Shown piece after piece: positions 1 to 32,000 of a stretch of 32,000 nucleotides of DNA. The stretch lies in assembly GCF_000010625.1 (NCBI RefSeq), contig NC_010296.1, positions 330,001 to 362,000 of the forward strand, written 5' to 3'. The notes beneath the pieces are model-generated. The model saw only the letters and a program-made list of their open reading frames with translations. It searched no databases and was not told the origin of the DNA. A program made the position numbers and the translations under genes. How positions within the stretch are numbered: position 1 is the stretch's first letter; every line of letters begins with the position of its first letter. Origin of the DNA: Microcystis aeruginosa NIES-843. Its GTDB lineage: Bacteria; Cyanobacteriota; Cyanobacteriia; Cyanobacteriales; Microcystaceae.

Positions 1-48
1 CCCAACAAAAAGATTCAGACGGACTTAGGTGTTGGTTGTTGGGTTTCG
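1..48. repeat. REP-like hairpin repeat unit, cut by the window edge
   Basis: cccaacaaaaagattcagacgga...ttgttgggtttcg. Full copies have a 12-bp stem (gaaacccaacaa / ttgttgggtttc) around a ~27-nt loop. Copies recur at about 763-810, 4227-4274, 4397-4444, 5222-5268 and 5318-5365. Confidence 0.8.
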
Positions 49-212
49 TTCCGATGACCCAACCTAGGAAAGGATGCGATCGCTTTTCGTTCTCTAAAAC
101 AGTGATCGCACCAAGATGACAAGCACTGTAGCATAACCCACCGAATATTATAAAATTGGTGGTGCGTTACATTTCATGCTTGGCGAAATCCGGCAAAATA
201 AGCTTTAACCTC

Positions 213-449
213 ATGCCAGAAATTTTCAGACTGGAAGGCTATGTTTTCTTTTTCTATGCCAATGAAGGCAATGAACCCATGCACGTTCACGTTCGACGGG
301 GCGGCGGATATGCTAAATTTTGGCTAGAGCCGCTAGAATTGGATTATGCTAAAGGTCTAAAAACCAAAGAAATTGTTCGGGCTGAAGTTATCATTACAGA
401 AAATATAGAAATAATACGGAGGAAATGGCACGATGTATTTGGTACATGA
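213..449 (+). CDS. DUF4160-family small protein, first gene of a DUF4160/DUF2442 pair
   Basis: The track ORF 156-449 starts at TTG. The internal ATG at 213 gives MPEIFRLEGYVFFFYANEGNEPMHVHVRRGGGYAKFWLEP, the typical DUF4160 N-terminus with the xHxH motif. Confidence 0.7.
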   Translation: MPEIFRLEGYVFFFYANEGNEPMHVHVRRGGGYAKFWLEPLELDYAKGLKTKEIVRAEVIITENIEIIRRKWHDVFGT

Positions 450-681
450 AAGCATAGTAAAAGCTCAAAAAGTTTGGGTTGAAGATAAATGGATTTGTAT
501 TCGTTTAGAAGACGATAGAGAAATTCGTTTTCCTGCTTATAAAAATAAACGCTTATCAAAAGCAACCTTTGAACAATTAGCAGAGGTTGAGTTAATTTGT
601 GATGGCACGGGATTACATTGGGAAACCTTAGATGAGGATTTGTCCATCATTGGCATTTTAGAAGGAAGATTGGGTGCTTAA
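433..681 (+). CDS. DUF2442-family small protein, partner of DUF4160
   Basis: It overlaps the upstream gene by 17 nt. The pattern ...IRLEDDREIRFP...FEQLAEVELICDGTGLHWETLDEDLSI resembles the DUF2442 consensus (DGR..fP, G.g.hW..lDeDis). Confidence 0.7.
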   Translation: MYLVHESIVKAQKVWVEDKWICIRLEDDREIRFPAYKNKRLSKATFEQLAEVELICDGTGLHWETLDEDLSIIGILEGRLGA

Positions 682-699
682 ATGTTAAATGCTTAAAAA

Positions 700-845
700 A
701 AATCGGCTCTACCGAACCTAGTAATCATAGCAATTACCGTCGGTTGGGTTGACGTAAAAAAACCCAACAAAAAGATTCAGACGGACTTAGGTGTTGGGTG
801 TTGGGTTTCGCTTTCCCTGAGAATTGAGAGATTTTCTTTAACCTA
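700..845. repeat. Composite junction repeat module, copy lacking the TPR-tail part and interrupted at its 3' end by a MITE
   Basis: gtaatcatagcaattaccgtcggttgggttgac + hairpin unit + ctttccctgagaattgagagattttctttaac matches 4185-4305 and 5180-5400. The remainder of the module (tttattcgctcaacccaagctacg) resumes at 2379-2402. Confidence 0.8.
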
Positions 846-910
846 AGTAGCTGGTTATAATTAAATTAAAAATGGATTTTAGGTTCGATCCCCCCTGCCC
901 CCCTTGATAA

Positions 911-2334
911 GGGTAGGGCTGTTTCATTTAAATTAATTACAGCTGATTTTGAGTCAATAAATTTGACCGAAGATTCTCAAGTTTATCTTTTTCTAATCAA
1001 AAGAGTTAGTCACAATAACTAATCTTTAATCTTCTGCCAATATTTATTATGAATAAATTGATAAAGCCTGTTCCCAAGCCACTAAAAGCCTATCTCTCTT
1101 GAAATTGTCTGAGAGTACATCCTGTTAATTTAGCTAATTTTTCTGCTTCTTACGTCGATAAAACTATCAATTTTTCCCAACGTTCAGCTAACCACCTCTG
1201 TCCCTCTGTTATTGAGAGAAAACCCAAACCTCTGAAAAGATTCAATCCTATAGTTGTGAGAATTGACCAATTGCTGGCCGCTTGAAAATCACTTATCTCG
1301 CTTTTATCTTCCTCAAAAATTACATCTTTTACCCAATGTAACTGATTTTCTATTTTCCAATGTCCTCGAATAATTTTAGCAAATACTTGAGCGGATTCGG
1401 TTAGGCTACTGATATAGTAAGCTGTTTCTTCATAGGTTTTATCCCCGCGACTACCCTTTCTTTCTACTTTAATAACTCTTCGCAGATTTTCAAACCCTTG
1501 TCTTTCATTTTTTCTCACTTTAAAAACTTCTATTTTTCTTGATATTTTTCGTCCATGACTATTATCTTGTTCAAGAAAGCAACTTTCTGGCTTTGAGGAA
1601 TTACTCAGGTCTTGTATTCGCTTATAAAGATTTTTCTGATTTCCTTTAACGGTGATAACATAATCATTTTTAGTCTTGGCTATTAAGCTGATTGTTTTTT
1701 TCTGACAGTGTAAAGCATCGCCAGTAAAAACTTTATTTTGGAGAGAGCAATCCTCAATTATAGCTTGCCCTTCGTCGATTTCAGACCCTTTTTTGTTTTC
1801 CATTCTTTTTAAGTGTAATACTAATCCACTTTCTTGACTAAACAATGAGACAAACATGATAAAATTTTGTTGTTCATTATTAGGATTCTTTAGGGTGTTT
1901 TTGAGACTTTTTCCATCCATACCTAGCCAATTTATATCATCTCTTTGTCCATATTCTTCTAATGCCCATTCATTAAACATTTTTAACAAACTCTGCCAGT
2001 CAACTCCCATCATTACCCTTCTAATTGTTGAATAGGATGGGACTCTTTCTGGAATTATGTTAAATTCTTTACTGAGCCTGTGCCGATTATTTTTAGCAAA
2101 CTCTCCTAGTTCTCTATAACCTGAGTATCCTAGCATTGTTCCCAGTATTATTACTACTAATACTATCCATAAAGGGTGTCTTTTTCCTTTATCTTTCCTA
2201 AAGTCCTTGACTTGTTTCAGTTTTTCTATTAAGCTCAACATATATTTTAAAGGTTGGCGGTCACTCCTCATTTTACCTGATAGTGATCGCTTTTACTTTT
2301 GATATTCTGATGGGAGAATGAAACAGCCCTACCC
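911..2334 (-). mobile_element. ISAs1-family insertion sequence
   Basis: Terminal inverted repeats are gggtagggctgtttcatt (911-928) and aatgaaacagccctaccc (2317-2334). A single transposase ORF lies inside. The flanking direct duplication is ttgataa (7 bp), or cccttgataaggg (13 bp) if the IR is 3 bp shorter. The two boundaries cannot be distinguished from the sequence. Confidence 0.75.
1150..2271 (-). CDS. ISAs1-family DDE transposase
   Basis: 373 aa. Motifs are LGMDGKSL, FTGDALHCQKK and RGHWKIENQLHWVKDVIFEEDKS, plus the N-terminal DFR...RHPL 'DDE_Tnp_1-associated' pattern. Confidence 0.9.
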   Translation of the reverse strand: MRSDRQPLKYMLSLIEKLKQVKDFRKDKGKRHPLWIVLVVIILGTMLGYSGYRELGEFAKNNRHRLSKEFNIIPERVPSYSTIRRVMMGVDWQSLLKMFNEWALEEYGQRDDINWLGMDGKSLKNTLKNPNNEQQNFIMFVSLFSQESGLVLHLKRMENKKGSEIDEGQAIIEDCSLQNKVFTGDALHCQKKTISLIAKTKNDYVITVKGNQKNLYKRIQDLSNSSKPESCFLEQDNSHGRKISRKIEVFKVRKNERQGFENLRRVIKVERKGSRGDKTYEETAYYISSLTESAQVFAKIIRGHWKIENQLHWVKDVIFEEDKSEISDFQAASNWSILTTIGLNLFRGLGFLSITEGQRWLAERWEKLIVLST

Positions 2335-2416
2335 TTGATAAGGGGGGTGTCTGACAACTTTTAACGCCTACCTACTTATTTATTCGCTCAACCCAAGCTA
2401 CGAAATTAGACTTTGA

Positions 2417-2758
2417 TTAAGTATTGACTGATTCTAGATGCCTTAAAATCTGTTTTCTTAAATCATCCAAATAATTTTCTACCACCTCCCAAACTGTATT
2501 AAGGTCAATTCCCCCTAAATAATCATGTACTAAAATATTCCTAAAACCAGAAATATTACGCCAGTCAACATTGGGAATATTTGCCTTTAATTCCTCCGAA
2601 AGCCTTTGAGTTGATTCTGCCAAAGTTTGTAAGCGTCTAATGATAGCATCGCTGATCATTGAATTAGCAAAAAACTCCTGTTTTCCTCCTTGGGAATAGT
2701 CCTTAATTTTATCAATACAGTCTAAAATATATTCAAGATAAACTCGATCTTCATTCAT
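2417..2758 (-). CDS. hepT: HepT (DUF86/HEPN) toxin of a MntA/HepT module
   Basis: 113 aa with the HEPN R-x4-H motif in FRNILVHDY. Its 4-nt ATGA overlaps the upstream nucleotidyltransferase gene. Confidence 0.85.
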   Translation of the reverse strand: MNEDRVYLEYILDCIDKIKDYSQGGKQEFFANSMISDAIIRRLQTLAESTQRLSEELKANIPNVDWRNISGFRNILVHDYLGGIDLNTVWEVVENYLDDLRKQILRHLESVNT

Positions 2759-3048
2759 AACTTAATTGCCTCCTTTAAGATTCGCTGTTTAATTAGATGA
2801 TGAAGGCTTTTTTCAGTTACTACATCCACTTTACACCCTAAGAGAGCCTCTAAATCAACTAATAATCCACCGGGAAACCAAGGGGATGTTTTAGCTAAAT
2901 CATAATCAATTAAAAAATCAATATCACTATTTTCGGTTTCCTCACCTCTAGCAACGGAACCAAATACACGCACATTAAAAGCACCATGTTTGGTGGCAAT
3001 TTTTAGGATATCCTCTCGTTTGTCTTGTATGAGTTGTTTTAAGGTCAT
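2755..3048 (-). CDS. mntA: MntA-type minimal nucleotidyltransferase antitoxin
   Basis: The motif FGSVARGEETENSDIDFLID is the GS-x-RG...DxD polymerase-beta-type NTase motif. The track ORF extends to 3084. The ATG at 3048 (MTLKQLIQ...) is the more conventional start. Confidence 0.85.
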   Translation of the reverse strand: MTLKQLIQDKREDILKIATKHGAFNVRVFGSVARGEETENSDIDFLIDYDLAKTSPWFPGGLLVDLEALLGCKVDVVTEKSLHHLIKQRILKEAIKL

Positions 3049-3142
3049 AAAATAACATCCATCCCGAAGGTTTTTAATGAACAATTAACAGACTAGACTA
3101 GAAAAAACTAAATACTGATAACTCACCCCCCCACTTATTGCC

Positions 3143-3283
3143 CTAATTGCTGCAAAAATTGCATCACCTTTTCATCAGTTGCCATATTATTCTGTTGGTG
3201 GAATAATATAGCTGCTTGTTATAGATCAATTTTTGCTTTTTCGGTTTGTTTTAATTTGGCATATAAAAGACCACGACTACGGA
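3143..3283 (-). repeat. ~141-bp repeat, copy A: degenerate 3' end of a TPR-protein gene
   Basis: Near-identical to 4039-4179 and 5034-5174. The minus-strand translation reads RSRGLLYAKLKQTEKAKIDL*QAAIIFRQQNNMATDEKVMQFLQQLG, with an in-frame TAA. This is the typical C-terminal tail of cyanobacterial TPR proteins. Confidence 0.75.
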
Positions 3284-3323
3284 CTTTATGAACGGTGGCT
3301 AAATAAGTAATCATTGATTTCTC
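3284..3323 (-). pseudogene. Orphan hicB 5' fragment (RBS plus the first 10 codons) fused to repeat copy A
   Basis: ctttatgaacggtggctaaataagtaatcattgatttctc is identical to 4783-4822, the start of the intact hicB (MITYLATVHK). Confidence 0.8.
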
Positions 3324-3326
3324 ATT

Positions 3327-3671
3327 TCAGGTTCGCATTAGATTATATTCTTCGCGGATTGATGAAGTTAGAGATTCCAATAAGATTAATTTTTCCTCAA
3401 TTGACAGGTTTTTTCCTTGTTTAATTAATGTTTGTAAAGGCATTTTTTTTAAATCAAATTCAGGCACAAGTAGAGCCAATTCTTGTGTTTGTTGATTTTG
3501 TAAGTCAGTAATTAATTCTTGTAAAAATAAAGAATCATTACTTAAGTCCGAAATTTCATCTTCATAGTTTTCGAGAGCTTCTATTTGTTGAATACGGTCA
3601 CTATAATTTTTGAGAAGGGATTCGAGAGCTTCGATAATAAATTGGATGTCTTTAAATGATAGAGTTTTCAT
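3327..3671 (-). CDS. Hypothetical acidic helical protein, candidate immunity/antitoxin for the upstream Tse2-like gene
   Basis: 114 aa, rich in D/E/L/Q with a predicted all-helical character. It starts 8 nt after the upstream stop (TGAGGTAAACTATG). No family was recognised. Confidence 0.4.
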   Translation of the reverse strand: MKTLSFKDIQFIIEALESLLKNYSDRIQQIEALENYEDEISDLSNDSLFLQELITDLQNQQTQELALLVPEFDLKKMPLQTLIKQGKNLSIEEKLILLESLTSSIREEYNLMRT

Positions 3672-3679
3672 AGTTTACC

Positions 3680-4027
3680 TCAACTTACACGATAAAAAAA
3701 TTCACCAATTACCCTTAAAGCGTGTTGATAGGTTTCTATTGACATGGGAAATAAGGGTTTCCATAACCAGTGATTACCTCGATCATTAATTAATTCTAGC
3801 TCACTGGGAATAGAAATTCCCCGATCTAGTTTCCACCAGTTGTTTCCTATTCCCTGAACGGAAAAGGTCGAAATTCCCCCCGGTGTTTGTCCATCGACAA
3901 GGGTTTCTTTTACCCATATTTGCCCATTATTTTCATAGATAGCAATATCTTTGTTAGGACGAACATAATCCATTCTGGGAGATGTAGCATTACCTCTACG
4001 GTATAAATCAACGGGTGTTTTTATCAT
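3680..4027 (-). CDS. Tse2-like putative ADP-ribosyltransferase toxin
   Basis: 115 aa. DLYR(10), GGIST(53-54)F and IPSE(76)LE(78)LIND...HWLWKPLFPM line up with my recollection of P. aeruginosa Tse2 (LYR, GGTSVF, IPPDLKV...HYTIMPAKPM). Together they form an R / S-T / E-x-E pattern. Confidence 0.5.
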   Translation of the reverse strand: MIKTPVDLYRRGNATSPRMDYVRPNKDIAIYENNGQIWVKETLVDGQTPGGISTFSVQGIGNNWWKLDRGISIPSELELINDRGNHWLWKPLFPMSIETYQHALRVIGEFFYRVS

Positions 4028-4038
4028 TTGTCACCTCC

Positions 4039-4505
4039 CTAATTCGCGTAAAAGTTGCATCACCTTTTCATAAGTTGCCATATTATCCTGTTGGCGGAAT
4101 ATTATAGCCGCTTGTTATAGATCAATTTTGGCTTTTTTGGTTTGTTTTAATTTGGCATATAAAAGACCACGACTACGGATTATAGTAATCATAGCAATTA
4201 TCGTCGATTGGGTTGACCCAAGGAAACCCAACAAAAAGATTCAGACGGATTTAGATTTTGGGTGTTGGGTTTCGCTTTTCCTGAGAATTGAGAGGTTTTC
4301 TTTAACATATTTATTCGCTCAACCCAACCTACGAAACTACGAAACTCTAAAGTAGGTTGGGTTGAGGCACGAAACCCAACAATACACCCAAGTAAACCCA
4401 ACAAAAAGATTCAGACGGATTTAGGTGTTGGCTGTTGGGTTTCGCTTTTCCTGAGAATTGAGAGGTTTTCTTTAACATATTTATTCGCTCAAACCAAGCT
4501 AGGGA
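4039..4505. repeat. Composite junction repeat module, copy B: TPR-tail remnant plus two hairpin units plus tails
   Basis: 4039-4179 is the TPR-tail remnant. Hairpin units lie at 4227-4274 and 4397-4444. A second hairpin type, gtaggttgggttgaggcacgaaacccaac, is at about 4343-4379. The tail cttttcctgagaattgagaggttttctttaacatatttattcgctcaa occurs twice. Confidence 0.8.
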
Positions 4506-4511
4506 CTGCAC

Positions 4512-4808
4512 CTAGTTTTTTACACACAATTCCTGATGGTTTAAAATAGCTTCTGATACCTCAATGAGCAGAAAAGCGATCGCATCTTGATGATCCGCGT
4601 CGGTTAAAATGGTTTCGAGGGTGCTAGGGGTGGGAATTTCGTCCCCATCTGCCAACATAAAGGAAATATGACCTTTTAAGGCTTCAGTTGCCATTTTTTT
4701 CGCTTCTTCGATGGTTTCTCCTGCACTAATACAACCCGGAAAGTCATAAAATTGTACCCCATAATCACTATGGTTATCTTTATGAACGGTGGCTAAATAA
4801 GTAATCAT
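4512..4808 (-). CDS. hicB: HicB-family antitoxin
   Basis: 98 aa. The sequence MITYLATVHKDNHSDYGVQFYDFPGCISAGETIEEAKKMATEAL is a typical HicB N-terminal domain. It lies downstream of hicA. Confidence 0.85.
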   Translation of the reverse strand: MITYLATVHKDNHSDYGVQFYDFPGCISAGETIEEAKKMATEALKGHISFMLADGDEIPTPSTLETILTDADHQDAIAFLLIEVSEAILNHQELCVKN

Positions 4809-4819
4809 TGATTTCTCCT

Positions 4820-5008
4820 TTATCGTAATTTAATACCGGCTTGTTTTTCGATACTGATTAGGGTTTTAAGGGGAATATCCTTTTTAGGGTGAGGAACAGT
4901 CACTTTCCCTTTTTTATGGGGATGTTTAAAATGATGATGACTTCCTGTTGTACCTACTTGATACCATCCCTCATCCTTCAGTTTTTTGATAATTTCTCGA
5001 CTTTCCAT
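4820..5008 (-). CDS. hicA: HicA-family mRNA interferase toxin
   Basis: 62 aa. The sequence IIKKLKDEGWYQVGTTGSHHHFKHPHKKGKVTVPHPKKDIPLKTL is the HicA signature. Confidence 0.9.
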   Translation of the reverse strand: MESREIIKKLKDEGWYQVGTTGSHHHFKHPHKKGKVTVPHPKKDIPLKTLISIEKQAGIKLR

Positions 5009-5033
5009 AATTGATGATTTCTATTTCACCCCC

Positions 5034-5427
5034 CTAATTGCTGCAAAAATTGCATCACTTGTTCATAAGTTGCCATATTATTCTGTTGGCGGAATATTAT
5101 GGCTGCTTGTTGTAGATCAATTTTTACTTTTTCGGATTGTCCTAATATGGCATATAAAACACCACGACTACGGATTATAGTAATCATAGCAATTATCGTC
5201 GATTGGGTTGACCCAAGGAAACCCAACAAAAAGATTCAGACGGATTTAGGTGTTGGTTGTTGGGTTTCTACCGTAGGTTGGGTTGAGGCACGAAACCCAA
5301 CAATACACCCAAGGAAACCCAACAAAAAGATTCAGACAGATTTAGGTTTTGGGTGTTGGGTTTCGCTTTTCCTGAGAATTGAGAGGTTTTCTTTAACATA
5401 TTTATTCGCTCAAACCAACCTACGGAA
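5034..5427. repeat. Composite junction repeat module, copy C
   Basis: 5034-5174 is the TPR-tail remnant, the least decayed copy (track ORF 5026-5229). Hairpin units lie at 5222-5268 and 5318-5365, with the gtaggttgggttgaggcacgaaacccaac hairpin between them. The tail runs up to the stop codon of the 1379-aa gene. Confidence 0.8.
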
Positions 5428-8400
5428 CTACTGATTAACATAATTTTTTAGTTCAGGATGTGCTAATAATTTTTGAACATCAGCAAAAATTTTGTTTGTC
5501 CGTAAAATCTTTTTGAGGAAATCAATATTGGCAAGTTGAGAATTAATACTTAAAGCACTTTCAGCGAGTTTTAATGCTTTATCTTTTTCGCCTTGATGAT
5601 AAAAAGCAACGGCTAAAGCTAATTGAATTTCGGCTGATTGATTGTTAATTATTAGTGCTTTTTCCCATTGTTTAATTGCTTCACTTATTGACCCTTGTTC
5701 ATACTTAACTAAGCCGATGCCCATCATAGCAAACCAAGCATTTTTGTTAATTTTAATAGCTTTGTTGTAATCAGAGAGGGCTAATTCGTATTTTTGTTGG
5801 AGATAGTAAAGATTCCCCCGATTGTTGTAAGCCTCAACTAAATTAGGATTAATTTCAATAGCTTTGTTGAAGTCAGCTAAAGCTAATTCGTCTTTTTGTT
5901 GGTAATAGTAAATACCCCCCCGACCTAAGTAAGCCTCAGCTAAATTAGGATTAATGTCAAGAGCTTTGTTGTAGTCAGCTAAAGCTAATTCGTATTTTTG
6001 TTGGAGATAGTAAAGATTCCCCCGATTGCTGTAAGCCATAGCTAACTTAGAATCAAGTTCAATAGCTTTGTTGAAGTCAGCTAATGCTAATTCGTATTTT
6101 TGTTGGTCATTGTAAATATTCCCCCGATTGCTGTAAGCCATAGCTAACTTAGAATCAAGTTCAATAGCTTTGTTCCAGTCAGCTAAAGCTAATTCGTATT
6201 TTTGTTGGTTATAGTAAATACTCCCCCGATTGTTGTAAGCATTAGCATAATTAGGATTAATGTCAATGGCTTTGTTGTAGTCAGCTAAAGCTAATTCGTA
6301 TTTTTTTTGGTAATAGTAAAGCTCCCCCCGACCAAAGTAAGCCATAGCATAATTAGGATTAATTTCAAGAGCTTTGTTGAAGTCAGCTAAAGCTAATTCG
6401 TATTTTTGTTGGAGAAGGTAAATACCCCCCCGACCTAAGTAAGCCTCAGCTAAATTAGGATTAATTTCAAGAGCTTTGCTGTAGTCAGCTAAAGCTAATT
6501 CGTATTTTTGTTGGAGACTGTAAATACTCCCCCGACCTAAGTAAGCCTCAGCTAAATTAGGATTAATTTCAAGAGCTTTGCTGTAGTCAGCTAAAGCTAA
6601 TTCGTATTTTTGTTGGAGACTGTAAATACCCCCCCGACCTAAGTAAGCCAGAGCCAAATTACGATTAAGTTCAATAGCTTTGTTCCAGTCAGCTAAAGCT
6701 AGTTCGTATTTTTGTTGGAGAAGGTAAAGAAGCCCCCGATTGTTGTAAGCCACAGCATAATTAGGATTAATGTCAATGGCTTTGCTGTAGTCAGAGAGGG
6801 CTAAATCGTATTTCTGCAAGTCTTTGTAAAGATTCCCCCGATTGTTGTACGTCTCAGCATAATTAGGATTAATGTCAATAGCTTTGCTGTAGTCAGAGAG
6901 GGCTAAATCGTATTTTTTTTGGTTAAAGTAAAGAAGCCCCCGATTGTTGTAAGCCACAGCATAATTAGGATTAATGTCAATGGCTTTGGTGTAGTCAGAG
7001 AGGGCTAAAATGTCAATGGCTTTGGTGTAGTCAGAGAGGGCTAAATCGTATTTCTGCAAGTCTTTGTAAAGATTCCCCCGATTGTTGTACGTCTCAGCAT
7101 AATTAGGATTAATGTCAATGGCTTTGCTGTAGTCAGAGAGGGCTAAATCGTATTTCTGCAAGTCAGAGTAAAGATTCCCCCGATTGTAGTAAGCCTTAGC
7201 ATCATTAGGATTAATGTCAATGGCTTTGCTGTAGTCAGAGAGGGCTAAATCGTATTTCTGCAAGTTATAGTAAAGATTCCCCCGATTGTAGTAAGCCACA
7301 GCATCATTAGGATTAATGTCAATAGCTTTGCTGTAGTCAGCTAAAGCTAATTCGTATTTTTTTTGGTCAGAGTAAAGATTCCCCCGATTGTTGTAAGCGT
7401 TAGCATAATTAGGATTAATTTTAATGGCTTTGTTCCAGTCAGAGAGGGCTAAATCGTATTTCTGCAAGTTATAGTAAAGATTCCCCCGATTGCCATACCA
7501 AGCAGCACGGGGAGCGAGATCAATTGCCTGAGTAATCGCCGCTAATCCCTCATCATAGCGTTTTAATTGACTTAATACTACATATTTCTCGTTATAGTGA
7601 TTGGGGTTATTGGGAAACAGAGAAATCGCCTGATTAATCACCGTTAAGGCTTGCTCATAATTTTCTAAATAGCGATAAACAACACTTTGCTTTTGTAAAA
7701 TACTACTGTGAAAGTTCTTTAAATCTTCCCGTTTAGGTAAGGTATTAATCGCTTGTTGCAAAGCTTCTATAGCTGTTTGATATTTACCTAAATAACCTAA
7801 CGCCAATCCCTTCCCATACCAGGCTAAATAGACATTCTTGGGGTCATTTTGCTTAATCGCTTCATCAAAGGCTTTAATTGCTTCCTCATACCTTTCTAAC
7901 CGCCATAATTGTCCTCCCCTTTGTATCCAAATATCCGCCTTCGCATTGGTATTAGGGACAATAACACCAGTAATCGCTTGAATAATTTCTTGTTGTTGTT
8001 GCGGACTAACTTGGGGTTGAGCAGTGGTTAATAATTGCGGTTTTACCTTCAATCTTTCTTGCAATCCGATAAAAGTGCTAATGGGAATCCCTAAACTAAA
8101 CCCTAGCTGAATTTTCCCTACCCCTGCTGTTTCCGAACTTCCATGAATCCCTATTACTCTCCCCTGAGAGTCTAAGACTGCACCGCCACTCATGCCCCCA
8201 AATGTGATGCTGGTATAAACTAATTCATAGCCTCCGGTTAAAGAAGCAACACTTTGTAATGTTCCTCCTTGTTCATTGCTTAAGTCACTTTGGCGGGTTT
8301 GTAGTAATCCCCCTTCTTTATCGTGAATTGTACCGCCACTAAACAACCATTTCGAGGGATTGTCGCCAATTTTGGGGAAGCCTGCGGCAAAAACAAAATC

Positions 8401-9567
8401 ACCGGTATTTGGGTTATAATTCGCTATTTCCGCAACGGGATAATTGTCTCGGCTTTCAAACTGAAAAACTGCTAAATCTACCCCTTCCTGCCGGATGATG
8501 GTGCTTTTCTCGATTTTTCGAGTTTTGCCGTCCCTGGTGACGACGGTGTAGGTGAAATTGACACAGGTTTTCTCCTCGGCGATTTTTTCGCAGAGGACGT
8601 GAGCGGCGGTTAAAACTGTGTAAATATTCCCTTTTTTAGCGATAATTACGCCACTTCCATTGGCAATTACGCCACTTCCATTGGCTTTACTGCTACTATC
8701 AATCCGCACGGTGAAACCCTTGGCTTTTGTTTCTAATTGGGCGATATAGACAGTAGGGGCGGTGGTTTCTATATCGGGGTTCACCTGCGGTAGGGGTAGG
8801 TTATAGGCGCTGAGGATTTCAGGACGGATGTAGGTTAATAGGGTATGAAGGGAAATGCCCCAGTTAACCGCTCTCATCTGTTGGATTTCTTCGTCTGTGG
8901 GTTTTGTGCCGTCTTCGTAGGTGTAGTTAGAGAGAATCGGATGGGCCGATCGCCCGTTAATGCCGATTAACTCCCCATCGACAAAAATGCCGCCGCCACT
9001 CATTCCCTGCACGATATCGCCACTATAACCGACGCTGTAGCCATCCCGGAGGGGTCGATCGCTCACCTGTTCGAGGGTTCCCTTTGTCGTCCGATACTGT
9101 CCCGTTTCGGCAACATATCCCGCGGCCACCACTTCTAAACCGATCCTGTTTTGATTGATGGTAAACTTCGCGATGGTGGCGATCGAATAGTCCCGGGTAT
9201 CGCTAAACTCCAGCAGAGCGAGATCTTGATTCTCCGATAGGGAATTGGGGACAATGCGGGCCGCACGGCTGTGGCCGTCGTAAGTTTGTACCTGTAGGGT
9301 TTTCGTGTTGCGGGTAACGTGGGCGTTGGTTAGGACAAGGTAATTATCGCCTTTTTTAGCGATAATCGTCCCCGATCCCCGATTTGTCTCGCTAGTAATC
9401 CGAACGGTGACTCGTTGTAGGATTTGCTCCTCGGTAAGCTCCCGATCGCCCTGTGCCGTCAGAATGGGATGATTAGAAATATTTCCGGCAGCCGGGGTGA
9501 TAAGGGTTAACCCGGGTTGAGGCAGTAGGGAGAAAAGAAGGATGAGGGCGATCGAAGGTTTGATCAT
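5428..9567 (-). CDS. Exported protein with two trypsin-like (S1/Trypsin_2-type) serine protease domains and a long TPR array
   Basis: N-terminal signal-like segment MIKPSIALILLFSLLPQPGL. Domain 1 carries TNAH(83)V, D(115)LALL and GMS(190)GGG. Domain 2 carries TAAH(323)V, D(364)LAVF and GGMS(460)GG. Roughly two dozen 34-aa TPR units run from about residue 545 to 1345. Confidence 0.9.
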   Translation of the reverse strand: MIKPSIALILLFSLLPQPGLTLITPAAGNISNHPILTAQGDRELTEEQILQRVTVRITSETNRGSGTIIAKKGDNYLVLTNAHVTRNTKTLQVQTYDGHSRAARIVPNSLSENQDLALLEFSDTRDYSIATIAKFTINQNRIGLEVVAAGYVAETGQYRTTKGTLEQVSDRPLRDGYSVGYSGDIVQGMSGGGIFVDGELIGINGRSAHPILSNYTYEDGTKPTDEEIQQMRAVNWGISLHTLLTYIRPEILSAYNLPLPQVNPDIETTAPTVYIAQLETKAKGFTVRIDSSSKANGSGVIANGSGVIIAKKGNIYTVLTAAHVLCEKIAEEKTCVNFTYTVVTRDGKTRKIEKSTIIRQEGVDLAVFQFESRDNYPVAEIANYNPNTGDFVFAAGFPKIGDNPSKWLFSGGTIHDKEGGLLQTRQSDLSNEQGGTLQSVASLTGGYELVYTSITFGGMSGGAVLDSQGRVIGIHGSSETAGVGKIQLGFSLGIPISTFIGLQERLKVKPQLLTTAQPQVSPQQQQEIIQAITGVIVPNTNAKADIWIQRGGQLWRLERYEEAIKAFDEAIKQNDPKNVYLAWYGKGLALGYLGKYQTAIEALQQAINTLPKREDLKNFHSSILQKQSVVYRYLENYEQALTVINQAISLFPNNPNHYNEKYVVLSQLKRYDEGLAAITQAIDLAPRAAWYGNRGNLYYNLQKYDLALSDWNKAIKINPNYANAYNNRGNLYSDQKKYELALADYSKAIDINPNDAVAYYNRGNLYYNLQKYDLALSDYSKAIDINPNDAKAYYNRGNLYSDLQKYDLALSDYSKAIDINPNYAETYNNRGNLYKDLQKYDLALSDYTKAIDILALSDYTKAIDINPNYAVAYNNRGLLYFNQKKYDLALSDYSKAIDINPNYAETYNNRGNLYKDLQKYDLALSDYSKAIDINPNYAVAYNNRGLLYLLQQKYELALADWNKAIELNRNLALAYLGRGGIYSLQQKYELALADYSKALEINPNLAEAYLGRGSIYSLQQKYELALADYSKALEINPNLAEAYLGRGGIYLLQQKYELALADFNKALEINPNYAMAYFGRGELYYYQKKYELALADYNKAIDINPNYANAYNNRGSIYYNQQKYELALADWNKAIELDSKLAMAYSNRGNIYNDQQKYELALADFNKAIELDSKLAMAYSNRGNLYYLQQKYELALADYNKALDINPNLAEAYLGRGGIYYYQQKDELALADFNKAIEINPNLVEAYNNRGNLYYLQQKYELALSDYNKAIKINKNAWFAMMGIGLVKYEQGSISEAIKQWEKALIINNQSAEIQLALAVAFYHQGEKDKALKLAESALSINSQLANIDFLKKILRTNKIFADVQKLLAHPELKNYVNQ
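5745..7500 (-). repeat. 102-bp-periodic, near-identical TPR-coding repeat array inside the CDS
   Basis: Two unit subfamilies are seen: NRGNLYxxLQKYDLALSDYSKAIDINPNYAxAY and GRGxIYxLQQKYELALADYxKALEINPNLAEAYL. Many units share runs of more than 40 identical nucleotides. Confidence 0.9.
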
Positions 9568-9595
9568 GGCTTTTACCTAGCTATTTTAAATAGTA

Positions 9596-9626
9596 GAAAA
9601 CGGGTTTCTCCGAGAAACCCGTTTTC
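9596..9626 (-). terminator. Palindromic hairpin element between the CHAT-CHASE2 gene and the protease-TPR gene: possible attenuator/terminator or RNA-processing site
   Basis: On the minus strand it reads gaaaacgggtttc-tcgga-gaaacccgttttc (13-bp stem, 5-nt loop) followed by tactattt, a weak U tract. The same element occurs downstream of ftsH at 16722-16752. Confidence 0.5.
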
Positions 9627-9632
9627 TGTGCG

Positions 9633-12101
9633 TTACTCAACGGATTTAGTATAAGAACGAAGAAAAAAGAAGATACCGGAGGTGGTGAGAAGTGCGATCG
9701 CTGGGGGAATAATCGGAACCCAGAGACCGAAATAACTAAAGAGAAGCCAACCGATACCAGTAAGGGAAATCACAGTGATCGCCACTGTCAAAAGTACCGT
9801 TTTTACCCGAAGAAAACGCCACGTTAACAATCCCCCCACCAGGGACCAACCCAGCACCCAGAAAGCCTCCTGTAGGGGATTCCAGAAAGCGATCGAGGTA
9901 CGTTTTCCTTCCATTGTATCGAGAATTTGACTGACTGCGTGCGCGTGCAAATAAACCCCCGGAATTGCTTCCGATGGGTTGCGACTAAAGGGGGTTAAAA
10001 AATCATCGATCCCGGGTTCTGTTACTCCAATCAGGACAATTTTTCCCCGGACCGATTCGGAATTAAAACCCGGATCTAAAACCTGTTGGAGAGATTTTTT
10101 CGGGGCAATTTTTGTGATTGCATCGCTGCCATTATCGGCGATTCGACGGTAAGCGAGCATAACTTGACGACCGGATCGGGTATCGGATTGACTGGTTCTA
10201 TAGGGGCCGCGGTTGGATTGCAGCCAGTCACCGAGATGAGTATCCCCGATATTAATTTCTAGAATTCCCCGCTGCAGTTTATTGCAGTCAAAATCTTGAT
10301 TCTGGGATTCTAGATATCGTTTGGCAATTAGGAGACTAAAACTAGGAGCATAATCTTTAAAATTACAGGACATTGAGTCAACTGTGGCCAAAGAATCCGG
10401 GGGAAGACAGGGAGATGTGCGATCGAGTTTTGCCTGATATAAAAAACGACGAATTCGGGGAACTCCGGCAATGGTTTCGTCTGGGACTATGTTACTAAAA
10501 CCACTCTGATTTTTTGGCAGTTCCGGGGGTGGGGGAAATCCGTCCGGTTGCGGGTAATTATTAAACTTACAAATCGAGATAAAATTAGGAGTATTTTGTA
10601 ATTGTTTGGCTAGGGGTGGATAATCTTGACTGGCAGCGATGGGACGGAGGATATCTAAGGCGATAATTTGCGGTTCGTAGGGCAGTAATTTATTTAAAAG
10701 CTGCGATAATGCTTCTCCTGCGAGGGAACGTTTTCGATCGCTTCCGGGTATTGTTGGTCTTTTCATACCCATGCGATCTTGATATTCCCAATCTTGGCGA
10801 TCAATGGTAATAATTAATAATCTTTCGTCGGGTTTATCTTTGGGTTTTAGTTGCATCAGGCGATCATAAATATTTAATTCTAAGGGTTCTAAAATTCCTG
10901 TTTCTCTTATTGCCAAGACTGTCATCGTTACGGCTAAACCTAAACCGAAAGTTAGAGCAAATCGTCGCCAATTTTGTTGTTTTTGAGGGGAGTTACTGAA
11001 ACTATGCCAAGTGGGGGGTTCTTCGGTGGGATTGGGGCAAACTACGGGCAGCCAACTGGCACAGGGATAGTCTTTTTCCCAGTCATCGTGCAGATTTTTT
11101 TGGGCTTCATGTACGGCGCTATAGAGAGATTTATTATTGGTAAAAGCGGTTAAAAAGTATTGCAGAAATTTGGGAGAAACGGGATCGGGTAATTTCTCGC
11201 GCATAAAGATTAGATGGGGTAATGCCATCCCTTTTTCCCGTGATAGTTGTTGTGCTAAACCAATACCATCACAGGAGTTAAATATCGCTAACTTTAACCC
11301 GTTTTTAGTGGCTTCTCCCAGGGAAAAGCTAAAATCAGCTATCTTTAATTTATGAGTTTCTGTTAGTTGAATTTCGCAATCTTGACCATCTTCTGTACTG
11401 GCACTATGACCGCTAAAAAAGAGGATATTCCAAGTTTCTTGACGCAATAACTGATTTAATTTTTGCGGGTGAGGGGCTTTTTCCCAGATAATTTCGGCTC
11501 CTGCTTTTCCCGCAATATCGTCTAAAGTTTTGCGATCTTCTTCGAGAAATCTTAAGTCGGTGGCATAGCCTAAAATGGCTAAAATCCGAATTTTTTCATG
11601 ATTTTTTAATTGTCTGGTTAAGGTATCGTATTCTGAGACAATAATGGCTATATCTGCGCCAGTATTTTGGAGGATTTCCCATTTTTCCCAGGGGAATCTT
11701 TGCAGCCAAATATTATCGGTTTGTAACCAGATACGAAAGTTATTGCCAGAGCGCAGAATTGCGGTTTTGATCGGTTCAAATTCTGGGCTATTATTCAACC
11801 ATTTGTTTAAGTTATCCTCAAATAATTTGGCTTTTTCTTGGCAGTTTTTAAAAACTAAACTCTGCTGAGAACTATTGGTAATTTGTTGGGGATTGCTATC
11901 TTTTAAGACTTTAAAAAATCCCTCTAATTCACTATAGTGACGTTGCCATTGACGGTAAAGAGTTAATAACTCTAAATTAGCTGGTAGCCTTGCTTTGATC
12001 ACAGTTTGGGGACGAGAATTAAGATCGGGACGAATTTCTAATTTTACTTTAAATCCCCGATCAAATGTGCCATCTAGTTCGAGAGTTAAGAGTTTAATCA
12101 T
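9633..12101 (-). CDS. Membrane protein with an N-terminal cytoplasmic caspase/CHAT-like domain, one TM, an extracytoplasmic CHASE2 domain and three C-terminal TMs
   Basis: FFSGH(232)S and IFNSC(277)DG form a His/Cys dyad in an alternating beta-alpha context. TM1 is FALTFGLGLAVTMTVLAI (381-398). A ~350-aa segment then matches the CHASE2 position and length. Three hydrophobic helices follow, and the protein ends at residue 822. Confidence 0.7.
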   Translation of the reverse strand: MIKLLTLELDGTFDRGFKVKLEIRPDLNSRPQTVIKARLPANLELLTLYRQWQRHYSELEGFFKVLKDSNPQQITNSSQQSLVFKNCQEKAKLFEDNLNKWLNNSPEFEPIKTAILRSGNNFRIWLQTDNIWLQRFPWEKWEILQNTGADIAIIVSEYDTLTRQLKNHEKIRILAILGYATDLRFLEEDRKTLDDIAGKAGAEIIWEKAPHPQKLNQLLRQETWNILFFSGHSASTEDGQDCEIQLTETHKLKIADFSFSLGEATKNGLKLAIFNSCDGIGLAQQLSREKGMALPHLIFMREKLPDPVSPKFLQYFLTAFTNNKSLYSAVHEAQKNLHDDWEKDYPCASWLPVVCPNPTEEPPTWHSFSNSPQKQQNWRRFALTFGLGLAVTMTVLAIRETGILEPLELNIYDRLMQLKPKDKPDERLLIITIDRQDWEYQDRMGMKRPTIPGSDRKRSLAGEALSQLLNKLLPYEPQIIALDILRPIAASQDYPPLAKQLQNTPNFISICKFNNYPQPDGFPPPPELPKNQSGFSNIVPDETIAGVPRIRRFLYQAKLDRTSPCLPPDSLATVDSMSCNFKDYAPSFSLLIAKRYLESQNQDFDCNKLQRGILEINIGDTHLGDWLQSNRGPYRTSQSDTRSGRQVMLAYRRIADNGSDAITKIAPKKSLQQVLDPGFNSESVRGKIVLIGVTEPGIDDFLTPFSRNPSEAIPGVYLHAHAVSQILDTMEGKRTSIAFWNPLQEAFWVLGWSLVGGLLTWRFLRVKTVLLTVAITVISLTGIGWLLFSYFGLWVPIIPPAIALLTTSGIFFFLRSYTKSVE

Positions 12102-12116
12102 TAAGTTTTTCCTCGC

Positions 12117-13244
12117 TTATACTTGTAAATATTCGGTGACTCTTGCCGATTCTAAAGCCACTTCAATGAAGAATTTATCCCCCAATTCAGCATCAAATCG
12201 ATAACGAATAAATTCATCGTTATCTGTGGCAATTACTTCTCGAAAAACCTGACCATTTTCGGTGAGAATAGTTAATTTTAAATGGGGGGGTAAAGTGCTT
12301 GTTTCTCCGGTGGGGTAAACAGTCGCTTGCAGGCTAAATACTTCTTCAATTTTAGCGATAGTAATCATCAAAGCGAGGGAATTTCCCAGTAATTCTATTC
12401 CTAAATCTTTGATGCGTTTAATTTCTGTATTTTTGAAAGCTGGAACCAGTGACAGTGAGCTAAAATCGAGGATACTTTGCCAATCAATGGGGAAATTATC
12501 GGCAAACCAATTGGTTAACTTGACGGGGGATTTTTGCCGACGGGTAATTAAAATTTTTCTCCAGTTACTATTGACGATAACTGCTGCCCATTCCTGAAAA
12601 GTAACGGCTTTTCTGGGAAAGATTAACTGAGGATTAGCTAAGATGTCTAGTAAGGTTGTCAATCTATCTAAAGATAGTTTTTCTTCCATCTTTTCCGGTT
12701 CAATCTTAACTGGTTGTAATTGACACTCTCCCCATAAATTCAAAGAATCTGATCCTGATTGCAGTTGATTTCTCGGTAGAGAGTAGTTAAGATTACGCTT
12801 AATATATTGTCCTTTTTCCTTAATATCTTTATGGGTAGTATAACCCCAAATTCTCAGATAACTTTCGGCAGTGTTTACCTGTACCGCTAGATAATAATCA
12901 CCAATTAATTGAGGAATATCTACCCATTCTTGAGGAATTTCGATCGCTTCTAGATCCAGAGTTTCGCTGGCAATAACTATTACTGACTTTTCGCCTAATT
13001 TAACGGTAAAACCATTAACTCCTAGTTGCCAGAAATCCTCTTGATTTTCTACTAAGCTAACCCCAGGCATCCCTGACTGTAGATAGTTAAAAATAACTTG
13101 TTGACAAAGATAATTAACATAAAATCTCTGACGAATACTGGCATCAGTAAAACTGGCACTTTTTGCCCAACTGATCTCTTGAATATCTGCGGGTATTTCT
13201 AGCCAAATGCTATCAGGAGTTAGTTCTAACCAATCATTAACCAT
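12117..13244 (-). CDS. DUF1822-like protein, function unknown
   Basis: The track ORF reaches 13295, but the ATG at 13244 (MVNDWLELTPD...) is preceded by GGAGGA at a 6-nt spacing and sits 2 nt after the upstream stop. The N-terminal pattern ...RQRFYVNYLCQQVIFNYLQ and ...DYYLAVQVNTAESYLRIWGYTTH resemble what I recall of the cyanobacterial DUF1822 family. Confidence 0.55.
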   Translation of the reverse strand: MVNDWLELTPDSIWLEIPADIQEISWAKSASFTDASIRQRFYVNYLCQQVIFNYLQSGMPGVSLVENQEDFWQLGVNGFTVKLGEKSVIVIASETLDLEAIEIPQEWVDIPQLIGDYYLAVQVNTAESYLRIWGYTTHKDIKEKGQYIKRNLNYSLPRNQLQSGSDSLNLWGECQLQPVKIEPEKMEEKLSLDRLTTLLDILANPQLIFPRKAVTFQEWAAVIVNSNWRKILITRRQKSPVKLTNWFADNFPIDWQSILDFSSLSLVPAFKNTEIKRIKDLGIELLGNSLALMITIAKIEEVFSLQATVYPTGETSTLPPHLKLTILTENGQVFREVIATDNDEFIRYRFDAELGDKFFIEVALESARVTEYLQV

Positions 13245-13246
13245 AA

Positions 13247-14494
13247 TTAATCCTCCTGAGTTGTTGCGCTGGTTTGATAGTAGTATGTTAGCCATGGTTC
13301 TATTGCCTTACTAATAACTTCTCTATCGTGAGACTGGGAAGGAATATGCAGGTTTTCGCTGGCCCAGGGTAAAAACTTTTTAGCGAGGTGACGATAAACT
13401 TTATCCAGTTCCCTAGAAACCTGATATTGTTTGATAACCACCGTGGTAATTTCTGTAATCTTAGCGGCAATTGCCACTTGTCCCAACCCGGAACCATAAG
13501 TCATCTCTAGAATTAACTGAATTTGCGGATGCAGTTTTGCCTGTTGCGGCTGCTGACAAATCTGTTCAATTTCTGCCCCTAACCAAGCTAGAATTTTTTG
13601 GTGGTTTTGTTGCGAATCGAGAAAATTTTCCGCCGCTTCTAATTGCTGCCAAGGGTTATTATGGAGAGTATCTTCGATCATTTCTTCCCTCGTGCTACTT
13701 TCCCCATCCCCGAAAGGTTGCTGTAGAGAAATTGTTTTTCCTTGGGGAAATAAATAATCAGAAATAGCTTGTCCCGCATCCTTTAACCATCGGGTAATTG
13801 TCGCAGAACTGATTTTGATGGTAGAGTGGCTATCCGAGTTATAAGCAGCGGCGATTTTTTGCCAGATTTCTGGACTAGGTTCCTGAATTTTACCATCGGT
13901 TTTGATTTTTGCCTGGGCATAAATTTCTTTATAGTAATCCCAAGCTAAAAGGTAATTTTCGAGAGTTTCTCCCACTAATCCCCTCGCCAGGAGAGCTTGG
14001 CTGAGACGCGCTCCGGTAGAATTAAGTAGTAGGCTCCAAGTATTATGGCCGAATGCTTGACTAATCTGACGGATGCGATCGATTAAGCGATATTTAATCC
14101 TCTGAGTGGCAAAATTATCGAAGCGAGTAGAGAATAAAGGCTTAAAGTCAGCTAAGATAGCCTCAAAACCAAGAATTCCTTCGTTAAAGTAGTCTTCGAT
14201 CTGATAATCCAGTTTAGCTTGATATTTTTGATAGATTTCGGCAGCAGCCCAGTAGCAAGGTTCCTGTAAATAAGCGTATAAATGCCCACGAAAAAGATGA
14301 TTTTTGGAACCGTGATTCTGATACTGTTGGTGAAAGAATAGGGACCAATAATCCTCGGACTCGACATTAGGATCGATTGGGCCATAGCTTTCCATGTTAC
14401 GACGCAAACGCCGATCGCAATTCCATTCTGTCCTATTTTGTCGCAAAACTAAAAAGCAACAAAACTTCTCCAGCAAAGTCTCTCGTTTTTTCAT
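13247..14494 (-). CDS. Divergent sigma-70-family-like protein
   Basis: 415 aa. The region-2-like segment is DYFNEGILGFEAILADFKPLFSTRFDNFATQRIKYRLIDRIRQ (residues ~100-143). The region-4-like HTH segment is LILEMTYGSGLGQVAIAAKITEITTVVIKQYQVSRELDKVYRHLAKKF (~327-374). Confidence 0.6.
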   Translation of the reverse strand: MKKRETLLEKFCCFLVLRQNRTEWNCDRRLRRNMESYGPIDPNVESEDYWSLFFHQQYQNHGSKNHLFRGHLYAYLQEPCYWAAAEIYQKYQAKLDYQIEDYFNEGILGFEAILADFKPLFSTRFDNFATQRIKYRLIDRIRQISQAFGHNTWSLLLNSTGARLSQALLARGLVGETLENYLLAWDYYKEIYAQAKIKTDGKIQEPSPEIWQKIAAAYNSDSHSTIKISSATITRWLKDAGQAISDYLFPQGKTISLQQPFGDGESSTREEMIEDTLHNNPWQQLEAAENFLDSQQNHQKILAWLGAEIEQICQQPQQAKLHPQIQLILEMTYGSGLGQVAIAAKITEITTVVIKQYQVSRELDKVYRHLAKKFLPWASENLHIPSQSHDREVISKAIEPWLTYYYQTSATTQED

Positions 14495-14767
14495 CTAGCT
14501 ACTCCCCGTGGAGGTCAACTAAACTCTCTATCGTTCCACTTGCAGCTTTTATGCAGTATTTTGGCATTTTGTTACAAATTGATCATACTCGGTCTAGGAG
14601 AGTCACATTGACATACTCCCCCACCCCCAACAGCTAACCCCCAGGGAGGACTACGAGGGGCATCTTTTAAAAAAAACCTGTCCAGTGTTCCTGAGAAACG
14701 TTAACATAAGTTAACAACCCCTTGACAACCGATAAAATCATCCTCAATTTATCAGGAGTTCGACAGC

Positions 14768-16621
<1,854 letters not shown>

Positions 16622-16646
16622 GTTTTGTAACATTTTCTTGACAAAC

Positions 16647-16674
16647 AGCATCCATCAGGGTGCTGTTTTTTTTG
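16647..16674 (+). terminator. Intrinsic terminator of ftsH
   Basis: The stem cagcatcc / gggtgctg has 8 bp with one G-U pair. The loop is atca, and eight T residues follow, 26 nt after the stop codon. Confidence 0.8.
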
Positions 16675-16721
16675 ATAGCTGTTAATCGGGTGCATCTCAA
16701 TTTTTGTCAATCCCACACAGA

Positions 16722-16752
16722 GAAAACGGGTTTCTCGGAGAAACCCGTTTTC
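16722..16752 (+). repeat. Second copy of the palindromic hairpin element
   Basis: gaaaacgggtttctcggagaaacccgttttc followed by tact is identical to the minus-strand reading of 9596-9626, including flanking bases (cacagagaaaacggg vs gcacagaaaacggg). Confidence 0.85.
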
Positions 16753-16797
16753 TACTCATGTAATTTCGGATTTTTAAGCGGAAACTTTCTCCTAAAG

Positions 16798-16853
16798 TTG
16801 ATTCAAGGTAGGGTTGATTCAAGGTAGGGTTGATTCATGAATCAACCCTACCC
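16798..16853. repeat. 16-bp tandem repeat running into a spacer-less perfect palindrome that resembles abutted IS terminal repeats
   Basis: ttgattcaaggtaggg occurs twice (16798-16829). It is followed by ttgattca|tgaatcaaccctaccc, so the palindrome is ggtagggttgattca/tgaatcaaccctacc. The arm matches the ISAs1 IR at 911-928 in about 14 of 17 positions. Confidence 0.7.
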
Positions 16854-17007
16854 AAACCCCGAAGCGCATTAGTTTTTCGGTGGGATGATTACAGATAGCT
16901 GCTGATATATCTGTAATAATTTAAGAGTCACTGATAATTAATGTGGGATGTACCCCTGTTAATCAGCTTCACAATACCCAGTTTAAATGCGTCTTAAGTA
17001 GGGAGGC

Positions 17008-17083
17008 ACAATTATTTGTAGGATGGGTTAGCGGTAGCGCAACATGAGCGGACGTTGGGTTTCATGCTTCAACCCAACCTACG
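17008..17083. repeat. REP-like repeat of the gttgggtttc...caacccaacctacg type
   Basis: gtaggatgggttagcggtagcgcaacatgagcggacgttgggtttcatgcttcaacccaacctacg contains the hairpin gttgggtt/aacccaac seen in the island modules. Confidence 0.6.
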
Positions 17084-17168
17084 TTGATCTTATATTTAAT
17101 TCCACCCACCCACTTAGCTTAACAGTCCTGTCTTTTCACTGTTCACTGATTACTGTCATGTAGCATTG

Positions 17169-18116
17169 ATGACTACTTCCTCTTTACCTATTTTAATTGT
17201 TATTTGTGGGGCAACTGCCACAGGAAAATCCAGTTTAGCCCTACAATTGGCCGAAAAGTTTAATTCAGTAATTCTCAGTGCCGATTCCCGACAAATCTAT
17301 CGAGAATTTAATATTGGTACTGCTAAACCTAGCTTAGAAGAATGTCAGCGGATTCCCCATTATCTAATTGATATTTGTGATCCTCAAGATAATTTTACCC
17401 TAGCACAGTACCAAGAACAAGCTGAGGATTTAATCAACAATCTCCACTATTCTCCCCTGTTTTTGGTCGGTGGTACGGGACTTTATATCAAGTCCATTGT
17501 CAAAGGTTTAAAAATACCGAGGGTTTCTCCTCAAGCGGATTTAAGACGGCAATTACAAGCTTTAGGGCAATCCTATCTTTATCAAATTCTGACGCAGGTA
17601 GATGAGGAGGCTGCTAAAAAAATTCATCCCCATGATCAGGTCAGGACTTTACGCGCTTTAGAGGTTTTTTATCTGACAGGAAAACCTATCTCTAGTCAGC
17701 AGGGAGAAAATCCTCCCACTTATCCGATTTTACAAATTGGTTTAGATTGTTCCCCAGAAAGTTTAGGCAAGCGGATCACTGTTCGTACTGATCAAATGAT
17801 CGCCAGGGGATTAGTAGCAGAGGTGCAGAATTTGGGGGATAAATACGGTTGGGATTTGCCACTTTTGCAGACTTTGGGTTATGCAGAGATTAAGCAATAT
17901 CTGCTCGGGGAAATTTCTTTAGAACAGGCGATCGATCTAATTATCCTCCACACCCGTCAATTTGCCAAACGTCAGCGCACTTGGTTTCGTGCCGATGCTG
18001 ATATTATCTGGTTTCCCGTCGATAAAGAAAATTTATTGGAATCGGTGGAACGAGAAATTATTTTGTTTCTTGAGGGGTTGTCAAGGCCCGATATAAAAAC
18101 ACATCATCCTGATTAA
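17169..18116 (+). CDS. miaA: tRNA dimethylallyltransferase MiaA
   Basis: P-loop CGATATGKS, followed by SADSRQIYREFNIGTAKPS and FAKRQRTWFR. The ATG is at 17169; the track starts at TTG 17166. Confidence 0.95.
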   Translation: MTTSSLPILIVICGATATGKSSLALQLAEKFNSVILSADSRQIYREFNIGTAKPSLEECQRIPHYLIDICDPQDNFTLAQYQEQAEDLINNLHYSPLFLVGGTGLYIKSIVKGLKIPRVSPQADLRRQLQALGQSYLYQILTQVDEEAAKKIHPHDQVRTLRALEVFYLTGKPISSQQGENPPTYPILQIGLDCSPESLGKRITVRTDQMIARGLVAEVQNLGDKYGWDLPLLQTLGYAEIKQYLLGEISLEQAIDLIILHTRQFAKRQRTWFRADADIIWFPVDKENLLESVEREIILFLEGLSRPDIKTHHPD

Positions 18117-19464
18117 CGATTAACTGAAAGTTGTCATTTTGATTCAGTTTATTTAAGTGATCATCAATTAGTTCTGATGAACTAGACCAACCGGGATGAC
18201 GGCGATCGAGTAGGATATAATTAAATTGATTTAAATCTAGGGATTGGGAACCTTCGATCGCTAATTTGATCATTTCTCGATGGGTAAGATGGGGGGCAAT
18301 TCTAGAAGTAGTCAAGACACTCTCACTGGTGGTAATTTGGGTGAGAGCTTTTTGGGTGGCGGACCAAGTATCGAGGGAATTTAAATACAGTGACCAAAAA
18401 TAGCCGTATTTAGCTAAGGCAAAAAAGGCAATAATTGCCCAAGTAATTATCCATTTAGGCTGCTTCAACCAGCTGCTATTATGGGCTAAAGTGGCGATAA
18501 CCGCTAGAAATAAAAAGGGCAAAATTGGCAGGGAATATTGAGTGGTTAAGTTTTTTTGTGGGGCATGATCTGCTAATAAATTTAAAGCGAGTGCGGGAAT
18601 AGCGGCAATTATTGGGGCAGAATAGCGCCAGGATAAACCCCAAACTAAGGGAATAATTAATAGGATTAGGTATTCTAGATTGTTGCCAGTAAAGATTTTT
18701 CCTAAGACAAGATCGGGTTTGAGGAAAAGATTAAAGATAATTGCTGGTAAACTATCTCCTAGATAACTATATCGAGAATCGGCCATTTCAATAACTGCTG
18801 ATTTTCCTGTCAGTAGAGGGATTAATAATTTCGTGGCGATAATAAACCAAAGAATGCCGGTAATAATAGCAATTATTCCCGAGATTTTTTTCTTTTCCCA
18901 GAGAAGTAACCAGATACCCATTCCCAACAATGTTAAAGAGAGAATTGCTTTACAACCGAGAATAATAATGATTCCTAGACAAAATCCCCAGAGATTATTT
19001 AATCTTGCGGCCAAAATTGTCCAAAAAATTGCTGGAACTGCGATAACTTCAGGATGAAAATCAAAGAGATTAACATTAAAAATTAGGGGATAGAGCAGAT
19101 AAACTAAGGCTAATGTATAAGCTTGTTTTTCTTTTAATCCCGCTTGTATTGCCAATTGCCAGAGGGGAAAAGCACCAAGAGAAAGGGAAAAAGCTTGTAA
19201 GAAAAGCAGCCAATAAACGCTAGGATAAATTTTATAAAGTAAGGCTATAGGATAGAGGATAAAAGCGATATGATCGCCTAAAATATGGTAGTCCACAAAA
19301 GATATAATCGGTGGTTTACCTTGAGAAATTAGGTAAACTCCTTGATCGAACCAACCAAGATCGAGAGCGTTAGATTGAAATAAAATATGTCTGATGCTGC
19401 TGCAAATAAACAGGATTATTGTGCCGCAAATAACTAACCAAAATAAATAATTTTTTTTGTGCAT
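18058..19464 (-). CDS. Polytopic membrane protein, DUF2079-like (GT-C-like fold suspected)
   Basis: 468 aa with more than 10 hydrophobic helices. The N-terminal ALDLGWFDQGVYLISQGKPPI...HILGDHIAFILYPIALLY resembles the DUF2079 pattern. Confidence 0.55.
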   Translation of the reverse strand: MHKKNYLFWLVICGTIILFICSSIRHILFQSNALDLGWFDQGVYLISQGKPPIISFVDYHILGDHIAFILYPIALLYKIYPSVYWLLFLQAFSLSLGAFPLWQLAIQAGLKEKQAYTLALVYLLYPLIFNVNLFDFHPEVIAVPAIFWTILAARLNNLWGFCLGIIIILGCKAILSLTLLGMGIWLLLWEKKKISGIIAIITGILWFIIATKLLIPLLTGKSAVIEMADSRYSYLGDSLPAIIFNLFLKPDLVLGKIFTGNNLEYLILLIIPLVWGLSWRYSAPIIAAIPALALNLLADHAPQKNLTTQYSLPILPFLFLAVIATLAHNSSWLKQPKWIITWAIIAFFALAKYGYFWSLYLNSLDTWSATQKALTQITTSESVLTTSRIAPHLTHREMIKLAIEGSQSLDLNQFNYILLDRRHPGWSSSSELIDDHLNKLNQNDNFQLIVNQDDVFLYRALTTPQETK

Positions 19465-19476
19465 AATTATAAAGTT

Positions 19477-20334
19477 TTACCTGGATTCTTCGGGATTATT
19501 ACGACAATACTGCCAGGTATGTATAAAATAAGAAGCAACTTCAGTAAACCATGTTTTAAAAATATTTCTGTTCTCACTGGTGACGATAACCCCATTAATA
19601 AACTCTTGCCATTGGGGATCATTAGCGGGAAGAATAAAACCATAATAATCACAATTTAAAGGATTGCGCGGGATAAGTTGATAATCTTTTTCTAAGGATA
19701 AACCGAGAATGACAGCTTCTCCAATTAGCAGAATACCATCACTAGCAAAAGCATCTATTCCATTCCTTCTTAAACTTTGGATACCTCGCAGTCTTCCCGT
19801 CACTCCTTGAAATTCTTGATAGGTAGCAAGAGGATATTTTTGTCTTAATAATTCTTGAGTGCTGGTATCTCGCAAAACTCCAATACTTATACCTTCTAAG
19901 GACGAGGAAAAGTTAAAATTATTCTGATTATCACTCCGAACTAAAAACTGAGTTCCCGTCACAAAAAAAGGACGAGAAAAACTGACAGCATTGGGTATAT
20001 TTTTTCTGATACTATTAGGACCACACTCGAAATCAACGGTTTTATTTTCCAATAACTGGAAGCGATTAAATAAAGTTGATTTATAAATTTTGACACTGAT
20101 GATCCGGAGGTTTAATTTATGCTTGAGTTCCCCTCTGAGCAATTGGATAAAATCTAAGCATAATCCCTGCAAATTATTATTACTATCTCGATAGCCAAAA
20201 GGAATGGCATCTTCTCTCATCGCTACTTCTAATAATCCCGTGCGTTTAATTTTTTCTAGCACTGTTTCAGACTTAGCGGGGAGAGCAGCAAAAACATTAG
20301 ATAAAATAACGAGAGTAAGAATGATTAATTTCAT
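19477..20334 (-). CDS. Family-3 (amino-acid type) ABC transporter substrate-binding protein
   Basis: A signal peptide is followed by LEKIKRTGLLEVAMREDAIPFGYRDSNNNLQGLCLDF, the typical SBP_bac_3 N-terminus. Confidence 0.75.
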   Translation of the reverse strand: MKLIILTLVILSNVFAALPAKSETVLEKIKRTGLLEVAMREDAIPFGYRDSNNNLQGLCLDFIQLLRGELKHKLNLRIISVKIYKSTLFNRFQLLENKTVDFECGPNSIRKNIPNAVSFSRPFFVTGTQFLVRSDNQNNFNFSSSLEGISIGVLRDTSTQELLRQKYPLATYQEFQGVTGRLRGIQSLRRNGIDAFASDGILLIGEAVILGLSLEKDYQLIPRNPLNCDYYGFILPANDPQWQEFINGVIVTSENRNIFKTWFTEVASYFIHTWQYCRNNPEESR

Positions 20335-20352
20335 GACTTTTGCCGAGATTAT

Positions 20353-21390
20353 TTAAGATTTGTTATGGCCGTGATCCCATTTATCTAAAATGTCTTTGAA
20401 TAATAATTCATCTAACCATGTTTTTACTACCACTGTCAAAGGTAAAGCCAATAATAAACCTAAGATGCCAAACATTTGAGCAAAGAAAATTTGAGCAATT
20501 AGGGTAATTGCCGGTAGTAAAGATACCTGTTTAGCCATGACAGTGGGTGTCAGCCAATAACTTTCGACATTTTGGATAATAAAATAGAGAATCAGAATAG
20601 CGACAATTTTCCAAGGTGCATCGATAACAGCAATTAGAATGGGAAAAATCACACTAGCAGTCGGTCCGATATTAGGGATAAAATTGAGCAATCCTGCTAG
20701 GATAGCATGAACGAGAACTAGATTAATTTGTAGAAGCCAAAGACCGAAACCACTGAATAATCCTACCATAGTTGAACTAATGGCAATTCCCAACAACCAA
20801 TTACCTAAACCCGCTTCCGATAGGGTCAGAATTTCCTCGGCACGACGACGATAGAAGTTAGGAAATAATTTTAAGAAAGCTTGTCGATAGGGTTGGGGGT
20901 TGGCTAACATCATCATTGCTAACACCAGCACGAATAATAATTGCAAAATTGCCGCAACTGAGTTAGAAAAGAAGGTAAAAAAGTTACTAAAAACAAAGGT
21001 TCCTAAAGGTTGTAACTGCTGGAATAAATCAGTTAAATTAGGCAGCGATGGCAACCAATCAAATTGAAATTGTTGTCGCCATTGAATCGAGTTATTGCGG
21101 ACTAAATCCCAAGCTTGCGGTAAAAGTTCAATTAATTTTTGAAACTGTTCGATAAAGGGGGGAACAATAATTATAAAAAATAAAATCACAATTGCTAGAC
21201 TCGTCAGCAGGGTAATTAAAATAGCCAAACCCCTTTTAATACCCAATCTCTGCAATCCTTTCACACATCTATTTAAGGCTACGGTAAACACGATCGCCAT
21301 AAAAATCAATAATAACAGCTGTCGAATCTGCCACAATACATAGAGAGCCATTATTAAACAGATAAACCCCAACCACTGACCAAATTTCAC
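20353..21390 (-). CDS. AI-2E family transporter (PerM/UPF0118)
   Basis: 345 aa and polytopic. It carries the conserved LNFIPNIGPT motif and a VVVKTWLDELL C-terminus. Confidence 0.85.
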   Translation of the reverse strand: MKFGQWLGFICLIMALYVLWQIRQLLLLIFMAIVFTVALNRCVKGLQRLGIKRGLAILITLLTSLAIVILFFIIIVPPFIEQFQKLIELLPQAWDLVRNNSIQWRQQFQFDWLPSLPNLTDLFQQLQPLGTFVFSNFFTFFSNSVAAILQLLFVLVLAMMMLANPQPYRQAFLKLFPNFYRRRAEEILTLSEAGLGNWLLGIAISSTMVGLFSGFGLWLLQINLVLVHAILAGLLNFIPNIGPTASVIFPILIAVIDAPWKIVAILILYFIIQNVESYWLTPTVMAKQVSLLPAITLIAQIFFAQMFGILGLLLALPLTVVVKTWLDELLFKDILDKWDHGHNKS

Positions 21391-21450
21391 GACCTTTATT
21401 TATCCTATCGGGACAAGTTTTATCATACAGCAGTCGGTCCTCAGCTTTTT

Positions 21451-21483
21451 CAGTTATCAGTGATCAGTTACCAGTTATCAGTG
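21451..21483. repeat. Heptamer tandem repeat (STRR-like)
   Basis: cagttatcagtgatcagttaccagttatcagtg. A complementary-orientation array lies at 21727-21760 (cactgattactgtttactgttcactgataactga). Confidence 0.8.
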
Positions 21484-22029
21484 GGACTCTGGTTCTTCGT
21501 TACTCGGGATGGTTCCATCGGGTAGCATAAATCGACTAAATCCTTATCTGGCAAGAGACTTAATTGATTAGTTCGTTCTAGAGCAAAAACAACTGACAAA
21601 AATCGCTAAATGTTTTTCTCCATAAGGGTTTCATTCCTTATAACCCCGTCCATTGCATAACACAAACCGAAGAACCTAGAGTGTTAAGTGAGCAGTATAT
21701 GGATGACAACAACAGTGCTGTCTTTTCACTGATTACTGTTTACTGTTCACTGATAACTGACCAAATCTCCCCACTTCCTCACTTCCCCAACAGCATAAAT
21801 CAAGTTTTGTATCAAAAATTTGCTAATTTTGCTGTTATGTGCTATACAATTACGCCACAAAACAGGATAGAAAAACGAGATTTTCTTAATTACCAGACAT
21901 TTTCTCAAATTTTATGGCAACTCTCCCAGAGTCAAATTATCCTGAAAGAAATCCTCTCCTAGAAAATCCGACAAGACTCAGAGAAATTGTAGCCATTAAT
22001 GCTTTTATCCTTGTATTAGGACTTCGATA

Positions 22030-22827
22030 ATGAAAGAATTGGAGCGATACTATAAAGTTTTAGGGTTAGATCATGGGGCATCTCTCGACGAGATCAATCA
22101 AGCCTACAAAGATTTGGTGTTTATTTGGCATCCCGATCGCATTCCCAAAGATAATCAGCGTCTTTTGGAAAAAGCCACCGCTAAACTGCAAGAAATTAAC
22201 CACGCTAGGGAACAATTGCGGCAAATTCATCAAAATTCTCCTAAACGCTCCAATTACCCCCCTAAAACTGAAAAACAGCCCGCCCACGCCTATAAAACTG
22301 CGTCCCCCTATCAGCCTCACCCTAGCCAACCCGGCCAAAATTCCCAAACCCACAGCCATAAAACCCACAGTCAACAAACCCACAGTCAACAAACCCACAG
22401 TCAACACAGCCACTCCCAGAATAACCATCAGGTCCACAATCATGCCGCCTGGCGCCCTCACTATCGGGATTTAAACGGAGCCGATTTACAGGGAGCTAAC
22501 CTGAAGGAAAAAGATTTCTCTAGTCGCAGTCTCATCGGGGCAGATTTAAGCCATGCCGACTTAAGCGATAGCTTCCTGCACAAAGTTAACCTAGAAAAGG
22601 CTAATCTGTACAAGGCTAATCTTTTTCGCGCCAATCTCCTCGAAGCTAACCTTAAAGGCGCAAATTTACAGGAAGCCAATCTCATCGGGGCGGATTTAAG
22701 CGGGGCAGATCTGTCGGCGGCGGATTTACGCGGGGCAAAAATTGGCTTTGGTAAGCGTATTATGGTGAAATTAACTGGAGCAATTTTAACGGGAACAATT
22801 CTCCCCGATGGTTCGATTCATCAATGA
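22030..22827 (+). CDS. J-domain protein with an H/S/Q-rich linker and a C-terminal pentapeptide-repeat domain
   Basis: J domain: YYKVLGLDHGASLDEINQAYKDLVFIWHPDR, with the HPD motif. Linker: THSQQTHSQQTHSQHSHSQ, encoded by a 15-bp x3 tandem repeat at about 22362-22409. Pentapeptide repeats (ADLSGADLSAADLRGAKI etc.) follow. Confidence 0.85.
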   Translation: MKELERYYKVLGLDHGASLDEINQAYKDLVFIWHPDRIPKDNQRLLEKATAKLQEINHAREQLRQIHQNSPKRSNYPPKTEKQPAHAYKTASPYQPHPSQPGQNSQTHSHKTHSQQTHSQQTHSQHSHSQNNHQVHNHAAWRPHYRDLNGADLQGANLKEKDFSSRSLIGADLSHADLSDSFLHKVNLEKANLYKANLFRANLLEANLKGANLQEANLIGADLSGADLSAADLRGAKIGFGKRIMVKLTGAILTGTILPDGSIHQ

Positions 22828-22875
22828 ATAACCTCCTGCTAATTTTGATATTTTTTTAATAGGAACTATCACCTG

Positions 22876-23328
22876 ATGGGCATTTATTACACAATCGCTG
22901 CTGTTTTTCTAGGGATGCAATTAGCTGGAGGAGAAAATTTATCGGCAGCGAATTCTGATTTTTTACTGCTGCAAAAAGCTCTAGAAAAACACAATTTTAT
23001 CGTTAAAATTTCCCCGCCACCAGTGCGAGGAGCCTACGGGTTATTTGATAGTAAAACTAGAATTATTTGGATTCATCCCCTAGTTTTTGACTTAGGTATT
23101 GCCCGACCAACATTAATTCATGAAGCTGTCCATGCCGCTCAACTTTGTCATGGAGGCAAAACAGTTAAAGCTCTTAATTTAGCCATAGAACCACCGGCAA
23201 TGACCAGAAGATTTTTTATGAATTATCAGGGTTTTAGCAGACAAATTGAAGCCGAAGCCTATACTGTTCAAGTTCAGCCCGATGGTCTAGATTTAGTGAT
23301 TTCTTTACTACAAAAATATTGTCCTTAG
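22876..23328 (+). CDS. Hypothetical small protein with an N-terminal hydrophobic segment and an HExxH motif
   Basis: 150 aa. The motif LIHEAVHAAQLCHGG may be a zinc-metallopeptidase-like site. No family was recognised. Confidence 0.4.
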   Translation: MGIYYTIAAVFLGMQLAGGENLSAANSDFLLLQKALEKHNFIVKISPPPVRGAYGLFDSKTRIIWIHPLVFDLGIARPTLIHEAVHAAQLCHGGKTVKALNLAIEPPAMTRRFFMNYQGFSRQIEAEAYTVQVQPDGLDLVISLLQKYCP

Positions 23329-23345
23329 AAAACCTGTCGATAAAT

Positions 23346-23996
23346 CTACCAATCCCGTTCTAATTCTTCGGCTACACGACGATAATCAGCGCTGGCTTCT
23401 TGGGCATTTTTACCGCGCCAATTGGTAATAGCTACCCCGTCTAAAACGGCTTTTTCGTGGGCCTTATAATTTCTGACAAAAGCATGACAGGCGGGAATAC
23501 CTAATTCTAATAGAGTATTTTGTGCTTCTAAAGTTTCCTTAAGACTACGAGAATCCACTTTTGTTAATAAAACCCGATAGGCAATTCCTAGGGGTTTAAC
23601 TGCTGTGCGTACCGTGTCAATTAAAGCCATTAAATCCATCGGTGCGGGAGGAGTCGGTAAAATTAAATAATCCGATTCTGCTATTACTGCCGTAAGTAAT
23701 TCGGAACGCAAAGCTGGTGGTGTGTCAATCACGATCAGATCGTACTCGATAATTTGACGCAATTCTCCTAATTTCTCTGTATTAATTTGCTTGGCTAAAT
23801 CAAATACCATACCCGCTTGATTTCTTTCTACCCACCAAGTGGAGGAACCCTGCGGATCCGCATCCACCAGCAAAACACGCTGATTCTGCCCCCAAATTGC
23901 CGCTAAATTGACCGCAGTGGTGGTTTTACCCACACCACCTTTACCATTGACAACAGCGAGGATTTTTGGGCTATTAGGCTTTAATTGCGAGGTCAT
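23346..23996 (-). CDS. ParA/Soj-family ATPase, orphan with no adjacent ParB-like gene
   Basis: The deviant Walker [11 protein letters not shown] is followed by [11 protein letters not shown] and LIVIDTPP. Confidence 0.9.
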
Positions 23997-24027
23997 TTTC
24001 AGTTATCAGTTATCAGTTATCAGTTAA
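23997..24027. repeat. Heptamer array (cagttat)n, left part, split by a MITE
   Basis: The sequence ttcagttatcagttatcagttatcagtta continues in register after the MITE at 24165. Confidence 0.85.
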
Positions 24028-24164
24028 GTAAGTAGGCGTTAAAAGTTATCAGATGCCCCTCTTATTAAGGGGGGATCCCCCCGCCTACCGGCACCCCCCT
24101 TATCAAGGGGGGCAGGGGGGATCGAACCTAAAATCTATCTTCAATTTAATTATAACCAGCTACT
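24028..24164. mobile_element. 137-bp MITE with a TA target-site duplication
   Basis: agtaagtaggcgttaaaagtt...ataaccagctact has imperfect terminal inverted repeats (agtaRgtagg / agtagctgg). Internal G/C-run hairpins are ccctcttattaagggg and ccccttatcaagggg. TA lies at 24026-27 and 24165-66. Removing the element and one TA restores the heptamer register. Confidence 0.8.
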
Positions 24165-24321
24165 TATCAGTTATCAGTTATCAGTTACCAGTTATCAGTT
24201 ATCAGTTACCAGTTATCAGATTTGAGTTTTAAGTTCACTGTTTACTGTTTACTGATCACTGTTTACTGATCACTGAAAAAAAGCTCCCCACTGATTACTG
24301 TTTACTGATCACTGATCACTG
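24165..24321. repeat. Heptamer arrays in both orientations, filling the gatB-parA spacer
   Basis: 24165-24220 holds tatcagttatcagttatcagttaccag.... 24236-24275 and 24289-24321 hold cactgtttactgtttactgatcactg..., the complementary orientation. Confidence 0.85.
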
Positions 24322-24328
24322 AATATAA

Positions 24329-25801
24329 CTAACCAGAAAGTTTTTGATCTAAGATTTGGCTAGTTAATTTAGGATCGGCTTTACCGCCGCTTTTTTTCAT
24401 GACTTGACCGACAAAAAATCCCTTAAGATTGGTTTTACCCGCCCGGAATTTTTCTAACTCGCTTGGATGGGAGGCGATAATTTCCTCGATCAGTTTTTTG
24501 ATTGCAGAAGTGTCAGAAATTTGTATTAATCCTTTCTTTTCCACCAGTGTTTTTGGTGAACCGCCTTCGGTGAGAAGTTCCGGTAAAATTTCCTTAGCAA
24601 TTTTGCCACTAATTGTTCCCATTTCAATCAGTTTAACTAATTCGGCTAAGTCTGATGCTTGCAGGGCAATTTCTGTGATCGTCAGCTTATTATTATTCAA
24701 ATAAGCGGCGATATCTTGACTGATCCAGTTAGCGACTAATTTCGCATTAGCCCCGGCAATTACGGCAGTTTCAAAATATTCGGCCACGGTGCGATCATCG
24801 GTTAAAACCCTGGCATCGTAGGCGGAAAGACCAAATTCTTCTTCATAACGACGACGTTTACGCGCGGGTAATTCCGGTAATTCTTCCGCCCAAGCTTTTA
24901 ACTGTTCGGGGGAGACTTCTAGGGGGGGTAAGTCCGGTTCGGGAAAATAGCGATAATCGCTAGAACCTTCTTTTTTCCGCATACTAATCGTCCGTTGACT
25001 AGCTTCTTCCCAAAGACGGGTTTCCTGTACGATCAATTCGCCATTTTTGATCGCTTCAATTTGTCGATCAATCTCGTATTCTATGGCTTTTTGGATAGCA
25101 CTAAAGGAGTTCATATTTTTAATTTCTACCTTAGTCCCGAACTTTTCAGTGCCTTTTTTGCGAACAGAAATATTGACATCGCAGCGTAGGGAACCTTCCT
25201 GCATATTACCGTCACTGATGCCGAGATAACGCACTAAACGCCGTAATTCTTGGGCATATTCCGCCGCTTCGGCCCCGGTGCGTAAATCTGGTTCCGAGAC
25301 AATTTCCAATAATGGTACACCTGTACGATTAAAATCGACGAGGGAATGGGTGGAACCGGAGAGACGTTCGCTGCCAGCATGAACCAGTTTTCCTGCGTCT
25401 TCTTCCATGTGCAGACGGGTAATGCCGATAATTTTGCGGCTAACTTCCTTAGTTTTTTTATCGACGATCTCGATTTCTAGTTGACCCTGTTCGACAATAG
25501 GGAGATCATACTGGGAAATTTGATAATTTTTCGGCAGGTCGGGATAAAAATACTGTTTGCGATCAAATTTGCTATGAGGTGTAATCTTACCATCGATAGC
25601 TAATCCCAGTTTAACGGCACTAGCCAGGACTTCTTGGTTAAGGACGGGTAATACCCCCGGATAACCCAAACAGACGGGACAGACGTTAGTATTGGGGGGA
25701 CTATCGAAGTTGGTGGGACAGGAACAAAATATCTTGCTTCTGGTGTTCAGTTGACAGTGGGTTTCTAAACCGATAATTGCTTCGTATTCAGTGGCAGACA
25801 T
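24329..25801 (-). CDS. gatB: Asp-tRNA(Asn)/Glu-tRNA(Gln) amidotransferase subunit B
   Basis: 490 aa. YEAIIGLETHCQLNTRSKIFCSC...CPVCLGYPGVLPVLN and the C-terminal GatB_Yqey-like tail. Confidence 0.97.
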   Translation of the reverse strand: MSATEYEAIIGLETHCQLNTRSKIFCSCPTNFDSPPNTNVCPVCLGYPGVLPVLNQEVLASAVKLGLAIDGKITPHSKFDRKQYFYPDLPKNYQISQYDLPIVEQGQLEIEIVDKKTKEVSRKIIGITRLHMEEDAGKLVHAGSERLSGSTHSLVDFNRTGVPLLEIVSEPDLRTGAEAAEYAQELRRLVRYLGISDGNMQEGSLRCDVNISVRKKGTEKFGTKVEIKNMNSFSAIQKAIEYEIDRQIEAIKNGELIVQETRLWEEASQRTISMRKKEGSSDYRYFPEPDLPPLEVSPEQLKAWAEELPELPARKRRRYEEEFGLSAYDARVLTDDRTVAEYFETAVIAGANAKLVANWISQDIAAYLNNNKLTITEIALQASDLAELVKLIEMGTISGKIAKEILPELLTEGGSPKTLVEKKGLIQISDTSAIKKLIEEIIASHPSELEKFRAGKTNLKGFFVGQVMKKSGGKADPKLTSQILDQKLSG

Positions 25802-26243
25802 ATTTTCTCGCTCTCGCCGACACAGGAATGATCTGTTTAATCATTATAGTCGCGATTCTGGAGCATTCCCTCCCTTCATAAAACTTAATACTGTAGTTAC
25901 TAATAACTCTATGCACCTTTAATATAGCTTAAAAAAGATAATTTATTCAGCCAATGTACGCCATTATTTTAAATTTTATCAAAGGCATAAGACAGGGAAG
26001 CTTATCGATAATTTTTCACCGATAAACCTAGCTTTTTTAGTATCGACCACCGACCACCGAAAACCAAAACTTCCCACCTCACCGTTAAGATAACCGCCAT
26101 AAATCGTAGCAAAAATTAACTTCTAGAGACGGGATATTTGCTTAGTATAGAAACAGAGAGATTATACCTAAGAACTGACCCCATAACCAGCCAAAAGCAA
26201 TATAAGCGGCGAAAGTGATCATTTTCTAGGCAAATATTGCCTT

Positions 26244-26373
26244 AGTAAGTAGGTGGGTGTTAAAAATTGTCAGATACCTCCCTTATTAAGGGGGGATCGG
26301 CACCCCCCTTATCAAGGGGGGCAGGGGGGATCAAGGACAAAATCTATCTTCAATTTAATTGAAACCACTTACT
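26244..26373. mobile_element. MITE copy, first of a head-to-tail pair
   Basis: (a)gtaagtaggtgggtgttaaaaattgtcag...gaaaccacttact belongs to the same family as 24028-24164. It shares the TA at 26374-75 with the next copy. Confidence 0.75.
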
Positions 26374-26375
26374 TA

Positions 26376-26491
26376 AGTAGGTAGGCGTTAAAAGTTGTCA
26401 GATCCCCCCGCCTATCGGCACCCCCCTTATCAAGGGGGGCAGGGGGGATCGAACCTAAAATCTATCTTCAATTTAATTGAAACCACTTACT
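26376..26491. mobile_element. MITE copy, second of the pair and a shorter variant lacking one internal hairpin
   Basis: agtaggtaggcgttaaaagttgtcagatccccccgcctatcggcaccccccttatcaagggggg...gaaaccacttact, followed by TA at 26492-93. Confidence 0.75.
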
Positions 26492-26523
26492 TAATTGACG
26501 ATTTTTACTTTTTACTTAATTTT

Positions 26524-28053
26524 ATGTCTTTAACTCTCTCAGAACAACTCAAACGAGAACAATTATCCTATCCCCAAACTCTCCTCCATCATCTGCAAAG
26601 GTTACGGCATTTTGTGACAGTGGAAGGAGAGGAGAAATTGCAGCAGTGGAAAAACCTCATTGAAAAGGAGAATTTTCAACCTAGCACCCGTAATTTAGCC
26701 TATTATCTCGCCCTGAGACAAGAAGATATCCGGGATTTACAATTAGCTTTAATGCCCTGGGGATTATCTTCCCTAGGCCGGATTGAATCGAAAGTTTTAC
26801 CGACTCTCGATGCGGTAATTGCCACTTTAGGGGCGGTTTGTCATCAAGAAGCCTCATTATTACCCAAACATCCCCCTTTAGAGGCATTTTTCCAAGGAGA
26901 TCAACTTTTAGCTTCCCATAGCGCGGAAGTTTTCGGTCTGCCTTCCCCCCGGCGTCGGGTGCGAATTATGGTGACAATGCCGACGGAGGCGGCAACCGAC
27001 CCCGATTTTATCGCTCAATTACTGCGTTGCGGGATGGACTGTATTCGCATTAATTGCGCCCATGATGGCCCGAAAGAGTGGCAGGGAATGATCGAAAATC
27101 TGCGCGAGGCGGTCAAAAATCCCGAAAATTTAGTCAATGGACATACCTGTAAGGTTTATATGGACTTAGCTGGCCCAAAAATCCGTTTAGAAGAGATTTT
27201 AGCCCCCCAGTCCCAAACCAGACTATATCAAGGGGATTTTCTCCTCTTAACCACCCAACCCCCCCACACTGCCCATCCTCAGTATTTTCAGGCTAATTGT
27301 TCCCAACCGGAAATTATTCCCCAAATTCCCGTCGGGGCGAAAGTTTGGATTGATGATGGTCATATCGGGGCTGAAGTTATTGCCATAATGCCAGAAGGTC
27401 TTTTACTAAAAATTACCCACGCTAGGGAGAAAGGGGAAAAACTCAAAGCAGATAAAGGCTTAAATTTCCCCGATACGGTCTTAAATATCGATCCTTTGAC
27501 CGCAAAAGACCGGCAAGATTTAGATTTTATTGCCGAAAATGCCGATATTATCGGTTACTCTTTTGTGCAAAAAGCCAGCGATATCGAGACACTACAGCTA
27601 GAGTTACAAAGTCGTTTGGGGGATGCTTGGCGACAAAAAGCAATCGTGGCCAAAATAGAAACACCTTTAGCCGTGAAAAATCTTCCCGAATTAATCATCC
27701 ATGCCGCCGGTAAACAACCTTTTGGGGTAATGATTGCCCGGGGTGATTTGGCCGTAGAAATTGGCTATCAAAGACTAGCAGAAATTCAAGAGGAAATTCT
27801 CTGGTTATGCGAAGCGGCCCATATTCCGGTCATTTGGGCTACCCAAGTCCTAGAAAATCTGGTCAAGAAAAGTATTCCCTCCCGGGCCGAGATTACCGAT
27901 GCCGCTATGGCCGAAAGAGCCGAATGTGTCATGCTTAATAAGGGGGAATATATCCGTGAAGCGGTGACAATTCTCGATGATGTTTTACAAAGAATGCAGA
28001 GCCACCAAGCTAAAAAAACGCCCCAATTACGCGCCCTCCATTCTTGGGTTTAA
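26524..28053 (+). CDS. Atypical pyruvate-kinase-family protein: barrel and B domain only, with an N-terminal extension
   Basis: PK motifs are RINCAHDG, DLAGPKIR, AKIETP, MIARGDLAVEIG, ATQVLENL and PSRAEITDAAMA. The track ORF start at 26395 lies inside a MITE, so I use ATG 26524 (MSLTLSEQ...). Confidence 0.75.
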   Translation: MSLTLSEQLKREQLSYPQTLLHHLQRLRHFVTVEGEEKLQQWKNLIEKENFQPSTRNLAYYLALRQEDIRDLQLALMPWGLSSLGRIESKVLPTLDAVIATLGAVCHQEASLLPKHPPLEAFFQGDQLLASHSAEVFGLPSPRRRVRIMVTMPTEAATDPDFIAQLLRCGMDCIRINCAHDGPKEWQGMIENLREAVKNPENLVNGHTCKVYMDLAGPKIRLEEILAPQSQTRLYQGDFLLLTTQPPHTAHPQYFQANCSQPEIIPQIPVGAKVWIDDGHIGAEVIAIMPEGLLLKITHAREKGEKLKADKGLNFPDTVLNIDPLTAKDRQDLDFIAENADIIGYSFVQKASDIETLQLELQSRLGDAWRQKAIVAKIETPLAVKNLPELIIHAAGKQPFGVMIARGDLAVEIGYQRLAEIQEEILWLCEAAHIPVIWATQVLENLVKKSIPSRAEITDAAMAERAECVMLNKGEYIREAVTILDDVLQRMQSHQAKKTPQLRALHSWV

Positions 28054-28054
28054 G

Positions 28055-28079
28055 CAGTTTCAGTTATCAGTTATCAGTC
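28055..28079. repeat. Short heptamer array
   Basis: cagtttcagttatcagttatcagtc lies directly after the pyruvate-kinase-like stop codon. Confidence 0.7.
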
Positions 28080-28154
28080 GGAACTGTGTGCTGATGGGAA
28101 GTGAGGGAGTGAGCAGTTAATCGTACTATACAAAAGCGGATTTGGGAGTAGCGG

Positions 28155-28841
28155 TTAAGAAAGGCTATTCTTGATTTGATCAAGAATAGTCTCGGGATCG
28201 CGGATAAGTAGATGAGTGTCTTTAAACTTCTCGAAATCCCAATAGCTAAGACGACTAATTTTCTCCAAAGAATCCCAAGTCGGGATAAAATCCTTTCGGG
28301 TTTCCAACCAGAGTACAGTTTGTCCGTGACCGGGAAAAGTCGCATAACTGAATTGAGGGAAAAAATCATGGATAGCGAAAATGACCTTATAGACATCCCC
28401 CATCCAGCTTGGGTCCTTAATCTTAAGCAATTTTCTTAATATGCGAAAGAGCCGGAAATTAGGAAGAGAGGCAAACCAACTAATCGGACAGGTATCATCA
28501 ATAAGCCAGATAGTGCGGGAATGAGAGTATCGTAAAGAATTACAAAAGTCTCTAAACGTTTGCTCGAAAGTGTGTAATCCATCTAAGTATATCAGATCGA
28601 ATTCACCGTGTTGGGGAGCAAGAGTGGAGAAAAAAGAATCGCTCGTTATTTCATAAAAAATTGAGTTTTCATTGGCGTATTTTTTATGAACATCGTCCTT
28701 AAAACAGGGATCTACAGCTATTTTTTGGGGAACCTTAACCCGAATAAAAGTCCCCCCAGAGCTAACTCCAATTTCCAAATATTTAGAGGCGGAGTTAATA
28801 TCTGCTAATGCGTTTAGTCTTTCAAATCTACGTTTAAGCAT
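28155..28841 (-). CDS. Class I SAM-dependent methyltransferase (Methyltransf_24/CmcI-like pattern)
   Basis: The motif-I-like segment is YLEIGVSSGGTF. The later IYLDGLHTFEQTFRDF pattern is typical of this subgroup. Confidence 0.65.
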   Translation of the reverse strand: MLKRRFERLNALADINSASKYLEIGVSSGGTFIRVKVPQKIAVDPCFKDDVHKKYANENSIFYEITSDSFFSTLAPQHGEFDLIYLDGLHTFEQTFRDFCNSLRYSHSRTIWLIDDTCPISWFASLPNFRLFRILRKLLKIKDPSWMGDVYKVIFAIHDFFPQFSYATFPGHGQTVLWLETRKDFIPTWDSLEKISRLSYWDFEKFKDTHLLIRDPETILDQIKNSLS

Positions 28842-29319
28842 TGTTTTCCTTTTATGATGGTGAATTTAAGGGTATTCTGACAGTTATGATCGGACAAAAC
28901 ATATTTGTAAATCAACATTATTACTGGCATAATATAGCGCTTTTCACGTTACTGAGGTATCGACAAGTTTTGCCAACAAAGGGTTTAAGCCCCTTGCCCA
29001 TGCCTCATTCTGATGAAAACTGCTATAACATCTTCTCTTGGTATCGACAGAGGATTTACCCATAACTATAGAGTTTACCAGTATCATGGGGTATGCTCAC
29101 TTAACCCTTTTGTTCCCCTCCCCAAAACCTAAGGTATTGTACCTCATCAGCAGGGAAATTGCTAGGAATTCATGGAATGGATGATAGGCCATATTGAAAT
29201 TGCCAAGTTATGAGAATAACGACTAGCGACATTATCATACAACAAAAGCTAGAAATGTCAAATCTCGCTTTAACATCTGTCCTCAAAGGGACTTGGTGAC
29301 ATCCAGTGTCAGAAGCAGA

Positions 29320-29523
29320 TTAACGCATATTATTGACCGCACCACTAACCAAACCAGCGCTAACATAGCGACCATAACCATCAAGACGGTTTTGTTGAGC
29401 GATTCGAGAGGGATTATTGACGAGATCGGCAACTCCCACACCCATCATCACCACGGAGATAACTGCGATTAAGTAGTTACGGACAAAAGTTTGATTTTGG
29501 TGGTTGGCTAACATGGTTGTCAC
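29320..29523 (-). CDS. Hypothetical small membrane protein
   Basis: 67 aa with one hydrophobic helix (YLIAVISVVMMGVGVADLV). No recognisable family and no strong RBS were seen. Confidence 0.25.
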   Translation of the reverse strand: MTTMLANHQNQTFVRNYLIAVISVVMMGVGVADLVNNPSRIAQQNRLDGYGRYVSAGLVSGAVNNMR

Positions 29524-29750
29524 CTCTCTTTCCTGTCGATAACCTTAGAATACGAGAGGGTTTGGGGTGATGTCAGTCCCATAATTCCGGGTGACAGAAG
29601 TGGAAAAAAGTGGAATCCACAGACAAGCTATGATTTTTTGTCGATTAGAATCGGTAGATAGGGAATCGGGAACAGGAAAAGGGCAATATTCGTCATTAAT
29701 CTGGTTAAATAATCAGTAAATTGCCTAAAAACTCAGATATTCTCCAGAAT

Positions 29751-30326
29751 ATGACCTTAGAAACCGCGATTATGACCATAAAATTTTTCTGGCCTTTAGT
29801 TTTAGGATTATCTATTGTTATTATTGACAATGGGCAATATTTGAGAGCAGAAACGGTAACTTTGAGCGCCAGTCAACGGCAACAACTGCGATCGCTAGAT
29901 GCTAAGATTATTTTACCTAACTATATTCCTCCCGGATTTCGGGCCAGCGAGATTAAAATCCTCGCAGAAGAGGGGAATGGATACGCAGTCCTCTTTGAAA
30001 ATGCCGAGAATAGCTGTTTTTTGGTGGAAGGAATCGAAAACGCCAGGGGCGATGATGGTTTAGAATTAGAGGGAACCCTGGCGCTCAATTCCCCACTATT
30101 TGGAGAAGGATACTGGCTCAATTATGGTACACCCAAAGACTCGGAATTAAGGCAACAATTCCCCGAACCCGATTTGTATTCCGATTGGATGAAAATGGGA
30201 GAATATTTTTATCGTCTCAGTGGGGCATTAATTGCCCGGGAGGAGTATGATTATCCTAATTGCCGTCAAGATATTTCCCCATCGGAAGCGGTTAAAATAA
30301 TCGAATCTTTCGGAGATAACAATTAA
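29751..30326 (+). CDS. Hypothetical exported or membrane-anchored protein
   Basis: The track ORF starts at TTG 29721. ATG 29751 or 29772 precedes the hydrophobic segment IKFFWPLVLGLSIVII. Its stop codon lies 1 nt before the start of the next gene. Confidence 0.45.
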   Translation: MTLETAIMTIKFFWPLVLGLSIVIIDNGQYLRAETVTLSASQRQQLRSLDAKIILPNYIPPGFRASEIKILAEEGNGYAVLFENAENSCFLVEGIENARGDDGLELEGTLALNSPLFGEGYWLNYGTPKDSELRQQFPEPDLYSDWMKMGEYFYRLSGALIAREEYDYPNCRQDISPSEAVKIIESFGDNN

Positions 30327-30327
30327 A

Positions 30328-32000
30328 TTGAATTTATCTACAGTCATTTCTGATCTACAACAAAGAAGCAAGGAGCGGTTAGCTTGGTCTGATTTTTGCT
30401 GGTTAGGATTAGTAATAATTTTGGGACTGGTTATTAGGTTAACACAATTAACTAGCAAACCTCCCTGGACGGATGAATTTGCCACTATGGTTTTTAGTAT
30501 TGGCAATAATTACCAGATAGTGCCGTTAAATCAAATAATTTCCCTAGACACTTTATTAGCACCTCTTCAGAGCAACCATCAGGCAACTATTGCCGATGTA
30601 ATTAAATTAGTTATTCAGGAGGACAATCATCCACCTTTATATTTTATTTTCGCCTATCTCTGGAATAAATTATTCTTTGATCGGGGAGAATATGTGTCTT
30701 TAGAAGGAATGCGATTGCTGGCAGTTTTTTGGGGAGTTATTTCGATTCCTTTAATTTATTTTATCAGTAAATTGGTCTTTAAATCCGGCTTGATCGCTTT
30801 TCTGTCGGCGATTTTAATGGCGGTTTCTCCCTATGCGGTTTTTATCTCCCAAGAAGCGCGTCATTATACTTTAGCGGTTGTATTTGTCCTCATATCTTTA
30901 GGCTGTTTTCTTAGGGCAAGCAGCAAAATTATCGACCATAAGAGAATATCCCATACTTTGGTTTTTTTCTGGTTAATTGTCAACTGTCTAGGGTTATTAG
31001 TCCACTATTTTTTTAGTTTAACTATCCTAGCGGAAGCAATAACTTTATTATTGATTTTATTCAAGCAAATCCAACAAAAAAACTTTTGGATAACTAATTG
31101 GTGGCGTTTAAGTTTAGTTTTTTTAGGTAACTTGAGCTTTATTATTATTTGGTTTATCAGCTTTGTACCCAAAGATTATGGCAATCAGATGACTGGTTGG
31201 ATTCAGAGAGACAATGATAGTTTTTTAGCAGTAATTAGCCCCTTTTTTCAATTGCTGGGAACATTAATCACCATGCTTTCCCTGCTCCCCGTTGAATCAG
31301 AATCTTTAATAATTATCTTGATTTCTGGCGCAATAATGATCGGGTTTTTTCTCTGGATTATCCCACAATTAAAAACAGCGTGGCTAGACTCCTATAAATC
31401 AGAATTAGGCATTCTCTCGGCATTTTTTCTCAGTTCAATTGCTATTTTCTTTGTCATCACTTATCTGCTTTTGATCGATATTACCCGGGGAGCTAGATAT
31501 AGTTTTGTTTACTTTCCCTCGGTAATTTTAATTCTAGCAATTTTATTAGACAATTGTTGGCAAAGGAAGCAGAAAAGAATAGTAATTATTGTCATTATCA
31601 TGGCTTTAGTTAGTTCCCTAAGTGTGACTTTTAATTTAGGCTATCGTAAGTATTATCGCCCAGATAAATTAGTTACCACTATCGAAAATAATAGCCGTTA
31701 TCCGTTAGTAATTGCCACTAGCTATAGGAGTTTGGTGCAGGTGGGAGAAATGATGGGAATTGCTTGGGAATTTAACCAAAAATTTCCCGATAAAAACCCT
31801 AAGTTTATCTTAGTTAACCCAGAACAAAAGCCAAATTTTAATCTGTCATCTTCTCTTGCTTTTGAATTATGGTTAATTAATTTCCATTCTTCAATAGATT
31901 TATCGGACTGTCAACCTTCAGAGTTATCCTCCAATTATGTAACAGGTTATGAATATCAAAAGTTTCTCTGTGGGCGATCGATGGATTATAATAGTAAAGT
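30328..32000 (+). CDS. Polytopic GT-C-type glycosyltransferase-like membrane protein (GT39/ArnT-like), 3' partial
   Basis: The frame is open from 30301 to the window end, so it is absent from the ORF track. TTG 30328 is preceded by GGAGA at 30312-16. Features are the TM1 loop PPWTDEFAT, NHPPLYFIF, ten or more hydrophobic helices, and AVSPYAVFISQEARHYTL. Confidence 0.55.
   Translation, partial: MNLSTVISDLQQRSKERLAWSDFCWLGLVIILGLVIRLTQLTSKPPWTDEFATMVFSIGNNYQIVPLNQIISLDTLLAPLQSNHQATIADVIKLVIQEDNHPPLYFIFAYLWNKLFFDRGEYVSLEGMRLLAVFWGVISIPLIYFISKLVFKSGLIAFLSAILMAVSPYAVFISQEARHYTLAVVFVLISLGCFLRASSKIIDHKRISHTLVFFWLIVNCLGLLVHYFFSLTILAEAITLLLILFKQIQQKNFWITNWWRLSLVFLGNLSFIIIWFISFVPKDYGNQMTGWIQRDNDSFLAVISPFFQLLGTLITMLSLLPVESESLIIILISGAIMIGFFLWIIPQLKTAWLDSYKSELGILSAFFLSSIAIFFVITYLLLIDITRGARYSFVYFPSVILILAILLDNCWQRKQKRIVIIVIIMALVSSLSVTFNLGYRKYYRPDKLVTTIENNSRYPLVIATSYRSLVQVGEMMGIAWEFNQKFPDKNPKFILVNPEQKPNFNLSSSLAFELWLINFHSSIDLSDCQPSELSSNYVTGYEYQKFLCGRSMDYNSK

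Follow-up and report, generated by a model that had tools for sequence, protein, structure and literature searches.

The closest described counterpart of the gene pair analysed here is Tse2–Tsi2 of Pseudomonas aeruginosa (PA2702/PA2703; structure 5AKO; Pfam families PF18648 and PF21643). Tse2, reported in 2010, was among the first T6SS effectors to be discovered. The placement of PF18648 in the ADP-ribosyltransferase (ART) clan is Pfam's own classification (PMC7955679), and the ART activity of Tse2 itself is described as shown in one review (PMC6099711) and as only possible in another (PMC4899435); reviews citing Robb et al. 2016 present Tse2 toxicity as NAD-dependent. Tsi2 neutralises Tse2 through the acidic residues E38 and D45, which are experimentally essential (PMC3325213), and occludes the active site of the toxin (PMC6099711). 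In the literature examined, no target of Tse2 has been identified since its discovery. ART-fold toxins are also known from toxin–antitoxin (TA) systems, including RES–Xre and MbcT–MbcA. Two further systems of this kind, ParT–ParS and DarT–DarG, have been reviewed (PMC8120803).

The pair considered here lies in the window, that is, the whole 32-kb stretch of Microcystis DNA that was analysed. It probably constitutes an autonomous, mobile toxin–immunity cassette of type II TA-like organization, with the toxin gene first, for which toxicity, neutralisation and NAD+ use are predicted.

Layout of the gene pair and family of the toxin

Both genes are located on the minus strand, and the two ORFs were found as the earlier note had described them, 8 nt apart, with the toxin first and the partner second:

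4027..3680, minus strand: toxin gene, 115 aa, with an ATG start and a TGA stop at 3682-3680
3671..3327, minus strand: partner gene, an ORF of 114 aa
3672..3682, minus strand: toxin TGA stop and 8-nt spacer (gap 3672-3679), as read from the sequence
4028..4039, minus strand: ribosome-binding region of the toxin gene, GGGAGGTGACAA and then ATG, with GGAGG at 4038-4034

A Shine-Dalgarno-like GAGG(T) motif, read at 3681-3677, shares bases with the stop codon of the toxin. This arrangement fits co-translation, in which the partner would be translated together with the toxin from one transcript. A scan for promoters and terminators gave counts that were not above those of shuffled sequences.

The toxin is a member of the known Tse2 family. 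The Tse2-like identity proposed from the sequence was borne out by both of the comparisons suggested at the time, a profile search against the Tse2 family and a comparison of an AlphaFold model with the Tse2 structure. In the first, the toxin matches PF18648 (ADPRTs_Tse2) with 31.3 bits, above the gathering cut-off of 26.6 (E 3.8e-7), with residues 21-105 covering profile positions 38-126 of 137, and a precomputed match to the same family is present in nearly all toxin homologues. In the second, the AF2 model of the toxin (pLDDT 95.6) retrieved chain 5AKO_C (Tse2) as the rank 1 Foldseek match in the PDB (probability 1.00, E 5e-3, TM 0.56/0.43), and this was the sole meaningful match, the second-best reaching only E 0.88. 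Besides Tse2, the only ART-fold match was Tpt1 (6EDE), which was weak (rank 34, E 3.2, TM 0.38), so that the model does not convincingly resemble other ART structures. The alignments with Tse2 that had been made by eye are reproduced by hhalign and MAFFT. Thus, hhalign of the toxin family profile against the Tse2 sequence (E 4.5e-5, probability 69%) pairs PGGISTF of the toxin with TGGTSVF, IPSELELIND with IPPDLKVKQD, and HWLWKPLFPM with HYTIMPAKPM, and MAFFT places toxin L8-Y9-R10 opposite Tse2 L12-Y13-R14.

The toxin can be regarded as a stripped-down Tse2-family domain without a delivery module. A profile search of the PDB (hmmsearch, alignment A1 of the toxin) returned no matches, because Tse2 is too distant for so narrow a profile, and searches of NCBIfam, PADLOC and PHROGs with the toxin and the partner gave nothing meaningful. 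Designed Kelch/TPR repeat proteins (8PJS, 7Q58, 7OBI) were discarded as artefacts, being sums of weak repeat matches in which each domain had an i-E >100.

Conserved residues and putative chemistry of the toxin

The conservation of the toxin was followed in 80 cyanobacterial homologues, with the partner gene retained in almost every case, and in 114 divergent representatives of the superfamily. The residues that are central to the argument are encoded as follows:

4000-3998, minus strand: codon of toxin R10, family-conserved
3871-3869, minus strand: codon of S53 in toxin G50-G51-I-S53-T54, family-conserved
3784-3782, minus strand: codon of D82 in toxin N81-D82, family-conserved
3772-3770, minus strand: codon of toxin H86, family-conserved
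3802-3800 and 3796-3794, minus strand: codons of toxin E76 and E78, respectively, non-conserved, the "ExE" of the earlier note

R23, D27, W65, P91 and M95 are also family-conserved. Seven residues, R10, G51, S53, D82, H86, P91 and M95, are each conserved in at least 90% of the divergent representatives and align with Tse2 R14, G78, S80, D112, H122, P127 and M131. The conserved core of the toxin comprises R10, G51-x-S53-T54, N81-D82, H86, P91 and M95, and is mostly common to Tse2. R10, located in strand 8-11 of the AF2 model, is kept in 110 of the 114 representatives and at 76 of the 80 cyanobacterial loci, and S53 in 113/114 and 80/80, respectively, with T54 present at all 80 loci. The G51-I-S53-T54 segment is located in strand 52-55 and, without the third Ser, is a variant of the STS motif.

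The earlier note had read R10, S53-T54 and E76-L-E78 as the R-S-ExE signature of arginine-directed ADP-ribosyltransferases. On this model, the toxin would be a cholera-toxin-type mono-ART, and E78 a catalytic residue regained with respect to Tse2. The first two elements of this signature hold, R10 (first strand) and S53-T54 (strand 52-55) both being conserved. The E76-L-E78 motif is also present, at the start of strand 77-83 in the AF2 model, the canonical place of ExE in the ART fold, and position 78 is acidic in 50 of the 80 cyanobacterial homologues. However, the two glutamates are variable. Among these 80 homologues, position 76 is E41/A17/Q13/D7/R2 and position 78 is E31/R20/D19/K5, so that Arg or Lys occupies position 78 in 25/80 of a set in which nearly all members keep the partner. 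Among the 114 divergent representatives, position 76 is mostly Gly (G38/R11/E10/D10) and position 78 is essentially random (R15/K14/V12/Q12); glutamate at either site amounts to about 10% or less superfamily-wide. Tse2 has D106-L-K108 opposite E76-L-E78, the D-x-K that the earlier note gave for it. Within this segment, it is N81-D82 and H86, opposite Tse2 D112 and H122, that are invariant.

A catalytic glutamate would not be exchanged for Arg or Lys in this way, and with neither E76 nor E78 conserved, arginine cannot be inferred as the target. The family lacks the invariant catalytic Glu in [QE]-x-E that characterizes R-S-E enzymes, and none of the R-S-E toxins in the PDB matches the toxin model significantly (Foldseek). 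A glutamate-dependent, arginine-directed enzyme is therefore highly improbable here, and E76-L-E78 is probably a coincidence of this sequence; an ExE in one sequence is no evidence of a catalytic motif. What the Tse2-like family really conserves as its core is the set R, S-T, N-D and H, and R-S-ExE is not this core.

ADP-ribosyltransferase chemistry is suggested for the toxin by the name of its family. By analogy with Tse2, the toxin would arrest growth inside the cytoplasm, probably via a reaction that depends on NAD+ and takes place in an ART-like cleft. This cleft would be formed by R10 (strand 1), G51-x-S53-T54 (strand 52-55) and the N81-D82...H86 hairpin, and would exclude E76 and E78.

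Some ART-fold TA toxins, such as RES and MbcT, degrade NAD+ and do not transfer ADP-ribose, which provides a precedent for a toxin that is not a transferase. The toxin could then be an NAD+ glycohydrolase or phosphorylase, act on nucleic acids or bind its target stoichiometrically, with ART as a fold label only. The canonical catalytic Glu is missing family-wide, Tse2 included, the only weak ART-fold neighbour (6EDE) is an RNA 2'-phosphotransferase, and Li et al. raised the idea of a nucleic-acid-directed activity, with the acidic Tsi2 as a nucleic acid mimic (PMC3325213). Nevertheless, the conserved Arg and G-x-S-T are elements with which ARTs typically bind NAD+ (PMC8120803), and the NAD dependence of Tse2 toxicity in the review passages citing Robb et al. 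2016 also argues against this explanation, which seems doubtful.

Partner, pairing and mobility of the cassette

The partner consists of two segments:

3474..3671, minus strand: N-terminal core, aa 1-66, an acidic helical hairpin with helices 6-32 and 37-66
3327..3473, minus strand: C-terminal extension, aa 67-114 and stop, two helices, lineage-variable

The core has the motif [DE][DE]x[SA]D.xND..FL, and its invariants in alignment A2 are K7, A15, Y23, D38, N45-D46 and F49. The extension, with the motif LSIxE[KR]LxLxE[SA][IL]TxSIR, is missing from the 65-80-aa forms. The description of the partner as acidic and helical agrees with a pI of 4.37 and a net charge of -10.5 (family median pI 4.34; Tsi2 pI 4.05), and with an all-helical AF2 model, obtained from the shallower alignment A4 (pLDDT 80). 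No family in Pfam, NCBIfam, PADLOC or PHROGs matches the partner. The "addiction module component" PF09720, which resembles its C-terminal LSxxERLxL, was rejected (E 4.6; only 1 of 25 members at E 0.015). Neither the partner nor 25 members of its family contain an HTH, RHH, AbrB or other domain, and since a DNA-binding domain is lacking, autoregulation in the style of type II systems is not evident.

The earlier note had also seen no sequence similarity between the partner and Tsi2, and deeper comparisons gave the same outcome. PF21643, the Tsi2 family, does not match the partner at E <= 10, and hhalign of the partner profile gives probabilities of 1.6% against Tsi2 and 3.7% against the Tsi2 family profile. 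The short partner forms reach 13% against Tsi2 (P about 2e-3), with the N-terminal helices in register from Met1, and Tsi2 is absent from the Foldseek top 50 of the partner model. Homology to Tsi2 was not demonstrable by Pfam, sequence-profile, profile-profile, short-form profile or fold comparison, being significant in none of them. The partner is thus a candidate for a previously unannotated immunity family, in which aa 1-66 may be the toxin-neutralising domain. By analogy with Tsi2, the acidic hairpin (D38...N45-D46) would bind the toxin and block its active-site face, a predicted direct contact that the natural toxin–partner fusions favour indirectly.

The association of both proteins is strongly conserved. 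A partner homologue is found immediately downstream of the toxin at 79 of 80 cyanobacterial loci, and toxin and partner core are united in one polypeptide in 8 or more independent clusters defined at 50% identity (E 2e-13 to 1e-4 in hmmsearch), one of these fusions having been checked on its contig and found to be an uninterrupted gene. Toxin-then-partner pairs also occur in Pseudoalteromonas, where the partners match the partner profile with E 9e-6 and 3e-4; one of these pairs is carried by a 3.8-kb plasmid on which six genes are annotated, a replication initiation gene being the only one with a name.

In the window, the pair is located between the HepT–MNT and HicAB TA pairs and adjoins an IS4-type transposase. 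Genes for CHAT-CHASE2, trypsin-TPR and DUF1822 proteins are other neighbours. The cassette is bordered by repeated sequences:

4031..4273, no strand: repeat D1, 243 nt, directly upstream of the toxin gene
3135-3377 and 5026-5268: other copies of repeat D1, directly upstream of the MNT–HepT operon and the HicAB operon, respectively
3284..3327, no strand: 44-nt duplicate, 98% identical to the hicA-stop/hicB-start junction (4778-4821)

The end of repeat D1 provides the ribosome-binding region of the toxin gene, and D1 is probably a junction of the cassette or a substrate for recombination. The 44-nt duplicate extends to the final base of the partner stop codon and is a recombination scar at the downstream edge of the cassette. 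One Microcystis genome contains two copies of the cassette (loci L003 and L004), and the homology of L004 and of a further locus, L005, to the window is limited to the cassette, with breaks at about 3321-3343 and about 4052-4086. The flanks of the 80 loci contain 146 Pfam families in 123 neighbour proteins, including some other TA genes. Conserved pairing, variable flanks and breakpoints at the cassette edges support the interpretation of the pair as an autonomous, horizontally mobile cassette, which would persist in the TA island as a selfish module, either addictive or defensive.

Some relatives of the toxin are delivered proteins, since some constitute the C-terminal domain in RHS/YD-repeat or DUF4157 (HExxH) proteins and others appear to bear a signal peptide, so that a secreted role is conceivable for the 115-aa form. 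The pair would then be an orphan effector–immunity pair, with the toxin loaded into an injection system or export route encoded elsewhere and the partner protecting the producer and its kin. This seems quite unlikely. As the earlier note had stated, T6SS context is absent: no T6SS, eCIS or RHS genes were found among the larger ORFs scanned in the 32-kb window, and the 25 commonest of the 146 flanking families at the 80 loci include no secretion or injection-system family. The Pseudoalteromonas plasmid, with its six small annotated genes, carries no export machinery. Cyanobacteria are not generally known to possess a T6SS. Moreover, a protein of 115 aa is essentially a bare domain without the N-terminal trafficking region, compared with 158 aa in Tse2, and a fused toxin–immunity polypeptide sits badly with delivery of an active toxin. 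Against these observations, the toxin-then-immunity order is typical of effector–immunity pairs, Tse2 is likewise a small T6SS substrate that stands alone and has its immunity gene downstream (PMC6099711), being loaded through Hcp1, eCIS toxins are marked by DUF4157 (PMC8213781), and the Pseudoalteromonas homologue WP_033023891 is a predicted T6SS effector (PMC11882849).

Within the reading as an autonomous TA-like cassette, the toxin–partner fusions are no less compatible with a defence system of the sensor type than with a plain addiction module. Fused toxin–antitoxin proteins such as CapRel are direct phage sensors, and the single-chain fusions in at least 8 clusters would fit a phage-defence (abortive-infection) module in which the partner acts as inhibitor and sensor, and a phage product or host translation shut-off eliminates or displaces the partner and so frees the toxin to stop the infected cell. 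This explanation overlaps the preferred one and differs from it only in biological role. The C-terminal extension of the partner varies by lineage, as would be expected of a diversifying recognition module, the pair is situated in a TA island whose CHAT-CHASE2, trypsin-TPR and DUF1822 neighbours resemble conflict-system genes, and Microcystis is described as unusually rich in defence genes (PMC5780444). However, the pair matches none of the PADLOC defence models, searches of phage genomes and PHROGs returned no homologue, and defence genes are not consistent neighbours across the 80 loci, so that a dedicated role in phage defence remains unlikely.

One implication of the autonomous cassette is that the Tse2 domain is in wide circulation, outside secretion systems, as part of a self-contained toxin–immunity module, paired with an immunity family that is named by no database. 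For annotation, this offers a candidate new immunity/antitoxin family recognizable by the core motif [DE][DE]x[SA]D.xND..FL. For biochemistry, the 115-aa toxin represents a minimal protein with clear mutagenesis predictions and, as the domain is small and self-contained, it could be a tractable system for the chemistry and target of Tse2-type toxins. A broader reading can be offered only tentatively. Cyanobacteria, gammaproteobacteria and GC-rich lineages could share a phylum-spanning family of cassettes, fusions and plasmid copies, combining an ART-like enzyme of about 110 aa, whose active site would be the non-canonical R / G-x-S-T / N-D / H, with an unannotated acidic-hairpin immunity domain and a phage- or stress-sensing function; the immunity domain may be an extremely diverged or a convergent counterpart of Tsi2. 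On this reading, the fused, C-terminally diversified partners may be phage or stress sensors of what would be a new defence family. In other respects, the pair adds one more TA-like cassette to a Microcystis TA island.

Comparison with known systems

The CapRel-type fused defence proteins join toxin and inhibitor in one chain, as do the relatives of the pair in at least 8 clusters, whereas the window pair is encoded by two genes and the families are unrelated. As in type II TA systems, the genes are small, adjacent and co-oriented, with conserved pairing in a variable context, but the partner has no DNA-binding, autoregulating domain. The ART-fold TA systems are likewise modules of two genes, on chromosomes or plasmids, in which an adjacent antitoxin restrains an NAD+-using toxin. 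Their toxins, however, belong to other families, none of which was matched by profile or fold search, their antitoxins are HTH proteins or macrodomain hydrolases and not acidic helical hairpins, and their catalytic motifs are R-S-E, H-Y-E-like or R-E-S, compared with R / S-T / N-D / H in the window family.

With respect to polymorphic and eCIS toxins (RHS-CT, DUF4157-linked EATs), the window toxin corresponds to their C-terminal domain. Nevertheless, it consists of the domain alone, has a start codon and a ribosome-binding site of its own and lacks a trafficking module, and no full-length polymorphic toxin gene, of which it might have been a spare cassette, lies beside it.

Tse2–Tsi2 is the nearest system. 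The toxins belong to the same Pfam family and fold and have R, G-x-S, D, H, P and M in common, and in both cases the gene after the toxin encodes a small helical protein that is very acidic (pI 4.4 for the partner and 4.05 for Tsi2) and has invariant acidic residues at about positions 38-46. For the partner and Tsi2, this is a resemblance in kind and not evidence of homology. The window toxin, with 115 aa against the 158 aa of Tse2, is without the 25-50 insertion and the C-terminal helix of Tse2. Moreover, unlike Tse2–Tsi2, the window pair has no T6SS context, its partner is not detectably homologous to Tsi2, and it is a mobile cassette, widespread in cyanobacteria, which also occurs in fused single-chain forms.

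The toxin-partner pair and the Tse2 family

The toxin and its partner are encoded as follows:

4027..3680, minus strand: toxin ORF, 115 aa, with a TGA stop codon at 3682-3680
3671..3327, minus strand: partner ORF, 114 aa, with an ATG start

The ORFs agree with the earlier note in coordinates, lengths, toxin-then-partner order and the 8 nt that separate the toxin stop from the partner ATG. A GAGG motif overlaps the toxin stop codon, and GGGAGGTGACAA stands directly 5' of the toxin ATG. The partner, which had been described as acidic and helical, has a pI of 4.37, a net charge of -10.5 and four helices predicted in its structure model. Over the pair region, Microcystis loci are 96-99% identical to the window at the DNA level.

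The earlier note had aligned the toxin with Tse2, the Pseudomonas aeruginosa T6SS toxin, by eye, and had proposed a profile search and a comparison with the crystal structure, both of which lead to the same family. The toxin matches Pfam PF18648 (ADPRTs_Tse2) with 31.3 bits (curated cut-off 26.6, E 3.8e-7). Its AlphaFold2 model, built with 32 homologues as input (pLDDT 95.6, pTM 0.87), finds Tse2 (5AKO chain C) as the only meaningful Foldseek match in the PDB (probability 1.00, E 5e-3, TM 0.56); the remaining matches have E >=0.9, and Tpt1, at the level of noise, is the one further neighbour with an ART fold. Moreover, hhalign of the toxin family profile against Tse2 (E 4.5e-5) recovers the by-eye alignment, pairing PGGISTF with TGGTSVF, IPSELELIND with IPPDLKVKQD and HWLWKP..M with HYTIMP..M; the Tse2 and Tsi2 sequences used were checked against PDB chains. 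Some homologues are already titled 'Tse2 family ADP-ribosyltransferase toxin' in NCBI and UniRef and, thus, the assignment of the toxin to the Tse2 family is correct but not new.

Conserved site and putative chemistry

The toxin had also been read as a classical arginine-directed ADP-ribosyltransferase with an R-S-ExE signature (R10, S53-T54, E76-L-E78). The first two elements of this signature are conserved, whereas E76 and E78 are variable, both in 80 cyanobacterial loci and in 114 representatives (one per 50%-identity cluster).

Residues at toxin positions 76 and 78 (number of sequences)
Position 76, 80 cyanobacterial loci: E 41, A 17, Q 13, D 7, R 2
Position 78, 80 cyanobacterial loci: E 31, R 20, D 19, K 5
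Position 76, 114 representatives: G 38, R 11, E 10, D 10
Position 78, 114 representatives: R 15, K 14, V 12, Q 12

In the same cyanobacterial loci, D27, S53, T54, N81 and H86 are conserved in 80/80, and R23 and D82 in 79/80. Across the superfamily, L8, R10, G12, R23, G51, S53, W65, D82, H86, P91 and M95 are conserved in at least 90% of the 114 representatives, seven of them being identical in aligned Tse2 (R14, G78, S80, D112, H122, P127 and M131). The ExE is therefore best read, from these alignments, as a coincidence, because a catalytic Glu cannot swap with Arg or Lys among homologues nearly all of which keep the immunity gene. In the toxin model, E76-L-E78 lies at the start of strand 77-83, the canonical place of ExE in the ART fold, and this position explains the tempting reading. 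Nevertheless, with Arg or Lys at position 78 in 25 of the 80 cyanobacterial loci, an ExE-type arginine-directed enzyme is highly improbable. The family signature is R ... G-x-S-T ... N-D-x3-H, which is non-canonical, so that arginine specificity is not inferable from it.

Tse2 is given as an NAD-dependent ADP-ribosyltransferase in two reviews and one research paper (PMC6099711; PMC10281587), while another review goes no further than to call its toxicity NAD-dependent and one that 'may involve' this activity (PMC4899435). ADP-ribosyltransferase activity is thus not secure for the toxin family, and a different chemistry is considered quite unlikely.

The partner family, fusions and delivered relatives

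The 80 loci come from distinct genomes and were retrieved with the toxin alignment (80 of 124 confirmed matches); their titles name or indicate cyanobacteria, except for one 'Flavobacterium' contig that is probably mis-binned. A partner homologue lies immediately 3' of the toxin gene, on the same strand, in 79 of the 80. The partner is an obligate, unannotated companion of the toxin: its family has no match in Pfam, NCBIfam, PADLOC or PHROGs, and source annotations call its homologues 'hypothetical protein'. The first ~60 aa form the conserved part of the protein, predicted as a helical hairpin, with K7, A15, Y23, D38, N45, D46 and F49 invariant in the family alignment and the motif [DE][DE]x[SA]D.xND..FL. 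This core is almost the entire protein in the short partners (65-80 aa) of many lineages; the window partner carries a lineage-specific extension of two helices, with the family motif LSIxE[KR]LxLxE..T.SIR:

3330-3473: C-terminal extension of the partner (aa 67-114), motif LSIxERLxLVEAITxSIR, with homologues at loci L006-L009, L013-L017, L036, L073, L077 and L080

The pattern of the extension is reminiscent of the helix at the N-terminus of PF09720 ('putative addiction module component'), a weak match (E 4.6 for the window partner, and E 0.015 in 1/25 family members).

An exhaustive HMMER search for toxin homologues found 233 cluster representatives at E <=1e-3; the 116 near-full-length domain matches among the best 150 of them include 66 stand-alone (<=140 aa), 28 N-terminally extended and 12 C-terminally extended proteins. 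In at least 8 representatives, the partner core comes after the toxin domain in a single polypeptide (hmmsearch E 2e-13 to 1e-4); one of these fusions (P0204) is encoded by 233 codons without interruption on its contig. Another homologue (P0131, 292 aa) has two Tse2-like domains in tandem. In a plasmid collection, two Pseudoalteromonas loci have a Tse2-like gene overlapped by a gene for a 70-77-aa product that is recognised by the profile of the cyanobacterial partners (E 9e-6 and 3e-4), with no match to Tsi2. One of these pairs resides on a plasmid of 3.8 kb, for which six genes are annotated (the pair, a replication initiation gene and three small hypotheticals), a setting that suggests an addiction module. 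Fusions and plasmid pairs are evidence that toxin and partner may work together physically.

Toxin domains are known to occur now in secreted toxins, now in TA-like pairs, and to move from one to the other. [quoted passage not shown] Two small homologues (P0088 and P0090, 129-133 aa) have hydrophobic, signal-peptide-like N-terminal extensions, which suggest exported versions of the same toxin, and a Pseudoalteromonas homologue is a predicted T6SS effector (PMC11882849). Thus, besides being a 'polymorphic toxin' module of the usual kind, the Tse2-like domain circulates on its own, in the form of an intracellular cassette. In BFVD, the best viral match of the toxin model is an uncharacterised Sylvanvirus sp. 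protein (A0A3G5ALG6, 346 aa; probability 0.99, E 0.015, TM 0.47), a possible case of a Tse2-like domain encoded by a giant virus of eukaryotes.

Cassette context, proposed role and comparison with Tsi2

The pair belongs to a dense TA/mobile island (156-5008) and is flanked by repeats on both sides; a run of four conflict/signalling-like genes lies at 5428-14494 (minus strand):

156-681: DUF4160 and DUF2442
1150-2271: IS4-type DDE transposase
2417-3084: HepT and MNT
4512-5008: HicB and HicA
3135-3377, 4031-4273 and 5026-5268: D1 repeat, ~243 nt, three copies, core of ~150 nt 68-91% identical
4176-4335, 4346-4505 and 5267-5426: D2 repeat, 160 nt, three copies, two in tandem between hicB and the toxin gene
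3284-3327 and 4778-4821: 44-nt duplication of the hicA-stop/hicB-start junction, 98% identical
5428-9567, minus strand: double-trypsin and TPR protein, 1379 aa, internal TPR repeats near-identical
9633-12101, minus strand: CHAT-CHASE2 protein
12117-13295, minus strand: DUF1822 gene
13247-14494, minus strand: 415-aa ORF, no Pfam match, 49-nt overlap with the DUF1822 gene

One D1 copy lies directly upstream of each of the three TA operons (MNT-HepT, the Tse2-like pair and HicAB), its final bases being the ribosome-binding site of the toxin gene; read on the minus strand, D1 corresponds to the 3'-terminal part of a TPR-like ORF (...DLQQAAIIFRQQNNMATYEQVMQFLQQLGG*). The repeat seems to act, in an array of TA cassettes, as a junction between cassettes or as a substrate of recombination. 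The 44-nt duplicate abuts the partner stop codon, which suggests that the Tse2-like cassette recombined into or beside a hicAB-type cassette. D2 looks like a MITE, and its copies give rise, on either strand, to several small ORFs that are spurious.

The pair behaves as a cassette elsewhere: it occurs twice in one Microcystis genome, each copy in a context of its own (L003 and L004), the DNA homology of L004 and of a Gomphosphaeria locus to the window spans only ~3321-4086, that is, just the two genes, and at L001 no hicAB separates the cassette from the TPR-protease gene, which immediately precedes it. The 'Flavobacterium sp.' MAG contig (JADBYA010000044.1, 2.6 kb), probably from Microcystis, is 97-99% identical to the window across hicAB, toxin, partner and MNT; its partner gene is frameshifted (tblastn match in two frames, first-frame ORF of 81 aa).

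In the flanks of the 80 loci, 123 proteins match 146 Pfam families, each found in at most 7 proteins, with occasional TA genes (PIN, DUF433, HicA, MNT and Uma2). As the earlier note had remarked for T6SS, secretion context is lacking: T6SS, eCIS, RHS, PAAR and DUF4157 genes are absent among the window ORFs scanned, and secretion-system families among the 25 most frequent flanking families listed. A role of the toxin as a secreted effector, like that of its delivered relatives, is considered improbable, and one specifically in phage defence, which overlaps with the TA-like reading, slightly less so. The TA-like toxin-immunity reading itself is moderately likely. The toxin would arrest growth from within the cytoplasm, probably via an NAD+-dependent reaction in the cleft of R10, S53-T54, N81-D82 and H86, while the acidic hairpin of the partner would bind and occlude the cleft face, as Tsi2 does; the coupled genes would keep the partner in excess, and the cassette could maintain itself as a selfish element, through addiction or through defence. 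The toxin family is already known and auto-annotated; new are a conserved immunity family other than Tsi2, the range of architectures (stand-alone, fused and on plasmids) and the set of residues that truly make up the conserved site, and no paper describing them was found in the literature. The pair could also serve as a tractable minimal system for the Tse2 target.

As to Tsi2, the immunity protein of Tse2, the partner has no match to its Pfam family (PF21643), hhalign probabilities of 1.6%, 3.7% and 13%, and no Tsi2 among the Foldseek top 50 of its model, in line with the lack of sequence similarity noted earlier. The likeness lies in the size of the short partner forms, in pI, in the 'MNL.P' start that these forms share with Tsi2, and in fold, Tsi2 being a helical hairpin, as is predicted for the partner core. 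The invariant acidic residues of the partner around 38-46 also lie near the positions of Tsi2 E38 and D45, which are experimentally defined Tse2-binding residues (PMC3325213). The resemblance of the partner to Tsi2, which may or may not reflect remote homology, is treated as a functional analogy.

Follow-up and report, generated by a model that had tools for sequence, protein, structure and literature searches.

The window analyzed here, a 32,000-nucleotide stretch of Microcystis aeruginosa NIES-843, harbors what its sequence identifies as a Microcystis copy of a widespread cyanobacterial cassette, the three-gene core of which has been known since 2021. Our leading but tentative reading, drawn by analogy with characterized systems, is that genes 1 to 3 form a self-contained cassette in which a CHASE2 sensor-CHAT protease would free a sigma factor from a DUF1822 protein, with gene 4, encoding an exported trypsin-TPR protein, as an accessory. 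The regulated-proteolysis pathway proposed in the initial annotation survives as the best reading, given the co-conserved triad and the CHAT and Lon precedents, whereas its form as an obligate four-gene relay does not.

All 4 head-to-tail minus-strand open reading frames of that annotation were present: the sigma-like gene 1 (13247-14494, 415 aa), the DUF1822 gene 2 (12117-13244, 375 aa from the ATG at 13244), the EACC2-CHAT-CHASE2 gene 3 (9633-12101, 822 aa), and the trypsin-TPR gene 4 (5428-9567, 1379 aa). An alternative in-frame ATG at 13295 would extend the DUF1822 protein to 392 aa (12117-13295) and make its gene overlap the sigma gene by 49 nt. At the sigma/DUF1822 junction (CAGGAGGATTAATTATG), the TAA stop at 13249-13247 is followed by the ATG at 13244, and a 15-nt spacer (GCGAGGAAAAACTTA) separates the DUF1822 stop at 12117 from the CHAT ATG at 12101, both as first described. 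Translational coupling, initially suggested for 3 junctions, is indicated at these 2 but not at the third, since the 65-nt CHAT/trypsin spacer (9633 to 9567) includes a hairpin. The chromosomal housekeeping genes ftsH, miaA, and gatB surround the cassette, and the adjacency of ftsH, suspected from the outset to be coincidental, is confined to Microcystis. The flank is also rich in toxin-antitoxin genes and includes 1 IS element.

The spacer hairpin is a perfect palindrome with a 15-bp stem (GAAAACGGGTTTCTC-N-GAGAAACCCGTTTTC, 9596-9626; -25 kcal/mol, z -4.1), rather than the 13-bp stem first reported, and was not called in the terminator scan. A second, identical copy is found past ftsH, at 16722-16752. 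At the gene 3/gene 4 junction, locus L011 has 13 nt, the window and L013 have 65 nt, L012 has 145 nt, and L009, L010, L097, and L106 have 231 nt, with a different insert each time in the longer junctions. The identical copy and the varying inserts led us to reject a dedicated regulatory hairpin in favor of a strain-specific inserted mobile repeat that is not specific to this junction, a new point here. From the same comparison, the 13-nt junction is likely the ancestral Microcystis state.

Profile-HMM searches upheld every domain call (DUF1822, CHASE2, CHAT, Trypsin_2, and TPR, and the sigma call through NCBIfam and a family profile). We identified the sigma/DUF1822/EACC2-CHAT cassette in at least 588 loci, almost all of them from cyanobacteria. 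The sigma gene lay directly 5' of DUF1822 in 70 of 77 loci, the arrangement seen most often being a 17-nt ORF overlap, and an EACC2-CHAT gene lay directly 3' of DUF1822 in 61 of 66, with CHASE2 in 52 of the 61. The pairwise distance matrices of the 3 proteins were correlated, with r 0.84-0.95 over 61 triads. In 6 loci, DUF1822 and CHAT occurred with no detectable sigma gene within 10 kb. Genes 1 to 3 are thus co-conserved, but a trypsin gene was found within 10 kb in only 4/49 triads, 3 being Microcystis, and gene 4 does not hold as a fixed member of a four-gene set.

The neighborhood, said in the initial annotation to have no established function, had already been described in 2021, although no experimental work on the cassette was found in the searched literature. 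In the sections considered here, which present comparative genomics only, Kaur, Iyer, Burroughs, and Aravind (eLife 2021, PMC8195603) reported EACC2-caspase genes beside genes for an "ECF sigma factor" and DUF1822, with variable C-termini including CHASE2 with TM helices, and proposed that a stimulus or sensor leads to caspase activation and sigma-mediated transcription. The 3 genes, the EACC2 plus caspase/CHAT N-terminus, and the proposed logic are alike in the 2 accounts; the attached trypsin-TPR gene, the COP23 module, the promoter motif, and the L169 and P0350 fusions described below go unmentioned in those sections.

Gene 1 encodes a sigma-70-family protein (13247-14494, minus strand) with a conserved N-terminal extension of ~70 aa, sigma2, a sigma3-like middle, a disordered linker (residues 252-286), and sigma4. 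Pfam returned no match for this sequence itself, and many of its 46 homologues reach Pfam Sigma70_r4/r2. NCBIfam TIGR02937 aligned to residues 73-373 (E 8.5e-11) at 41.8 bits, ~1 bit short of the 42.9 cutoff. Among PDB entries, the family profile matched sigma-F, FliA, WhiG, and RpoS, with a best E of 9e-13, and a Foldseek search with the AF2 model (pLDDT 81.5) gave sigma factors as 50/50 among the matches listed, mostly over ~335-385 aligned columns. The extension before sigma2 carries the conserved pattern MxxR..FSTF..W..DPRL and is modelled at pLDDT 78-90. Profiles and model together indicate a three-domain, group-3-like sigma (sigma2-sigma3-sigma4) with an N-terminal extension and not a minimal ECF factor, an architecture that is new here. 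The earlier sigma assignment stands on the profile and Foldseek matches, but the view of an ECF-like factor of about twice the usual size gives way to a three-domain protein, which the sections of Kaur et al. cited above label "ECF".

The gene 2 product matches Pfam DUF1822 at E 4e-63, as first assigned, within a family of ~2,100 clusters worldwide. No TM helix was predicted, which points to a cytoplasmic protein. Its AF2 model (pLDDT 85.8) comprises an alpha/beta part (10-160), a low-confidence linker (160-190), a helical part (190-250), and a beta-sandwich (274-374); neither the whole-chain fold nor the sequence matched the PDB, and no resemblance to Csx30 or known anti-sigma factors was seen. 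As modelled, this is a mixed alpha/beta and Ig-like fold without a solved relative, a new observation of the present analysis. The label "a TPR protein" in the sections of Kaur et al. cited above was rejected, as the model contains no TPR. A natural HTH-TRADD-N-DUF1822 fusion, P0350, also new here, carries an HTH of sigma4/LuxR type that is separated from DUF1822 by the TRADD-N domain and a long linker, and the adjoining gene encodes an EACC2-CHAT protein. The alignment of this HTH with the present sigma family was not significant (hhalign E 0.13). We propose DUF1822 as a putative sigma-binding partner and protease substrate, with binding suggested by adjacency and by this one generic-HTH fusion.

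Gene 3 (minus strand) begins with the EACC2 module (residues 1-105, 11787-12101), followed by CHAT (residues 110-367, 11001-11774; Pfam E 2e-10), a hydrophobic segment, TM1 (residues 380-398), CHASE2 (residues 392-758, 9828-10928; Pfam E 5e-48), predicted to be extracytoplasmic, and ~3 TM helices at the C-terminus. The catalytic dyad proposed earlier, His232 (11406-11408) and Cys277 (11271-11273), was confirmed, and every family member compared (81/81) keeps its motifs G-H-S and N-S-C-D-G unchanged. The N-terminal 105 residues were kept in all DUF1822-adjacent CHAT proteins, STAND-WD40 variants included. TM1 and the C-terminal helices are consistent with the topology given in the initial annotation, with CHAT cytoplasmic and CHASE2 extracytoplasmic.

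Upstream of the unit, we identified a candidate promoter, TGCATAA-N15-CGATA (TGCATAAAAGCTGCAAGTGGAACGATA, 14529-14555, minus strand), 61 nt before the sigma-like ATG and new in the present analysis. TGCATAA occurred 21 times in 23.4 kb of sense strand upstream of sigma-like genes versus an expectation of 2.0 based on the remaining sequence of the loci, the bipartite form 29 times in loci L001-L088 versus 3-6 in local shuffles and in 21/78 sigma upstream regions versus 1.8% of random windows, all locus statistics that are inflated by kinship among loci. Among the 78 upstream regions scanned, the motif was not found in the large Nostocales clade of ~396-aa sigmas, and it also precedes DUF1822 in 3 loci without a sigma gene. 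The motif is specific to the unit's start. Gene 4 has no copy, and the stand-alone COP23/trypsin modules have no such motif either, so nothing places gene 4's family in the sigma's regulon.

In the cassette that we tentatively favor, DUF1822 would hold the dedicated three-domain sigma inactive, and CHASE2 would sense a signal outside the cytoplasmic membrane and turn on the cytoplasmic CHAT protease, possibly via self-processing or oligomerization. CHAT would then cleave DUF1822, most plausibly at the flexible 160-190 linker, or alternatively the sigma's own N-terminal extension, and the freed sigma with RNA polymerase would act at TGCATAA-N15-CGATA-type promoters, the cassette's own included. 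In Microcystis, gene 4 at the cassette's 3' end might be a periplasmic accessory that makes or removes the CHASE2 stimulus, or an output. We infer every biochemical step, the substrate, the signal, and the regulon. The reading is favored by the gene order with its overlapping or abutting frames and correlated distances, the sigma profile and Foldseek matches, the invariant CHAT dyad and predicted topology, the confident multi-domain model of a cytoplasmic DUF1822 with its one low-confidence linker, the P0350 fusion, the motif at the unit's start, and the Craspase, CalpL/T/S, and SAVED-CHAT precedents together with the scheme in the cited sections of Kaur et al. It is weakened by the dissimilarity of DUF1822 to known anti-sigma factors or Csx30, the hhalign result, a conserved cleavage site that was looked for in vain, the presence of the motif in just 21 of 78 loci and its absence from the large Nostocales clade, statistics inflated by kinship among loci, and the 6 loci that pair DUF1822 and CHAT without a sigma gene.

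Gene 4 (minus strand) has a signal-like hydrophobic segment at residues 6-24, in keeping with the earlier signal-peptide call, 2 Trypsin_2 domains (Pfam E 2e-41), and an 830-aa TPR array (~5458-7950). The triads are H83/D115/S190 in trypsin domain 1 (~8788-9405) and H323/D364/S460 in domain 2 (~8098-8670), which confirms the residues named before and places the second histidine at H323; both are invariant in 9 orthologues, and orthologues retain the double-trypsin N-terminus at 48-90% identity. Pfam scored 19-20 TPRs, and the two dozen first estimated correspond to the ~24 for which the array has space. The repeat DNA is a 102-nt tandem of ~17 copies at 78-87% identity, and the family yielded 806 matches. 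From the trypsin side, COP23 was nearby in 24/30 loci and EACC2-CHAT in 6/30, and the module's own set consists of trypsin-TPR, COP23, and a trypsin of ~380 aa. These neighborhoods assign gene 4 to a separate exported COP23/trypsin module rather than to an obligate part of the cassette.

The link of gene 4 to the triad nevertheless looks real, given the 13-nt likely ancestral junction, its recurrence in distant lineages, and a fusion. The whole gene set is seen again in L005, L007, L008, and L126, where CHASE2-type triads have trypsin-TPR, COP23, and trypsin genes at their flanks; trypsin-family genes adjoin EACC2-CHAT in L090, L091, L101, L113, L125, L126, and L138, which span unrelated lineages with differing gene orders; and short DUF1822 paralogues lie directly 5' of trypsin-TPR genes in L090, L101, and L115. 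In L169, a single TM helix joins cytoplasmic EACC2-CHAT to extracytoplasmic COP23 and trypsin within one protein, the latter two in the position that CHASE2 holds in gene 3. This fusion genuinely supports the earlier idea of an outside serine protease acting with the CHAT protein across the membrane, but trypsin-TPR genes also adjoin genes for cytoplasmic EACC2-CHAT-STAND-WD40 proteins, which speaks against taking a specific CHASE2:TPR contact as the general rule.

An obligate four-gene trans-envelope relay, with trypsin-TPR acting on or with CHASE2 like a site-1 protease and triggering CHAT to act on DUF1822 or the sigma, appears unlikely. The head-to-tail order with its likely ancestral 13-nt spacer, the flanked triads of L005, L007, L008, and L126, the L169 fusion, and 2 invariant trypsin triads speak for it. 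They stand against the scarcity of trypsin genes near triads, the excess of COP23 over EACC2-CHAT on the trypsin side, a second Microcystis trypsin-TPR paralogue that stands alone with no triad near, the STAND-WD40 neighbors without CHASE2 or a recognized membrane or periplasmic module, and the window, which has no COP23 gene.

Similarly improbable is a conflict, abortive-infection, or cell-death system, after Kaur et al., in which the activated caspase-like protease, together with the exported proteases, would itself be the effector that arrests or kills its own cell or attacks neighbors and, in the same reading, sigma and DUF1822 a mere transcriptional side-branch. The constant EACC2-caspase core with varied C-termini (CHASE2, STAND-WD40, STAND, and COP23-trypsin) suits such a system, as do the several copies per genome (3 loci in Scytonematopsis), the tandem DUF1822/EACC2-CHAT pairs of L022, L032, and L046, the flanking toxin-antitoxin genes and IS element, a TPR array in rapid expansion, and the grouping with counter-invader systems in the cited sections of Kaur et al. 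(PMC8195603). However, PADLOC returned no match for genes 1 to 3, the surroundings are housekeeping genes, an extracytoplasmic CHASE2 would be odd for sensing an intracellular invader, the dedicated and nearly ever-present sigma points to transcription as the main output, and no phage-defense or cell-death phenotype was found in the searched literature.

Somewhat more doubtful is pro-sigma processing, for which Bacillus pro-sigmaE and pro-sigmaK are the comparison: CHAT would remove the sigma's ~70-aa N-terminal extension, with DUF1822 as an adaptor or scaffold and not an anti-sigma. The conserved, well-modelled extension and the dissimilarity of DUF1822 to any known anti-sigma are compatible with this, and a cut in P0350 between HTH and DUF1822 could free the HTH. 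Yet no conserved cleavage site was identified, including at the end of the extension, Craspase cleaves the partner and leaves RpoE itself uncut, and the tight sigma/DUF1822 coupling is of the kind typical of ECF sigma/anti-sigma pairs. About equally doubtful is a gene 4 unrelated to the triad, a periplasmic processing or quality-control protease that is a chance neighbor in the Microcystis lineage: most triads lack a trypsin gene, the family has its own module, the junction tolerates insertions of 52 to 218 nt with both genes kept, and gene 4 lacks the promoter motif, but the L169 fusion, the EACC2-CHAT adjacency at 7 loci (L090-L138), the short DUF1822 paralogues, and the trypsin-like peptidase fusions to EACC2-caspase reported in the cited sections of Kaur et al. 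(PMC8195603) argue otherwise.

Among known systems, HetF, a membrane-associated CHAT protease of Nostoc required for heterocyst differentiation and cell division, shares the cyanobacterial CHAT family with gene 3, but orthology was rejected (NCBIfam NF045509, 14.5 bits versus a cutoff of 1200; differing architecture). The E. coli sigmaE pathway of DegS, RseP, RseA, and RpoE (summarized in PMC9825189), whose logic the initial annotation invoked, likewise combines an envelope-side trypsin fold and an inner protease to free a sigma. Unlike that pathway, gene 4 has no PDZ domain and the cassette no site-2 metalloprotease, and DUF1822, the presumed inhibitor, has no TM helix, which excludes an anti-sigma that spans the membrane and is cleaved on either face.

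Closer likenesses are found in CRISPR-associated systems. In Craspase (type III-E, Cas7-11 with the TPR-CHAT protein Csx29; PMC9825189, PMC10028731), the substrate cut by the CHAT protease Csx29 is Csx30, a protein that binds RpoE at ~0.2 uM, and RpoE is not cleaved (PMC9825189). A sensor-gated CHAT His/Cys protease, a cytoplasmic substrate that binds a sigma from the same locus, and transcription as output are alike, the latter 2 being proposed here from the genes. The Craspase sensor is an RNA-guided Cas7-11 complex, whereas ours would be an extracytoplasmic CHASE2 on the same polypeptide; the window has no CRISPR array or cas gene, DUF1822 has no sequence or fold similarity to PDB entries, Craspase complexes among them, and the sigma here has ~400 aa and 3 domains. 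CalpL, which cleaves the anti-sigma CalpT, itself bound to the ECF-like sigma CalpS, offers the same trio of sensor-protease, sigma-binding partner, and sigma, with partner cleavage as the signaling step, but it is a cytoplasmic Lon-type protease with a cyclic-oligoadenylate-binding SAVED sensor and is associated with type III CRISPR. A type III-B CRISPR/CBASS hybrid (bioRxiv 10.1101/2023.06.23.546230) has a protease cascade made up of SAVED-CHAT, PCaspase, and PCc-sigma, in which a CHAT protease comes first, a second protease follows, and a sigma-bound partner stands at the end. This cascade is the closest known parallel to a locus of 2 proteases and 1 sigma, but both of its proteases are cytoplasmic and caspase-like, whereas the second protease here is an exported, optional serine protease.

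Four minus-strand open reading frames (ORFs) were identified at exactly the positions given in the initial annotation: a sigma-like gene (13247-14494, 415 aa), a DUF1822 gene (12117-13295, 392 aa, or 375 aa from the ATG at 13244), a CHAT-CHASE2 gene (9633-12101, 822 aa), and a trypsin-TPR gene (5428-9567, 1379 aa), referred to here as genes 1 to 4. The junction sequences of the run also agreed. As a whole, the observations in that annotation were confirmed, and its interpretation was only partly supported. The domains it expected in genes 2 to 4 (DUF1822, CHASE2, CHAT, 2 copies of Trypsin_2, and a TPR series of 19-20) were all matched by Pfam.

For gene 1, the expected Sigma70_r2 and r4 domains had no Pfam match in the window protein itself, and many of its homologues reach Pfam Sigma70_r4, r4_2, or r2. 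NCBIfam model TIGR02937 gave an E value of 8.5e-11 and 41.8 bits, just short of its cutoff of 42.9, with the match stretched across residues 73-373. The protein is a member of a cyanobacterial family of ~400 aa that sources label "sigma-70 family." Searching the PDB with the single sequence returned noise only and a family profile was required for matches; the 37-member profile matched solved sigma-F, FliA, SigF, WhiG, and RpoS structures (best E value 9e-13) over region 2 plus regions 3-4. The AF2 model had a pLDDT of 81.5, with a disordered linker at residues 252-286, and all 50 Foldseek matches listed were sigma factors, mostly over ~335-385 aligned columns. Because of these profile and fold matches, we consider the protein, which has both the sigma2 and sigma4 domains of the Sigma-70 family, to be a genuine sigma factor. 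It is of a three-domain, group-3-like kind: the RpoS and FliA matches extend through a sigma3-like middle domain, and an N-terminal extension of ~70 residues is conserved in the family. An enlarged ECF identity was rejected on account of these 2 features; ECF (group 4) factors have only sigma2 and sigma4 domains in ~170-220 aa and pass the family model, which this 415-aa protein does not.

The gene 2 product matched Pfam DUF1822 with an E value of 4e-63, and the family comprises ~2,100 clusters (50% identity, E <= 1e-10), some members of which carry a HEAT insertion. Its AF2 model was confident (pLDDT 85.8, pTM 0.65) and has 4 parts: residues 10-160 form an N-terminal alpha/beta domain and 274-374 a C-terminal beta-sandwich, and between them lie a low-confidence linker (160-190) and a helical segment (190-250); no transmembrane (TM) segment was predicted. 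The DUF1822 profile had no match among PDB sequences, and Foldseek with the model found just generic Ig-like domains at the last ~100 residues, with no whole-chain fold match and no TPR, Csx30, or anti-sigma match. Across 46 homologues, no second Pfam family recurred at E <= 1. The wording of DUF1822 as a TPR protein in the relevant part of Kaur et al. (eLife 2021, PMC8195603) was rejected, as the AF2 model is not TPR. Translational coupling, co-evolution within the cassette, and one HTH-TRADD-N-DUF1822 fusion indirectly support DUF1822 as a putative anti-sigma factor. One rival is direct pro-sigma processing, in which the protease would act on the sigma factor itself; the conserved N-terminal extension is compatible with it, and the tight sigma/DUF1822 coupling speaks against it.

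In the gene 3 product, Pfam identified CHASE2 (E value 5e-48) and CHAT (E value 2e-10, residues 110-367), and the CHAT dyad H232/C277 was present and invariant in 81 of 81 members. Conservation of the first ~105 residues extends to 89 ORFs, in which they always precede the same CHAT type, including STAND-WD40 variants; they were assigned to EACC2 with an HMM built in this analysis and the description of Kaur et al., not with the authors' own profile. Hydrophobicity predicts CHAT inside and CHASE2 outside, in line with the arrangement first proposed. The part of Kaur et al. (PMC8195603) concerned with these proteins describes a constant N-terminus of EACC2 plus caspase and a variable C-terminus, for which CHASE2 accompanied by TM helices and also trypsin-like peptidases are among the examples, and proposes stimulus-induced caspase activation followed by a sigma-mediated transcriptional step. 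The window protein has such a variable module, CHASE2 flanked by TM segments, which in relatives is replaced by STAND, STAND-WD40, or COP23 plus trypsin, and the sigma-factor and DUF1822 genes that Kaur et al. give as neighbors both lie directly upstream. A PDB sequence search with the CHAT-CHASE2 protein had no match. On the description of Kaur et al., the core triad (genes 1 to 3) is of a known, computationally defined kind, with no experimental study found. Full-text searches for DUF1822, EACC2, CHAT with CHASE2 and sigma, or COP23 with trypsin retrieved the computational paper of 2021 and, incidentally, a SNP table, and nothing else. Given that paper, the existence and general logic of the triad come as no surprise; added here are revised descriptions of the sigma and DUF1822 proteins, the accessory status of gene 4 as a member of a COP23/trypsin module, 2 informative natural fusions, and a candidate promoter.

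We surveyed neighborhoods anchored on DUF1822, with 1 genome per GTDB species, and obtained at least 588 loci, nearly all cyanobacterial, the best 80 of which were annotated with HMMs built in this analysis. The sigma-like gene was directly upstream of DUF1822 in 70 of 77 loci, and an EACC2-CHAT gene was directly downstream in 61 of 66, with 52 of these belonging to the CHASE2 type and 9 to other types. Sigma and DUF1822 reading frames mostly overlapped, 17 nt being the commonest overlap. Pairwise distance matrices of the 3 proteins correlated at r 0.84-0.95 over 61 triads, and the triad genes therefore travel as a cassette. Of the 4-gene co-occurrence originally envisaged, the triad was conserved, but a trypsin gene of any kind lay within 10 kb of only 4 of 49 triads, 3 of them from Microcystis. 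Within the genus, the window DUF1822 gene is 94-97% identical to those of 5 assemblies. Six loci (L027, L031, L042, L037, L055, and L064) had DUF1822 and a downstream EACC2-CHAT gene with no sigma-like gene detected within 10 kb, and L056 had DUF1822 with neither a downstream EACC2-CHAT gene nor a detected sigma-like gene within 10 kb; in such loci, the sigma factor may either be encoded elsewhere or have diverged too far for detection by our HMM.

Three loci of ~21 kb each (L022, L032, and L046) harbored tandem DUF1822 genes around one sigma-like gene, each DUF1822 gene followed by an EACC2-CHAT gene that is either short (~400 aa) or long, and several genomes had 2 or 3 separate triads, e.g., Scytonematopsis contorta (L030, L052, and L062). 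Further, extra TPR-CHAT genes, two-partner-secretion (TPS) domain genes, and a DUF928 gene adjoin some triads (L001 2142-4718 and 12539-16280; L003 7244-9838 and 15568-19280). The expansion of DUF1822/EACC2-CHAT paralogues is reminiscent of conflict systems, as a second rival, a conflict or cell-death effector system, would have it; PADLOC had no matches on genes 1-3, and the triad retains a genuine sigma factor.

Enrichment of k-mers upstream of sigma-like genes yielded TGCATAA with a second block, CGATA or of the CCCATAA type, at a constant spacing behind it. In the window, TGCATAA-N15-CGATA lies at 14529-14555 on the minus strand, 61 nt before the sigma-like ATG. In 23.4 kb of sense-strand sequence upstream of sigma-like genes, TGCATAA was counted 21 times (2.0 expected), and the bipartite motif occurred 29 times in loci L001-L088 versus 3-6 in shuffles; it was present in 21 of 78 sigma upstream regions versus 1.8% of random windows, counts that are not phylogenetically independent as the loci are related. 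The motif was also found upstream of DUF1822 in 3 sigma-less loci (L037, L055, and L064) and, in L007 and L008, upstream of a COP23 gene that precedes the sigma gene. Enrichment at sigma-like genes was confined to Microcystis-type and long-sigma clades, and the motif was absent upstream of stand-alone COP23/trypsin modules, with one chance-like match in 856 kb. We take TGCATAA-N15-CGATA to be a candidate promoter of the cassette itself, probably autoregulated. Several other upstream features were observed. In L019, an 871-aa TPR gene behind the CHAT-CHASE2 gene has a motif copy 61 nt ahead of it. The main Nostocales clade, with sigma-like genes of ~396 aa, lacks TGCATAA and shares a conserved TTGATAGTTGCTTAAGTTCGGATCAATT block near the start codon, ~32 nt ahead of the sigma ATG (L073, L057, L054, L069, L068, and L072); AAGTTCGGAT is a separate feature conserved in the Nostocales clade. 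AAGTTCGG and CTGCATAA did not co-occur, and their pairing as -35 and -10 elements was rejected.

A natural two-gene fusion system was identified in L169 (1355-5727; GCA_964546515.1, CAZJNL010000025.1). Its first gene encodes a sigma4/LuxR-type HTH, TRADD-N, and DUF1822 (626 aa). The 820-aa product of the second gene, 30 nt later, joins EACC2 and CHAT through one TM helix to COP23 and a trypsin domain that has His, Asp, and Ser, so that COP23 plus trypsin occupies the place of CHASE2. With hhalign, the HTH of the HTH-TRADD-N-DUF1822 fusion protein P0350 aligned to region 4 of the window sigma family without significance (E value 0.13).

The gene 4 product has a signal-like N-terminus by hydrophobicity, 2 Trypsin_2 domains (E value 2e-41), and 19-20 TPRs, and its triads H83/D115/S190 and H323/D364/S460 are invariant across relatives. 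PADLOC gave it generic protease and TPR matches only. Its double-trypsin N-terminus is 48-90% identical to neighbors of related triads, and the family had 806 matches, including several Microcystis paralogues, Pannus, Crocosphaera, Anabaena, and Richelia. We examined 80 trypsin-side neighborhoods, 3 from protein look-ups and 77 from metagenome contigs; among the 30 trypsin-TPR loci of at least 12 kb, COP23 was nearby in 24, EACC2-CHAT in 6, and DUF1822 in 4. In its recurring order, the module begins with a small TPR protein and a ~380-aa trypsin, followed by COP23 and a double-trypsin-TPR protein, to which gene 4 is clearly orthologous. The window has neither a COP23 gene nor a ~380-aa trypsin gene, and in other Microcystis contigs the module was located ~4.7 kb beyond (L097) or in another part of the genome (L089). 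L005, L007, and L008 have the full gene set with its genes arranged differently, and the distant lineage L126 has it too.

A third rival, that gene 4 is unrelated to the triad, draws on its rarity beside triads and on the module's ability to occur by itself, seen at L089, the second Microcystis paralogue. The link of the gene 4 family to CHAT systems is nevertheless more than chance, given the tight junction, the recurrence, the different sensor types, and the L169 fusion, and we favor a role for gene 4 as an optional periplasmic accessory to a membrane CHAT protein. In Nostocales-type loci, double-trypsin-TPR genes flank EACC2-CHAT-STAND-WD40 genes and short DUF1822 paralogues. As the same proteases accompany the cytoplasmic STAND-WD40 variants, the specific contact between the TPRs and CHASE2 that had been suggested is not a general rule. 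The fourth rival, an obligate four-gene relay, has the gene run of the window in its favor and, against it, the count of only 4 of 49 triads with a nearby trypsin gene.

Three shortened DUF1822 paralogues of 310-323 aa (L090 8910-9839; L101 5903-6847; L115 8877-9845), in which the middle of the Pfam model is missing, directly precede double-trypsin-TPR genes, with an EACC2-CHAT-STAND-WD40 gene also nearby in L090 and L101. Within gene 4, the TPR array (5747-7492) is a 102-nt tandem DNA repeat with one TPR per unit, ~17 copies, and 78-87% identity. A perfect 36-nt duplication (6973-7045) makes a truncated repeat in the array, and a perfect 21-nt duplication (ANGSGVI ANGSGVI; 8644-8685) lies just before trypsin domain 2. 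The product, at 1379 aa, compares with ~840-900 aa for the longest full-length Microcystis orthologues; the excess points to recent repeat expansion or is possibly an assembly effect.

The hairpin between genes 3 and 4, described initially as a 13-bp stem, forms a perfect palindrome with a stem of 15 bp (-25 kcal/mol, z -4.1). The 31-nt perfect palindrome GAAAACGGGTTTCTC-N-GAGAAACCCGTTTTC is intergenic at 9596-9626 and again, in an identical copy 100 nt past ftsH, at 16722-16752, with a degenerate copy near 518-532; copies occur at other positions in Microcystis contigs (L009 at 6492, L011 at 6458, and L013 at 13619). The terminator scan did not call the junction palindrome because no T-run follows it, and a terminator or regulatory role was rejected, as the palindrome is repeated elsewhere and the inserts differ between strains. 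Its insertion changed the final gene 3 codons, giving 822 aa instead of 820. We regard it as a small mobile or REP-like element, not a system feature. The spacer is a bare 13 nt in L011, 65 nt with the palindrome in the window and L013, 145 nt with a G/C-run palindromic insert in L012 (13606-13752), and 231 nt in L009 (13606-13838), L010, L097, and L106, where a MITE-like insert carries inverted repeats GGGCGAAGCATTCGG ... CCGAATGCTTCGCCC. The 13-nt junction is likely ancestral in Microcystis and the longer spacers different insertions; the junction is an insertion hotspot in the genus.

The divergent ftsH gene adjoins the triad only in Microcystis, so it was rejected as a system component, as the initial suspicion of coincidence anticipated. 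The region 3' of gene 4 (1150-4808) is variable and rich in toxin-antitoxin genes. It encodes a HicB-like antitoxin (4512-4808), a Tse2-like ADP-ribosyltransferase toxin (3680-4027) with a neighboring 114-aa ORF without annotation (3327-3671), an MNT/HepT pair (2755-3084 and 2417-2758; MNT matches PADLOC PDC-S09), and an IS4-type DDE transposase (1150-2271). Rfam and tRNA searches of the window returned no matches.

From the architecture and 3 studied systems, we tentatively propose, at somewhat under even confidence, that an extracytoplasmic signal would act on CHASE2 and switch on the cytoplasmic EACC2-CHAT protease, which would cut DUF1822 or the N-terminal extension of sigma; the freed sigma would then transcribe a regulon that includes its own operon. 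The 3 precedents are Craspase, in which the CHAT protease Csx29 cleaves the RpoE-binding protein Csx30 (PMC9825189); CalpL, which was shown experimentally to cleave CalpT bound to CalpS; and the experimentally studied SAVED-CHAT, PCaspase, and PCc-sigma cascade (bioRxiv 10.1101/2023.06.23.546230). A wider version, which we regard as unlikely, would have exported COP23/trypsin proteases and the membrane CHAT protein form a cross-envelope relay that controls the three-domain sigma via DUF1822 as an anti-sigma of unseen fold, a CRISPR-independent, envelope-sensing counterpart of Craspase spread over about two thousand protein clusters across cyanobacteria with a TGCATAA-N15-CGATA promoter type.

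Should the tentatively proposed mechanism be correct, caspase-like control of sigma factors would not be peculiar to CRISPR-associated systems and would be a general, very common cyanobacterial signaling design with CHASE2, STAND-WD40, and COP23-trypsin sensors. It would also provide a function for DUF1822 (~2,100 clusters without a solved relative), for the ~400-aa sigma factor family, and possibly for COP23, and would identify an envelope-sensing pathway in bloom-forming Microcystis. Concrete test objects are H232, C277, the candidate cleavable DUF1822 linker, the candidate promoter, and the L169/P0350 fusions, which are usable in biochemistry.

Among known systems, the CHAT protein scored 14.5 bits against the HetF equivalog NF045509 (cutoff 1200). 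HtrA/DegP (Do) proteases have 1 trypsin domain and at least 1 PDZ domain, whereas the gene 4 product has 2 trypsin domains and TPRs, with no PDZ domain found and 69.7 bits against TIGR02037 (cutoff 416). DegS models gave it 43-52 bits against cutoffs above 400, and the four-gene cluster has no site-2 metalloprotease (S2P) gene; the DegS/RseP/RseA pathway has a single-pass transmembrane anti-sigma, whereas the DUF1822 protein of the window has no TM segment. For Craspase, which comprises Cas7-11, a CRISPR array, and a Csx30-type substrate, the window has no CRISPR-like tandem array and, outside the four-gene cluster, no ORF of Cas7-11 size. The system is large and widespread, and its logic parallels that of Craspase.
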